A stretch of DNA of 64,000 bases from positions 30,993,802-31,057,801 of the forward strand of contig OZ316892.1 of assembly GCA_973895155.1 (NCBI GenBank), written 5' to 3'. This DNA is from Marsupella aquatica. Its lineage: Eukaryota; Plantae; Marchantiophyta. The notes beneath the pieces were generated by a model. It had not been told where the DNA came from. It worked only from the letters and a program-made list of their open reading frames with translations, and did not search any database. Position 1 is the first letter of the stretch; the number at the start of each line of letters is the position of its first letter. Position numbers and translations under genes: made by a program. Positions 1-64,000 of this stretch are shown one piece after another.

Positions 1-689
1 CGGGAACAGACTCATAGTCCAGTCTCGCTTGGAGTTGAAGATGAGGAAAGTAGATAGGATCTTGCAGCTGACCAGGTATGGTATACATCTTAGGGAGAGT
101 AGTAGCAGAGAGCCCTGGTGTACCCGGGGGTGTACCAGCCGCTGGGATCAGGAGTTGGCCATGGTTTGGTGGTTGCTTTTGATTGCTTGACATGACTAGT
201 CTTGGACTTTCCGGGTTGGACTTTTTGTCCTGCCTGGGCCTTGGTGTGTTCCTCCCTGGGTGGCGTTTGTCCCTGGAGTGGTGTGTTGGGGTGCACCTCC
301 CTCATTTTGGCACCACCCTTGTGGGGCACTTGGTTGTAAAAGAAAAAGAAAAGAAGATGGCGATCCCTAGTAGCACAGAGGTGCCACTATGAATTGCTAA
401 ATGAAAGTCTGACAACTTCCAGTACAACCTGATAATTATCAACATTTGATTCCATCCGTCAATCTAAGCAATTCGATGGTTTGCAACTTGCCTTGTGACC
501 ATTAATGTGCACTGTCCTCTTTGTTAGCCAGTGCTCTATTAATTGCATGCTTCACTTCATCAGGTCCAACTGTTTGAGCTCTCATGAGTTTTCAACTTAG
601 GCTTCTAGGTCCATTCTGGAAAATCTGGCGGCCTAGAAAAACCCAAGGATAATTCCAAATGTAGTGAATTTCTTCTCACCTTGTTATAT

Positions 690-6004
<5,315 letters not shown>

Positions 6005-6905
6005 AGAATTCGCCTAATGGCCTTCTCTCATAATTTTTTAAATGAGAATTTTGCATTCTACATTCTCTAATCTGTCGCATCCTTGTGAGCATCTTGTCTT
6101 CAGATTGACAGGATATCTATCTGAGTGCGCTGTTTATGTTATGCCCTTTCCTTCTTGAAAGCTGTCATTGGTCTGGACCCAGAATGGCGCATTGGATTAT
6201 GGATGGTATTCCAATTGTTGTCTCCAAGCTTTGCATCATTTTCATACCAAGCAAGTGTGACGTGACCGCTCATTCGAACGAATCACTTGAGAATGCATTC
6301 TCTGGACATGGGAATGCATTTTGGTCAAGAATCATGTAAAAACAACCACTTCCTAGCAAAGACTCCATGGGCGCCTATCTAATTCAGGTCTAGTGAGTTG
6401 TAAAAACATCACACAATGCGCCTAGTGACCAACCTGAGATTCTCGACACTTGCAAGTTGGAAACTACAAAGTCGATCGAAACTTTACAATAAATCATCGA
6501 TATCAAAATGGGAATGATACCCACATCGGTGCAGTCGGTATTGATTCTATGAGTGAGCCCAAGACGAAAGAAAGTAAACGAAATCGTTTAGAAGAAGCAT
6601 TTTCTGGAAGATTGTTCTGGACGACACAATCGCGAGACCTCTACAGTCAGTCCTACTCTTTACGTTATCTACATTTCATATCCCGAGGATGAGTCCTAAA
6701 AGTTATCCAAACACTAAGGGAGCTCCAATATTATCCCTTCGACTCGATCATACCATCGCGCTAAACATGATACACGTATCGCTTCGCCAAAAAAAGGAAA
6801 TCTTTGCAATCGAATGCAGACGCACAGTTCACACTTTGTTAACTGGCCCAATCGCCTCATTGCTCCCCGATGCTCAGCTCGATGATTGTCATACAGCAAA
6901 ATCGA

Positions 6906-7221
6906 CTACATCACAGCTCCACAGCATAAACTATCTCCCGTCTGTTGATGCGCCTGTTCCTTGGCCATCTGATCTGCTAAATCATTCCATTTCGACTTCC
7001 AGTCTCTTCCATTTGTGTGCGCCAGGACATGCGTCCAGAAGATGCGTCGTTCACCCTGCTCCCTCAGCAACCACTTCAACAAATCACTGTTCAAAACGGG
7101 GGCTCCATCAGCTTTGACCCATCCTCGTGCTATCCATCCCGGAATCCATTCAGTCATGGAGCGGATGAGCAGCATGCTATCAGAGTAGATGTAAAGCGGC
7201 TTCACTTTCGCCTTTGAAACC
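6906..7221 (-). pseudogene. C-terminal half of an RNase HI domain (exon-like fragment)
   Basis: Translation YIYSDS..TEWIPGWIARGWVKADGAPVLNSDLL..WTHVLAH..WNDLADQMAKE matches the later RNase HI catalytic motifs. It is preceded by an acceptor-like ttccgcAG. The N-terminal D/E catalytic motifs are not found. Confidence 0.75.
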
Positions 7222-7440
7222 TGCGGAAGTCTACAATTGGGTTTTGTTATTGCATCTGTCTGTCAATGAAGATTTGGAGAAGAAAAAACATAGGGCAGTC
7301 TCCTCTTCGCCAAGGTGAGACAGTTGATGCGAATCAACAGCAATCGAGTTGACAGAACTCAACAAATATGGAAGAACACGAATTTCAGGGAAAGCAGATC
7401 ACCTTCCAATGAGTTACTGCTACGAGTATCAGAATCCTGT

Positions 7441-9533
7441 CTACAGCTTTCTGCCAAACACGCGACATCGTTCGCAACGTTTCTTGCAGATATCCTCAAG
7501 CATCTTCGCTGCTGCTGTACGTTCCTGCTGCATTTGTTTTGCCCGGGATCTCATCAATTGACGTTCTTCCTTACCGCCGTTAGAAAAGTCATCGAGCCAT
7601 TCAGCTATAAGTTTCCCGAGTTGGTACATGTCCGATCCCTTGGTGTATCTTTTCCTTTTCCTTTTCCTTTTCCTTTTCCTTTTGTCATTGTCTTCTTCCA
7701 ACGTTTCCGCATCCCAACCCGTTAAGTCCTCACCAACCCATACTTCATTGTCGTCTCCAGCAGCTTCCAAGTCTATGATCACCCATTTCCATTCACCCAA
7801 ATCATTTACTTTGATAACGTTGGGCCACCTTATGTCCCTGTGGGTGTAGCCTTTCATGTGCAAGTCCGCAAGGCCGCATAACATGTCATGCGTGGCATTT
7901 ACTAAATCCTTGCAATCCTTAGGCTTTGCATATGGGTCACCAACAGGTTGTAGTCGCAATACTGTTCTAGCCTTGGATCGTCGGACGGATATAAGTTGGA
8001 TCAGGTACCTGGAGCCAGCGATTTTTTCATACAGGCATTCTATCGCGGTCACCTTCTCTTTCGTCAATCCTGGGATTTCCTTCGTCACGCAGTCAGGATA
8101 GATCGTCACTGCTCCACCATAAACTCTTGCTATTGGCTTATATAATGCCAAGGGGATGTCACTATCCAGTTCTTCCTGTAGTTTCTGTAGGAGACAGTGC
8201 ATCCGAATGGTGCTATGTAGGAACTTGGCTACATCGCTCAACATATTCAAGTCATAGAGTTGTGAGATACTTTCACAAAGAATTTCCTTGCCTCGCGGAT
8301 AGAGCTTCAGCCATTGAAACTGCCTTCCACCGGAGCAACCACCAATCACATAAGGGAGCTTACCATAGAACAAAGGGCTCCATGCCTTTAATTTTGAGGT
8401 GTTCTCACCTGCAGCCTCGTGCCGAAGTGCCGGGTCTGTCTTATTCTCCCATCGGAGAATGAGACAATCCCTCACAAACAGCTGAAAATCTGGTCTTAAA
8501 AGCGGTTTTAGTGGTCGCGATGCTGGAGTAGTAGTCGAGGGATTGGGTGAATCCAGTAACCAGACCAAACCTTGTAATTTTGCGTTTGCTGGAGCCTCGT
8601 CATTTAATAATGAGATGAAATCTCCAGTGAGTTTAGCCAATTCATGTGAGCTCGTGGCCTCATTGCCTGGACAATGACGCATTATCTCTCCGAACGCACT
8701 GTCGCAGAAGGTTGCCAACTCTCCCGCCACTGCGGGAATATCAAGCTCCACCAGCTCAGAAGAGCATATTTTCTTGAATTTTACAAGATTGCGAATTGGG
8801 AGCGGTACTGGTGTCTGGGACAAAAACTCCGAGAGTTCAAGGGCACTTCGTGGGAGCGTCGGAGGTGGTTCCAACAGTTTCCCAAAATAGCGCTCTCTAG
8901 CTTCAATATTAGCTTTTGCCTGAGCTCCCTCTGCATACACATCGGTCTCTAAGTGTTGAAGAGGATGAGAAAAACAGGAAAGTCATCCAATAATCACTCG
9001 AGCAATGAGCCCTACAAATTTGGCACGATTCCGGCACAAATGCTTTATCGGTTCGGCAAAGCAGGAAGACACAGGACACCTGTTATTGCAACAGTACTTT
9101 CCAAACAAATGCCAGAGCAAGAGCGACAGCTGCTGTCGATGATGCCTTATATCTTGATCACTTTTCGGCAAAGAAAACAAATTAGGTGCAGCCAATTAGG
9201 CGAGTTCAGAGGAATAAACTCAACGTAAAAACAAACCAGAACCAGAAGACACTGAGACGAAATATATTGCTGTGAAATTCTGTTGGAATTACCATGCGTA
9301 GAGCTTTCCTTTCGAAGCAGAACTGCCGCCTCGACTCCACATTTTGCTCCCTCAGATGCGTCTGGACACAGTTTATCAATGAGGCGTTCGAGTCTGTCCT
9401 CTGAAAACATCAGCAACGCAGGTACTGAGACCTTGTGGAAGTCTAGTTGCGCAGCAATGTATCGTAGATCTGCTTGGTCAAGAATGGTAGGTCGAAGCAG
9501 GTCCAGAATACTGTCTTCTTGAGAACCCGCCAT
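7441..9533 (-). CDS. Crinkler (CRN/CR)-type protein: SAM-like header, PD-(D/E)xK nuclease-like domain, atypical protein kinase
   Basis: Exon 9533-9293 (ATG..H G|GT) splices in frame to exon 8948-7441 (AG|agaccgat). Motifs: LRPDF..LRWENK, WSPLFYGKLPYVIG, HRDIRWPNVIK, WVIIDLEAA and a KRKRKR tract. Confidence 0.75.
7650..7683. repeat. (TTTCCT)n hexamer microsatellite encoding a poly-KR tract in the kinase
   Basis: Tandem tttcct units are directly visible and translate to KRKRKRKRKR on the minus strand. Confidence 0.85.
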
Positions 9534-9789
9534 TGAATCTTGCAGGCTGAACAATAAGACAATTCGCTTCCTTAAGTTCTATGCTATCAAAACAAGCATA
9601 GACAGCCACAAACGCAAGTCATAACAAAAAAAGCACAAAGTCCAATCACAAGCAGAAACGAAACCTTCGGTTGACTCAAATCGTAGCAACAGAGGAGGCG
9701 ACAGAGGAAAGAGCACCACAAGGGTGAAAACTACGGTACAAGGCCGTCCACCACACCCTAGATTACCAAAATGCAATCCCAAATCCCGC

Positions 9790-9990
9790 AACCGCGGTGT
9801 AAGGCCTCCTGATCCGCAGTCGATCAATTAAACATGCCGCGATTCACCACCTTAAAATTCCTGGCCAGTCTGCTCGCAAAATCCTCCATACTACAGTCTA
9901 TGCCAAACAGACCAGTTGTATACCAAAGGTTCGTATTCTTATGCAGACGGGCTCCTCGGTCATCACCAAAGGAGTTGGCAAAGATGCGCG
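9790..9990. repeat. ~200-bp dispersed repeat, copy 1 (copy 2 at ~13770-13990)
   Basis: Collinear shared blocks: aaggcct..gatccgcag..atcaattaaacatgc..cgattcaccacct.aaaatt..ctatgcc.aacagaccagt..ttatg.agacgg..cctcggtc..aaggagttg. Confidence 0.85.
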
Positions 9991-11341
9991 TAACCGAGGT
10001 AGATTCAAACATCGAAAGGTAGCAAATAATTTGCTTCCTTAGATGATATCATTTACCGAGTAATCGTATCATATTCGCACTTCTAGCTCCTGTGGAATAC
10101 CACTTTTGCAGAAATACAATCAAGCTCTTATTGTACCAGGAAAGATGTGCAGAATTTCAAATTATATTGGTGTTAGGCCCATCCAAGCCAGGTGAAAAAG
10201 CGCCCTTCTTTAGGTCCAGTTAGAGACTCTTGCAAATCTAGAAAATTCTGAAAAAATTCACTTCACCCATCCACATCAGTCAGATCTTTCTAATGAATTT
10301 CTTATCAATGCTAGAATTTGTGGAATGTGCCATATCACTCGTGAGACAGCTGAAAGCACTTGATAAATGACTATGAAGAAAGACCCTGGGTTAAATCAAC
10401 ACCACGTTAATGCGCTCCAAGTTAATGCGCTCCAAGTTTAGCGGCACCCTGTACCTGCCCGTCACGAAATCCAATGCCGCCTGCCTGTTCCCCGACGCGA
10501 CCTAGGTTTATGTTCTACCATTTCTCCTTCGACTGCCTAAACTATGTTTCCGTCCGTCGTCCGTCCGTTTTGAATTCGGGCGGGAGCGCGAACCGATTCC
10601 CCGACCCTGCCAACGCTACCCTCCCCTGCCCGGTCTCGACAGTCGAGTGTTGTTGAACCCTGCGATCCCAAGGATTTTGATGTCCTGTTGGTATGAGGGT
10701 TCGAGCAATGTAGTGGTTTGATGACCCTGCTTTACAAATGGTGACGCGTTTTTTCCTGATTTGCAAAACCTGTGTCATTGTTTAGGTTCTATCACATTTC
10801 ACCTTCGCGCACTTTCAAAACTCAAGCCCGACAACTCACTCGGACATCCTGCTCAAGTAAGCAACTCATTCAGATGATCGCTGCTGCATGTCAGACGAGT
10901 ACTTTGTCTCTGGTGTTACCAATTAAATGGATTGTTTCAATGTCGCGCCCAACCCTTGCTTCAGATTCCAGTTTATGTTCTACTCAGCGTTGCTTTGGTA
11001 CTGTCATGCAGGGAATGGCGCCATCTCGGCAATGTGCCGTAGGGCCTAGGAAGGGGAAGCCTCCTGTTCCACCAGAGTCAGAATGGGAGAAGTTCCCAGA
11101 AGCCAAGATGAACGAACATTGGATGCGAGCTAAAAATCCATCCCACAGAAGAACTCTTAGGGTCAGGTTTTCTTTGCAAAATCATGACGGATGACTCATG
11201 TCATGGGGGATCTCTCCGTGACAGCAAACAGCAAACAGCAAAACTCATACCAGCAAATGTGCACCCAAAAAAAGACACCGAAGGGTATGAAAATATTGTC
11301 ACATACATTGGACGTGAAGCGGCCATTGAGTACATTTATAC

Positions 11342-13462
11342 TAGCGCCGGGCGCTATAAGGAAAACAACCAAATAAAAACCTCTTTGAACTACCGGCTAC
11401 AGTAATAGCGTCGGGCGCTACTCTAATACGACACGTCACGGCGTTCTTATTGACTATCGTCGTTCTCCATAAACGGGTAAATAAAACAAGGAGAACTAAA
11501 GACCAGATCCACAACCACCACTCGACTCTGAGCCCGATTCAGAGCCGCTACTTTCTGATCTATCAGTGGACTCTGCTTCGTCGTCCACATACTTGGATTT
11601 TGCAATATCATCTACGAAGTGATTCTGCACAAACTTTCTATCTGAGCCTCTCCTGAGTCTAAGACCCTTACTCTCCCAAGTAAGCATCCTGACTGAATCT
11701 GCCCGTTGTGCCGCCTTTTCAACATAAGAGGGGAGAACAAATGGCTTCTCCGGGGTCTGTACAAAGTTCCTAGAGACCTCTGAAGTTCCTAGAGGGTCCT
11801 TCAAAGTTGAAAACGCCTCCGAAGATTCCACTCTGACCTGAGAATTTGAACTGGAGTTCTTTAGTTGAAGTCGGGAAATCGGGCGAATTTTCTAGACAAA
11901 AGGGAGTAGAGGAGTTCTTTGGAAAAAAGTATACAATGAGAGAAAGAAAGCTAAAGAAAATTACTCTTCTGACTCTTCACTGTCCTCATCTCCAGATCCA
12001 AGGTCCACCACATTCTTCGACACCTCATCATCTTTAGATTGCTGAGAAGCATTGCCACCCTCATTCCGAATCAAAATTTAGAATAGCACGGAGCCTGTCC
12101 TGCTTCTTACTTCCAGGAATCTTCTTAGGAGGAGTTGGTGCAACCACTTCTTTGTTCTGTAAAAGATCAAGGAAGACCTTACCGGAAGTATCAACAAACT
12201 CTGGCCAATTTTCCAGCCCAACAACAAAGCGACCAGAATAATCTCTAGCCACAAACGTACTACCGGAACCTACTGTCCAGTCCATAACGATATCTCCAGG
12301 AAGAGTCACCAATTCCAAAATAGTTTGCATGAAACCCACAGGCAATCGTGAATTTCCTGCAAATTGGAGCTCAGGAGTCGGGTCATGTCGCGGCAACGAA
12401 AACCCAATAATGTTAGTGACGGAAGGGTCTTCTTCATTCGATAGTGGCCGGAACTTGGGGTCTTTCGGGACCCTTTCCTTAGTCGAAATGCGGCAAAATA
12501 TATTAAGAGTAAGTGTGAATATCTGCAACACAGTTTCCCAATGAAGGCAGTATAAGAAAACAGACACATATATTAGCGCTTGGTGCTAGTCAACCATTCA
12601 TCCTGACGAAAGATAAGTGAATTGTAGATATTGCGAATGCTGATAGTAGCGTCGGGCGCTAGTATGTGCAAGAGGAATTGTTACCTGAGTATCAGATCGG
12701 GGCCTATACATTGGTGTAGTCATGACCACATGGTGGGTTGAAATACACTGGAAACACTTAGAATCCTGGCAAGCCGCAATCACTTCAGATACCTAATCAT
12801 AGTCTCCTCTGTGTAAAATTGCAAGTAGGCCATCGTCTGCAAGGAACGGCTCCATGGCTCGGAAGAAAGAGCTGGGAATAGTGTAATCCTGAAGGTTCCA
12901 CTTGGGAACCTTTCGATCAAGAAGTGTTGGTTTTAATCCAGTGGGAATGTAGATGAAACCAGCATCCACACCAAAGCCCCTCTCTTTTCCGCCACGCATT
13001 ACTCCCTTCTCTCTGTCTCCTGACTTTACCAATTCCTTTCCCCAGGCCTCAACTTTAGTAACCCACATGGGCTTCATCCCCTTGTTAAATACCGAATCGT
13101 AAAATTTGTTTAAATTGGACTCCACAAAACAGTGTCTAGAACACCTCCGCTTAAAATTCCTGACATCTCTCTGGAGTCCACAGGAAATAACGTCTTGAGT
13201 AGATGATGCTGCTCTGTCCTCACCGGCGCCTCTCTTTTTCTTTTTCTTCGTGCTAGTTGCGTCAAGAGGGACAATGGATTTGCTAGCACCATCCGGGGTC
13301 CCTTGATCCGGGGTTTCTTGAGCTCCAGTGTTTGCCTCCGATGCCTGAGGAGTTGCATCATTCTTCCCTTTGGCAGCCGGGACCTCCGTGTCGGACTTTC
13401 GACCTCCTGTTAGGCACAGAAACTTGAATGAGTCCAACCTTTCAGACTAGCGCCAGGCGCTA
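11342..13462. repeat. Five copies of the 15-bp palindrome TAGCGCCNGGCGCTA
   Basis: 11342 tagcgccgggcgcta; 11406 tagcgtcgggcgcta; 12574 tagcgcttggtgcta; 12647 tagcgtcgggcgcta; 13448 tagcgccaggcgcta. Confidence 0.85.
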
Positions 13463-13816
13463 TTAATCAAAGGAATTTCCTCATGAAGTTTCTTGCCTAA
13501 CAAGTAACCAAAAGCGCTTAGACTACTCACTTTTCTTGAAGGACCTTGTGGAGTCACTTGGTGCAGCTGACTCATTCTTCGCCTTTGCTCTTGGCTTACG
13601 GCTTCGGTCAACGTGCATGACAAGAGACTCATAATTCTTCTGTAACTCAGATGCAGATTCGTCAACATCAGACTGGAGACCTTGCTTCATTGCAGACACA
13701 TAGTTGGCAGGGATCTGGGACTTCTGCAACTTCATGAAGGCATCCTTCTCAGCTTCGTCGAACGGTAAATCCCAAAGGAAAAGGCCTTTTGATCCGCAGC
13801 GTATCATGACAATCAA
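12061..13816 (-). pseudogene. Intron-containing beta-class N4C/N6A DNA methyltransferase-like gene, degenerate
   Basis: Exons ~13816-13530, ~13407-12685 and ~12490-12061. A motif IV-like VDAGFIYIPTG and FFRAMEPFLADDGLLAIL precede the motif X/I block RLPVGFMQTILELVTLPGDIVMDWTVGSGSTFVA..GRFVVGLE, which is the beta-class order. In-frame stop at 12793-12795; the last acceptor is damaged. Confidence 0.7.
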
Positions 13817-13990
13817 TTAAACATGCAACGATTCACCACCTCAAAATTTCCAAACCCTACTGCTAGCGAATCCGCCTCACTTCACTACTTCAGCCTATGC
13901 CGAACAGACCAGTGTACCGAATGCTCGGACTCTTTATGTAGACGGCCTCCTCTCCTCTCCTCGGTCGGCAGACAAGGAGTTGATCCGTTC
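13770..13990. repeat. ~200-bp dispersed repeat, copy 2
   Basis: Collinear similarity to 9790-9990. Confidence 0.85.
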
Positions 13991-14109
13991 CGTTCTAGGC
14001 GCAACGGGTTCAGATCTCAGGTTTCTCAACGCAACTGAGCTTCCCGCCCCGATAGAGAGCTTCTCTCCCGAAAACGATTACCATGTGTAGCTTTTGTGGG
14101 ACCCAAAGC

Positions 14110-14292
14110 CATATCTATTCATCCATCTATTCTTGCAACCGTCGTATTTGAAACTACTACTGAATACCTGTGTTCTATCCATCTATCCTATTCCTGCATA
14201 TATCTTCTTTAACCTACTGCCGAATACCTGGGTTCTGTCCATCCATATATTCATGCATCTATTGTATTTGAACCTACTACTGAATACATAGG
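14110..14292. repeat. ~60-bp degenerate tandem repeat, ~3 copies
   Basis: Recurring tccatc..tattc.tgca..tatttgaa.ctactactgaatac. Confidence 0.75.
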
Positions 14293-16769
14293 TTTTTGTC
14301 AAGCTTTTGTGTCAAGAAAAACATCTTACTTATTTACTTATTTCACCTGAAATTAATAGTATTTGAGACCTCCCAATGTTATCCGTTGCCGACCTGTTGT
14401 GCCTTGTGTAAAACCCCCGGGTCTATATATTTGAGAACCCCTAATGTATATGTTTATGGTCCTTCCTTACTCCTTAATGATGTATTATTGGTACTTGGCC
14501 CTGAGGTATTTGCTTGATCAACCCCCAAACTGAAAGTTGTTACTTGATGGACCCCCTGAGGTCTATCAACGGTCCAGATCTGAGATTGAAAGGTCCCCTC
14601 TTTCATGTCGTCGCTTCTTTTACATTCCTCTTCTTGGCTCTTCTTCTTTCTATCCTCAAGTTTCCAATCCCATAGCAAAAAGAACTTGCGGCCACTATCC
14701 TCATATCCCATGGCAACGAACTAACCCTATCCTAAAAATGGTTTCAATTACCGGGTTCCACTCGTTGAAGGTGCCCAACTTCCTTATCCCTAAATCACAT
14801 CCAAAACTCCACATCATTAAATCCAGGGTGGTCGAGGAGATCCATATCTCAAGTTGAAATTTCCTTACAAGAATCATAAAAAAATGGGTTGCTGTCTCCC
14901 TTGCCGGTTGTTAGTCTCCTTGGATTTTCATTGAGTTTACATAGTCACCTAGGTTCTTCACCTCTTTTCTTATTTCTTCTTTTAAGCCTCTTTGTTCATC
15001 CGAAAACCTCTTTTTATTCCTTATCAAACACTTGTCTTCCTCCCCGAAAACATCTTTGTTTAGCATTTCTTCTTTTGATGGTTCATTTTCTCTGCTTACA
15101 CATTTCCTGAGCTTCGTCCAGGACTCGTAACCGAGAAATCTTCCTCTGTTTTTATTCTTCTCTTACTTTAATCCCGTGTGCTTTGGATGAAATTTTCTTT
15201 TTGCTCGCCTGGAATTCTTGATCGTTAGTGCTTAATCTTCTTCAATCCTTTTGTTCACTCGACAGCTCTCTACTTGAACACACTCACATCTTCACAACAT
15301 CATCTTCCTTTAAGACTCTGTGTCTCTTGATCTTAAACCTTATCGAAAGGAGTTAGCAGTTTGATTTCTGTCACCCAAAAATCTCAATTTCAGCATCTTT
15401 TAAGTGTCTCTGGCTCAAACGACTCCGTTTTCTCTTCGCTTGACGCCAATTTTCTCTCAATCTTCTTTGCCTGCTTGCGCCCTCCACCGATCAATTCACC
15501 CCAAACTGATGCTCCTGCTACCATTTTGACTTTGTTTTCTACTTATGTTACGAGCACTTTCATCATGGCCTGAGGCGCTATAAATTCCATCAAGTCCCGG
15601 AGAGAAGTTAACGTTTTTGAGGAGTCAACTCTTTTCCTTCGCGCATCCCATCACTTTGTCTTGCAGTTCTCACAACTAAATTCTGTTCTTAGACAATTTC
15701 AATCACCTTTTCTCTTCACTTGAGAACACACGAAGCCCTTTGAGCACCTTTTTTTTATCTCTCTTCATTGAAGTACTCTCAATCGAAGGCGCCCAAAGTT
15801 TACCACGCACACTCCCGCCTTGCTGCTTCTGCTCCACAATTTTCCATCTCGTTCACAAAAAATACCTAGATTGTCCTTTCTATCGACCTTCTTTTCTTCA
15901 CCTCCATTCCCTGCCACTTGAAACTCGTCACCCAATTCCTCCGTAGTTGAGCTCTACTCACTATCCCCACCCAAAAGCATCGACTAAAAAAACAGCACTT
16001 CTTTTTCCCTCCCGAACTCACGTAGTGCGCGCTACTCCTCTTTGATTTGCTTTTGAACTTCTTCGATCCTTTTCGCCTCAAATTTCCATTAACTCCTTTC
16101 AAACTTCCCATAACTGCTCGCAGACCTTCAGCTCTTTTCTTTTATGCACGCAACACCAAAACATCGAGCACACACTACTTGCCATCTTGTTTGCGCGAGC
16201 ACACTCCTCTTCTCCGTTTGACCTCAAAATCCCAAAAATTTTCCCCATTTCCCACACCACAATACACTCTACTCACACTCGGTTCCTCCGTTTTTCCTGC
16301 ACTCAAACCTGCTACGCGCGCATGGCCTCTGATTCCATCTCTAACCTCCACACAACTGCCATGTTCAGTGTCCTTATCAATTTGAATTCTCCCAGGCCGC
16401 CACATGTCACCTCCACATTAAATGCCTCAAATTCCTTATGCCTAAGCTCCAACTTTCACCCTTTTATTCCTCTTTTGTCCCATTATCTTTCTTTTAAAGT
16501 CCAGTTTGCTCTATGTTTCTCTCCTTCACAAACAGAGAACTATGTCATTCCGAGCCGAACAAAAGCAAGTCGACTAGATCCAGCACACTCCACTTCAATC
16601 GTCAAACATTCTTCCCGACGACAATGCAGGGAAGAACAATTCAGCAGATAGACTTCAGCCAACCTACTGTAGCAACTGTAATGTACATATATAAGTAAGA
16701 CGGATTTTGGTCTTTTTAGCAAGCAGTACATGGCTATAATATCTCCGAGGGCTAACTTGAGACTAAGGA

Positions 16770-17320
16770 AAACCTTGAGGACAGTTGTTTAGGACATAAG
16801 GCCAGACTGGGTACTGGGAATTTAGGACTAAGGATTGACAAAAGTTTGCTAATTGAGGACTTGGGCCAGAGAACTCATTGAGTAGGGATGGCAGATTGAG
16901 GACTCAATCAGGGTGGAGGACTAATGACTTAGGGTAGAGGACTGAGGACTCAGGATGGAGGATTGAAGGCTCAAGGAAAAGGACTCAGAATGAAGGACTC
17001 AGGATTTGGGGCAGAGGATTGAGGACTCGGGCAGAGGATTGATGACTCGGGCAAAGGACTGAGGACTCGGGCAGAGGATTGAGGACTGAGGACTCTGGCA
17101 GAGGACTCAGGAAAAAGGACTGAGGACTCATAGTAAAAAACTGAGGACTCATGGCAAAGACTAAGGACTGAAGCCAAAGGACTGAGGACTCCGGACGTTC
17201 AGACTGAGGACTCTGGACGGAGGAATTGAGCACTAGTGACCAAGGACTGAGGACCAACGACGGATAACTGAGGACTAGAGACAAAAGACAAAGGACTTCA
17301 AACAGAGGATAGGGGACTGG
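16770..17320 (+). repeat. Degenerate GAGGACT heptamer array (subterminal repeat)
   Basis: Dozens of gaggact/gaggatt units, with higher-order gaggactcgggcagaggatt repeats. Confidence 0.9.
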
Positions 17321-19809
17321 TGATGGAGAAAAAATGGTGAACACACCTCAGTATCCTCCTCCATATTGCTAGGAACCCAAGGATGCATATATTGCTGCCA
17401 GAGTCTTGGGCTCAAGGGTGTACATTCTATATCGTCCCTTTCTTGCCTCACATGGAGTGAGACCAAATCAAAGGTGAACTACTATCTCAGGATGGGCGTA
17501 GCTCATGCCAACTAGATCGTTCACCACAAATTTGTTATCTCGCCTTGGGACCTGTTGAAACCACACTGCCCTCAAAGCTAAATCACCCTTGTTAAATTCC
17601 TCTCCATACAAGTCCTTGAAACTCTTCTTCACGGTGTGCAAAGTCTGCTCACATTGAAGAATGTAGAAGTCCACATTCCACTTGTTATCTATCTCAGCCT
17701 TCCCTGCAAAGAAGTCACCTTGTTGAACCAATTCGGCCAGCAGCCCATCCTCCCATTGGTAAGGTCCTTCCCCCACTCCCATTTCTTCCACATCAGTTCT
17801 CACATCACTTGGCAGGACTCCTTTCACCATGACAAGCTTAAACTGTCCAGCCCAACTTCTATTCTCACATTGCAAAGGTTCATCATCTAAGCAATGAGGA
17901 CAAAAACGACAAAGTTCTATGACTTGAAGGAGAGTTGATAGGCGGTTACTAAATCCATCAAAGCAGTGTAAGGATTGGGAACCTTGGATAGGATCACAGC
18001 CCCATTTCTTCTTGCGATTGACAGCTCCCATTGGAATCTCCCAAAACAGGCGTCAAACAAGTTGGACGTCTCCATACTCCTTTTCTTGGCCCATAGCAAA
18101 TTTGTCCTTGTAGAACAAAACCACATCATGGGCATTCTCCAATCAATGTTCATGGATTCCCTTCAGCTGTTCTATCTCAATCCCCTGCTTTATGTGGCCT
18201 CCAAGGGCATCCTAAAAGCACACACCATAGTACTCATCTCAGGAAATGAAACTTGGATGAATCAATATAGAACAACAAAGTTACTGTAGGGAACTTCAGC
18301 TTAAAACACAATTTGGAATGAGCGGATGTACATATAAAGTAATATTGCAACTTACAGCGACACCTTTTCCGTGCCCTAAAGCATGGAAATACCACTTCAT
18401 TCGTGCACCAAATCTTTTGTAGTATTTGGATACATAATAAAAAGGTCTGCAAGCCTTGAACTGTGAAGCAGCCCCATCTGACCAGACCCAATGTTGCTCA
18501 AATTGAATTCCTTCCTCCCTCAACCACTGGTTATGAGCATCCATACAATGTTGGACGAAGAGAGCGTCGTGACAATTGTCATCACTGATATAAAAATGAT
18601 AATCTGCAATAATGTCTCGACCACCCTCCTCATCCAATGCCATCCGAACCGTACTTCCAATAGCAGCCTCCATAGATTCCACACAATCTTCTCTATGCCT
18701 ATAAGTGACATGAATCAACAAAGTGACCTGTCTATATATTATCCTAGTGTTGACTCTATATCTCATTTTGGATTTTGAACGTGTAACTTTCAGAGAAATT
18801 AATAGATGACACTATAGTTCCTCTAGGGAAAGTTTTTGAACAAAGTTTGAATTGTTCTGACTGCCAACGTGCTCTGAAATTATGCACAATGAATGTCTTC
18901 ATTGTATTCAAAACCTGACTTTTGAATTCACCCATTGAAGTTCTCTTAAACACCATTCTCAACCGTTTTGACTTTTTTGTAGCACTCTCGTCTATTCCTT
19001 TTTCTTCTCTCTCTTTTGTTGGGCTTTCTTGTCTAACTCCAAATACTGAAATGTCTCCACTCAATAAATTGCTTGTCAACTCGATCTAACTCAGATGTAC
19101 ACCAATCCAACTTGTTGACACCACAATTCTTATAGGAACCCATGATACATTTCTTTCCATGCCACTGCTTCCCCTCAGCTCTTGGACACAGAGCTCCCTC
19201 TATCCAACCCCATACGTATGTTATTGTTGTTCTAGAAGCTACACAACTCTGCAAAGGAGCATCAACTGATGTGCAAATGGGGCAATCACAAGAGCAATGC
19301 TTATTGTGTTGATGCTTCCTGAATTTGTTGACTGCCTCCTTCAAGAGGTCCATTTCAACATGCATGTTGCTTAGGGTTTCTGTCTTTCATAGGACGAATG
19401 TAGTCTGGCTTCATATACTGAAAAGACCTGAAGTCTATATGAACTCCATTCTCGTCTTTGCCACAAAACTCCTGGAATTTCAGAATAAACTCCACCTGAA
19501 AAAGATGCAAGCATTGCTCCAAAACATATTCAATCATTGTACACAAAGATGCAGTAGAGTTCAAATCGCTTACTGATGAACATGAAAGCTCCTGTACCCT
19601 ATTGTAAGCCCTATTTGAATGTCATTGATAATGACAAATTAACAAAATCTAACCTGGGTATCCTCTGGCCAATGCACCTGATGCTCCTCGTACACATTTC
19701 TACTCAATCTTAGTCTAGCCTTGTCCTTGGCGCAAGGAGAGATTTGAGCATTTGTTTCCCAAAACTTTTCCACAATTCTTTGGACTTCAACTGAAATTTT
19801 GTTGCTTCT

Positions 19810-19997
19810 TGTTAGAATACACTTAACCCTAACTCATAGAGTGATACAAAGGGGTATATAGGGACTAGATATAGAGAGTCATGAGACTAGAGAAGGTAGT
19901 TATAACCATCCAATGTGTAACACCTTATAAGCCACATTGGCTCATGAAAGGATTATCTTTGTGTTGTTGGTGTATGAATTATAACCATCGTCTAACA
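19810..19997 (+). repeat. 5' LTR of Bianca copia
   Basis: Matches 25123-25311 apart from a 1-bp indel. Confidence 0.95.
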
Positions 19998-20168
19998 CGT
20001 TATCAGCACGATTTATGCCCTTCAATCTTCTCGAGCTTATGTTTTTTTTTCCCTCTTTCTCTTTTTGATAACTTCCAATTGTCATCGACAATTCTTCACC
20101 GCCCGCACCCTGATTTACACAGACCACGACCAATTCCCCAGGGCTACTAGACTTCAATTAACCTGACA

Positions 20169-23100
20169 ATGACAACTTTGGAGAAGCTCCAATTCCCGTC
20201 ACTCGTAATAGACGGCGAGAATTACTTATCTTGGGCACAGAATGCCGAAATCGTTCTCAACATGAAAGGCCTCGGCGATATTTTATTGGGGGACAATTAT
20301 GGAACATTACAGGAGAAGGCCCAGGCCCTGTACATTATCCGCCATCACCTAGACGCTGATTTACAACTTGAATATCTCATAGAGTATAACCCGAGAGCCC
20401 TCTGGGATGCTCTAAAATTGAGGTTCGATCACCTCCGCCTAATCTCCCTTCCAGCCGCTCGCAACGAATGGATTCATCTAAGAGTCCTAGAGTACCCGAC
20501 TATTGCAAAATACAACAGTGCCCTCTTCCGTATAACTGCTCAACTCGCAACATGCAGAGAACCCATCAACGAGGCAGCCAAGATCGAAAAAACACTCTCC
20601 ACATTCTTTGCAACAAATATGCAATTGTCACAGATCTACAGACAACGCCACTTCACCCAATTCTCTGATCTAATTGCAATTATGCTCCTGGCTGAGAAGA
20701 ACGATCTCCTTCTCCTTAAGAACTCCCGAGAAAGACCACCAGGTACGCTACCCAGGACTGAAACCCAATTCACGAGTACCAACAGAGGTAATCCCTCTTA
20801 CAAAGGCAACAATGGCCCTCTTAGAAGAAATATGGGCCGCTTCAAAAGATTTAATTGGAGACGCCAAGCACGCACGGACAACGGCACCACACAGCCAACC
20901 ACGAATCCTTGGCAACGTAAGCCAAATTATACTCAAAACATACCTGCACACATCACACCCACAAAGAATCAGGCTAAGTGTTTCCGTTGCGGCGGACCTG
21001 GTCATATCCAAAAGAACTGTAAAGTCCAATCCCACCTGGTCAAACTATACCAGGCCTCTCTGCAAACCACGAACACGGCCATAGCTGCAAACCACCTTGA
21101 GATTGATGAAGACCTCTCACAATACACACTTGCAATGCCCCCACCAGAGATACACATGGTATTACAGGGAAAGAACCCCAACTCACCCTCCGACATCGAT
21201 ACCTGCATCCTCGACAGTGGCACCTCTCACACAATATTAAAAGATAAACAATACTTTCAGCACATATCCCCATCCAATAGACCTGTGACCACCATTACAA
21301 GTATAAACCAATTAGAGGAAGGACATGGACCCGCTGAACTCACCCTCCCAAATGGCACAATTATTCAAATCCAATCTGCCATCTATGCCCCGTTGGCAAC
21401 CAGAAATCTACTCAGCTTCCACGATATTCGCCAAAACAACCTCCACATTCGCTCTGCACCTGACCACCAAGTAGATGCTTTGTAGATCTTTCAGGAAACT
21501 GATACTGGCCCAATCATACTAGAGACCTCACCACTTCTTCCCCCTGGAGTATACGCCACCAAAATTACAGCTTATCATTTACAGGCCCAACCCTTATCAC
21601 CCACAGAACTATGGCACTTCCGCCTTGGCCACCCTGGCCCAGGAATGTACCACAAAATCCTCAAGAACACCACGGGCATTCCCCAAGGAGTCCATCCATC
21701 ATCTAAACATGAGACATGCATCCCATGTGCACAAGGCAAATTGATTACAATGCCTACCACCACTAAAAACACCTACCACATACCTGATTTCCTCTCACAG
21801 ATAAACGTGGATGTCTGCGGCCCAATAGACCCACCAAGTGGACCATTTCGGTTCTTTCTAGTGATGATATGCTCATCCACGAAATGGTCCTCGGTCTCAC
21901 TAATCTCCACCCGAAATCTGGTATTTGCTCGCCTACTAACTCAGATTATACGCCTAAGAACTCAATTCCCTGACTCAGCTATCAAGACAATAAGAATCGA
22001 CAATGCTGGTGAATTCACATCACCTGCCTTTGATGATTTCTGCCAAGCCCTGGGTATCACCATTCAATACTCGGTACCATATGTACATTTCCAAAATGGC
22101 GCTGCAGAAGCAATGATCAAACGTATACAACTTATCTCAAGACCTATATTACTACAGACACAATTGCCACTTACAACTTGGGGACATGTCGTACTCCACG
22201 GTGCCGCATTATTAAGTTACAGACCATCGGCCTTCAACACTTACACACCACATCAGCTAGCATATGGATCTACACCAGACGTTACACACCTGAAAATGTT
22301 TGGCTGTCTTGTTCTCGTCCCAATTCTAGGCCCTAAACATACTAAAATGGGACCACAGCGGCAACGCGGCATCTATGTGGGATTCGACTCTCCTTCAATC
22401 GTTAGGTACCTCAAACCAACTACAGCTGATGTGTTCCGAGCTAGATACCAGGATTGTAAATTTTGTGAGGATATTTTTCCCCCACTCCTTACCCCTGCAC
22501 AACTCTACAAACAGAACACTCTAACCCCTACGTTAGAATGGACAACTAAGGACCCATTCTGGAATGACCCTCGTACACAACTCACAAACGACGAAGTAAA
22601 GCGCATCCTGAATCTTCACCGAATCATGGAAAAAATACCAGACGCCTTTAATGATGCTGCTGCTGCCACAAAATCCCATATAGAAGCAGCTAACGTCCCT
22701 GCCATAATTTCCATGCCCAATACCCGAGCCACAGACCTTGCCCCCAAGGCAAAGAGAGGCAGACCCCCTGGATCCAAAGACTCCAGATCACGACAGAAGA
22801 AACTTTTATCAACACAGCTCTACTTACGCTCACCAGGAACTACACTGGTCGATAATGAAGAAATATCAATACATTACATGCATACCGGGCACTTATGGCC
22901 TAGAGATATAACTGAACCTGACGAACATTTTGCCTTTCTTATCTCCCAAGATATATCTAGTGACTTACCAGATCCCCGGAATATTAAAGAAGCTCAACAA
23001 CGTCCCGATTGGCCTAAATGGGACTCTGCCATTAACTCCGAGCTTGACTCACTCATAAGCCGCCAAGTATTTGGACAGATTCGAATTGTACCTGCTGAAC

Positions 23101-24840
23101 AACATCTCACAGGATACAGAATTACACTAGTACGTAAACGAAATGCAGCAGGCGAAGTAGTCCGCTATAAAGCCCGACTTGTTGCTAGAGGCTATACACA
23201 AATCTATGGAAAAGACTATGACTTGACTCATTCCCCAGTTATGGACTCTATCACTTACAGATTCTTGATTGCCTTCGCTCTTACACATAAACTCCTAATG
23301 CACCTTATGGACGTTGTTACCGCTTACCTTTATGGCATACTCGACACTGATATCCATATGAAAGCTCCACCCGAGCTAATTCAAAGAGTAACCTTCCACA
23401 TTAAGGGGGAGCATCAAACTACTCTATCCCCGGACATACAGTCGGGTATTGATAAGATTGTTCCTACACAGGAACTTAAGGATTACCTTGTTCAATCAGG
23501 CCCACTGGTACCTGAACAAATAACTGAACACTTATCAGAGGATCAAAACGTACATGAAAAGCAAATTGCTTATGGTGAACATCAAACGAATTCTTCATTG
23601 AATTCCCTGGGTTTACCCACAGAGGTAAACCTCGTTCATCAGAGGATACCTAAACCTCAAAAACCAGCGAAAGCATTTGCTGTACAGGTTCTTCGGTCCA
23701 TTTATGGCTTAAAACAGAGTGGCCGTATTTGGTACAAGCGCTTCCGTGCTGAGATGATAGCACTTGGTTTCGTGAATGAGGACATCGCTCCCTGCCTATT
23801 CATAAAATGAGCTGGAACTGAATTTATTATCATAGCAATCTATGTAGATGATATAAATCTTATGGGCACTAAGCTTCTTATGGAACAAACAATTACAACA
23901 CTCAAAGGCATCTTCGCAATGAAGGATATTGGGACACCCCTTTTTTGCCTTGGCATTCAATTCGAACACTTACCTAATGGCGTTCTGATTCACCAATCCA
24001 CATATATATACCAGGAAGATATTAAAACAATTTAATATGGACAAGTCATACCCTGTCACAACACCTATGGAACTTCGCTCCTTAGATTCATCCAAAGATA
24101 TGTACAAGCGCAGAACTGAACAAGAACCGATCTTGGGCCCAGAGAAACCTTACCTCTCACCTATAGGCCCCTTGATGTACCTGGCAAACCAGACACGCCC
24201 GGATATCTCCTTCGCTATCAACTTGTTGGCTCGCCACAGCTCTCAGCCAACGGTAAGACATTGGAACGGTATCAAGAGAATTTTGCGCTACCTCCAAGGT
24301 ACGATTGACACTGGCCTCTACTTTCCCAAAGATATGCCTAATGAACTGATTGGTTTTGCTGACGCAGGTTACCTCTCCGATCCTAATGATGCCAAGTCCC
24401 AGACGGGCTATGTCTTCCTGCAAGGATCCACGGCAATATCCTAGAAAAGTACTAAGCAGACACTGACAACAACTTCCTCCAACCATGCGGAAATAATCGC
24501 CCTATACGAAGCTAGTCGCGAATGCTTATGGCTTCGCCAACTTATCAACCATATCCATGTCTCCACCGGTCAAGAAGTCCTCACCAAACCAACAATCATC
24601 TACAAAGATAACAGACCCTGCGTTGACCAAATTGCTAAAGGATTTATCAAGGGAGATCAAATTAAGCACATAGCACCTAAATTCTTCCATACACATGAAC
24701 AGCATGGTGATCAGATTAACGTTCAATGGAAACCTTCCAAAGACAATTGCGCCGATCTATTCACGAAGCCCTTACCTCGTGTCCTGCACGAAGCACACTC
24801 GACAGGAATCGGCCTACGCAAACTCTCAGATTTTCCCTAG
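20169..24840 (+). pseudogene. Copia gag-pol (gag, Zn knuckle, PR, INT, RT, RH) with stops and a frameshift
   Basis: CFRCGGPGHIQKNC, ILDSGTSH, integrase core, YKARLVARG, YGLKQSG, YVDD, FADAGY. Stops at 21483, 23808 and 24442; frameshift near 24005 in a (TA)n run. Confidence 0.92.
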
Positions 24841-25122
24841 TACCTAAATGCCCTCGACTACTCGTTTCAGGCATTATTATTATTACGATCACCCTAAACC
24901 CGTAATACCTGGTAGAATGACATATTACTACTTAGTATATACTTAGTCCCCTCAACTTAACGAACTTATTACATGTAAGACAGTGATACTCTTTTTACCC
25001 CAAAGAAGAAAGCAGGGGGTTTTTAATGAGATCATGTCGTTCATAAGTTCTAATATACCCTGAATTAGGATTAACTCTATTCTATAGAATGGTTACTTTC
25101 TATTGAAGTAACCAAGGGGGAG

Positions 25123-25311
25123 TGTTAGAATACACTTAACCCTAACTCATAGAGTGATACAAAGGGGTATATAGGGACTAGATATAGAGAGTCATGAGAC
25201 TAGGAGAAGGTAGTTATAACCATCCAATGTGTAACACCTTATAAGCCACATTGGCTCATGAAAGGATTATCTTTGTGTTGTTGGTGTATGAATTATAACC
25301 ATCGTCTAACA
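25123..25311 (+). repeat. 3' LTR of Bianca copia
   Basis: Follows the PPT at 25114-25122 and is followed by the TSD CTTCT. Confidence 0.95.
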
Positions 25312-27325
25312 CTTCTCACTTTCCTTTCCCCCATTGGAAACCTTATCAAACAATCAGAATCTATGGACTTCCTCCTTCTTGAAGCTTTATATATGACGAG
25401 CCCTATGCTAGTGCTTTGCACTGTGCAAGGAGGGCAGGCCCATAGGGATTGGCCGTGGCATTAGGGGCAAGGAGAAGCAAATATGTGATAGGGGTGTACA
25501 TTTCTCTCATCAATGGTCAGCAAAAATAGCTAATAAAATCCAATGGCTGTGGATCTTTCCCGCCCAGGAGCTTTTTTGTATGGGGACAAAGGACAAAAAA
25601 AGGTGGGATCCCTTATTATAGTTGTAGATTTTCCATTTGATACCCAAAGCCCCAGCCACTGAAGTCTGATACCTATTCACTACTGTGGCCTGGCTTGCCA
25701 ATGCAACTGTCAAGATCTACTTTGCACCTAGATGGTCTTTCTGCTTTGCAGTCTTCAGTTTTTGCAAGCAATTCTTTAGGTCAGCAACTGCAGCAAGTAT
25801 CGCTACATCTCTCCGACGAGTGCCAAAAACTGCAGGGAGGTACTTCTTCAAGGAAAGATGGAGCATAAACTTAGTGAAAAATAGCTTCCTTGCAGACAAA
25901 TTAAATTTTTCCAATCTACTCAAGATGGATGTCACCGCCACAGACACCTGAGACTGAACACTTTGTCTTCCCCTATTGGAATTCAATTCGTCTTCTAAAT
26001 CACCAGCAGACCCACATTGCCAAGCCTTTGTGCGTGTATTACCCTTTTTTTCCCAGTATGCTGCTTGCTTCCTTTGAGCATCTCATGCTCTAAATTCTGT
26101 TGAAGCAGAGGATTGACGGTTTGCTTGCCTTGAAGCTGAACTCTCCCGCTGCAGCTCTGAAGGTTGGCCATGCATGCTCTCACCAAGAAGTTGCCCATCT
26201 AAGGACCAAAGACGTGCTTCTTGACGCCCTATGCGATTGCGGAGAGTGTGTCTTCTTTGTATCAATTTGTCACATTGTAATTGTGTAGATTGTAGGATGC
26301 TAGTAGCTTGTGTACTTGCATTCACTGTGATGTCGGTAGCCTCTTGGGAAGCCTCCGCACAAATTCTACTCACTTCATTCTTAGTAGATGAAATCATTTG
26401 CTGGCATTTGTTTTGTGCATCTCCCAACAATCCCTGTCCAGCCACATCGTTACTATTACCACCATGTGCAATCGATTGTCCATGGGTGATCCATTGCTGC
26501 CTATTACAATAGGACTTGCGTTTGCTAAGGTTTTGCCTTTCTGATCTCTCTCTTGCTAGGGCATTGTGTACTTCAGCAAGACTGGCCATCCGATGTTAGG
26601 CACCGCATCAAGTACTAGACAGAACTTGGGAGGTATTGAAAGCGAGATGCGGAGCATCCGAGCATTCAGATTCTACCTGATACTAGGCCAATACTTCTAA
26701 ACTTGCCTACCCATTTGATCCTACGAGCACCATGGCAAAGCTCAACAATTGCCTGAGGTCCACCAACGCTTCAATCACAGTGCTCCTCCTATGGGCAATC
26801 TTCGAGATGCATTGTTGTAAATCAAACTTCCACAATGAATCATCAACTCCCGATCCAAAGCTTCAACTCTCCAACTATGCCCCATCCCCAACAACTCAGC
26901 TCTCACATTGCGTGTGTATGGCACAAGCTCCTTCAATGAGTAATCAACCACCATAGCCATCCCTAACCCCTAAGCCCTTTGCTATTGGTGCATGCCCGTC
27001 CCAAGACAATTCAAGCCTAACTTGTGCTTAGAACAAAATCCGCGATCAATTTCAAACATCAACTATGAGTCCTTGCCCACTTTAGTCCTTGTTTTCAAAA
27101 GCATCGACTATGAGTCCTTGTATTCAAACACATTGCAAGCCGCAACTTTCTCTATTCAATGTCACGAGATCCAAGGAGAACATTTATGCATCGTCCTTGC
27201 TAAAGTCCAAGATAGGAATTATGCATAGACTGTACTTCAACCGGTCCAAATGAATACTTCATGCATCTTTGATTGATCTTCAAATCCAGCCTTTGATTTG
27301 GCCCTTCTACATCTTGGCCCTTGAG

Positions 27326-29338
27326 TGTAACACACCCCAATTTATTGCAAAATTCATGAGGACTCACTCCTTTTGGTGGAGACTTTGGAGATCCTTTTTA
27401 TGTACCCTTCAATCATGCTTTCCACCAAGTAAGGACTTCCCCCCAAAGGGTGGCAAGCCAAGCAAAGATGGACGGCAAAAGGGCATTAAGGTAAGTATCG
27501 CTCTAACCAAACCCTTAGTAGTTGACAAGGTCCCTATAGGGGATGTTCCTGCCGTAGAGAAGGTGTTGTTGCAAGAGAAAGTACCTAGTAAGGTTAAGAC
27601 AATGGATCCTGATGAAAAGCTGATTTTTGTGAATGTCACTTCTAACGGTAATCTAGGTGTTTCTTTGGTGGATACAGGCGCAACCGCTTGCTTCATAAGT
27701 GGGCAGGCAATGGCACGTCTGGGGTGGATGTGCAAGAATTGCTACAACCGTTAGTGTGCAAGTTGCCAACAACTTTTAAGGGATATTGTCAAGAGTGGTA
27801 CATAGAATTTGGGTAGAGGTCATAGGCGAACAACAAAAATTTGTTAGTCAAGAGATGTTCTACGTTCTAGATAGGCTAGTCGTAGACTTCATTTTGCTGG
27901 TAGGTTATCTTAGAAAACACAATGTTACCTTGAAACCAGGGGATGAGGTGCTCAATTTTCCCAATAAGGGCGATGAGCCCATCGTTGTACACAAAATTAC
28001 AAAAAATAAAGAAAGATTTGTCAAAGTAAAGTGTCGTGGTTGTCTCTGTGTGTATCGGCAAAGCAATGGTGGAAAGATTCAAGGGTGGACATGAAGGTTC
28101 TTCTTTCATCTCCACCTAGTTAAGGTTAAGATTAACCTAGTTAAGGTTCATCAACACCACTGTTGCGCAGCCAAAGGTTAAGTGAGCTAAGATTGGGCCC
28201 GACTACGGTCGAATTCCTGAGATTTTAGAGGAATTCAATGATGTGCTCTCGCAGAAGCTACCTAAAGGTTTACCCCTGCGGAGAGAAGTGGATCACCAAG
28301 TTGAGTTGGAGCCAGGTTCGGCTCCTCAGGCTCAAGCTCCTTATCGTCTGAACCTGAACAAACAATTGATGTTGAAGAACGCCTTGGAAGAGTTGATCAA
28401 CCAAGGCTTCATTCATCCTAGTAAGAGTCCTTATGCGCCCGCGCAATTGTGTCCAAAAAGGGTGGTACTTTGAGATTGTGCACAGGGTATCGGGCCCTCA
28501 ATAAGCAAACAGTAAAGAACAAGTACCCGTTACCTCATATGGATGATCTTTCCAATTGCTTCTCCAGGGCTAAGAAGTTTTCAAAGGTGCACTTGCGGTT
28601 TGGGTATTACCAGATCCGCATGCCTAAGGGAGACAAGTATAAGACCGCGATGCGCAGAAGGTTTGGAGCCTACAAATTTTAGGTTATGCCGTTTGGGTTG
28701 TGTAATGCAACCGCAACGTTCATGAAGATGATGAATACCATCTTTCATGACTAGTTGGTCCAAGGAGTGGTCGTCTTTATTGACGACATCCTAATCTACT
28801 TGAAAACCTTGGAGGACATGAGCAGTTCTAGACATGAGCAAGCCGGACATAAAGCAATTGGTTCTTTGCCACGAGCAAAGTTGTTACTTGTGCTAAAAGA
28901 ACCACATGGTCTATAGGGCAAAAGGAGGACTTTTGCAACCCTTACCAGTATTCGCGGCTCCATGGGAGTCCATCTCCATGGACTTCATTGTGGGGTTATC
29001 TGATTCCCACGGTAGTAACTTCATCTTAACAATCGTGGATCATTTTTCCAAGATGACATATTTCTTGCCGACTACAAATAGTTTCAGCCTAAAAGGTTGT
29101 TAGTCTAGTCTTTGACAATGTCTTTCGACAATGGGATTGCTCTTGCATATCCTGTCCGATTGCGATACCAAGTTCACAGGCCATTTTTGGAAAGCGTTGT
29201 TCTAGTTATCCAAAATAGACCTTACCAAAGGATCAGTGTCTCATCATGAGACGGATGGCCAAATGGAACAAGTGAATGATATCGTGGAGGACTTGTCTCA
29301 CTTTGTGACGGCCAATCAAAAGGATTGGGCAAAGCTTA
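27326..29338 (+). mobile_element. Heavily deleted Ty3/gypsy (chromovirus-like) relic
   Basis: Protease LVDTGATACFI, RT fragments LPLRREVDHQVELEPG, KNKYPLP and FIDDILIY, integrase PWESISMDFIVGL. Many stops and frameshifts. Possible LTR-like start tgtaacacacc. Confidence 0.85.
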
Positions 29339-30670
29339 ATGAAAGTCTGTTCGGGTGATGCGCTGTTGATTAGAAAGAAACACGCTTTAACTGATCTGCC
29401 GACCATGTCCGACCTGGCAGCAAAGGCAAAGTATACGGACAAGCTCAAAGGCGCAATCCTGCGATTCTATCGTGCAAACTATGACGGAATGTTTTCGGCT
29501 GGTGCTCTCTGGACGGACATCATTTGGACGTTTGATTTTACGAATGACGAACTCGATCGCTGTTACGCATTGGTCGATGCCGGATATTTCAGGAGCCTGG
29601 TGAAGGTGTCCGAGAGGGCCGACATGCCGGAGCCTTTGAAAAATAGGCTACGAAATCTGTATCTGAAGAAGTTTGGCGGACATATTTGGTCGAGGATGGA
29701 TCCCTACAGAATTTTCTACACTGGAGATTTTCTCGCTTCGGCCGAGCCGCCGTTCGATTGCGCCAGCTGTAGTGAGAGCATTGTGGCATCCCTTGCGATC
29801 GTGGACTTGACACACACCGGGGGCAATACGTGGACACAATCAGAAATATTGAATTTTCTGAAAATTGTCGTGAATATTCCGGCCAACGAGTCACTGACCC
29901 TCGTCTTTTTTGTGCATCCGAGAATACTTCTAGCACGGATCATTGAGGCGGCGCGAGGTCTCCCCGATAACTATAATGCCCATCTTGAATATGGCACCTA
30001 TTTCAAGAGTACCCTTGAGGTTCTCCCGCGGCAGCACATGAGAGGTGTGGTGGAAACTGTGATCTTTCTCGGCGTTTCCCAAGACAGGGAACCGGATTGG
30101 GAAGTGCATTTCAAGAATTTCACCGGCCATTTCAGCTTCGAAGACGGAGACCAAGTGGAGCTCCGGAAGGCAAGCAAGGAAGAATCGACTGACCGTCCCA
30201 ATGGGGAGATGGCTAGCATCAAACAAGCGGCGATGAAAGTTAGGCTGGAAAATCGGGTTCCGTTCAGATCGCCCAGCGGCCGCTTCTTCACTACCAATAT
30301 CAAGCCCGGCCGAATAATCCGAGCTATAATAGAAGCTTTCTCGAAAAAGGAGGAAATAGTGCTCGATTTCTTTACAGGGGGGCAGGGTCTGAAGCATGCA
30401 CTACTCTTGGAACGCGAGTGCTTCTCATTCTCCTCCGCCAGGGAGGACGTCATGGACCTCACGGCGTATGCCGAGAACATGAAGTCTCTCGACAAGGTGT
30501 CGAGCTTCGCAAAATCATTGTGGAGACCACCGGGCTGCTCCACACAAGATTTGAATGCTAGGGCAGCCAGAGGTCACTATCCTGCGGGTATGCGAATGGA
30601 CAGCGCTGTGGATGAGGGTCTCCAAGGAGACACAGACGTGCCTCAGTCGTGTGATGGGGCAGTCGTGTGA
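29339..30670 (+). CDS. Beta-class DNA amino-methyltransferase-like protein (degenerate motifs, probably 5'-truncated)
   Basis: 443-aa ORF with SLAIVDLT (motif IV-like) and NIKPGRIIRAIIEAFSKKEEIVLDFFTGG..ALLLERECF (motif X/I). Begins at the junction with the gypsy relic. Confidence 0.6.
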   Translation: MKVCSGDALLIRKKHALTDLPTMSDLAAKAKYTDKLKGAILRFYRANYDGMFSAGALWTDIIWTFDFTNDELDRCYALVDAGYFRSLVKVSERADMPEPLKNRLRNLYLKKFGGHIWSRMDPYRIFYTGDFLASAEPPFDCASCSESIVASLAIVDLTHTGGNTWTQSEILNFLKIVVNIPANESLTLVFFVHPRILLARIIEAARGLPDNYNAHLEYGTYFKSTLEVLPRQHMRGVVETVIFLGVSQDREPDWEVHFKNFTGHFSFEDGDQVELRKASKEESTDRPNGEMASIKQAAMKVRLENRVPFRSPSGRFFTTNIKPGRIIRAIIEAFSKKEEIVLDFFTGGQGLKHALLLERECFSFSSAREDVMDLTAYAENMKSLDKVSSFAKSLWRPPGCSTQDLNARAARGHYPAGMRMDSAVDEGLQGDTDVPQSCDGAVV

Positions 30671-30916
30671 TGGGGCAGTAGAGACTCGCAAGTATCGATC
30701 GTCCGCGATAACGATTGTCCGCGATATCATCTTTCCAATAATAGCACCCCAGTTCGGGGTCGAAAGCCCGTCGTCGCGGCTGAAGTTCATCATCCAGGAG
30801 GAATATCTGATAACACTATCGTCGAGCCTGCGATTCAAAGAGGCGCCCGGGTCCAAAAAACTAAATCCATTACTACTGTCAATGAGTCACCAAAAGAAAA
30901 CCCTCCACCGGACCAG

Positions 30917-31603
30917 GTGGCCGACGACGGCGTCATAGACTTTTGCCTGAGCCCTGACTTGGATCAAGACGCTGTTTTAGTCAGCACCGCTAATGGTTGC
31001 ATCATAACCCGGAAAGAAATGAGATGCCTCTCTCCAGGAAAATGGATAACTTCCGAGGTTATCAACACGTATTTCGGTCTCATCAAAGCGATGGAAGAGA
31101 GATCACGGACGAGAGTCTTCAAGTGCCATTTCTTTGATACCTGGTTCTACTCGGTACTCACAAAGAATGGTTATAATTATGCGGCGGTGGAGTCATGGAC
31201 TTCGAAATTGACGTATTTCCTGCTTGATTGTGATCGTATTTTTGTCCCTATTCACGTCCACGGCGGAAGCCATTGGGCGTTGGTCGTCATTGACAACAAC
31301 GAGAAATGCCTAGAGTATCTGGATTCCCTTCACGGTGAAGAGCCGGATGTTCTGAAAAACCTGGCGAAATACATGGACGACGAATTGAGAACCAAAAATC
31401 AGAAGCACATTTGGGCTCGTGAGTGGCCCAGGCACGCACGCAAGGACATTCCTCGCCAAATCGACAGCTACAACTGTGGCGTATTTGTCATGAAATTTGC
31501 TGAGTACCATAGTTTAGACATGGTTTTTGATTTCACGGCTCAGGACATGGATTCCGCTAGGAGAAGAATTGTTGTGAGCCTATTTAGGAAATCGATTGTC
31601 TGA
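30917..31603 (+). CDS. Ulp1/SENP-family SUMO protease (peptidase C48)
   Basis: LSPGKWITSEVINTY, FFDTWFY, IFVPIH..SHWALVVID, YLDSL, PRQIDSYNCGVFV; the His-Asp-Cys triad is intact. The frame is open back to 30671 and is the same frame as the upstream MTase-like ORF. Confidence 0.93.
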   Translation: MADDGVIDFCLSPDLDQDAVLVSTANGCIITRKEMRCLSPGKWITSEVINTYFGLIKAMEERSRTRVFKCHFFDTWFYSVLTKNGYNYAAVESWTSKLTYFLLDCDRIFVPIHVHGGSHWALVVIDNNEKCLEYLDSLHGEEPDVLKNLAKYMDDELRTKNQKHIWAREWPRHARKDIPRQIDSYNCGVFVMKFAEYHSLDMVFDFTAQDMDSARRRIVVSLFRKSIV

Positions 31604-32660
31604 ATATTGATGTAGACTTTGACAGTTCGAGTTTTGGGAATCATAGTACATTGTGTGGCTTGGATTTGTTCTATGGACCACTCTCTGCCTACAAAAAAGG
31701 CTTCCAAGCTCTAGATTCAATGGATGGACAATTGCAATGGGCACAACCTGACACCAGGTACCATTGCAGCTTTGCAATAAATTATGACAGAGATCGGGTA
31801 TCTACAGCAAATTCAACTTACCTTTGCCAACCCCTATGATTCATTTGTTATTTCAAAGATCAATGATGCCTTGCAACACGTAATTACGGTAGGGAGTAAT
31901 TATGATGTGTGTATATGTATTATGTATAGAAAGACCAGGTAGGAAGGACGGTGGTCGACGGCAGAACACCACCTGAAGTACCCTGTATTATGATGGCAAG
32001 AGGCGGGGTGACAGTCGTTGTCCGGCTCGAAGGAAGAATCTGTGTCCGATCCCATTCATGCTGAAACTTGGACCAGGCGGCCGGGTGATTGGCGGCGTAA
32101 TCATGATCCACTCAAGCTTGGAGGCATAAGGGACAGCCGGGCCCTCCTCCCAGTCCCATTCGTCACTTGGCAACATCAGTGAGAAGGCTGGAGCTCCCAC
32201 CCGTAATTGTGATGATCCGCCCTTGTTTCCCCCTTTCCGGTGAAGGAATTATGTATTGGGGAAGCTGCCGAGATTGCATACTCACTTCGACCGACAGTCA
32301 AGTCGTGCCCACTCAAAGGATATCAACGTACTAGCGATTTAGGGTGTTCCTCGTTCTCGCCGGGATTGCCTCCGCCTCAACATTGGACAGACGGAGGGAC
32401 TTTGCTCGGAACATAATAGGTGCGACTCAATCCACAGCTGCGACAATAATAATAATAGCACGTTTTGGGGCTGCAGTTGGCCGAGCAAGCCAGGTACATT
32501 GCGCATTGCAACGACTCCTTTAACCTTCACCGAGCTACCACGGAGAGTGTCCTCTGTGACCATATCGTTTACGTGGCTCGGCTGTTTTGCGAGATAGTTG
32601 TCTCCGTCTGTGTCAACAACAAGTACACTTCCGAGCGGTTCATCGGTTGGTTGTTTTTAG

Positions 32661-33449
32661 ATGGAGATAAGTGTTTGGCAGTTTGGTGAGGGACTTGATC
32701 GCTCTCGGCCAGACACCACTTTCATCACGCACCTGTTTGAGTTGTACCAGTGGGCGAGGGCGAAGGTAGTTATCACAAGAACAGCGGAGCGGCAGCAGGT
32801 TCGTCATCCGACGCATATACTAGCCATTCCTGCAGAAGGCTCATATCGGGAAGAAGGCGGCACAATCGTGGCTTTGGAGGCCGGCCAAAAGCGGAATGGA
32901 CAAGCCGCGCCTGTGCACCTACCTTTGGTGGTCAAGTTACATATCTATCGGATGGAGGAGAACCTTCACATGAACATTCGCCGGGCCAACCATACCAGGT
33001 ACCTGCAGACACACGCATTCGAACGGCTGGTATCCCTACCTTGGAGTGCCAGCCGGTACGAACGGGAGAGCCTGGTGGAGTTTGTGGCTAGCTTTAGCCG
33101 CGGACGAGAAGCCACTGTTGTCCGGGGCCAGACTCTGTCACTGAGTCAAGAGCGGCTACAGATGATTTTTGGGCACGATAATTGTGTTAGTCCAAACGTG
33201 TGGCCGAGTGTGCATCGGGTACGCGTTGTTCGTGTCCAGTCATGCCACGTGTGCCGGCTTCATGGTAAAATTACTTTTTTATATCGCTCTCACAATACAG
33301 ATATATTTAAGGCTCTACACGAGAGTCGCGCAGTACACGGAGAGCGAAGCGTGGAAACAGACTCCCAACACCGCCAAATCCCGTCGTCTACAAGCAAATG
33401 GGGGCACGTATTCCAAAAGGCCATGAGGCGTTTTTTAATTAATTTATAA
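32661..33449 (+). pseudogene. Truncated Transposase_32/ATHILA-ORF1/PMD-like TE accessory protein
   Basis: FERLVSLPW..SLVEFVASF..VVRGQTLSLSQERLQMIFG aligns by eye with ORFs 39079-41247 and 45870-49259. Similarity stops near 33180. Confidence 0.5.
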
Positions 33450-35576
33450 ATTGAATGGGCTCTAGCTTTGGCTCTACTACTGCTACTAGGGTGTCTCAAA
33501 CTTCAAGGGTATGGACAAGGTTTGACTGGCAAAAAGGTTTCCCGAAACTGTCGGGCATGCAGAAAGCAAAGGGGGGGAGGCAAGGAAATCCCTAAACACT
33601 AAACCCTAAACCCTTGCTCCGGCTATGCTCTTTCGCTGAATGCAGAGCTTTTTCAAAAGACAGCAAGGATGGCACATCTTACTTCTTCCGAATTGTGTGA
33701 ATGTCTCCAGTTGCTGAATTTCTAATCCCACCGTGGATAGATCAGATCAGGGGAGGAAAAATGCAAGAAGCCCCGAAGGCCAGCCGAACATGGCAGAGGT
33801 GTACATGGAGAAGTTAGCTAAGAAGAACGTATTTCGGCAGCAGATGATTTAAACTCGCGATAGATGGAAAGCGAATGAAGGGACGCGCACGAAGCATTGA
33901 CAAAGGACAACAGGGTGAGGGATAGTGAGGGATAGGGTACAGAGAAGGCACGAGGAAAAGAGGGCCAGAATTGATCTGGAGACCCAATTGACATTGCTGA
34001 GAGCTCAACAGTCAACAGCAATACTGACTGAACTGATCCGTTCGAGCAGGACACCTGAGGAATCGCTTACGTATATGTAGGTCCTGCCTATCTGCAATAG
34101 GATAGATAGCCTCCTTACGAGTAGCAATAGTAGACACTTCTGCTGTGATCACTCTGCATTCCATGGAGATGCTGAACCCACACGAACCTGTAAATGTCTG
34201 TTTTGAAGCAAATTTTGAGTAACGGTTTGCACTGTGCTTCGTGTCCTCCTCAAATTCTGAGTGTGTTCCCCACACTGCCCCCATTGAATGTTAATCATGG
34301 CCCAATAAGGTTCAAGGCAACCCAAGGCATTCGGGAAAAAAATTAATGTTCCGGCATTTCCGTCAATGCACAACTACAAAACCTCCTGGCCATAAAACAT
34401 TTACTAAGGCAATCATCTGAACGAAGCCGGACTAACATTCACACAAAACCACGACCCCTAGGTGTACTCAAACCCCAGTAAACCCTAAACCCAGTAAACC
34501 CCAAACCCCATTCACAAAAAAAAAACAATTCAGAAGTTTCAGAAATAATTCCGGAGAGTTACAAATGGCTGGCCACTGCAAGTTTAGAATTCCGTAATTT
34601 AGAATGCTCAAAGATCGCCACAATGGGAATTGAGGTTTAGGGGTTACCCCACAGAGTTGTAAGTTGAAGTGCTAGCTCTTATCTATTCCATGGAATGCAA
34701 AATGCCCATTTCTACAACAAAGCTGCAAGAAACGCTACTTTGGAAAAGCTGGATTGCAGCAAAATTTAATCTGCGAATGCAAAGAAAGTCATCCCACTTC
34801 ATGACCAGCACCTGTGTCGATGGCCATGTCTCCTGATGTTGGCTAGTAATTCCAGATACCCCAAGAAGAAATTATCAGTGACAAAGTCATTGCTATCAAT
34901 CACCCACAATGGGAATCGAGTTCCTCCATTCGGGAATATGCCCAAATTTCTCCCAAGCTGAAATGTCGCCAATGGGTGCAGTACTTTGAAGACAAGTACT
35001 GCATGTGGTGGTCAAGCAATGAACTTGACCTGTCGATGAAGTGTGTGGTTCACTGCAAGTACCAGCATGTCACTGCTCAGTCGAGTACCGGAAGCGTCCA
35101 GGTCGTCGATTGAATGTGAGGGCATGGTCCATGACCCTCACAAGCAAGGCATTACCTGCAGTCACTATGCCCCTTCTAGACATCCTACAGACACGGCACT
35201 GTGCCACACCAAGTGTTGAAATCCTCTTTGTCATGTACCATGTACCATGTCTGCTCTCTCGAATGCACAAACTACATGAGGTAAAGCCCGGTACCCGATG
35301 TTACTGTTTACATCTGTGCAGAACTTCCAAAGAGGTCATTTCCTTAAAGGCAGGCATTCCTGAAAAATGGGAAAGGCAAACATTTCATTTCATTGTCCGC
35401 CGCCTATATTGATCACAGACCCCCTGCACATTGACTGAGTATCTACTCTTTCCCCATTGTAGCATTCCCCATGGGCAAAAGGACGTTTTGGTAAGGGAAG
35501 CAAAGAACCATCAATAAGACCAACACAGCCAGGGATTAATCTGTGGCCTGATTCTACAAGCAGCAACTTTTACAGT

Positions 35577-38500
35577 TCAAGTGATATTGCGAGTGCCACG
35601 GCCAACTGACTCCAAAGCCCGTCGGTGCTTAGCGAGACTGGCGAAATATGTACTCAATATCTCTCGAACACCGCCGTCAGATTGTGTACTAGGTCTGAAT
35701 GCGGCCCCACCTCCTTCGTAGAGCTGTTGAGCCATGTTACGCTTCATATCCTGCAGTCAAAAGAGTGGGACAATAAGGTAGAGAGTTTGAAGGGTTTAGG
35801 GTTTCAGCAAACTATGTATACAAGCTAGCATATTGTTGAAGAAAACCGGTACGTACCTGCAGCTCCAAAACCGACTCCTCAACCGAGTCCTCTAGAACGA
35901 TTCGTGTCACGTACACTTTTTTCTTCTGTCCTATTCGATGTGCTCGACCAACGGCCTGGTCTTCCATTGCTGGATTCCACCAAGAGTCCAGGAAAAAAAC
36001 ATGATTGGCGTATTCGATGTTCAACCCAACACCTTCGGAAAGCAAGGACATCAGAATGACACTCACCTGCATGGCAAAGAAACATGTAAGAAACAGGCCG
36101 GTCAATTGAGTTGGTTCGATAGTTAATTTGAACTACCCTAAACCCTGAAGTACGGTGGTGTACTTGCCCTACGTACGCACCTCCGGGCGCGTCCTGAACT
36201 CCTCCATCACCACGGCACGCCCCGGTGGCCCCATGGACCCATCAAACCTCCTGTACTGGATGCCAGCTTTCTCCAGGTGTGGCTGTAACAGGTCCAAAGC
36301 AGACGTCCATTGGGAAAATACTATACTCTTCTCTTTCTGTTCGTTCTGTTCCGTTTTGTGACTAGGAACATCTGATAGGAGTCGTAGCAGACAATCAAAC
36401 TTCGACGAGGATGGGGTGTTTGCCGCGAAACTTGATATTCGGGTAACACCCCTCTTTCTCGGCTTCTTTGTACCGGCCATGGGGGTCTTCAATTCGTCGT
36501 ATATATACAACTCCTTGGAGTTAATGACTTTCGTACAATGTACCGCAGGGCAATTGCAGCCCTTGTCCATGTAAGTGCCACAATGACCACAAAAAACATG
36601 ACCGCAGTAGGAAACTCGCGTTTGTGCCACCGTTGCCGACCCCTACCCATGATTCACCAAGTCAGAACTGTCCATGCATTTACGGCTACAAATAAAGAAA
36701 AAAAAACTATTTCGGGTTCAATGTTTCAAAAAGCAAGTTGTGTACCTTGCACAAAGCACACGGAGTTTGAAAACTGACTGCAGAAAGGATTTGTAACAAC
36801 GTATCACGTTTGTTGTCTGGCAGCATTGTTTTTCCTTCTAGTGCAGCTTTTTCCGCCAAGTACTGGTCATGAAATCCTGGCAGCGAAGGATGTACTGCCA
36901 TTTGCCTTAGGCGAAGAATGCGAGCCAAAAAGTGTTGGACGTTCCAGCTTCCATTTTCCCGATATGCCTGCAACAAAAGGAACGGTGGAGAGATAGCACA
37001 ACAACTTTCAAAACCTTGAAACGTACGCATGCAATAACACCACAACATAAGGCGCCTTAAGTCAGCCTCTGAACTAAGCGAGAGTCGTGCAGAGCAAGGA
37101 GAGGTGCCTATAATCAGTCACTGAACTAAGCCGAGAGTCGTGCAGAGCAAAGGAACAGAAGATCGACAAAAGAGCATAGGAGGATAATTTACACACCTAT
37201 CACATCTTGTAAAGAAAATTAGTCCACTACAAAGGTAAAGATTGTAATGCTAACATCTGAACGAATGTAGTAAATTGAAGTCCTCGGCAAAACCGTCTGC
37301 CGGCATATGGGTTCAGGGTTCACGGTTTCATTTGCAATCACACCAGCTTTGACTTGCTTTAGTGCAACGAGTAAGTAATTGGGCATAGGAAGCTGAAGGA
37401 AGGGGCTTAAACCTTCCAATCGTCTTTAGAACTCTGCACCAGGTTTTCGTACGCAGCGTGCTCTGCTGGGGTCGTGAAGCCGACCTCAACTACCTGTGCG
37501 CTCAGGGGGGGCAAATCTAGTTTATCTGCTGACAGTCACATTTTGGTGTAAAGTTCCATTATGCATGCAAATCGAGTGACACAAGTTCCATTACGCATGC
37601 AAATCGAGTGACACAATATTGGATTACAAGCCCTGCTCGAGCTGACAACAAAGATAATGACTTGGCACATCACATCACCCATTGGAACGCAACAACTTAT
37701 GCAAATCCATATCGTAGTCTGCATCCGGGAGACATGGTTTACGGTAGAAAGCAGTATTGATTGACAAGTATGGGAAGGTTCATACCCTTTGTCCTCCTGA
37801 GGGCAATGCGGGCCAAGTGCTCGGAGATGGACTTCCTTGCCGGCTTGTCACCATCATCAGCCTTTTTAGCCAGAGATTGGAAATCCTCCTTCTGACTAAG
37901 AGGTATATACCTGAGGAACCTAAAGTAGGAATAGAGATCCATGTGGGAATTGTGCACAGGTGTGTCGCTCACACACCATCTGTTCCGACTTCGCAGGGTG
38001 TAGCACGCTTTGGAACCAATGCTTTCCGCATTCCGAATTTGATGGCATTCGTCCAGGACTACTCGGAACCATGGCGGAGAAGCAAAGAGTGGATTTCTGT
38101 CCTTTGGACGGATGAATCCACCACCGTCACTAGTAATCTGTGATTCCTGTGTCACCATCCCGTACGTCGTAAGGACTACGTCATGGTTTTGTATGGATGC
38201 AATATCTTTGGTCCTTGATTTCCCGTGGTAAACCAGCACAGACAATTTTGCTTTCTCTGTCGTCCGTGTCTGTATCTCTGTTTCCCATTGCTTGAGAATA
38301 CTCGTGGGGCAAACTATCAAAGTCCCACAGAATTTCTTCGTCCGAGGCCGGCGATTTGTCACTATCAGTTGTAGGATCTCGATTGTCTTGCCCATGCCCT
38401 GCAGGCCAATGGTTCGGACATCGAGTTAGCAGGCACTGACATCTGATCGGAATTCATGTTGCCATGTGGTCATTGAATTGCGAATGTATGAACGTACCAT

Positions 38501-38990
38501 GTCATCCGCTAATATCCCCCCAAATGGACAATCGGTTCCTGACTCCTTGTAAGTCATCCACGCTAGAGCTTGCCGTTGATGCGGAGGAGTGTGAACTGTC
38601 ATGGTATCCTCGGGAGGTTGCTTGTTCGCAGTCAGGTCCCTCCCATCGATGTGCTTCTGGCAAAATGGGTAAATGTTGCTTGGCCTCAAAAAATTCAACG
38701 TAATGCCTCGAACCCAAACATGTCACACACACACGCAACTTCGACACAAACAGCACAATCAAATAATCAATCATTTGTAATTTGATTCTATATCCACGAG
38801 TTCTTTGCCACATTCGGCTGAAGTAGTCACCTTCCCATTGTAATCGGGATTATCTGGCCATTTTATGTCATACTGCATCTCCGGCTCCGATGAATCATCC
38901 AATGCACCATCCGATGAACCATCCGACGAACCATCGTTGTCGGCGGAGGTTAAATCCACAATCAGAATTTTAGCTGCAGCACGGGGAACC
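35577..38990 (-). CDS. RAD5/RAD16/Uls1-like SNF2 ATPase with embedded RING finger and upstream SIM, multi-exon
   Basis: HQRQALAWM, GGILADDM|GMGKT, TLIVCP, VVLDECH, LRRTK, LRLRQMAVHP, RING CALC..CGHVFCGHC..CP, SIVFSQWT, FDGSM, GVGLN, WWNPAMEDQAVGRAHRIGQ. GT-AG introns; stop at 35577. Motif III reads SDTP instead of SGTP. Confidence 0.9.
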
Positions 38991-39078
38991 TGAGTAGATG
39001 CCTGTCTACGATGTGGCATGCTTTGAGTCACACTTCCTTCTAAGGGGTTGGCTGGAGACCGGGTGGGTTCGCCGCCGC

Positions 39079-41247
39079 CTAAACACATCGTCGACCCCAG
39101 TACGCGTGGTGCGAATTGAACAGATGCGGGTCGAGTACTTCCATAGTTGGCGGATGGAGACCCACACGGGCCTGCAACATGCACCAACCTTCTCCTCCTC
39201 CTTGGGGGGCGCGTACTTCTTCTTCTCTTTCTTCTACCCTCTTCCGAAGTGGTGATTGCCCGCTCCCGACCACTCCACAATTCTCTACGTCATAGTCAGC
39301 TCGTGCCACGTAAGAGTCACTTTGAATTCTGGCAGTGTAGAGCCCCGTAGTCCGGGTCAATTCACTTTGATGATGATCTACCTGCCCCGTCGGTATAATG
39401 CAAGTGTCATCGACCTCCATTCCTTCCACAATTGATATTGCCGGACTAGAATCGACAATTGGCCCTGCTACACTTGCCTCAAAAACTTCATCTCCTGGAC
39501 AGGCCTCCTCCTGAATTGGCTCTTGTGCACTACTTTCCACCATTGCTTCGAGGGCCCTACTAAATTGTTGCGTTAAGGCTTTGGTCGAGGGTCCCTTTTT
39601 CGTGGCCACACTTATCTCCGGTGTCTCGGCCGACAACTGTAGTTCTTCGGGTCCTCCCGGTATACCATCATCAGCCGCATTCGACCTCAATGGTAGGAAA
39701 TCGGGTTCTGGTTCACGATTTCTGTCAGTCCTGTGCGAGGCCACGCGCGGGTCCTCGGGACTGTCATGAAACACAGCAGTTTCATGAAGCTCCATGGTGC
39801 ATTCCAACGACTGAGCTACGACATGTGCGTTTTGCGCAGAACATTGCAAAGTTGCATCCGGCGCCTTATTAAATCGGGCCTCGGTCGAGGCTCCGGTCGT
39901 CCAGTGTGCATCTGTTCTGTGTGAGGCCACGCGCGGGTCCTCGGGACTGTCATGGAACACGGCAGTTTCATTCAGCATCAAGTTGCATTCCGCGAGCACA
40001 TGTCCGACATTGCTTTGCAAATCCACAATCATTCTTTGTTGCTCCTTCAATTTGAAAGCAAACACTCCACTGCATTCGTGAATTTGTTTTATTTGATCAT
40101 AGACAACTCGCATGCAGTCTGGCATCCTGCTGCCCATTGACTGTGAACTGGCCGTCGGATCGTAGTGAATGTTTTGCGTGGTATGCTCAGATCTTTCCCC
40201 ACACAAACGTCCGTCTGAATGCTCATCGTCATGGGACGTCCCGGTCTCCACATGCTTCCACACATCGCCCTCCGTGTCGCTCTGGCCCCGCCTCTCTGCT
40301 TCACTAGCACTCTGCCTACTGCGCGTCTCACTTTCGTTTGCACTCCTGGGTTTTTGAAGTAGATCCCTCATGGAATACCCACTGTGAAGGAGCAATCGCG
40401 TTACAGCCGTGCCACAGTAACAGGGATACCATTTCATTCTCGGAAGCTTATCATCTGACAAATGCTTCCTCAACGCCACTATCTCACCCTTCAAGCAGTC
40501 CCACACAAAATGAGCCCAGTCTGGCTTCAAAGTTGGACATTCAACATCCTGGGCCCGAACCTCTTCCGGGATTGTACTCCACCAGGAAGCCCAGTACACC
40601 CACATGTCCTTCCCGGTTACCTGGGTGGGCTTTGTTTTCCCAAGAAGTAGCTTGTTTACAACCTTCACAGGCTCCTGCCAACGCCTGAACACATCCGATA
40701 GGGTATCCAAACTCCAAGGGTTTGTGTGGTTACGAGGCACATTAAACATGGCATCCAGTTTCTCGGAAGCCCATGAATTTCGAAAATGTCCAAATTGCCC
40801 ATTGGGCAGATGGAATGCAGCTCGCACTGTTTCCTTGTCAAATTTCAGCAATGCACCCCGGAACATGCAGCTGTCGATGTCTGGGTCAAATGCTTGGACA
40901 AATTCGGTAACTCCAGCAATCGCCACCTGCGGCCATTCCAACTGAAATGCCTCGACCAGATTTCCTGCCACCAACAAATCGTGCGTTCCAGGCTCACATT
41001 GCAGGCTGGAACGTATTTTCCTTGGAGTCATTGATTTCCATATGGTGCGGGTGACCCCTGCAAAAAGATTGCCAGTTCTTTCAAAAATGGCTCCAACCCA
41101 GTGTACATAACTCATAAAGTACAAAACACAGGCGACGCACTCATCCTCTGGCCCGAGCTCGACATTTGATCCTGGCGTCGAGGCAGTCATCCCTCCACGA
41201 TGATGGTCGACTCCCTGCTTGACAACGTCGATGGTCCCTCGACACAC
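39079..41247 (-). CDS. 722-aa Transposase_32/ATHILA-ORF1/PMD-like protein with coiled coil and acidic tail
   Basis: FQLEWP..VTEFVQAF..FRGALLKFDKETVRAAFHLP and PDWAHFVWDCLKGEI..CGTAVTRLL. Internal duplication of ETAVFHDSPEDPRVASHRTD. Confidence 0.6.
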   Translation of the reverse strand: MCRGTIDVVKQGVDHHRGGMTASTPGSNVELGPEDECVACVLYFMSYVHWVGAIFERTGNLFAGVTRTIWKSMTPRKIRSSLQCEPGTHDLLVAGNLVEAFQLEWPQVAIAGVTEFVQAFDPDIDSCMFRGALLKFDKETVRAAFHLPNGQFGHFRNSWASEKLDAMFNVPRNHTNPWSLDTLSDVFRRWQEPVKVVNKLLLGKTKPTQVTGKDMWVYWASWWSTIPEEVRAQDVECPTLKPDWAHFVWDCLKGEIVALRKHLSDDKLPRMKWYPCYCGTAVTRLLLHSGYSMRDLLQKPRSANESETRSRQSASEAERRGQSDTEGDVWKHVETGTSHDDEHSDGRLCGERSEHTTQNIHYDPTASSQSMGSRMPDCMRVVYDQIKQIHECSGVFAFKLKEQQRMIVDLQSNVGHVLAECNLMLNETAVFHDSPEDPRVASHRTDAHWTTGASTEARFNKAPDATLQCSAQNAHVVAQSLECTMELHETAVFHDSPEDPRVASHRTDRNREPEPDFLPLRSNAADDGIPGGPEELQLSAETPEISVATKKGPSTKALTQQFSRALEAMVESSAQEPIQEEACPGDEVFEASVAGPIVDSSPAISIVEGMEVDDTCIIPTGQVDHHQSELTRTTGLYTARIQSDSYVARADYDVENCGVVGSGQSPLRKRVEEREEEVRAPQGGGEGWCMLQARVGLHPPTMEVLDPHLFNSHHAYWGRRCV

Positions 41248-41384
41248 CCCTCCTCAGTCCACAGCGTTCATCATCTGCACAAGGTGGTGAATCGATCGCC
41301 TCACGGCACCCCAGCCCTAAAGTACCCCAAACATCCAAGCAAAAATACCCTCGGTATCGACTCCTGGCTGCGGCAAATCTCAAC

Positions 41385-41445
41385 ACCAAAATACCCCAAT
41401 CATCAAAGCCAAAATACCCCAATCATCAAAGCCAAAGTACCCCTA
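41385..41445. repeat. 23-bp tandem repeat
   Basis: caaaataccccaatcatcaaagc, ~2.5 copies. Confidence 0.8.
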
Positions 41446-44400
41446 ACCTCAACTCCCGTCTCCGGCCAATGTCAGAACCCCAATTAATACCGAAAGGCAA
41501 GATACCGTCAATCGAAAATGATGGCCTCGTGGCTCCTGCCCATGCGAAAGCCGAAAAACCCAAACATCATCTCTTATGTCTCTTAATTACTAGCCCTATG
41601 CCTATGCTCGTGCGTTGCACGAAAGATGTCAAGGAGAGAAAAGATGTCGATGTGAGACAAAGATGGCAATATGAGAAAAACTTTACATGTCAAGGTGAAA
41701 AAAAGATGTGAAGGTGAGAAAAGGTCTTGAGGAGAGAAAATATGTCGAGGACAGTAAAGATTTTGAGGGTGAGAACAAATTGCCGTGGTGAGATAAAGAT
41801 CTCAAGGTAAGAAAAAGATGGGGAGAAGAGAAAAAGATGTGTGGAGGGTGGAGGCACAGTTGGGTGAGCCAAGGTGTATTGGGAATGCAATTAGAAGGGT
41901 GGGGATGAGGGGATTAACGGGTTTTTGGGGTATATCAAACTTTATTGTGAAGAGTGTTTTGTTTGGAGCTTGGTCTCAAAATTGTTTTTTTTGGAGCTTG
42001 ATCTCATTGGCCTTCATCGGAAAAGTCTTCCTTAAATGGTTGGAAGTTTAATATTGGAATAGCAAAAACTGGGATCTCTAATAAAGATCAAACAAATAAA
42101 AATAAGAATGAACCCAACAATCGTAAAAATGGTATGACATGCAATCTGGTGACACAGAAAAGAATGAACAATCCCTGCCTCAACAAAGAGGGGAAACAAT
42201 ATCATATAGTACCCCGAAGGGGAGGCAGTAAAACAAACCACCACTTGGCCAGCAAGAGGCCAGCGGTGGAACAAGGCGTGGAACAAGGCGCTGCAACTGA
42301 ACGATCATGCTAAGATCAAAACAGGAGTCAGAGCAGGAGAACATCCCGCCAAACTAAACTCTGATGTGATAGCTGTACTAAACAAACTCTGATGTGATAG
42401 CAGTCAGCCGATGGAAAAGAACAGGTGTCAAGTGACTCCTGACAAATGGTCTGTCAAATTGGATATAGGGGTTGATGTTGTTGAGAAAATGCTCAATGTT
42501 GTTCGGGAGGGCGACGGCCCGGGAGGGCAGGCCGGAGCGCAAGAGAGACAATGGTTTCTGGGGATGTGCTATGAGGTTTATGTGCTATGCGCGTCAACAA
42601 AAAAATTTATCTATCCAAAAATCTGTCATTGCACAAAATATGGGTATTGATATGTTGTAGACAAAGACAAACACTTGAGGGTGCAAGGTGCAAATAGGTT
42701 AGAGAGAATGAGGCACTTAATGCTAGAGCTTTGGCAAAACTTTGCCAAGATTGGCTTAGAATTTATTTATGGCAATAAATAAATTTTAACCTAGCCATTT
42801 TTTCATTACATCAAAGCTCCCTTTCTAAACATTGTTACATTTCCCAACATTATCTACTGTTGTTTTTTTCTTTTTATTCCCCTCTCTCCTCTCTTCCCCT
42901 CAAGGGCCCTCCTTCCCCTGCGCACTACCACTATCCATTCCTCTCTTGGGAAGGGTAATAACCGTAATATGTTAAAGTCTTCTGTACCTCATTGCACACT
43001 ATACAATCATCTGACATGTAAATACACTCTAGTACCTACACCCGGGCAGGGTAGGGCAGGAAATTACAATGACTCTGACATACTGTGGAGTAACTATAGT
43101 CAGGACCTAAATACTACCGTTGGTGTATTTATTCAACGCAGTCCAAACTGGACAGCCAAGGGAGGCAGGGCAAGTACTTTTGGTTTGATCCAAGGGTGAG
43201 AATAATTTGTGATTATAATGGATGGTCAGAATTTACTCCCGCCCTTTTTGCTTTCCATAAGCAGACGATCACCAAATTGTGGCGGGATTGCATACTATAG
43301 TTGTAGATTTGCCTGCACGACACGGAGACGGGAGCCGCAACAACACTGCCAACTGCACAAGGTACACGTATAGACTGAGGCTGCGCCGTCACGACTGCTC
43401 CAAACCGTTTCGTAGAAAGGACAATCGCCGATTCATCACGACATACCTCCATAATTAAGGTGGGATTACACTACCGATTGGAACAGTACGGCCTGGCGGG
43501 AGGCCCAGGAATGTGAGTATGCCACGTGGAACACTGGTCAATAAATAACAGATAATAATAATAATAATATTGAAGACCCATCAACCGCCGCCGCTTTGGA
43601 ACATTCCATTTGTAATTTTGTAGTCTGAACTCTGAAGTGCTCGATGATCAAAAGTATAATGACGCCGGAGGCAGGGAAGCGGAAGAGGAAAACCGGTGCA
43701 TGAGCACGTCATTCGATCATTCAAACTTCGAATTGTTTTTGATTGAAACACCGTTTTTGTTATGGGAAGAAGCGGCGGTAGCATGTGAAAGATTGAGTGT
43801 TTTAGAGAAGCAGATGGAAGAAATTCGAATGGCGAAGGAAGCGCTCCAACAACAGTTGGATAATCTATGTATTGCTTCCCAGTTCTTCAGAGGGGAAGAT
43901 CCGATACTCAGAACAAGAGCCATTGATGGAGTGAGCATATCATATATTATAGTCCAAGATCCGGCAGCCGAAGATCCTCAAGGAGATTTTGAAAGTACAT
44001 TCGCCGAACACGAGTTGGAGGTCGTGTATCTTTCTAATGTCTTTGCAGGAGAGTCAAACACACGGCAATTCTCAGCCACCCGGATGCCTTGTCTCATATT
44101 AACAGCTAGAATATCCGTCTGATTTCATTCACCCCTTGTGTGTCTTCCCTCCACGGCTAGTACGGAAATTACTTATGGTATTGGCATGCAGCTCACCGCT
44201 ACATCCCCAGCGCACATCGCAAACATAGCGTTTTTGCTAAGCTTTTTGCCACTCCCTACATGTTTGTTGCGGTTTTTTGGGCTGGACGACTTTTGCTGCC
44301 AATACCACAAGCATCCACGCATCTGGAGGACGTAAGGACGCGGCTGCGATCGGTGCCTTCTGCAAAAACAAACGGTCCTGTCCGAGACATGGATTGGATC

Positions 44401-44518
44401 TACACAACCTGTTGTGGATTGGAGGCCTCGGTTTTTTCTCTGCTGCACCTACGGCGAGGAGGTTTTGAGTGACATCCTGGCAATCCCTTCCACGCCCACA
44501 ACGTCACGCTTGGACTCT

Positions 44519-45496
44519 ATGGCAAGCAGTCAATCTCACGGGACACCACGGAATACATCAAACAATCCTGCGGCACCGGCAAAAAATGTAGTAGGGACGC
44601 CCGCTCCTAACACGCAACCATGCATAGAAAGGTGGATTTCTACTGCAGCCATACCTACTGTCCCGACATCGGAAGTTGTCTACATTCCGCCTGACATTTT
44701 ACAACTCGGCATTAAGAAGGTGTTCGGTAACAAGGTGGTGGTCGGCTTCGAATCTGAATTTCACTCCAGGCTGGCCCGGGAGTGGATTTCGGCCTTCAAC
44801 CAAGAAAACGAAAACAAGTTGGCACTGCACGACGAACTGGCACATGCCTTGTTTGTTGTCCAATTTGACACTAATGCAGGTGACCACATCAAGAAAAGTT
44901 TCCTCCACGCTTCCCCTTTGAAAGCTCTTGATCGGTTTGCTGTTGTGAACGACTACACGCCGAATTTCCAACCCTGCAATTCACCAGATTTCAGACACCT
45001 GGTCACGGTCTACATCAAAAATGGCAACCCTGAGATTTATGAATACATAAAATTCGTGGTGGCCCCAATCGGGCGGTTCATCCGGGCAAAGCAGGCGCCT
45101 GGCATTGAACAACACCACATCTCAGCAGTGGTTGAGACCTCTCTGAAGGTTTTCCCAGCATATGGAAAAATTCAACTCAGCAGTTCCGGCATTACTACTG
45201 TCATCTTCGACTACATTGGCAGGAATCTTCGTTGTTGTTTCTGCTTTTCCTACCGGCACTTTGCATCCAAGTGCACACAGCCTCAACCTGCTTACTTTAA
45301 GGGCCGACATTTCCAATTCAACGCCCCGGGGGACGCAGCTCGACACCCAATTGCACCAGACAATACGAACCAACAAAAGGTGAGATTGGACCAGGTGGTC
45401 TTCCACGACTACCAGGAGAAGGAGCGCAAGGCAAGGGAGGATCGAGCTGAAGAGCAACAGCAGTGGGAGAATTCGGAACTGCAACACCTTGCGCAC
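44519..45496 (+). mobile_element. L1-type LINE ORF1 (DUF4283-like + CX2CX4HX4C), interrupted by a gypsy insertion
   Basis: ALFVVQF..SFLHASPL..VNDYTPNFQP followed by FDY..RCCFCFSYRHFASKC. The ORF ends 12 nt into the LTR starting at 45497. Confidence 0.75.
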
Positions 45497-48400
45497 TGTG
45501 ATGCCTAGACAGGAATCACTCGGCCGGTTAAGTGGGTAAAGCAGGAAGGCACCCTAGGAACACCTTAGTATAGTGACAAAACAAGGAAAATATAAACAAT
45601 TAGGGGCAACCATGGAACCCGGGCAGAGGCCGGAGGTAAGGCTGAGGGTGAAAACCCGATTAGGGTTAGGGCGCGTTAAGCGTCGGCGGCTAGGAAGGAT
45701 CAACGGGAAGAAGGACCGGCAAAGGAGAGGGGTAAGGAGCGCTTGCAGGAAATAGTGGCTCATTTGCGAGCACGAACTAGGCAGACGACTACGGGAGGCC
45801 AACTACTGTCAGCTGCTTAGGCAAGCACTCGGGGAGAGAGTAGATACCGACGATCAACCTAAGGAGGGTATGAGCAACGTCAATCAAGCGGCACATTTCT
45901 GGGGATGCCTGTTCGAACGGGCAACTGAGTACATCAAGACTTACGAGGACGAGGAGTCAGAAAGGGCAGCTCGAGAACGGCAGGAGCTCGCTCGATTGTG
46001 GGAGCTGCAGAAGACGGCTTTCTTAGGAGGCGAACTCATCAAGGACGAGTTCCTGTGGACGCCTACTTCCAATCAACTCGACGATCTTCTGTTTTGCAAA
46101 GACAGCGTCGTCGGCATCCGAGAGGCCATCAAGAACTGCAATGACATACACTGGGAATTAAAGGGTAGCACGGAAAGGTGGACCCAGGCAACGGTGCTAG
46201 GAGAAACCTCCACGGCAGCAGAGATGAAGAGGAAGGGAGCCATCAACGATGAAGCCACCCCGGCAAAAAGAACGAGGTCGACGGCACCAAAGAAGCCAGC
46301 CGAGCAGCAGAGCAGGAGGCAGGGAGAAGCCGAAGAGGAGGAGGTCGATCCCATCAAGGCCATTCCAACCAGGGATGACACCTGGAAGGGTTGGGCGGCA
46401 ACCCTACCGGTGGAGGTGCAACTACATTTTGCACGGGAGGAGGATGCATGCTTTACGGCCATGCGGACCAAGAAGTACCAAGGCTTCATGGCCGGATCCG
46501 GCTTGGAGGCCTTTGTAAGATTACCATGGCTGAAGCCGGAGGTACCGGAGTCAGACCTATTAGAATTCGTGGGGTCATGGGAACCCGAGACCAATTGCAC
46601 GAGGATATATGGGAAGGATTTCTATCTTACTCCCAAGGTGATTGCCGAAGTGTTTGGCTTGCCGATGGGCAATAAGACCAAAGTTGATACCAGGAAGACC
46701 TTGCCTGACAAGGAGTTCCGGTCGTTCCCCGGGCCATCAACGAAGAATGGCTTCTTCCGGAACACCTGCACCAACCCGCACATAGGAGAGATGATCGACT
46801 TCTTGCGGGTGACCATGCATTGTAACTTGCCGAGGGCAGAGATCGGCAAGGCACAGGTCTATCTGGCAGAAAGGCCAGACCCAAGCCGGGACTACAACGG
46901 GTACCTCCTCAACCAATTGAAGAAGATCTTAAAGGAGGAGCAGCAGGTAATCGGCATGGGGAGCGTGTCGCGGCTTGGCTATCACATGCCGCTGTTGTGC
47001 CGGTATGCCAGAGGTCAGACTTTTGCCCCGGTACTTCCCCTGCAGGTAAGGGCACCCGAGGAAGCTCCAACGCCGAGGCCGTTGGCTGAGAAGCCTCAAC
47101 CACCTGTTAGTCCTACGATCGAGCAGGTGTTTAGGCCCAGGAAGGAAGACTTGCCGATGCAGCAACCAGGCATGCAGAGTCTGCTGAAACTACTGGAGAA
47201 AGAAAAGAAATCGGCATCGGCAACAACAACGGCAACGGCAACAATGCAGGACACTACTACAGAGGTAGGCCGACACCGGCTCACAAGAGAAAACCCCTTT
47301 GCTGGAGACAAGGAGAGAATCAGGCCGGAATCCAAGCCAGGTGTTCGAATGTACGTGGGAACCTCAAGCTCCGAATTTGAGGCAGAATTGCCTGAAGCTC
47401 CTACCGAGGAAGAGGAGAGGGAGAAGCTGGAAATCCAAGAGGTAGAGGAGGCAGTGGAGGACTGCAGCCATGATAATTCCGGCTATGGGTCGGACCATCA
47501 CGTTCCAGGAGTAAGGACCTGTGGCCGGTTTGTCCCCACACTTCCAAGGGTAGTGCGAGGGGACCCCAACCAGCAGAGTAGCCCTGAGTCTCCCCCACCA
47601 GATGTTGCTCCCCCGAGCTTCGACGGCATAAAACAGACGGTGCAGGAATTTCAGGAGCGAATCAAGCAGGAGGAAGAGGCCGCCCTGGCTAAGGAAAAGG
47701 ATTTACCAGGAGGAGATTGGCCGGAGGACATCAGGCGGCTAGCCGAAAAAGGAAGCAAACCTCTAGCCACGATTGAAGAGATCCGCAGGACGGCTTGGGA
47801 GCAGAGGCCACGATGGGCGATGCCGATCACTTCTACTTACTCCACCTACGCTAAGAATAGAGCCATGGAGTATGGTGAGATGTGTGGGGAACTTGCGCTC
47901 GGCATCTTTGGAGAGGAGTTGGAGGTAGGACCCTTTTTCCATAGGGAGCAGTTGGAGAAGCACCAATTAGAAGAAGCGGTGGCTTTAGAGAGAAGCAAGA
48001 AGGACGAGGTCATTCGGCGGCTTAGGAGGATGGAAGCCGAGATTGAAGATCTAAGGGCGGCCAAGAAAGCCCAAGATGAACTGCGGATTAAACGACATGA
48101 GCTGAACATCATGCAGGGGCAGTTGGACGCCGCACAGGCTGATAATCAGAATATCAAGGATAAACTGACTCAGACGCAGGAAGAATTGGCCGACACGATC
48201 AAAGAAAGGGAAAAGTGGAAGCAAGAGCTGAAGAATACAGAGGAGGCCCACATAACAACCAACAGCCGGGCCATGGCGGAGACCCAAAGAAAGGAATGGG
48301 CGTTGAAAGGGGAGCTCGAGAAAATCCACGGAGCCCTTGAGCAGAAGGAGGTCGAGTTAGGGAAATCCTATCAAGGGATTATGGCGCTGCAGCAGGAGCT

Positions 48401-50180
48401 TGCGTCCCTGACGGCCAGCTTCAAGGCCGACCTAAGGGAGAAGGACGAGATGCTCGAACAGACTTACGCCAAGATGAACCAGATGGAGTCTGTCATCATT
48501 GCAGAGCTCGACAAGGAGCTAAGAGCAACCCAGGAGGAGAAGGCTACCTTGAAGAAGGAATTGGAGGAAGCCCACAGGGAGCAGGAGGAGGCCAAAAACG
48601 AGCTGGAGGGGGCACGTAAGGACCTGGATGAAACCCAAGAGGAGTTGGAGGAAATCACGAGGAAGATGGAGAACCTACAGCGGCGGGCCGACAACCAAAC
48701 AGAGCGGCTGAAGAAACAAGCCGCAGTATTTAAATGCTTAGCTGCAGCAGGTCCATCTCCTGTTGGGACAAACCAGTTACCAGGGGTGGTAATTGCTGAA
48801 GGACAAGCCGCGCCACCTGCACCAGTGCCGGAGGTAAGTGGGAAGGGGAAGGGACCAGCTGCCGAGCCACCAACGAAGAAGAAGCGGAAACCTTCAGGGT
48901 CAAGGAGTAATACGACTTCACAGGCCGTGGTGATCAAGGAGGTAGACCCAGCACCGACCCCAGACAGGGTCACGGCTAAGGATCCAACTACCCTAGGGGA
49001 AGGGGAGGCCGAAGCCGTGGGAGTGGCTGAGGCCGAAGCCGTGGGAGTGGCTGAAGCCGAAGCCGTGGGGGTGGCTGAGGCCGAAGCCGTGGGTATTGCC
49101 GAGGCCGGTGTCGAGGCTGAAGCCGAAGGTGGACCCAGTCAGGCCGAGGGAGAGTTGACTCGGTCAAGGGCAGGTAATCTGTCAGTAGGCGGGCCAACGG
49201 CAGTGGCTGAGGAGGAAGTGTTGGGGGCGTCCATTGAGGATCCACCACCGGTGTCGTGACGGTGCAAGGGCGCCGTTCCTTTTAGGGAGGGCGGACGTGG
49301 AGGGAGGAGGCGTGAGTGGGCAGGGCGGGCACGGATCTCCACGTTTAGGATTAGGATCAGAACCAGGAGCGGCCCTGACACTTAGCTTAGTGGGATTGCG
49401 GTCCCACTGGTAGGAGCAACACTTGTGCTCCTGCCTTGCTGTACATAGGTAGATTCGGGCAAGTAGATTACTGTTAAGTAGATTAGGCTTACGATGCAAA
49501 GAATGGCGGATCCACTACCAGGATAAGTACCTGGGCAGCGGGGAGCTCAGGGCCTCTTCTTTAGCAAGTTTTTAGTTTGCACCAGCCGGGCTGGGATCAA
49601 GTAGTACGAGAAGCTCTCGGTTAGTCATACAGTGACCCTTGTGTATATTCATGTTTCCTCATGCCTAAGAGCTGAATAGAGTTGGCCTCACGGCTTAGTT
49701 CGCAGAACTTGTGTATGAGATGTACTGTTTGTATGGCAAGTGCATGGTATGACTCAGTCAGAATGAGTCATTTTGCTATTTGTGTGTCGCATTAACTTGT
49801 GTGAAGAGTGCCCACATCAACAGAAGGAAGGAAAGTAAGCAGGGGAGTGAGAGTTGGATGTGTCGAGCTGAGAGAGGTCTTAGCGGCTTAACCAAGCCTA
49901 TTGGGGATCATTCCGGCGGCGGAATCCAAACATACCTAACAAGACGGAGGGGAAGACAGGGGAAGACAGGGGAAGGCCTATATTAGGCCGGCTACGTATC
50001 TCATGACCCGATGAAGGATCTGTCCAGTATATGTGTGTAAAATGTTAATAGTAGTAGTAGAAGGTTAGCAGCGTCCCATGCCGCTAAGCCGCGGAAACGG
50101 CCTCGCCAAGCGTGAAACCCGCGGGAATCGGCTTGAGCTGGGGGGTTTCTTGGGTTTAGGGAGCCATGGGACGCACCACA
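45497..50180 (+). repeat. Putative 4.7-kb 5' LTR
   Basis: Starts TGTGATGC and ends GCACCACA (imperfect inverted repeat), 4 nt before the PBS. No PBS is visible after 45857. Confidence 0.75.
45870..49259 (+). CDS. 1129-aa accessory protein: uncharacterised N-terminus, Transposase_32/PMD-like domain, long coiled coil, acidic repeat tail
   Basis: Uninterrupted ORF with GLEAFVRLPW..LLEFVGSW..IYGKDFYLTPKVIAEVFGLP, a heptad-rich E/K/Q region and (EAEAVGVA)x4. Confidence 0.85.
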   Translation: MSNVNQAAHFWGCLFERATEYIKTYEDEESERAARERQELARLWELQKTAFLGGELIKDEFLWTPTSNQLDDLLFCKDSVVGIREAIKNCNDIHWELKGSTERWTQATVLGETSTAAEMKRKGAINDEATPAKRTRSTAPKKPAEQQSRRQGEAEEEEVDPIKAIPTRDDTWKGWAATLPVEVQLHFAREEDACFTAMRTKKYQGFMAGSGLEAFVRLPWLKPEVPESDLLEFVGSWEPETNCTRIYGKDFYLTPKVIAEVFGLPMGNKTKVDTRKTLPDKEFRSFPGPSTKNGFFRNTCTNPHIGEMIDFLRVTMHCNLPRAEIGKAQVYLAERPDPSRDYNGYLLNQLKKILKEEQQVIGMGSVSRLGYHMPLLCRYARGQTFAPVLPLQVRAPEEAPTPRPLAEKPQPPVSPTIEQVFRPRKEDLPMQQPGMQSLLKLLEKEKKSASATTTATATMQDTTTEVGRHRLTRENPFAGDKERIRPESKPGVRMYVGTSSSEFEAELPEAPTEEEEREKLEIQEVEEAVEDCSHDNSGYGSDHHVPGVRTCGRFVPTLPRVVRGDPNQQSSPESPPPDVAPPSFDGIKQTVQEFQERIKQEEEAALAKEKDLPGGDWPEDIRRLAEKGSKPLATIEEIRRTAWEQRPRWAMPITSTYSTYAKNRAMEYGEMCGELALGIFGEELEVGPFFHREQLEKHQLEEAVALERSKKDEVIRRLRRMEAEIEDLRAAKKAQDELRIKRHELNIMQGQLDAAQADNQNIKDKLTQTQEELADTIKEREKWKQELKNTEEAHITTNSRAMAETQRKEWALKGELEKIHGALEQKEVELGKSYQGIMALQQELASLTASFKADLREKDEMLEQTYAKMNQMESVIIAELDKELRATQEEKATLKKELEEAHREQEEAKNELEGARKDLDETQEELEEITRKMENLQRRADNQTERLKKQAAVFKCLAAAGPSPVGTNQLPGVVIAEGQAAPPAPVPEVSGKGKGPAAEPPTKKKRKPSGSRSNTTSQAVVIKEVDPAPTPDRVTAKDPTTLGEGEAEAVGVAEAEAVGVAEAEAVGVAEAEAVGIAEAGVEAEAEGGPSQAEGELTRSRAGNLSVGGPTAVAEEEVLGASIEDPPPVS

Positions 50181-50184
50181 TTTT

Positions 50185-50203
50185 TGGCGCTAGATGGAGG
50201 GGG
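50185..50203 (+). promoter_or_regulatory. Primer-binding site of the gypsy element
   Basis: TGGCGC-initiated segment after CA+tttt, 65 nt before the gag ATG. Confidence 0.75.
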
Positions 50204-50249
50204 CATTTCTTAAGCCGTGAGATATGAAGTTAGAACGGAAGCGTAGGTA

Positions 50250-53200
50250 ATGACTGACCTTACGCCGAGGGAAGAAAGAGTGATTCAACGGGAGAGAGCT
50301 CGACTGCAGCAGCTCGCCGGGTGGCATGATACACAGCGACTGAGAGGGGCAGAAAGAGCTGGTAGCTCCGAAACTGGAAGTGGCGTCGAAGAAGACATAC
50401 CAGAAGAAGAGTCGGTAAGGAGAAGTGAGTCTCCAACCGACATGGGGGAACCAGAGGCACGGCCAGACGAGAGGCCAGGGACCAGATTGAGCCAGCGGTC
50501 GCGCATACATTACAAGGCATTTCATGGGAGAGGAGATGAGGATCCGGACGAATGGTTGGATGATTTCGAGGGAACCGCTGCAGCAAATGGAGAATCGGCC
50601 ATCAAGATGCAGATTCTTCCCGGCCTGTTCAAGGGTGAGGCTAGGCCTTGGTACAGAGCATTAGATGTGGAAGATCAAGCCATCTGGGATATCTTCAAAA
50701 CACTCTTTGTTAAGGAGTTTCGACCCATTGGAACTTCAGAACTAGCAGTGCTGAAGTTGGGACAACTTCGGTTCAAGGAGAACAAATCCTTCAGGAAGTT
50801 CTTGCAACGCTTTCAGAAACTGGTAAGACGTACAAAGACCAATGCATCTGAAGGTATGCAACTTCAATGGTTGGTGAATGCTTTGCCACAGAAGATGAGT
50901 TTTGCAATTAGGAAGGAGAACCCGGAGACTTTAGCCGAAGCAATTAAGGATATTCAATTATACATTAATGCAGATATCACAAGCCGGAAGAAACAGCTTA
51001 AGTCTGAGAGTTCCTCATCAGAGGAGGGATCACCCCACAAGAAAAAAGATAAGAAGAAGAAACATTCCAAGAAGTCTAGAAGTGATAAGTCAAGCTCGAA
51101 TAGTGGGAGTAGCAAGAGTGAGTCATCTTCTAGTTCTGAAGAAGAAAAAAATAAAGGGAAGGTTACGAAGGAAAGGATCGACTCTTCGTCAACATCAGCA
51201 GAAGGAGAGGGAAGACGAAAGTCAAGATGGAGGCTAAGCCACCAGATAACATCGTAGCCCTTACCGAGCAACTTAAGGCTATCATTGCAGAGGTAAAACC
51301 AAAGAAGAAGGTAGTACAGGAGGATAGCTCTGTATGGTGTGCCTTATGTTATAAAACCGGACACCATAAAGATGCTTGTCCTAAGCTTAATACTAATCAT
51401 GTTCGGCATGTGGCCGAGATCAGACCATGTCAGGGAGAAGTAGAGTACTTTTTGGGAGATGCCGCTGATAGTGTTTTCGGCATCAGTGAGACTGGAGCAC
51501 GAGACCTATCCAACAGACCTGCATCTCTGTGGTCAGGGTTAAGGAACAATCCAGGAGAGATGTATCCTCGGATTATTCAGAACCCGTCAGTACCTCCTAG
51601 GCCGAATGTGCAAAGATTTGCGGCGTGCTATAATTGTGGTCAACCTGGCCATTTTGCTAGAGAATGCCCGAATGCACGCAAACAGGGTGATGGACAACCA
51701 GCTCAGCTATGTATGGGATGCCGACAGGAAGGTCATATGCTAGGGCAATGTCCTACTTGGTTGGCAGGCCTGGCCGCAAATCATAAGCTTTTGCCGATCA
51801 AGATCTTACCGCCAGGTACTACCCCCGGAGGAGTTCAAATCAACCACATCGAACTAGGATGGCAAGAGGATGCCGAGGCAGAGTTCGTACCATCTGATGA
51901 TGAGGCCGAAGCCCTATCAACCTTCTCAGAGGAGGATTTAGATCATGATTGCTACCGGGTCTCTACTCGATCTACCAGAAGGAAGGAAAGGTGGGATGGG
52001 CTGGCCAAAAATAAAGGGAAGGTTACGAAGGAAAGGATCGACTCTTCGTCAACATCAACAGAAGGAGAAGGGAGGGCTCCGGCAATACAGGTAAGCCATG
52101 AGCCCACCAGTGAAACCAATCCTTCACAAGATAGCGACTTCAATCGAGATCATCCTAAGTTGTTCTACCCCTCTGTTACGGCTAGTGTTAAGGAACAACT
52201 AAGAGAATTAGAAACCCTGGAGAATACCGAAGCCATTGCCAAGGATGTAAAACGAGCAAAAGCATTGTTTGCTTCGGAAGACCCAACAGCTGTGGAGACT
52301 AGCGTGGCAAAACTGGCCGAATCCAAGATGGAAACACCACCAGAAGAGAAGCCGATTGTTCCCTATGACCTGGCTAAAGATGTACTAGAATCTAGAGTCT
52401 CGGCAACAGTAGGTCAACTATTGAAAAATAGCCCGTACTTCCGGAAGCAATTAAGGAAGGCTATTCTCGGCAAGCCGAGATTACCCAAGGTAGCAACCAG
52501 ATCCGACGTACTAATGATAGAAGAAGATCAAGGAGCCCCAGCATTACCATTAATGATTCAAGGAGAATTATTACTACGGGTACCCATCGATGGAGGATCA
52601 GGGGTATGTATTATGATTGATTCAACAGCAAAAGGGTGGGGTCTAACACCGGAGATGACTGGAAGAGTGTTGAACATGGCCAATGGATATCAGGTCATTC
52701 CGACGGGAGTGTTAACCGGCATCAAGACAGAGATAGGAGGTATCTTCTTTAGCATTAACTATGTAGTAATGAAGCCGGTAAATCCTACGTCATTCCGGCT
52801 ATTGATTGGTAGGCCATGGCTGTACCTAGCCGAGGTAATAGAAGATTGGGGTAAAAAGCAGTTCACTTTCGGGACCCCCTCTATCACGGTATCCTGGGAC
52901 ACTAAGGATGACCGTAGGAAAAGCATAAGGGAAGTAGATGGGTACGATAGTGGACTGGAGTCAGCCGATGAAGTACGTTGGTTAGAATGCTTCACTAACC
53001 TAACCGAAGAAGGTGTCTTTGGACCAGAGGTACCCCCCAGCGGATTATGGCAAGAACCAATGGAAGGTGACTTGGAAGAAGAAGACGAAGAGGTCGAGGA
53101 CTGCTTTACAATAGAATCCACCTTTTTAGCTGCAATTCCGGAGGAAGTAAAGGATGTAGACCAATTGGATGAAACGGCTAAGTGGGGAGCAGTAGCAGGG

Positions 53201-56200
53201 ATAGTGGATTTTCTGCAGGCGTTGTGGCATAGCCGACGGGGTCCACAACGCCATCGATCATCGGCAAGGAATTAAATACCAAGGGATCGGCATACAAGCC
53301 GATTACGAGGGCAGAACAAATTGAGGCCCTATTAGAAGCCGAGAGAGCACAGCGGCCTAACTCTCAGGAGCAAGAGGTGGATGAGATGGACAGACACGAT
53401 CCAGAGCCAAGGCAGGAAGGGGAGCCGACCACTAATTCAAAACCGAATAGATCGGTAAGGGGACAATCTATGGACACCAAGGAAGGGACCGACTCGGCTA
53501 GTCCAGCCGAGATCCCAGTTTATGGAGGTATGAGATTAGAGAGACTGGAAGCCGAACTGGACCCGAATTTGAAGAAGCAGATTAATATGATCCAAGCACG
53601 GCAATATCGGAAGCTCGACTTAGGAGAGGGAAGAGAACTGAACTTAGGGAGAAACCTAGCACATGAGCTCGAGAAAGAGATCAGTGACTTATTGATTGAA
53701 TTTCAGGATGTGTTTGCATGGAGTCACCAAGATCTAAAGGGCGTAGATCCAACACTAGGGGAACATCGAATTGATCTCATGTTAGGAGCCAAATCATTTC
53801 GACAACCAATTCGAAGGATGAACCCGAAGTATTCCCTGCTGGTCAAAACAGAAATCGACAAACTAGTGGAAGCTGGATTCATCACTCCAGTCCTGCATTC
53901 AGACTGGGTGTCTCCAATTGTGATAGTTCCCAAGAAAGCTGGACCCGATGGTAAACCCAAGATCCGGGTTTGTCAGGATTACAGGAAGCTGAATGAAGCA
54001 ACATTAAAAGACCATTTTCCTTTACCGTTTACTGATATGGTACTAGACATGGTAGCCAGTCATGAACTATATTCATTTATGGATGGATACTCTGGTTATA
54101 ACCAAATCAGGATTCGGCAGGAAGACCAAATCAAGACGGCCTTCATCACGGAATGGGGGATCTATGTCTTCAATCGTATGCCGTTTGGACTCTGCAACGC
54201 ACCAGCTATGTTCCAACGATTAATGGTGAACATTTTTCATGATTACTTGAGAAAGTTCATGGAAATCTTCATTGATGACTTTGCAGTATTCGGGAAGGCA
54301 TCGAAACATGCTAAATACCTCAGGAAAACCTTCATGAGATGTAGGGAGGTGGGTCTCAAGTTACACCCAGATAAATGTTTTTTTGCAGTAACCGAGGGGG
54401 TGCTACTAGGTCACAAGGTATCAAGGAAGGGCATTGAGATTGACAAAGGTAAGCTAGCAGTATGGCTAGATATCATGCAACCTAAGAACATAAAGGATGT
54501 AAGATCCTTCTTGGGATGCATTGGTTACTATCGCCGGTTCATCAAGGATTTTGCCAAGCTAGCTTTACCATTAACCAATATGCTCAAGGCAGGAGCAGAC
54601 TTCGAACCCACACCCGAACGAGTCACAGCGGTGGTAGAATTGAAGCAGATGTTAGTAGAGGCCCCAGTCATGATAGCACCGGACTGGAACAAAGATTTTC
54701 ATGTTTTTGTAGATGTCTCGGGCTTCTGTATTGGCTCAGTACTAAGTCAGTTGGATGAGAAAGGAAGGGACCATCCCATATACTTCGCAAGCCGTCAGCT
54801 TGCCGATGCCGAACGGAACTACTCTACCACGGAAAGAGAAGCATTAGGAGTCATTTATTCTTGTAAAAAGTTTAGGCATTATTTACTAGGGTACAAGGTA
54901 ATCTTTCATACTGATCATGAAAGTTTGAAGTACCTAGTCAATAAGCCGGACCTTACAGGCAGAGTAGCAAGATGGATTTTGCTATTATAGGAGTTTGACT
55001 ATGAGCTGAGGATCAAGCCAGGAAAGTTACATGCCAATGCCGACTTCTTTTCAAGGATCACAGGTAAACCTGCCACGGATTGCATCGATGATCGATTCCC
55101 CGACGAGGAGCTATTCGTTGTGGAAATAGCTGGTACATGGTACCCTGAGATTTTACAATTTCTCAACACTTCCAGATTACAGCCAGGATTAAGCCGAGAG
55201 CAAGCCGCAGTCTTTGTGCGGAAGGTCAGACAGTATCAGTGCATTAAAGGCATACTGCACAAGCATGGAATCAACGGCACGATTCAAAGGTGTTTGGAGA
55301 AGAGAGAGGTAAAACAAGTCCTACGGGCCATGCATGGAGAGGAGGCCGGAGGACATTTTGCCCCAGTAACCACGTCTAAAAAGATATTAAATGCCGGTTA
55401 CTGGTGGCCCACCTTGCACAAAGATGTCTATCAGTTTATCAAACAATGCGATCCTTGTCAACGAGCGGGAGGACCAAGGGCGTCCACCAGGCATCCACTG
55501 CACCCTATTCTACCTCTGGCACCATTCGAGAAGTGGGGTATTGATTACATTGGACCTCTGAAACCACTGACCCACCCTCGACGGAACAAGTACATAATCC
55601 TGGCTACGGATTATGCAACTAAATGGGTAGAGGCCAGACCAACAACGAAGGATGATGCAATTACTACGGCTAGATTCATGTATGAGCAGATCTTCACCAG
55701 GTATGGAGCACCCCTAGAATTAGTTAGTGATAGAGGAACCCATTTTTTGAATGATATAATTAGTCGTTTAAATGAGCAGTATTTAGTTAAACATAGGCCT
55801 ACTACTCCCTACCATCCAAAGGCAAACGGGTTGACAGAACGAGTAAACGGAATCATAGGAAAGATATTGAACAAGACGGTAGCTCAGAACAAACTCGATT
55901 GGGATGATAAATTGTTTGCTGCTGTTTTTGCTTACAATCTGGCCTATAAATCCACTACCGGTCATACACCCTTCTTCTTAACCTTTGGACAAGAAGCCCT
56001 GGTACCCACGCAACTTGAGATACCGACATTTCAAGTTACAATTGAGGAAAGAGCCTCAGCGGAGGAGAGCCTAAAGGAGCGAGAATATAGGTTAGAAGCT
56101 TTAGAGGAAGCGAGAATGATTTCAGCCGAGAGAGTAGAATATAGACAGAATATCATGAAGCAGCAGTATGATAAAAGGTTAAAAGTAGTTAGTATTCATA

Positions 56201-56448
56201 CCGGTGATCTTGTGCTACTTTATGACAGTAGGTATAGTAGGTTTCCAGGAAAGCTTTACACTCGCTGGTTAGGACCCTTTAGAGTAACCATGATATTCCC
56301 CAATGGCTCCGTGCAATTGGCCAACATTACGGGAGAGGTATATCCAGTTCGCATCCATCATGACCGCCTCAAGAAATACTATATGGACGAAGATGAAGTT
56401 GTTCGCGAGGACGCTTCACAATTAAGTGGGGAGCTATGTGATGCCTAG
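50250..56448 (+). pseudogene. Gypsy gag-pol with two frameshifts and one premature stop
   Basis: Gag FHGRGDEDPDEWL; three CCHC knuckles; PR IDGGSG..LLIGRPWL; RT DYRKLN..FIDDF; RH; TAG at 54988; INT WGIDYIGP..SDRGTHF..GPF. Confidence 0.92.
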
Positions 56449-56797
56449 ACAGGAATCACTCGGCCGGTTAAGTGGGTAAAGCAGGAAGGCACCCTAGGAA
56501 CACCTTAGTATAGTGACAAAACAAGGAAAATATAAACAATTAGGGGCAACCATGGAACCCGGGCAGAGGCCGGAGGTAAGGCTGAGGGTGAAAACCCGAT
56601 TAGGGTTAGGGCGCGTTAAGCGTCGGCGGCTAGGAAGGATCAACGGGAAGAAGGACCGGCAAAGGAGAGGGGTAAGGAGCGCTTGCAGGAAATAGTGGCT
56701 CATTTGCGAGCACGAACTAGGCAGACGACTACGGGAGGCCAACTACTGTCAGCTGCTTAGGCAAGCACTCGGGGAGAGAGTAGATACCGACGATCAA
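56437..56797 (+). repeat. First 361 bp of the gypsy 3' LTR
   Basis: Identical to 45497-45857; breaks at a new TGTGA start. Confidence 0.93.
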
Positions 56798-58208
56798 TGT
56801 GACGCCGCCGGTACGGTGGTTAATGAGTGATTCAGTCTAACGGCGCTCGGCACGCGCGTTAGGTGGGTCTTAGGCCGCTATTATTAGCATAACGACAGTA
56901 TTTAGGTAATCATTAGGGGTAGGACATCATTAGGCAATAAGGGGGACTTCAGCTTCGGGCTGGCGGCGGGTCGCTATTCGCACACCCGGGTTATGAGCAT
57001 GGAGTGGCCCCTCCCTCGGGTCCGTATAATGAACTTAAGGAAGCGGCCACTGACGCACGCTGACTCAGACCGGCGGAGTGGCCGGTACACCACAAGCGTG
57101 AGCGGTTCAACCTATGGGCGTCGAGGAGACGTCGGGGATCGACAAGCCCTCAAAGTATAAAAGGGGAGCCAACCCTTTGTAGTGCACCAGTCCATCAGTC
57201 CGCGCGCCAGCTTCGACCCCAGCTCTCTCGTTCTCTCTAGGTCGCCACTACTATCTCCTCTGAATGTCGCACACGATCCTCTCCAGCTCGGCCATTCGAT
57301 TCTGGACGCAGTTCCTATCTACCGGAAGGCACTTGGCCGATTCATTGAAACACGCCAACCCGCGCCGATACAAGATCGAACGCGAATATGAGAGAGCCAT
57401 CCGCCTAGCAGGACGACACCACTACGTCCTTAACTTTGACTACCCATCTCAGAGCGAGCTTTACCGACCAGCCGAGGTATCTGGGTACTTCTTTGACGGA
57501 GACAAATATATCGGGTTCTGGGAAGCATTGCTTCGGCTTCCGGACGAGGTCTTCAATATCCCGGGTACAATCGACCTGCAGCGACATCACTTCGACCACA
57601 TCCCTGCCCAGGTTCGGGCAGTCATTAACGGCGAGTCCAGTACCAACCGTTCGACAAGGGCGTCCGCACTCGCTTCGGAGAACTTCTACCAGCACCTACA
57701 GAGCTTCATGGGAACTCGGCCATCAACCAACATGACCAACTCAGCCGGACCCGTACCCGTACCCGTACCCGTGCCCATGCAACCTCAGCTTCAGCTTCAG
57801 CCTCAGCCGCAGCCTAGCCAAACCCCACCACCTATCACCCAGCCAGCACAGGTACGCTCCGTCATCAACGCGGTGGATCTTAGCGATGACGACGAGGCTA
57901 CCCCACCCTTGACCAGGCGGCCTAGAGGAACAAGCGCTCGGGGGGCCGACACTATACCGTCCCCACCCCCTACTCTGACCCCAGGAGCGGCCCCAGCAGA
58001 CAACATGGTGACCGTGGCCGCCCCGGGCCCGTTACCAACCGCAGTGGCACTCCCCAGGCCCGATCGGGAGGATGGGGAAGTATCACCTTCCCCGAGTCAG
58101 TCACGGGGAAAGAAGAGAAAGGAATCCGCCAGTGCATCCGGGTTACCGTTAGCCACGGTAGCCGTAGCCAAGGTAACGATGCATCGCATGGGGGAAAACG
58201 TTCACAGC
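56798..58208 (+). mobile_element. 5' part of a second LTR-like element carrying a TATA box and an ORF
   Basis: Starts TGTGACGCC exactly where LTR identity stops. TATAAAAG at 57156. Interrupted at 58209 by a copia LTR. Its other end is outside the window. Confidence 0.65.
57264..58208 (+). CDS. Uncharacterised protein (globular N-terminus, Pro/Gln-rich region, SIM-like AVDLSDDDE), truncated by copia
   Basis: ATG 108 nt after the TATA box. The last 26 aa of the 341-aa ORF call are read-through into the copia LTR. Confidence 0.65.
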
Positions 58209-58245
58209 TGTTGGGTATTTACTCTTACGTCTAGGTTAGGTATGA

Positions 58246-58423
58246 CGTGGTTGGTACAACAACGTGGGTTGGTACAACTACGTGGTTAGGTACAACTATG
58301 TGATTAGGTACAACTATGTGGTTAGGTACAACTACGTGATTAGGTACAACTATGTGGTTAGGTACAACTACGTGATTAGGTACAACTATGTGGTTAGGTA
58401 CAACTATGTGGTTAGGTACAACT
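58246..58423. repeat. 18-bp tandem repeat (~10 copies) in the copia LTR U3
   Basis: ggtacaacta(c/t)gtg(g/a)tta units. Confidence 0.92.
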
Positions 58424-59841
58424 AAGTTGCACACTATATCATAAGAGGCATGTGTGCTTGGAGAGGTAGAACCAAGGCTCATTGTTATGGAGCCACTTGA
58501 GAGATAGGGAGAGCTTACACTGTGGAGACTCGGTATAGCCGACGGGCTTAGAGTTCAGTAAAGTTCTCTTGTGTGTTCCCGTGGACGTAGCCTCAAGGAG
58601 GTGAACCACGTATCTCTTGTGTCGACTATTGTGCGTTGGATGGTTCATGGGCTTGCCGTTGCGATCGTCGTCTATGCTCAACAATTGGTATCAGAGCATG
58701 CTTGGGAGGTGACGTGTGTTCGTGACGGGATTTCATGACGGTTTTTCCAGCGTTGAGTGTTGGTGGATTTTCCAGAGTTCCATCGCATGGAACTTGGAGT
58801 TTATGGGCTCAACGGATAGATCAGGGCAAGAGCTTTCTAACGGTGTGAAGAAATCGTTGAACGGAGCTCGTGGTGCAGAGAGATCTAAGTTTTCGTCGTT
58901 CTGGATTTTGTGAAGAAAGTTGGCAATCGACTCGGAGGGAGAAGCGTCAAGTGTTTTGACTCAACGGAGAGATTGAGGCAAGACGATTGTTTTTGAGTCC
59001 GGGATTGGCTCTTTGATGCAAAGAGGAAGGCTAAGCAAAATCAATTACCTTGTTGGACTTGGTGACGGCACCAAGTGCAATTGATCAACATTCGTTGTTG
59101 ACAAGGTACCATTTTTTTCTCTTTGAAAAACTGATTCGAAATTGGCTATGGCAATTGAGAGAAATCTGTCATCTTTACCAATTTTTTTCTCCCTCGTTCT
59201 TTCCTCGTTTTGGGTGCTTCTTATATCGATCTTCATTGCCTCGGAGTCTAGTTTCCAAATCTGAAATCGGATCTTGATTTCGTCAAAACCCGAGTGAGAT
59301 ATCTTGCGTTTGGTGTCGAGGGGTACATTCTGCCGTGTGTATTTTCTGCGCGCGCGACCAGATTTCGACGACGAAGGGTGGTAGGGGGTTTTGGGGGTTC
59401 GAGGACACATGTCAGCCCCTCGATTGTTCTTCCAAAATTCCCACAGGGCCTGTACAAGGGTCATAGAATATTCCAAAAAACCAGAGAGCTATTTTTTTAC
59501 CGTCCGACAAAGATTTCATCCGCCGAACGGTAACTTTTTTGGTTATTTTTCGGCGAGGTCGTAGCCATTGAAGTTGGCAATGCAGCGCACCAATCACATC
59601 GCAATTCCGACAACGGGTTGTACTTGGTATTTCGGTTATTCCCTGAGGTGGTCAAAACGGGGGAGTTTCCCAAGGTTTTACCCACCTCGACCGAAATTTG
59701 AATAACTTTTCCGTCAAATTTCGATTTTGATTTCGGTTTTCAGTATTGGACTCCTAGCTTTGTAGGCTACGCGGCGGTGTTGAGTTTTGAGTTTTTTGAG
59801 AAGTTGTGAAAAACAACATTTTTTGTGACTTTCTCATATGA

Positions 59842-60873
59842 GTGATTCGGAGGAGTTTTTTCGAAGACGTGGAACTTGAAGCACGAGGATCACCGCGGAG
59901 GTTTCAGGGGCAGAGAGAGGAGCAGGAGGAAGAGCACGTGACACCGATACCATCACCGGTGCGGCGTGTGGTGGAGGAAGCAGTACTACTACCGGAGCTC
60001 ACGGTAAAGAAGAAGATGGGGACTTTCAAGCTTGGGGGACCCAAGTATGAAGTGACAAAGTATGATGGGCGCTCTGACTACTTGCTATGGGAGAAGCAAG
60101 TGAAGGGAGTGCTTTATGCGTCAGGGATGGGCCAACTGCTGAGCCCTCGTGAAGACGATGTTGATGAGAAACAATGGGACCGCATGCAGGAGCAGGGAGT
60201 GTGGTGTGTTACACTCTATCTCATGCCTCCCATCATCAAGCAGTTAGGTGCACATAAGGATTGCATGTCCTTGTTTGCGGAATTGCAGAGCAAGTATCAC
60301 CGCAAGGAGTTGTCGAACCGGCTCTACACTTCCTACAAACTGATGAGTTTCAGGATGAAGGAATCTGGTACAAAGTTGCAAGACCATGTGGATGCTTTCA
60401 ACGACATGGTCGTTGACTTGGAAAACCTTGGGGAGACTTTGAATGATGAGACGAAGGCTCTGCAGCTTCTTAGTTCATTGCCTCCATCTTACCAGTCCCT
60501 ATCACGAGTGTTGTTGCATCGTGATAGGGATACCATTTCATACAATGACGTGGTAAGTTCTCTGCTTAGTGATGATCTTCAGCAGAAGATGCACATCACG
60601 TCACAGCCTTCATCATCTGGTGCTGCCCTCAATGTTAACCGTGGGAGGAGTATGCAGCGACCAACTGGGGACCGTAGAACCCAGTTTAGATCTAAATCCA
60701 GATCTAAGTCCAAGGGTAAATCCCCTCAGAGGAGGCAGGTGACATGTTGGAAGTACAACCAAGTTGGACACTTCAAGCGAGACTGTAAGGGAAAGGCAGC
60801 GGAAACTTCATCGGCAAATGTGGCTAGGGCTGATGGAGAAGCTGATTTACTCAATGATGAGTATGTTTTATGA
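59842..60873 (+). CDS. Copia Gag
   Basis: KYDGRSDYLLWEKQV, a UBN2-like LLSSLPPSY, and a degenerate knuckle CWKYNQVGHFKRDC. Confidence 0.88.
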   Translation: MIRRSFFEDVELEARGSPRRFQGQREEQEEEHVTPIPSPVRRVVEEAVLLPELTVKKKMGTFKLGGPKYEVTKYDGRSDYLLWEKQVKGVLYASGMGQLLSPREDDVDEKQWDRMQEQGVWCVTLYLMPPIIKQLGAHKDCMSLFAELQSKYHRKELSNRLYTSYKLMSFRMKESGTKLQDHVDAFNDMVVDLENLGETLNDETKALQLLSSLPPSYQSLSRVLLHRDRDTISYNDVVSSLLSDDLQQKMHITSQPSSSGAALNVNRGRSMQRPTGDRRTQFRSKSRSKSKGKSPQRRQVTCWKYNQVGHFKRDCKGKAAETSSANVARADGEADLLNDEYVL

Positions 60874-63800
60874 AGCCGGGGGTATGCCCTGTGCACGTCA
60901 TCTAGGAGAGCAGATGATGTGTGGATTCTTGATTGTGCTTGCTCTTTTCATATTTGTTACATTCGTGAGTTTTTCAGTTCTTACTCTGTTTCAAACGGTT
61001 CAGTTCTGATGGGAAATGATCACTCCTGTCAAATTGAGGGAATTGGGTCTGTGAAGATTCAAATGTTTGATGGCGCTGTGCGCATAGTGTCCGGAGTCAG
61101 GTATGTACCTGGCATGCGTAAGAATCTGATTTCACTCGGTGTGTTGGATTCAAATGGTCATCAATGGAGCGTTATTGATGGTGAACTTCAAGTCAGGTCG
61201 GGAGAGACAGTGATTTTGAAGGGGAGTAGACAAAAGAATTTGTATGTGTTACAGGGCAATACTGTATGTGGAGAGGCCAATGTAACCAAGTCTCACGAGG
61301 AGATGACTCAACTGTGGCATTCACGGCTAGGCCACATGAGTGAGAAGGGTTTGGCTATCTTACGGAAGAATGGACTCATTTCTGATTTGCAATCTTGTAA
61401 ATTAGAGTTTTGTGAGCATTGCATTCTTGGAAAGCAGCATCGTCGTGCTTTTGGTGTTGGAACTCATCGTTCCAAAGCGGTTCTTGAGTACATACATAGT
61501 GACGTGTGGGGTCCATCCCCGACTCCCTCACACTCTGGAAAGTTGTACTATGTATCATTTATTGATGATTACTCAAGATTTGTGTGGATTTATTTCATGA
61601 CGCATAAGTCTGATGTCTTGTCCATTTTTAAGAAGTGGAAGGCCCAGGTGGAGAATCAGACTGGAAACACGATCAAGTGTTTGGATACAAGGGTGAAGAG
61701 TCTGAGGTCAGACAACGGCGGGGAGTACACTTCAATGGAATTTGAAGAGTACTGTTCAGAACAGGGGATAACTCGCCATCTCACCACAGTTTATACTCCG
61801 CAGCAGAATGGTGTCGCTGAGAGGCTCAATCGGACACTGTTGGAGCGGTCACGGAGTATGTTGAGCCAATCAGGTTTACCACAAGAATTTTGGGCAGAAG
61901 CTGTCAATACCGCAGCTTATTTGGTAAATCTTTCTCCTTCTAGTGCTATCAATTTCAAAACGCCGTTTGAGATGCGCTATAAGCGGCAAGCAGACTATCA
62001 TGGCTTGGTAATTTTTGGAAGTGATGCATATGCTCTCACACCAAAGCAGAATAGGACCAAGTTGGATCCTACCTCCAGGAAATGTGTTTTTCTTGGGTAC
62101 CAGAGTGGTGTGAAAGCCTATAGGCTATGGGATCCTATTGCCTGTAAGCTCGTTGTCAGTAGGGATGTTTCCTTCAATGAATCCAGATTATTGAAGGAGG
62201 GGGAGAATACTCAGGTCTCCCGTACTGACAAAGGAAAATCTCCTATCCCGGATCTCGTTGAGGGGGAGATTGGTTATGAGATGCATGACCGGAGAGAAGG
62301 AGTTGCTCCAATTATGGAGCTGGTTCCTATGCCAGAGGAACCAGAGGAGTTTGTTGATGCTGGTGAGCAACAAGTGGATGCTGTTGAGCTTCAAATTGTA
62401 CCAGCACACGCAGATCAACCGGAGTCATCGACTAGAAGAACATCTGGTCGCACTGTACACGCTCCATCAAGGTATGGACAGTGGGTTGATTCATCTCAAC
62501 TGCAAGAGGATGATTTTACAGCTGATGATGAGGGTGATGCGTTAATTTTGGAAGAAGGAGAACCTTCTTCATTTCATGAGGCAAGTGCTTCAAAAGAGAA
62601 GCAGAAGTGGACTGCAGCAATGCAAACGGAGATGCAGTCACTAAAGGACAACAAAACTTGGGAGCTTGTTAAGCTGCCTAAGGGTCAGCAAGTGGTGGAC
62701 AGCAAGTGGATTTACAAGCTGAAGGATAATTCCATAGGAGGTGGATCGAAGGTCTACAAGGCTAGATTGGTAGCAAAGGGATTCACACAAGAGAAAGGTG
62801 TGGATTACAATGAGGTCTTCTCACCAGTTGCTAAGTACTCTACAATACGACTATTGTGTGTACTTGTTGTAATGTTTGGTCTACTCCTAGATCAGATGGA
62901 TGTTGTCACAGCTTTCCTCTATGGCACATTGGAAGAGGTGATCTTCATGAGACAACCGCTAGGTTTTGTGAAGAGAGGACAGGAGGAATTGGTTTGCAGA
63001 TTGCTGAAATCCTTGTATGGGTTGAAGCAGTCACCAAGACAGTGGAACAAGCGGTTTGACGATTGGATTCGGTCACAAGGTTTTCACAGAAGTGTATTTG
63101 ACCCTTGTGTGTATTTGAAACCGGTGAAGAATGTTGTCTTTGGGTTCATTGTTTTAGTACTTTATGTGGATGACATGCTAATTGCAGCCAAGGATAGGTC
63201 TGAGATTGTTAAGCTCAAGGCACTGCTTAGTGCAGAGTTTAAGATGAAGGACTTAGGGCCAGCTAAGAGGATTTTGGGTATGGAGATCACTAGGGACTTG
63301 GAGGCTGGCAAGCTATGGTTGACGCAGAGCAGTTATGCGAGGAAGGTAATTGCAAGGTTCAACATGGAGAATAGCAAGCCAGTAAGTACCCCGTTGGCTC
63401 CACACTTCAAGTTATCATCAGCGTTCTGTCCTACGGATGACACAGAGAAGGGGTTGATGTCAAAGGTTCCATATGACAAGGCAGTGGGGAGTCTCATGTA
63501 TTTGATGACTTGCACTAGACCTGATCTTGCCATGGCTATGGGCAAGGTGAGCAGGTACATGTCGAATCCAGGGAAGGTACACTGGGAAGCAGTGAAGTGG
63601 ATTATCAGGTACTTGAAGGGTACCGTGGATCATGGTCTTTTATTTGATGCGAATGCAAAGAATGCTAGATCATTGATTGGCTATGTAGATTCTGACTATG
63701 GACAAGATTTGGACCGAAGGAGATCAACAACAGGATACGTGTTCACACTTGGCGGTGGATGCATAAGTTGGAGGTCTACTTTGCAGAAGTGTATTGCTCA

Positions 63801-64000
63801 GTCTACTACAGAAGCGGAGTATGTTGCAGCTGCGGAAGCAGCAAAGGAAGCGATTTGGTTGGATAGACTTATCACTGAAATGGGATTGCCACAGGGGAAT
63901 GTGAAGCTCCATTGTGATAGTCAAAGTGCGCTCCACCTTGCTGTGAACCAGGTGATGGACAGTAGAGTGAAGCACATTGACGTCAGGTACCATTTTATCA
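60874..64000 (+). CDS. Copia Pol (PR-INT-RT-RH), apparently open to the window end, same frame as gag after one TGA
   Basis: WILDCACSFH, LWHSRLGH, SDVWGP, RSDNGGEY, QQNGVAER, YKARLVAKG, LYGLKQ, LYVDDM, YVDSDY, KHIDVRYHF. Confidence 0.9.

Follow-up and report, generated by a model that had tools for sequence, protein, structure and literature searches.

The window analysed here is a 64,000-nucleotide stretch of DNA that forms a nest of transposable elements (TEs). A preliminary description had placed a compact set of chromatin- and SUMO-related genes between TE relics, and such relics are indeed present on both sides of the segment. The segment holds a methyltransferase (MTase)-like ORF, a Ulp1-type ORF and ORF262 on the plus strand, facing a transposase relic, an SNF2-RING gene and ORF724 on the minus strand (Table 1). 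Sequence comparison indicates that the cassette genes are real and that none is a conserved host orthologue. What the window probably carries is one copy, partly broken, of genes that are multi-copy in a plant that is itself a probable liverwort.

Table 1. Features of the segment and its left flank, in window coordinates.
Feature	Position	Strand	Basis or remark
Gypsy relic, decayed	27254..29335	+	Protease, RT and integrase pieces; integrase breaks off at MTase-like junction
Beta-class amino-methyltransferase-like ORF, 5'-truncated	29336..30670	+	Pfam, fold comparison; D-L-T-H, DFFTGG
16-bp tandem duplication	30644..30679	+	Holds sole stop between MTase and Ulp1 frames
Ulp1/SENP (C48) protease ORF, intronless	30671..31603	+	Peptidase_C48 E 1.6e-37; triad intact
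ORF262	32661..33449	+	Domain related to gypsy accessory ORF at 46404-46658; low copy
PIF/Harbinger (DDE_Tnp_4-type) transposase, decayed	35030..35569	-	Stops, frameshifts; just 3' of SNF2
SNF2-RING-Helicase_C gene, CHR27/28-like	35577..39289	-	Pfam; 8 exons, homology
SNF2 exons 1-4	39289-38831, 38656-38498, 38398-37786, 37528-37413	-	
SNF2 exons 5-8	36967-36746, 36642-36181, 36066-35857, 35750-35577	-	
SIM-like ILIVDLT, then acidic run	~38948..38968	-	First exon of SNF2
ORF724	39079..41253	-	N-terminal domain related to gypsy accessory ORF
23-bp and 18-bp tandem repeats, AG-rich high-depth repeat	41319..41835		Upstream of ORF724

The MTase-like reading frame is open from 29309 to 30670, and its 5' end is lost at the gypsy relic, leaving at least 70-90 N-terminal residues missing. 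A match to the Pfam family N6_N4_Mtase (E 4e-4) falls under the curated cut-off. The predicted structure (pLDDT 78) has a circularly permuted amino-MTase fold, with Z 17.4 against CcrM by VIA-align (rmsd 3.4, 215 aligned), Z 15.0 against N4CMT (PDB 8s9n) and a Foldseek E of 4e-8 against M.PvuII. Its candidate motif I, DFFTGG, matches DFFAGSG of M.RsrI once a one-residue gap is allowed, the residue-level alignment covering motif I alone. The beta-class fold proposed earlier thus holds, but the catalytic PPY and the N-terminus are absent. The motif IV pattern (D/S/N)PP(Y/F) occurs nowhere in the ORF; the inferred motif IV, whose column was placed by strand order and not by residue-level alignment, reads D-L-T-H instead of DPPY or SPPY. 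In the family it reads D-[FL]-x-R/H, with the D kept and PP absent in all 20 rows covering the inferred column, and judged from its sequence the protein probably has no enzymatic activity. The eukaryotic beta-class fold is shared with Marchantia MpDN4MT1, which also has a liverwort host, and with N4CMT of rotifers, yet both of these have (T)SPPY (bioRxiv 10.1101/2021.02.12.428880; PDB 8s9n). No description of this conserved family of PPY-less beta-MTase proteins was found in the literature searched.

Although a word-based protein search with the ORF found no match, HMMER found 42 relatives, none with a C48 domain; among the 30 looked up, three have a species name, in each case that of a liverwort. 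One homologue, P0093, has an N-terminus that we take to be ParB-like; Pfam and PDB searches gave no confirmation of it. Metagenome scans yielded a single true relative, whose 1.8-kb contig contains no neighbouring genes, and six matches to bacterial-type methylases. Viral scans including IMG/VR found no member. A second MTase-like gene lies at 12-13.8 kb of the window beside a DDE transposase relic; close kinship with the cassette gene was rejected (hhalign probability 0.7%). The left DDE relic, for which Pfam gave no match and a motif search no superfamily, is not counted as part of the cassette because its decay and its CpG depletion (0.3-0.4) both exceed those of the cassette, although in run X1 the depth over its 5' region, 29 times baseline, is similar.

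The Ulp1 ORF is, by its C48 domain and triad, a putative SUMO protease of the Ulp1/SENP type. Its His, Asp, Gln and Cys align with those of SENP2, so that the His-Asp-Cys triad and the oxyanion Gln are kept. The ORF had been called intact, which is correct for the domain and triad but not for a stand-alone gene, because no Met precedes residue 116, inside the catalytic domain. It shares one reading frame with the MTase-like ORF, from which a single stop separates it, and an X2 contig over that stop differs by 21 letters with the frame kept. Neither ORF has introns. The protease is 39-45% identical to ESD4-type proteases, which are 65-89% identical to one another; given this low identity and the intronless ORF, it is not, on sequence grounds, the host ESD4/ULP1 orthologue.

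The SNF2 gene retains 804 codons open across eight exons, with seven GT-AG introns whose splice sites are predicted from sequence and homology. It has the motifs GMGKT, DECH and QAVGRAHRIGQ, and a RING with C3HC4 spacing sits between the ATPase lobes. This SNF2-RING-Helicase_C order is shared with Arabidopsis CHR27/CHR28, and yeast Uls1/Ris1 has it as well. The convergent ATPase with RING described earlier is present, but its best matches are to CHR27/28 and not to RAD5, with the top 120 of 585 being CHR27/28-type or unnamed and none carrying HIRAN. It nevertheless differs from CHR27/28 in its identity of only 33-37% (two liverwort CHR28 proteins share 60%), in motif III (S-D-T-P in place of S-G-T-P), in its multiple copies and in its very long branch, which was unplaced in a quick tree of 21 rows that held no plant RAD5, RAD16 or TTF2. 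The ILIVDLT string and acidic run reported previously are present, and we take the string to be of the SIM class. The match alone is weak because IVDLT recurs in the MTase-like protein, within what is predicted to be a core strand. With its SIM-like motif and RING spacing, the SNF2 protein is a candidate SUMO-targeted ubiquitin ligase.

ORF262 and ORF724 had been described as Transposase_32/PMD-like, a reading that Pfam did not bear out: neither gave a match to these models even at E 10, and their tie is to the extra ORF of the neighbouring gypsy alone (E 2e-8 and 0.008), itself likewise without a Pfam match at E 10. Beyond its N-terminal domain ORF724 contains an 81-bp repeat, this part being probably disordered, and its single-sequence fold was uninformative (pLDDT 37). 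Its reading frame is shifted by one from that of SNF2 exon 1, with which it overlaps. In an X1 contig covering 39124-39702 a single letter is added relative to the window, a shift that would bring the two into one frame at 168 of 579 placements. The repeats upstream of ORF724 are a possible subterminal or promoter region.

Contrary to the statement that no transposase is visible inside the segment, a decayed PIF/Harbinger transposase lies beside the SNF2 gene. Its frameshift-aware score was 61.6, compared with 36.0 for the next best in the window and 23 +/- 3 for 60 shuffles; the scored part spans 35391-35536, the remainder being read by eye. An X4 contig has 33 extra letters at 35300 that read a YILG-type motif. 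Direct Pfam scans of the relic gave no match, nor did 15 stop-masked frames around it for a Myb/SANT partner, which decay could hide. No TIRs or 3-bp TAA/TTA target duplication were found around this truncated copy, whose ends may be lost. Decay is far more advanced in the relic than in the genes next to it, and the relic may be a passenger; that it is the element's own transposase seems rather unlikely.

Evidence on copies comes from contigs of four public DNA runs (X1-X4) rather than whole-genome copies. X1 and X3 belong to one study, and summed contig depth, with a baseline near 33 in X1, does not equal copy number and may contain a share from other organisms. Organism A has contigs at ~30-40 times baseline that bridge MTase to Ulp1, and SNF2 to ORF724. 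X1 depths are 1015-1025 for MTase and 965 for Ulp1, and a contig of depth 1023 joins 30547 to 30992 (side 97). Contig pieces of depth 1308 run exon to exon from 35878 to 40130, the joints falling at intron sites; the SIM and RING lie outside the window pieces aligned to this deep SNF2 contig. In organism B (X4), MTase, Ulp1, SNF2 and ORF724 reach about 3-12 times baseline. Deletion junctions occur at 34302-40871 in X1 (side 101), at 36277-40066 in all four runs (side 28), at 32059-33286 in X1 and at 31939-37484 in X4. ORF262 has a depth of only 38 in X1, the same at 80% likeness, and the Harbinger relic 200-340. Because these two lack contigs of ~1000-1300 depth, the abundant family does not have the full arrangement seen in the window.

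Co-occurrence in several copies, as expected of mobile cargo, thus stands for MTase with Ulp1 and for SNF2 with ORF724, whereas the two halves are joined by low-depth deletion junctions alone; none of the four runs has a contig spanning both, and the sole junction leading from the Ulp1 side into SNF2 comes from a single X4 contig, which has single-copy depth. Single-copy host orthologues they are not, given the divergent Ulp1 and SNF2, the several copies and the deletion junctions. The deep contigs, just 80-86% like the window and from one study (X1, X3), could come from another organism, a virus or an episome in the samples, with the window locus a low-copy duplicated region. This is scarcely credible, as the deep contigs share intron positions with the plant-type SNF2, the MTase family lacks viral relatives in IMG/VR, and low-copy multiplicity and deletions persist in organism B.

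That both halves belong to one element is somewhat favoured. The alternative that two or three unrelated repeats (MTase-Ulp1, ORF724-SNF2 and a small Harbinger) were stacked by nested insertion and deletion, the composite then being duplicated a few times, is rather unlikely. In its favour, depths differ (~30 times baseline for MTase/Ulp1, 40 for SNF2 and 1 for ORF262), a deep bridging contig is absent, the window is a TE nest and the Harbinger relic is older than its neighbours. Against it, low-depth junctions connect the two sides in further copies from either organism, the depths of the halves have the same order of magnitude in organism A while organism B shows low depth for each, CpG is better kept in both halves than in surrounding TEs, and no empty-site junction for Harbinger occurs among the joints listed (15 of 37).

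A repeat or mobile origin of the cassette is probable. Derivation from a large mobile element was partly borne out by the several copies and the divergence from host genes, but the shared termini and target duplications sought were not found, nor were TIRs, for the segment within the window. Their absence would also suit a host ampliconic cluster of lineage-specific chromatin genes (segmental or tandem, e.g., on a sex chromosome) without transposition machinery of its own, as would long contigs at one high depth, which imply near-identical, array-like copies, the SNF2 introns and open frame, and high depth in organism A only. We consider such a cluster quite improbable: the accessory ORFs resemble one of gypsy, a transposase relic is embedded in the segment, the second MTase-like gene adjoins a DDE transposase relic, and the listed coding differences look neutral (8 of 31 synonymous, near the neutral quarter). 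Because the segment directly follows a plus-strand gypsy integrase, it might instead be the long stretch between pol and the 3' LTR of a giant gypsy that has additional genes in both orientations. The ORFs on the plus strand have no introns, SNF2 with its introns lies antisense, where introns would survive, and Retand elements have antisense ORFs in that region (PMC11963269). This too is very improbable, since the junction truncates integrase and MTase gene alike, the deep MTase contig runs 717 letters further upstream of 29335 in sequence foreign to the window, gypsy depth (~20,000 in X1) is ~20 times that of the cassette, and no LTR pair bracketing the segment was found.

Codon-controlled CpG observed/expected is 1.01 for MTase, Ulp1 and ORF262 and 0.80 for SNF2 and ORF724, the latter showing some CpG loss (z -3.1); comparators are 0.59 for six retrotransposon ORFs, 0.73 for other TE ORFs and 0.65 for host IleRS exons. 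CpG retention in the plus-strand ORFs fits escape from methylation. Host selection may also account for the long stop-free ORFs.

The segment is likely the decaying cargo of a gene-rich DNA element of the Plavaka-PAG or VANDAL-KIU kind. As outlined in the preprint, giant Plavaka elements (EnSpm/CACTA) of Bostrychia carry accessory genes PAG1-3, and their cargo, which includes PF01555 methylase-like and ParB-like genes, moves among TE superfamilies (bioRxiv 10.1101/2025.02.11.637652). The cassette, as the likely cargo of a large DNA element, resembles them in its chromatin-type genes and its PF01555-like member. However, PAG2 combines PF01555 with SET and PAG3 has a 2OG oxygenase, whereas the cassette has a PF01555-like protein lacking PPY, Ulp1 and SNF2-RING; no Plavaka transposase, SET or 2OG gene was matched by Pfam in the cassette, PAG2 being compared by description only. 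VANDAL/VANC and KAONASHI (KIU) MULEs resemble the cassette in a TE-borne Ulp1 joined to a probable DNA-binding protein, in a working model of sequence-specific anti-silencing and in tandem motifs in non-coding parts (PMC13317346, PMC13547354). Unlike them, the cassette has a liverwort-type host, a predicted function and no MuDR transposase or VANC/PMD match to Pfam among 24 ORFs and trimmed accessory domains. HarbingerS (SET) and PHISTA (TET/JBP) likewise place a PIF/Harbinger transposase beside chromatin-enzyme genes, the third gene being chromatin-type (PMC12730594), but they differ in cargo and have a much smaller span; no Myb/SANT, TIR or target duplication was found here.

There is an even chance that the cassette is cargo of one large DNA transposon-type element that loosens silencing on its own chromatin, and its anti-silencing role is a tentative hypothesis. 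The MTase-fold protein would bind DNA without methylating it and, made with Ulp1 as a single polypeptide, would strip SUMO from nearby silencing proteins. ORF724 and SIM-SNF2-RING would together be a captured motor resembling CHR27/28, able to bind proteins that bear SUMO, to displace them or attach ubiquitin to them, and to shift nucleosomes; CHR27 and CHR28 are host proteins needed for TE silencing (PMC4260354). Transposition would be of the cut-and-paste type, and the Harbinger gene is the first candidate for the transposase. In its boldest form, which is improbable, a recently active giant liverwort DNA transposon (at least 14 kb, possibly PIF/Harbinger, ~30-40 copies) would carry a whole SUMO-based anti-silencing kit, in which a dead beta-methyltransferase DNA reader is fused to a SUMO protease, a captured CHR27/28 acts as an element-targeted SIM-SNF2-RING ligase and the element's own CpGs are kept unmethylated.

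One source describes VANDAL/VANC as the sole system that binds its own sequence and demethylates it (bioRxiv 10.1101/2025.02.11.637652), and another gives the role of TE-borne Ulp1 as unknown (PMC13317346). Our literature search found no paper on the combination of Ulp1, methylase fold and SNF2-RING. If the proposal is true, an element with Ulp1, a methylase-fold protein and a captured copy of a host remodeller of silencing would allow the part played by SUMO in the arms race with TEs to be tested in a plant without seeds.

The C48 domain of the Ulp1 ORF is confirmed by a strong match in which His, Asp, Gln and Cys align with those of SENP2. The preliminary description of the protease as intact holds for these catalytic residues but not for the start, as the intronless frame has no Met ahead of the catalytic domain. 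Identity to ESD4-type proteases is 39–45%, against 65–89% among the latter. The frame is that of the MTase-like ORF, from which it is separated by one stop within a 16-bp duplication. In X2, one of four public DNA runs (X1–X4), a contig across this stop is 21 letters longer, a difference that keeps the frame relation in that copy. MTase and Ulp1 likely form one fused gene. No C48 domain occurs in the 42 relatives of the MTase ORF, several of which terminate in a different conserved domain. Among the 30 looked up, three carry a species name, two of them from Calypogeia fissa and one from Riccia sorocarpa; going by these few names, the window is probably from a liverwort.

Homology of the MTase ORF begins at 29315–29336, residue 71–91 of full-length relatives (335 in the longest). 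A decayed gypsy integrase ends abruptly at this very point, and an X1 contig aligned from 29335 continues upstream for 717 letters not matching the stretch it was compared with. Because homology starts inside the relatives at this break and X1 continues with other sequence, the 5' end of the gene is, by alignment, cut. An alignment-based model (pLDDT 78) resembles beta-class amino-methyltransferases (CcrM, Z 17.4; M.BceJIV, 16.5; rotifer N4CMT, 15.0), with unrelated folds at Z below 6, and Foldseek concurs on the beta-class match. Motif I can be recognised. At the motif IV position, deduced from strand order, the window has D-L-T-H, whereas Marchantia DN4MT1 carries TSPPY (bioRxiv 10.1101/2021.02.12.428880). 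In this column, covered by 20 of 25 rows, D is kept in all 20 and PP in none. The PPY-less family most likely represents a pseudo-enzyme. One homologue, P0093, has a long N-terminal extension (residues ~60–260), putatively ParB/sulfiredoxin-like by eye, a resemblance left unsupported by Pfam and PDB searches.

With seven predicted GT-AG introns, the SNF2-RING gene reads as 804 open codons that extend from a SIM exon over GMGKT and DECH to a C3HC4 RING and motif VI; in motif III, G is replaced by D. Of the RAD5/Uls1-like ATPase originally described, the SNF2, RING and SIM-like components stand, but the closest matches are CHR27/28, at no more than 37% identity across the core. Two liverwort CHR28 proteins are 60% identical to each other and ~50% alike flowering-plant ones, and a quick tree built without outgroups places SNF2 on a very long, unplaced branch. 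Arabidopsis CHR27/28 have a role in TE silencing (PMC4260354). ORF724 overlaps the first SNF2 exon, offset by one frame; an X1 contig over 39124–39702 carries a single additional letter that, at 168 of 579 places, would bring the two frames together. One domain is common to ORF724, ORF262 and the accessory ORF carried by the intact gypsy (45.5–56.8 kb). None of these three ORFs has a Pfam hit, so the Transposase_32/PMD assignment of the first two finds no Pfam match.

The segment had been thought to lack a transposase, yet a decayed PIF/Harbinger gene, undetected in Pfam scans, adjoins the 3' end of the SNF2 gene, just past its stop codon and in the same orientation. A frameshift-aware profile, from six Harbinger-like loci kept out of 31 found by motif scan, scored 61.6 at 35412 across both strands of the window (runner-up, 36.0; 60 shuffles, 23 ± 3); 5/5 scanned Harbinger-like loci were DDE_Tnp_4. 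An X4 contig has 33 extra letters at 35300, reading as residues preceding the second catalytic Asp, which shows that there is a copy with less decay. Searches around the relic found neither TIRs nor a target duplication nor a Myb gene. Five eukaryote-type Harbinger transposases (L011, L018, L026, L028, L036) lie on short contigs of prokaryotic MAGs and are probably contamination.

The region is present in all four runs, from two organisms, as contigs whose depth is no copy number. Relative to the X1 baseline (33, the median of 10 low-depth values), depth reached ~31x for MTase, ~29x for Ulp1, ~31x for a contig linking 30547 to 30992, and ~40x for pieces that link one exon to the next between 35878 and 40130, reaching ORF724. 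These deep contigs are 80–86% like the window; X3, from the same study, is deep over the same genes, and X4 reaches ~3–12x its baseline of 18. The genes recur together within each half, MTase-Ulp1 and SNF2-ORF724, but among the joints listed (15 of 37) no deep contig bridges the halves. With ORF262 at baseline and the Harbinger relic at a depth of only 200–340 in X1, this counts against a single unit, and the main rival explanation is that independent repeats became stacked together. Deletion junctions (34302–40871; 36277–40066, in 4/4 runs and with a short side; 32059–33286; 31939–37484) show other copies with the window layout minus internal parts, as in non-autonomous DNA elements.

Without selection, about a quarter of coding differences are synonymous. 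The count among the best-supported differences listed, 8 of 31 (three sites precede the first Met of ORF724), is near this expectation. Given also the truncated 5' end, the stop, a probable frameshift and the altered motif III, the copy in the window seems to be in decay. At codon boundaries, MTase, Ulp1 and ORF262 show no CpG depletion (observed/expected 1.01), and SNF2 and ORF724 a mild one (0.80); depletion is clear in the ORFs of retrotransposons (0.59) and of other TEs (0.73) and in the host gene (0.65). The retained CpG is consistent with a lineage that long escaped methylation at CG sites, and also with a recent capture or a transfer out of unmethylated DNA.

In the window, which is eukaryotic and rich in TEs, the host gene is followed by remains of copia, gypsy, LINE-like and DNA-transposon elements. 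A second PF01555-like gene (E 2e-7), unrelated to the cassette MTase, lies downstream of the DDE relic on the same strand and is possibly another TE-borne methylase-like gene. A 175-bp module (71% alike) precedes two minus-strand genes, and its 14-bp core recurs inverted upstream of ORF724; chosen post hoc, this pattern could be chance.

Features of the window and of the cassette
Feature	Position	Strand	Remarks
Isoleucyl-tRNA synthetase host gene	~1–6 kb		introns; from translation
RNase H ORF	6909–7262	-	between host gene and TE nest
Pkinase_fungal (CRN-like) kinase ORF	7444–8982	-	512 aa; between host gene and TE nest
175-bp module	9801–9957; 13781–13952		
PF01555-like gene	12064–13816	-	
GAGGACT-type repeat array	16905–17290		after DDE relic
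DDE transposase, heavily decayed	17400–26595	-	FSESY, WSDGAASQFK, HGKG; split by copia
copia	19810–25312		inside DDE relic; near-identical LTRs; 5-bp target duplication CTTCT
MTase-like ORF	29336–30670	+	
Ulp1 ORF	30671–31603	+	
ORF262	32661–33449	+	
Harbinger relic	35030–35569	-	
SNF2-RING gene	35577–39289	-	
ORF724	39079–41253	-	
14-bp core	41281–41294		
LINE-like ORF1	44336–45505		contains the gypsy
gypsy, young	45497–56797	+	identical 361-bp LTRs; 1167-aa extra ORF ahead of gag
18-bp array	58245–58424		10 copies

DNA transposons with chromatin-enzyme cargo are already known (bioRxiv 10.1101/2025.02.11.637652; PMC12730594). Our literature search found no paper on the combination of MTase-like, Ulp1 and SNF2-RING cargo, and a term search of a giant-transposon review finds neither Ulp1 nor SNF2. 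Rather than stacked repeats, we commit to a reading of the cassette as anti-silencing cargo of a large DNA element. The domains, divergence and multiplicity of the cassette are observed; the fusion, targeting, mobility mechanism and function proposed for it draw on analogy with Ulp1-bearing VANC (PMC13317346) and with Plavaka accessory genes (bioRxiv 10.1101/2025.02.11.637652). A methylase-fold DNA reader would recruit Ulp1 to the element, where the protease would strip SUMO, while the SIM-SNF2-RING motor may engage SUMO-marked proteins and nucleosomes.

What the first reader, a model, noticed from the sequence alone, without database searches (positions are those of the whole stretch)
45497..50180. 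An intact 1129-aa gene apparently inside a 4.7-kb LTR
Seen: the only PBS-like site is at 50185, next to gag. It is preceded by GCACCACA, which mirrors the LTR start TGTGATGC. The 3' LTR match ends at bp 361 exactly where another element begins. Inference: the LTR is ~4.7 kb and contains the whole ORF, so it would be duplicated in each element and kept in solo LTRs. Extra ORFs in Athila/Tat/Ogre normally lie in the internal region. The ORF is uninterrupted although gag-pol has three lesions.
Basis: partly seen in the sequence, partly recalled or inferred. Interest (0 to 1): 0.8.

Follow-up and report, generated by a model that had tools for sequence, protein, structure and literature searches.

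The report
Whole gene inside plant retrotransposon LTR
A jumping gene, likely from a liverwort, has a 4.7-kb terminal repeat that contains an entire unbroken 1129-codon gene, whose product is predicted to fold like a known plant anti-silencing protein, so the leftover single repeats scattered in the genome would each keep a copy of it.

Summary
The 5' LTR of this Athila-like Ty3/gypsy element runs 45497-50180 (4684 bp) and holds the open 1129-aa ORF. In four of four runs, many contigs leave the sequence exactly behind 50180 into unrelated flanks. The LTR start follows a polypurine cassette conserved in eight related loci. The 3' copy is cut after 361 bp by a Copia insertion. Summed depth over the ORF is 2-5 times that over gag-pol (not a copy number). 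The ORF is homologous to the post-pol sense 'env-like' ORF of relatives. Three relatives keep it outside the LTR; five have the LTR-start cassette in front of it, one with a 9-bp terminal-repeat match. Its domain models well and matches only VANC21-DNA in the PDB (Z 8.6, next 2.2). It is likely a nuclear chromatin or anti-silencing regulator; that is untested, and no VANC-type target repeats were found. A second full LTR copy and expression were not seen. The scan noted ORF-bearing LTRs before, in fungal DNA (unchecked here).

The parts
45492..45496 (+). Candidate left target-site duplication (CGCAC); right copy lies beyond the window, unverified
   Evidence: sequence
45497..50180 (+). 5' LTR, 4684 bp, TG...CA, ends mirrored at 7 of 8 bases
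45591..45596 (+). Only TATAAA in the LTR, 279 bp before the ORF's ATG; candidate promoter of the ORF (inferred)
45870..49259 (+). Open 1129-aa accessory ORF: N-terminal region with basic stretches, globular domain, long predicted coiled-coil region, low-complexity tail; no transmembrane segment
46380..47039 (+). Globular domain (aa 171-390), predicted VANC21-like fold, linked to PF20167 through relative L005
48967..49128 (+). 24-bp tandem repeats inside the ORF (in frame)
49979..49984 (+). TATATT about 200 bp before the primer site; candidate promoter of the genomic RNA (inferred)
50185..50202 (+). Primer binding site, tRNA-Asn type (type recalled)
50250..53275 (+). gag and protease region in two frames (broken near 51230-51257)
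53386..56448 (+). RT, RNase H, integrase; in-frame stop at 54988-54990; integrase stop lies inside the 3' LTR start
56399..56436 (+). LTR-start cassette with polypurine tract, conserved in eight related loci
56437..56797 (+). Visible first 361 bp of the 3' LTR, identical to the 5' copy
56798..58683 (+). 5' LTR of a Copia element inserted into the 3' LTR (explains the short match)

Best explanation
This is an Athila-like Ty3/gypsy retrotransposon whose 4684-bp LTR contains a complete accessory gene; the gene likely sits in U3, likely descends from the post-pol 'env-like' ORF of its relatives, and is predicted to encode a nuclear VANC/plant-mobile-domain-type DNA-binding protein that likely protects its own family from silencing. 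Shown: LTR right end, ORF inside it, homology with the post-pol ORFs of relatives, two positions of the LTR-start cassette among relatives. Inferred: the cassette that fixes the LTR's left end came to lie before the ORF instead of after it, so reverse transcription copies the ORF into both LTRs. The genomic RNA would start in the last few hundred bases of the 5' LTR, the ORF would be read from its own TATA at 45591, and recombination between LTRs would leave promoter, ORF and 3' end together as a solo mini-gene acting in trans. My odds: architecture 0.92; U3 position and descent from the 3' ORF 0.75; DNA-binding chromatin regulator 0.6; anti-silencing specifically 0.45.
For: Right end: many unrelated flanks behind 50180 in 4 of 4 runs; X2 contigs also join 50180 to three inner positions of the family, as nested insertions would. 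Depth: median bin depth ORF/gag-pol 3.6, 3.5, 2.1, 4.9 in X1-X4, and ORF about equal to the LTR's non-coding end. Frame keeping: of 12 listed indels (of 31), 10 lie in the 1.3 kb of non-coding LTR and 2 adjacent, compensating ones in the 3.4-kb ORF. Homology: a profile from the domain hits post-pol ORFs of L001, L004, L005, L007 and L060 at E 9e-5 to 3e-8; two profiles with no shared member align at probability 97.4, E 1.5e-11; L005's ORF hits PF20167 at E 3.6e-5, below cut-off. Cassette: one copy per locus, after the ORF in L001, L003, L005; directly after pol in the window, L002, L006, L007, L008, L012. In L002 the 9 bases after it are the exact inverse of the LTR end (about 3e-4 by chance). 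Fold: pLDDT 86; only strong match among 48,161 chains is VANC21-DNA, Z 8.6, rmsd 4.2, 205 aligned, next Z 2.2; L002's domain also ranks it first, Z 6.7, rmsd 4.3, 203 aligned. No transmembrane segment; basic stretches at aa 120-136 and 1003-1008.
Against: The second full LTR copy, the right target site and any single solo LTR were not seen. No cluster of flanks before 45497 is among the 24 loose-end rows shown (2479 more not shown). Summed contig depth is not a copy number, and in X3 the ratio at listed positions is only 1.1. Z 8.6 and 6.7 are in the range the tool calls middling; Foldseek E-values for VANC21 are 1.2 and 1.3 (TM 0.48 and 0.46); identity is 8-11%. The two models share alignment rows. 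The same fold serves silencing in MAIN/MAIL1 (PMC5418596, PMC13547354, passages), so fold does not fix direction. No over-represented 6-9-mer in the non-coding LTR, whereas VANC targets form tandem repeats (PMC5735166, passages). A vestigial second cassette after the ORF is not significant (48 of 200 shuffles score as well). The 13 listed substitutions in the ORF are 5 silent and 8 replacement, too few to show selection. L007 has a purine run followed by TG at 5171, which could be a second LTR start.
Confidence: 0.6

Rival explanations
1. The architecture is as described, but the protein is not an anti-silencing factor. It serves another nuclear role, such as transcriptional activation of the genomic-RNA promoter downstream, integration targeting or self-repression (copy-number control), or a structural role through its coiled coil.
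For: No VANC-type target repeats in the LTR. The fold is shared with the silencing proteins MAIN/MAIL1 (PMC13547354, passages). In L043 the domain is fused in frame behind integrase, which hints at an integration role. About 80% of the protein lies outside the modelled domain.
Against: The only solved structural match is an anti-silencing protein bound to DNA. A place in the LTR, kept after gag-pol is lost, suits a trans-acting chromatin factor (inference).
Confidence: 0.27
2. The ORF lies in a very long R/U5: transcription starts near the TATA at 45591, and the ORF is a 5' leader gene of the genomic RNA, functionally like the Ogre 5' ORF.
For: The only TATAAA of the LTR is at 45591; no AATAAA is present. 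No RNA data place the start.
Against: Homologues sit 3' of pol in relatives. The model needs a strong-stop DNA of about 4.5 kb (inference). A second TATA-like site lies about 200 bp before the primer site.
Confidence: 0.08
3. The family's true LTR is short (the first 361 bp, or the last 0.9 kb); the ORF is an ordinary internal ORF, and this copy is a nested or rearranged one.
For: Only 361 bp are duplicated in the window. L001, L003 and L005 do have the ORF outside a short LTR (about 990 bp in L001). The position-based depth ratio in X3 is 1.1.
Against: No primer site after 45857 and only one in the window. The match ends at a Copia LTR start. Depth does not fall at 45857 and falls only behind the primer site. 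The cassette stands after pol and nowhere after the ORF. No deep joint skipping the ORF among the 15 of 213 joints listed.
Confidence: 0.05

Closest known systems
Athila lineage (non-chromovirus OTA) with 3' sense extra ORF, PF20167/PF03078 type (PMC6317226 passages and one supplement row; PMC11728184 passages; PMC7264820 parts 1-2 of 3)
   Same: Gag-PR-RT-RH-INT order, no extra RNase H, tRNA-Asn/Asp-type primer site, about 15.6 kb if complete (Athila range 7.3-22.8 kb), sense accessory ORF after pol with nuclear-localisation-like stretches, linked to PF20167.
   Different: In those papers the extra ORF lies in the internal region. Here there is no 3' internal region: integrase ends inside the LTR start and the ORF lies wholly in the LTR. 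No transmembrane segment.
MMTV sag and HIV-1 nef in U3 (PMC12789967, passages)
   Same: A whole (sag) or partial (nef) accessory ORF inside the LTR, hence duplicated at both ends.
   Different: Retroviruses of mammals; sag is a membrane protein acting on host lymphocytes. No homology; the ORF here is 1129 aa and predicted nuclear.
VANC21 of VANDAL21 DNA transposons; MAIN/MAIL1 and Gypsy-encoded plant mobile domain (PMC5735166, PMC5418596, PMC13547354 passages; PDB 9lnk/9lnj)
   Same: Predicted fold of aa 171-390 (Z 8.6 over 205 residues); transposon-encoded accessory protein with a coiled-coil region.
   Different: 8% identity, no Pfam PMD or DUF1985 hit, retrotransposon host, no tandem target repeats found, function untested.
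Ogre/Tat elements with LTRs up to about 5 kb and PMD extra ORFs (PMC6317226, passages)
   Same: Very long LTRs; accessory ORF of the PMD-like fold.
   Different: [quoted passage not shown]

Membership tests
Ty3/gypsy LTR retrotransposon | Gag-PR-RT-RH-INT order between LTRs with PBS and PPT | tested here: met
   Pfam order (protease had no Pfam hit and is placed by position), PBS, PPT|TG, LTR end
Athila | No additional (archaeal-type) RNase H; native RNase H catalytic acids kept | tested here: met
   Only RT_RNaseH families hit; four acidic residues present at the expected motifs, the last behind the premature stop (motif positions recalled)
Athila | PBS for tRNA-Asp or tRNA-Asn | tested here: met
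   17 of 18 to a recalled tRNA-Asn-type motif; Athila uses Asp 72%, Asn 12% (PMC6317226 supplement row). No host tRNA was available.
Athila | RT/INT phylogeny inside Athila rather than the aRH-less liverwort Tat Z1/Z2 clades | tested here: inconclusive
   The integrase tree (quick search, 51 rows) has no named Athila or Tat Z references
Athila | Extra sense ORF in the 3' internal region, between pol and the PPT | tested here: not met
   The homologous ORF lies inside the LTR. The feature is frequent but not universal in Athila, so this marks a variant.
Tat (TatI-III, Ogre, Retand) | Additional RNase H domain | tested here: not met
   None in Pfam scans of the pol pieces; about 110 codons only between RNase H and the integrase zinc domain
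PF20167 Transposase_32 | Score above the curated cut-off (45 bits) | tested here: not met
   No hit for the ORF; relatives L005 24.1 bits and L043 15 bits
VANC / plant mobile domain fold | Structural match over the domain | tested here: inconclusive
   Z 8.6 and 6.7, sole match above Z 2.2; Foldseek E above 1; no sequence hit in the PDB
VANC anti-silencing system | [quoted passage not shown] | tested here: not met
   No 6-9-mer above the shuffled maximum in 1.36 kb of non-coding sequence (one copy only)
VANC anti-silencing system | Sequence-specific DNA binding and loss of methylation in trans | not testable with these tools
   Needs experiment
Env-like membrane protein | Transmembrane segment | tested here: not met
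   Highest 19-residue hydropathy 1.11

The most novel reading that the evidence does not exclude
A bryophyte clade of Athila-like retrotransposons has moved a VANC-like anti-silencing gene into its LTR. The host's main way of deleting such elements, LTR-LTR recombination, then leaves behind self-contained anti-silencing mini-genes that outnumber full elements and reactivate the family in trans. It would also identify the long-unexplained Athila 'env-like' PF20167 ORF as a VANC-type counter-silencing protein.
Probability: 0.3. Interest if true: 0.9.

Novelty: new variant of a known kind. Interest (0 to 1): 0.7.

Why it matters
Plant LTRs are treated as non-coding, and extra ORFs are catalogued only in the internal region in the reviews I read. 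A 3.4-kb gene inside the LTR doubles its dose per element and would survive solo-LTR formation, so 'dead' solo LTRs could be active genes. The predicted VANC-like fold gives a concrete test for an old question, the function of Athila-type extra ORFs. Related loci show both layouts with the same boundary cassette, so the way an LTR grows by several kilobases can be studied by comparison.

Tried and rejected
No whole genome is held, so other copies could not be read directly. Full-length homologue search: 0 of 7995 candidates. Metagenome scan with the ORF: 29 pattern matches, none confirmed. Viral contigs with the integrase alignment: 28 matches, none confirmed. No RNA holder listed. The Atlas gave no answer for this sequence. 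PDB by sequence: one chance row. Viral structure library: nothing at E 0.001. One search compared two alignments that share members; it is circular and was replaced. A vestigial polypurine cassette just after the ORF (49264-49299) looked plausible by eye but is not significant, so a simple switch between two tracts is not shown. Target-motif search negative. The integrase tree puts the window in a 15-row clade (support 100) with both layouts; its exact place is open (support 55 for one origin, 17 of 500 shuffles), and the careful search did not finish. Only 32 of the 80 loci were offered to the tree. The Copia-LTR ORF has no Pfam hit above cut-off or homologue. Literature: ten searches listed no paper describing a whole ORF inside a plant retrotransposon LTR; for most hits I saw only the listing. 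Wright and Voytas 2002 and Tanaka et al. 2026 (VANC21 structure) are not held; Steinbauerova et al. 2011 was seen only as a citation. These may bear on novelty, as may supplements of PMC6317226 outside the 5 held as text.
Full report
1. Observation. The ORF 45870-49259 is open for 1129 codons, far beyond 500 shuffles (maximum 251). A perfect 361-bp direct repeat links 45497-45857 with 56437-56797. Between them lie a primer site at 50185, a broken gag-pol (two frame changes, one stop) and a polypurine tract directly before 56437. At 56798 a second element begins with TG; it ends in CA at 58683 before a TGGTATCAGAGC primer site and a Copia gag-pol. The short repeat is therefore explained by an insertion into the 3' LTR. 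The best named RT-RNase H relatives are from Calypogeia fissa (58-72% identity; 65-67% for the two top hits) and Riccia sorocarpa, so the host is likely a liverwort; that is inferred.

2. Where the LTR ends. No genome is held, so I laid public contigs. Behind 50180, contigs run on into mutually unlike sequence in all four runs laid: X2 36 contigs (median 80 bases, agreement 0.36), X4 18 (120, 0.39), X5 22 (255, 0.36), X6 2 (77, 0.58) (three studies; 24 of 180 rows shown). That is the pattern of a 3' or solo LTR end. In one search, X2 contigs also join 50180 to 46993, 47560 and 49326. Summed depth is high across 45497-50180 with no fall at 45857, and drops behind the primer site. Median bin ratios ORF/gag-pol are 3.6, 3.5, 2.1 and 4.9; at the listed variant positions they are 4.7, 6.1, 1.1 and 3.9. 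The tool warns that this is no copy number, and X3 is ambiguous. Taken at face value, ratios above 2 suggest ORF-bearing solo LTRs, but none was seen singly. The left end is less directly shown: no flank cluster at 45497 is among the 24 loose-end rows displayed. It rests on the PPT|TG junction, the identity, the depth step and the cassette below.

3. Relatives show two layouts. An integrase scan gave 80 loci. A cassette of about 38 bases ending in a purine run and TG occurs once in each of eight of them and once in the window. In L001, L003 and L005 it follows a post-pol ORF; L001 is a circular contig with pol, ORF, cassette, an LTR of about 990 bp, primer site and gag. In the window, L002, L006, L007, L008 and L012 it follows pol directly and the ORF comes after it (only the start or a fragment of the ORF is visible in L008 and L012). 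In L002 the nine bases after the cassette are the exact inverse of the LTR end before its primer site (chance about 3e-4). So a second family, 51% identical in integrase, probably has the ORF in its LTR too. These contigs end before the LTR closes, and L007 has another purine run plus TG at 5171, so this is supported, not proven. The tree holds both layouts in one clade (support 100) but cannot tell one origin from two.

4. The protein. No Pfam family passes cut-off. HMMER with aa 1-400 found 22 proteins at E up to 0.001; 3 of 10 looked up are named Calypogeia fissa proteins, and one is a repeat-rich chance hit. A profile of aa 161-400 hits the post-pol ORFs of L001, L004, L005, L007 and L060, a fused ORF in L043 and two other ORFs in the window. 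Disjoint profiles of the window group and the L001/L002 group align at E 1.5e-11. L005's ORF matches PF20167 at E 3.6e-5, the family reported for a sunflower Athila 3' ORF with a predicted nuclear signal (PMC11728184, passages). The AlphaFold2 model of aa 171-390 has pLDDT 86. Against 48,161 PDB representatives its one strong match is VANC21 bound to DNA: Z 8.6, rmsd 4.2, 205 residues, next Z 2.2. Foldseek ranks the sister entry first but at E 1.2. The L002 domain gives Z 6.7, next 2.0, and Foldseek rank 9. VANC21 binds a nine-base motif in tandem repeats and removes methylation from its own family (PMC5735166, passages). It is reported as structurally homologous to MAIN (PMC13547354, passages), whose plant mobile domain also occurs in Gypsy elements (PMC5418596 and PMC6317226, passages). 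The rest of the protein has a long predicted coiled coil (weak ATG16 hit at aa 756-852), basic stretches and no transmembrane segment.

5. Selection. Ten of 12 listed indels fall in the 28% of the LTR that is non-coding; the two in the ORF are adjacent and compensate (19 not shown). The 13 listed substitutions in the ORF include no stop but are too few for dN/dS. Third-position GC is 0.63 in the ORF against 0.43-0.47 in gag-pol. Identical LTR starts beside three gag-pol lesions suggest that this copy was moved recently by an intact helper (inference from 361 bp).

6. Mechanism. Most likely the boundary cassette came to lie in front of the ancestral 3' accessory gene, so the gene became part of U3 and is copied into both LTRs. 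How is open: a remnant cassette after the ORF is not significant. The ORF would use the TATA at 45591 and the genomic RNA a start near the LTR end; no RNA data test this. I commit to a nuclear, DNA-binding regulator that counters silencing of its own family in trans. Against it: no target repeats, middling Z, and the same fold serves silencing in the host.

7. Novelty. The element is an Athila-like Ty3/gypsy element and the protein belongs with known transposon accessory proteins; the location is the new part. Neumann et al. (passages, one supplement row) and Vicient and Casacuberta (parts 1-2 of 3) place extra ORFs in the internal region. Ten searches listed no plant case inside an LTR, but three key papers were not readable. 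The known analogue is MMTV sag in U3 (PMC12789967, passages). The scan's notes report ORF-bearing LTRs in fungal Gypsy elements (unchecked) and nothing like this sequence. Verdict: real, a new variant of a known kind, interest 0.7.

Noticed in passing
window 56798-58683: The inserted Copia element's 1.9-kb 5' LTR has TATAAAA near 57157 and an open 341-aa frame (57264-58289) ending in an 18-bp tandem array (58235-58427); no Pfam hit above cut-off or homologue. Possibly a second, unrelated ORF inside an LTR; its 3' LTR is outside the window.
   Followed up: partly
window 32661-33449 (+) and 39079-41190 (-): Two more ORFs carry the same VANC-like domain (profile E 7e-13 and 1e-5) with no gag-pol ORF next to them; they may be old solo LTRs or domesticated copies.
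   Followed up: partly
L043 1-4710: The domain is fused in frame behind integrase in one 1570-codon frame of a circular contig.
   Followed up: no
window 44519-45508: The element is inserted at the end of a 329-aa frame with a Cys/His knuckle-like motif that recalls a LINE ORF1 (recalled; no Pfam hit). An X4 contig follows the flank to 45500 and then runs on unlike, which may be the empty site.
   Followed up: no
window 51147-51214 and 52007-52074: A 68-bp segment is duplicated within gag (96%) next to the first frame change; other copies differ at both places.
   Followed up: no
window 19810-25312: A separate recent Copia-like element with 189-bp LTRs (99.5% identical) and a broken gag-pol.
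   Followed up: no
window 29339-30670: 443-aa ORF with a weak N6/N4 DNA methylase hit (E 4e-4, below cut-off), next to a frame resembling a SUMO/Ulp1 protease (recalled).
   Followed up: no
L024, L026, L028, L039, L048: A more distant Gypsy group has 600-1200-codon sense ORFs right after pol, with only weak hits (E 0.03-0.06 for four of the five) to the domain profile.
   Followed up: no
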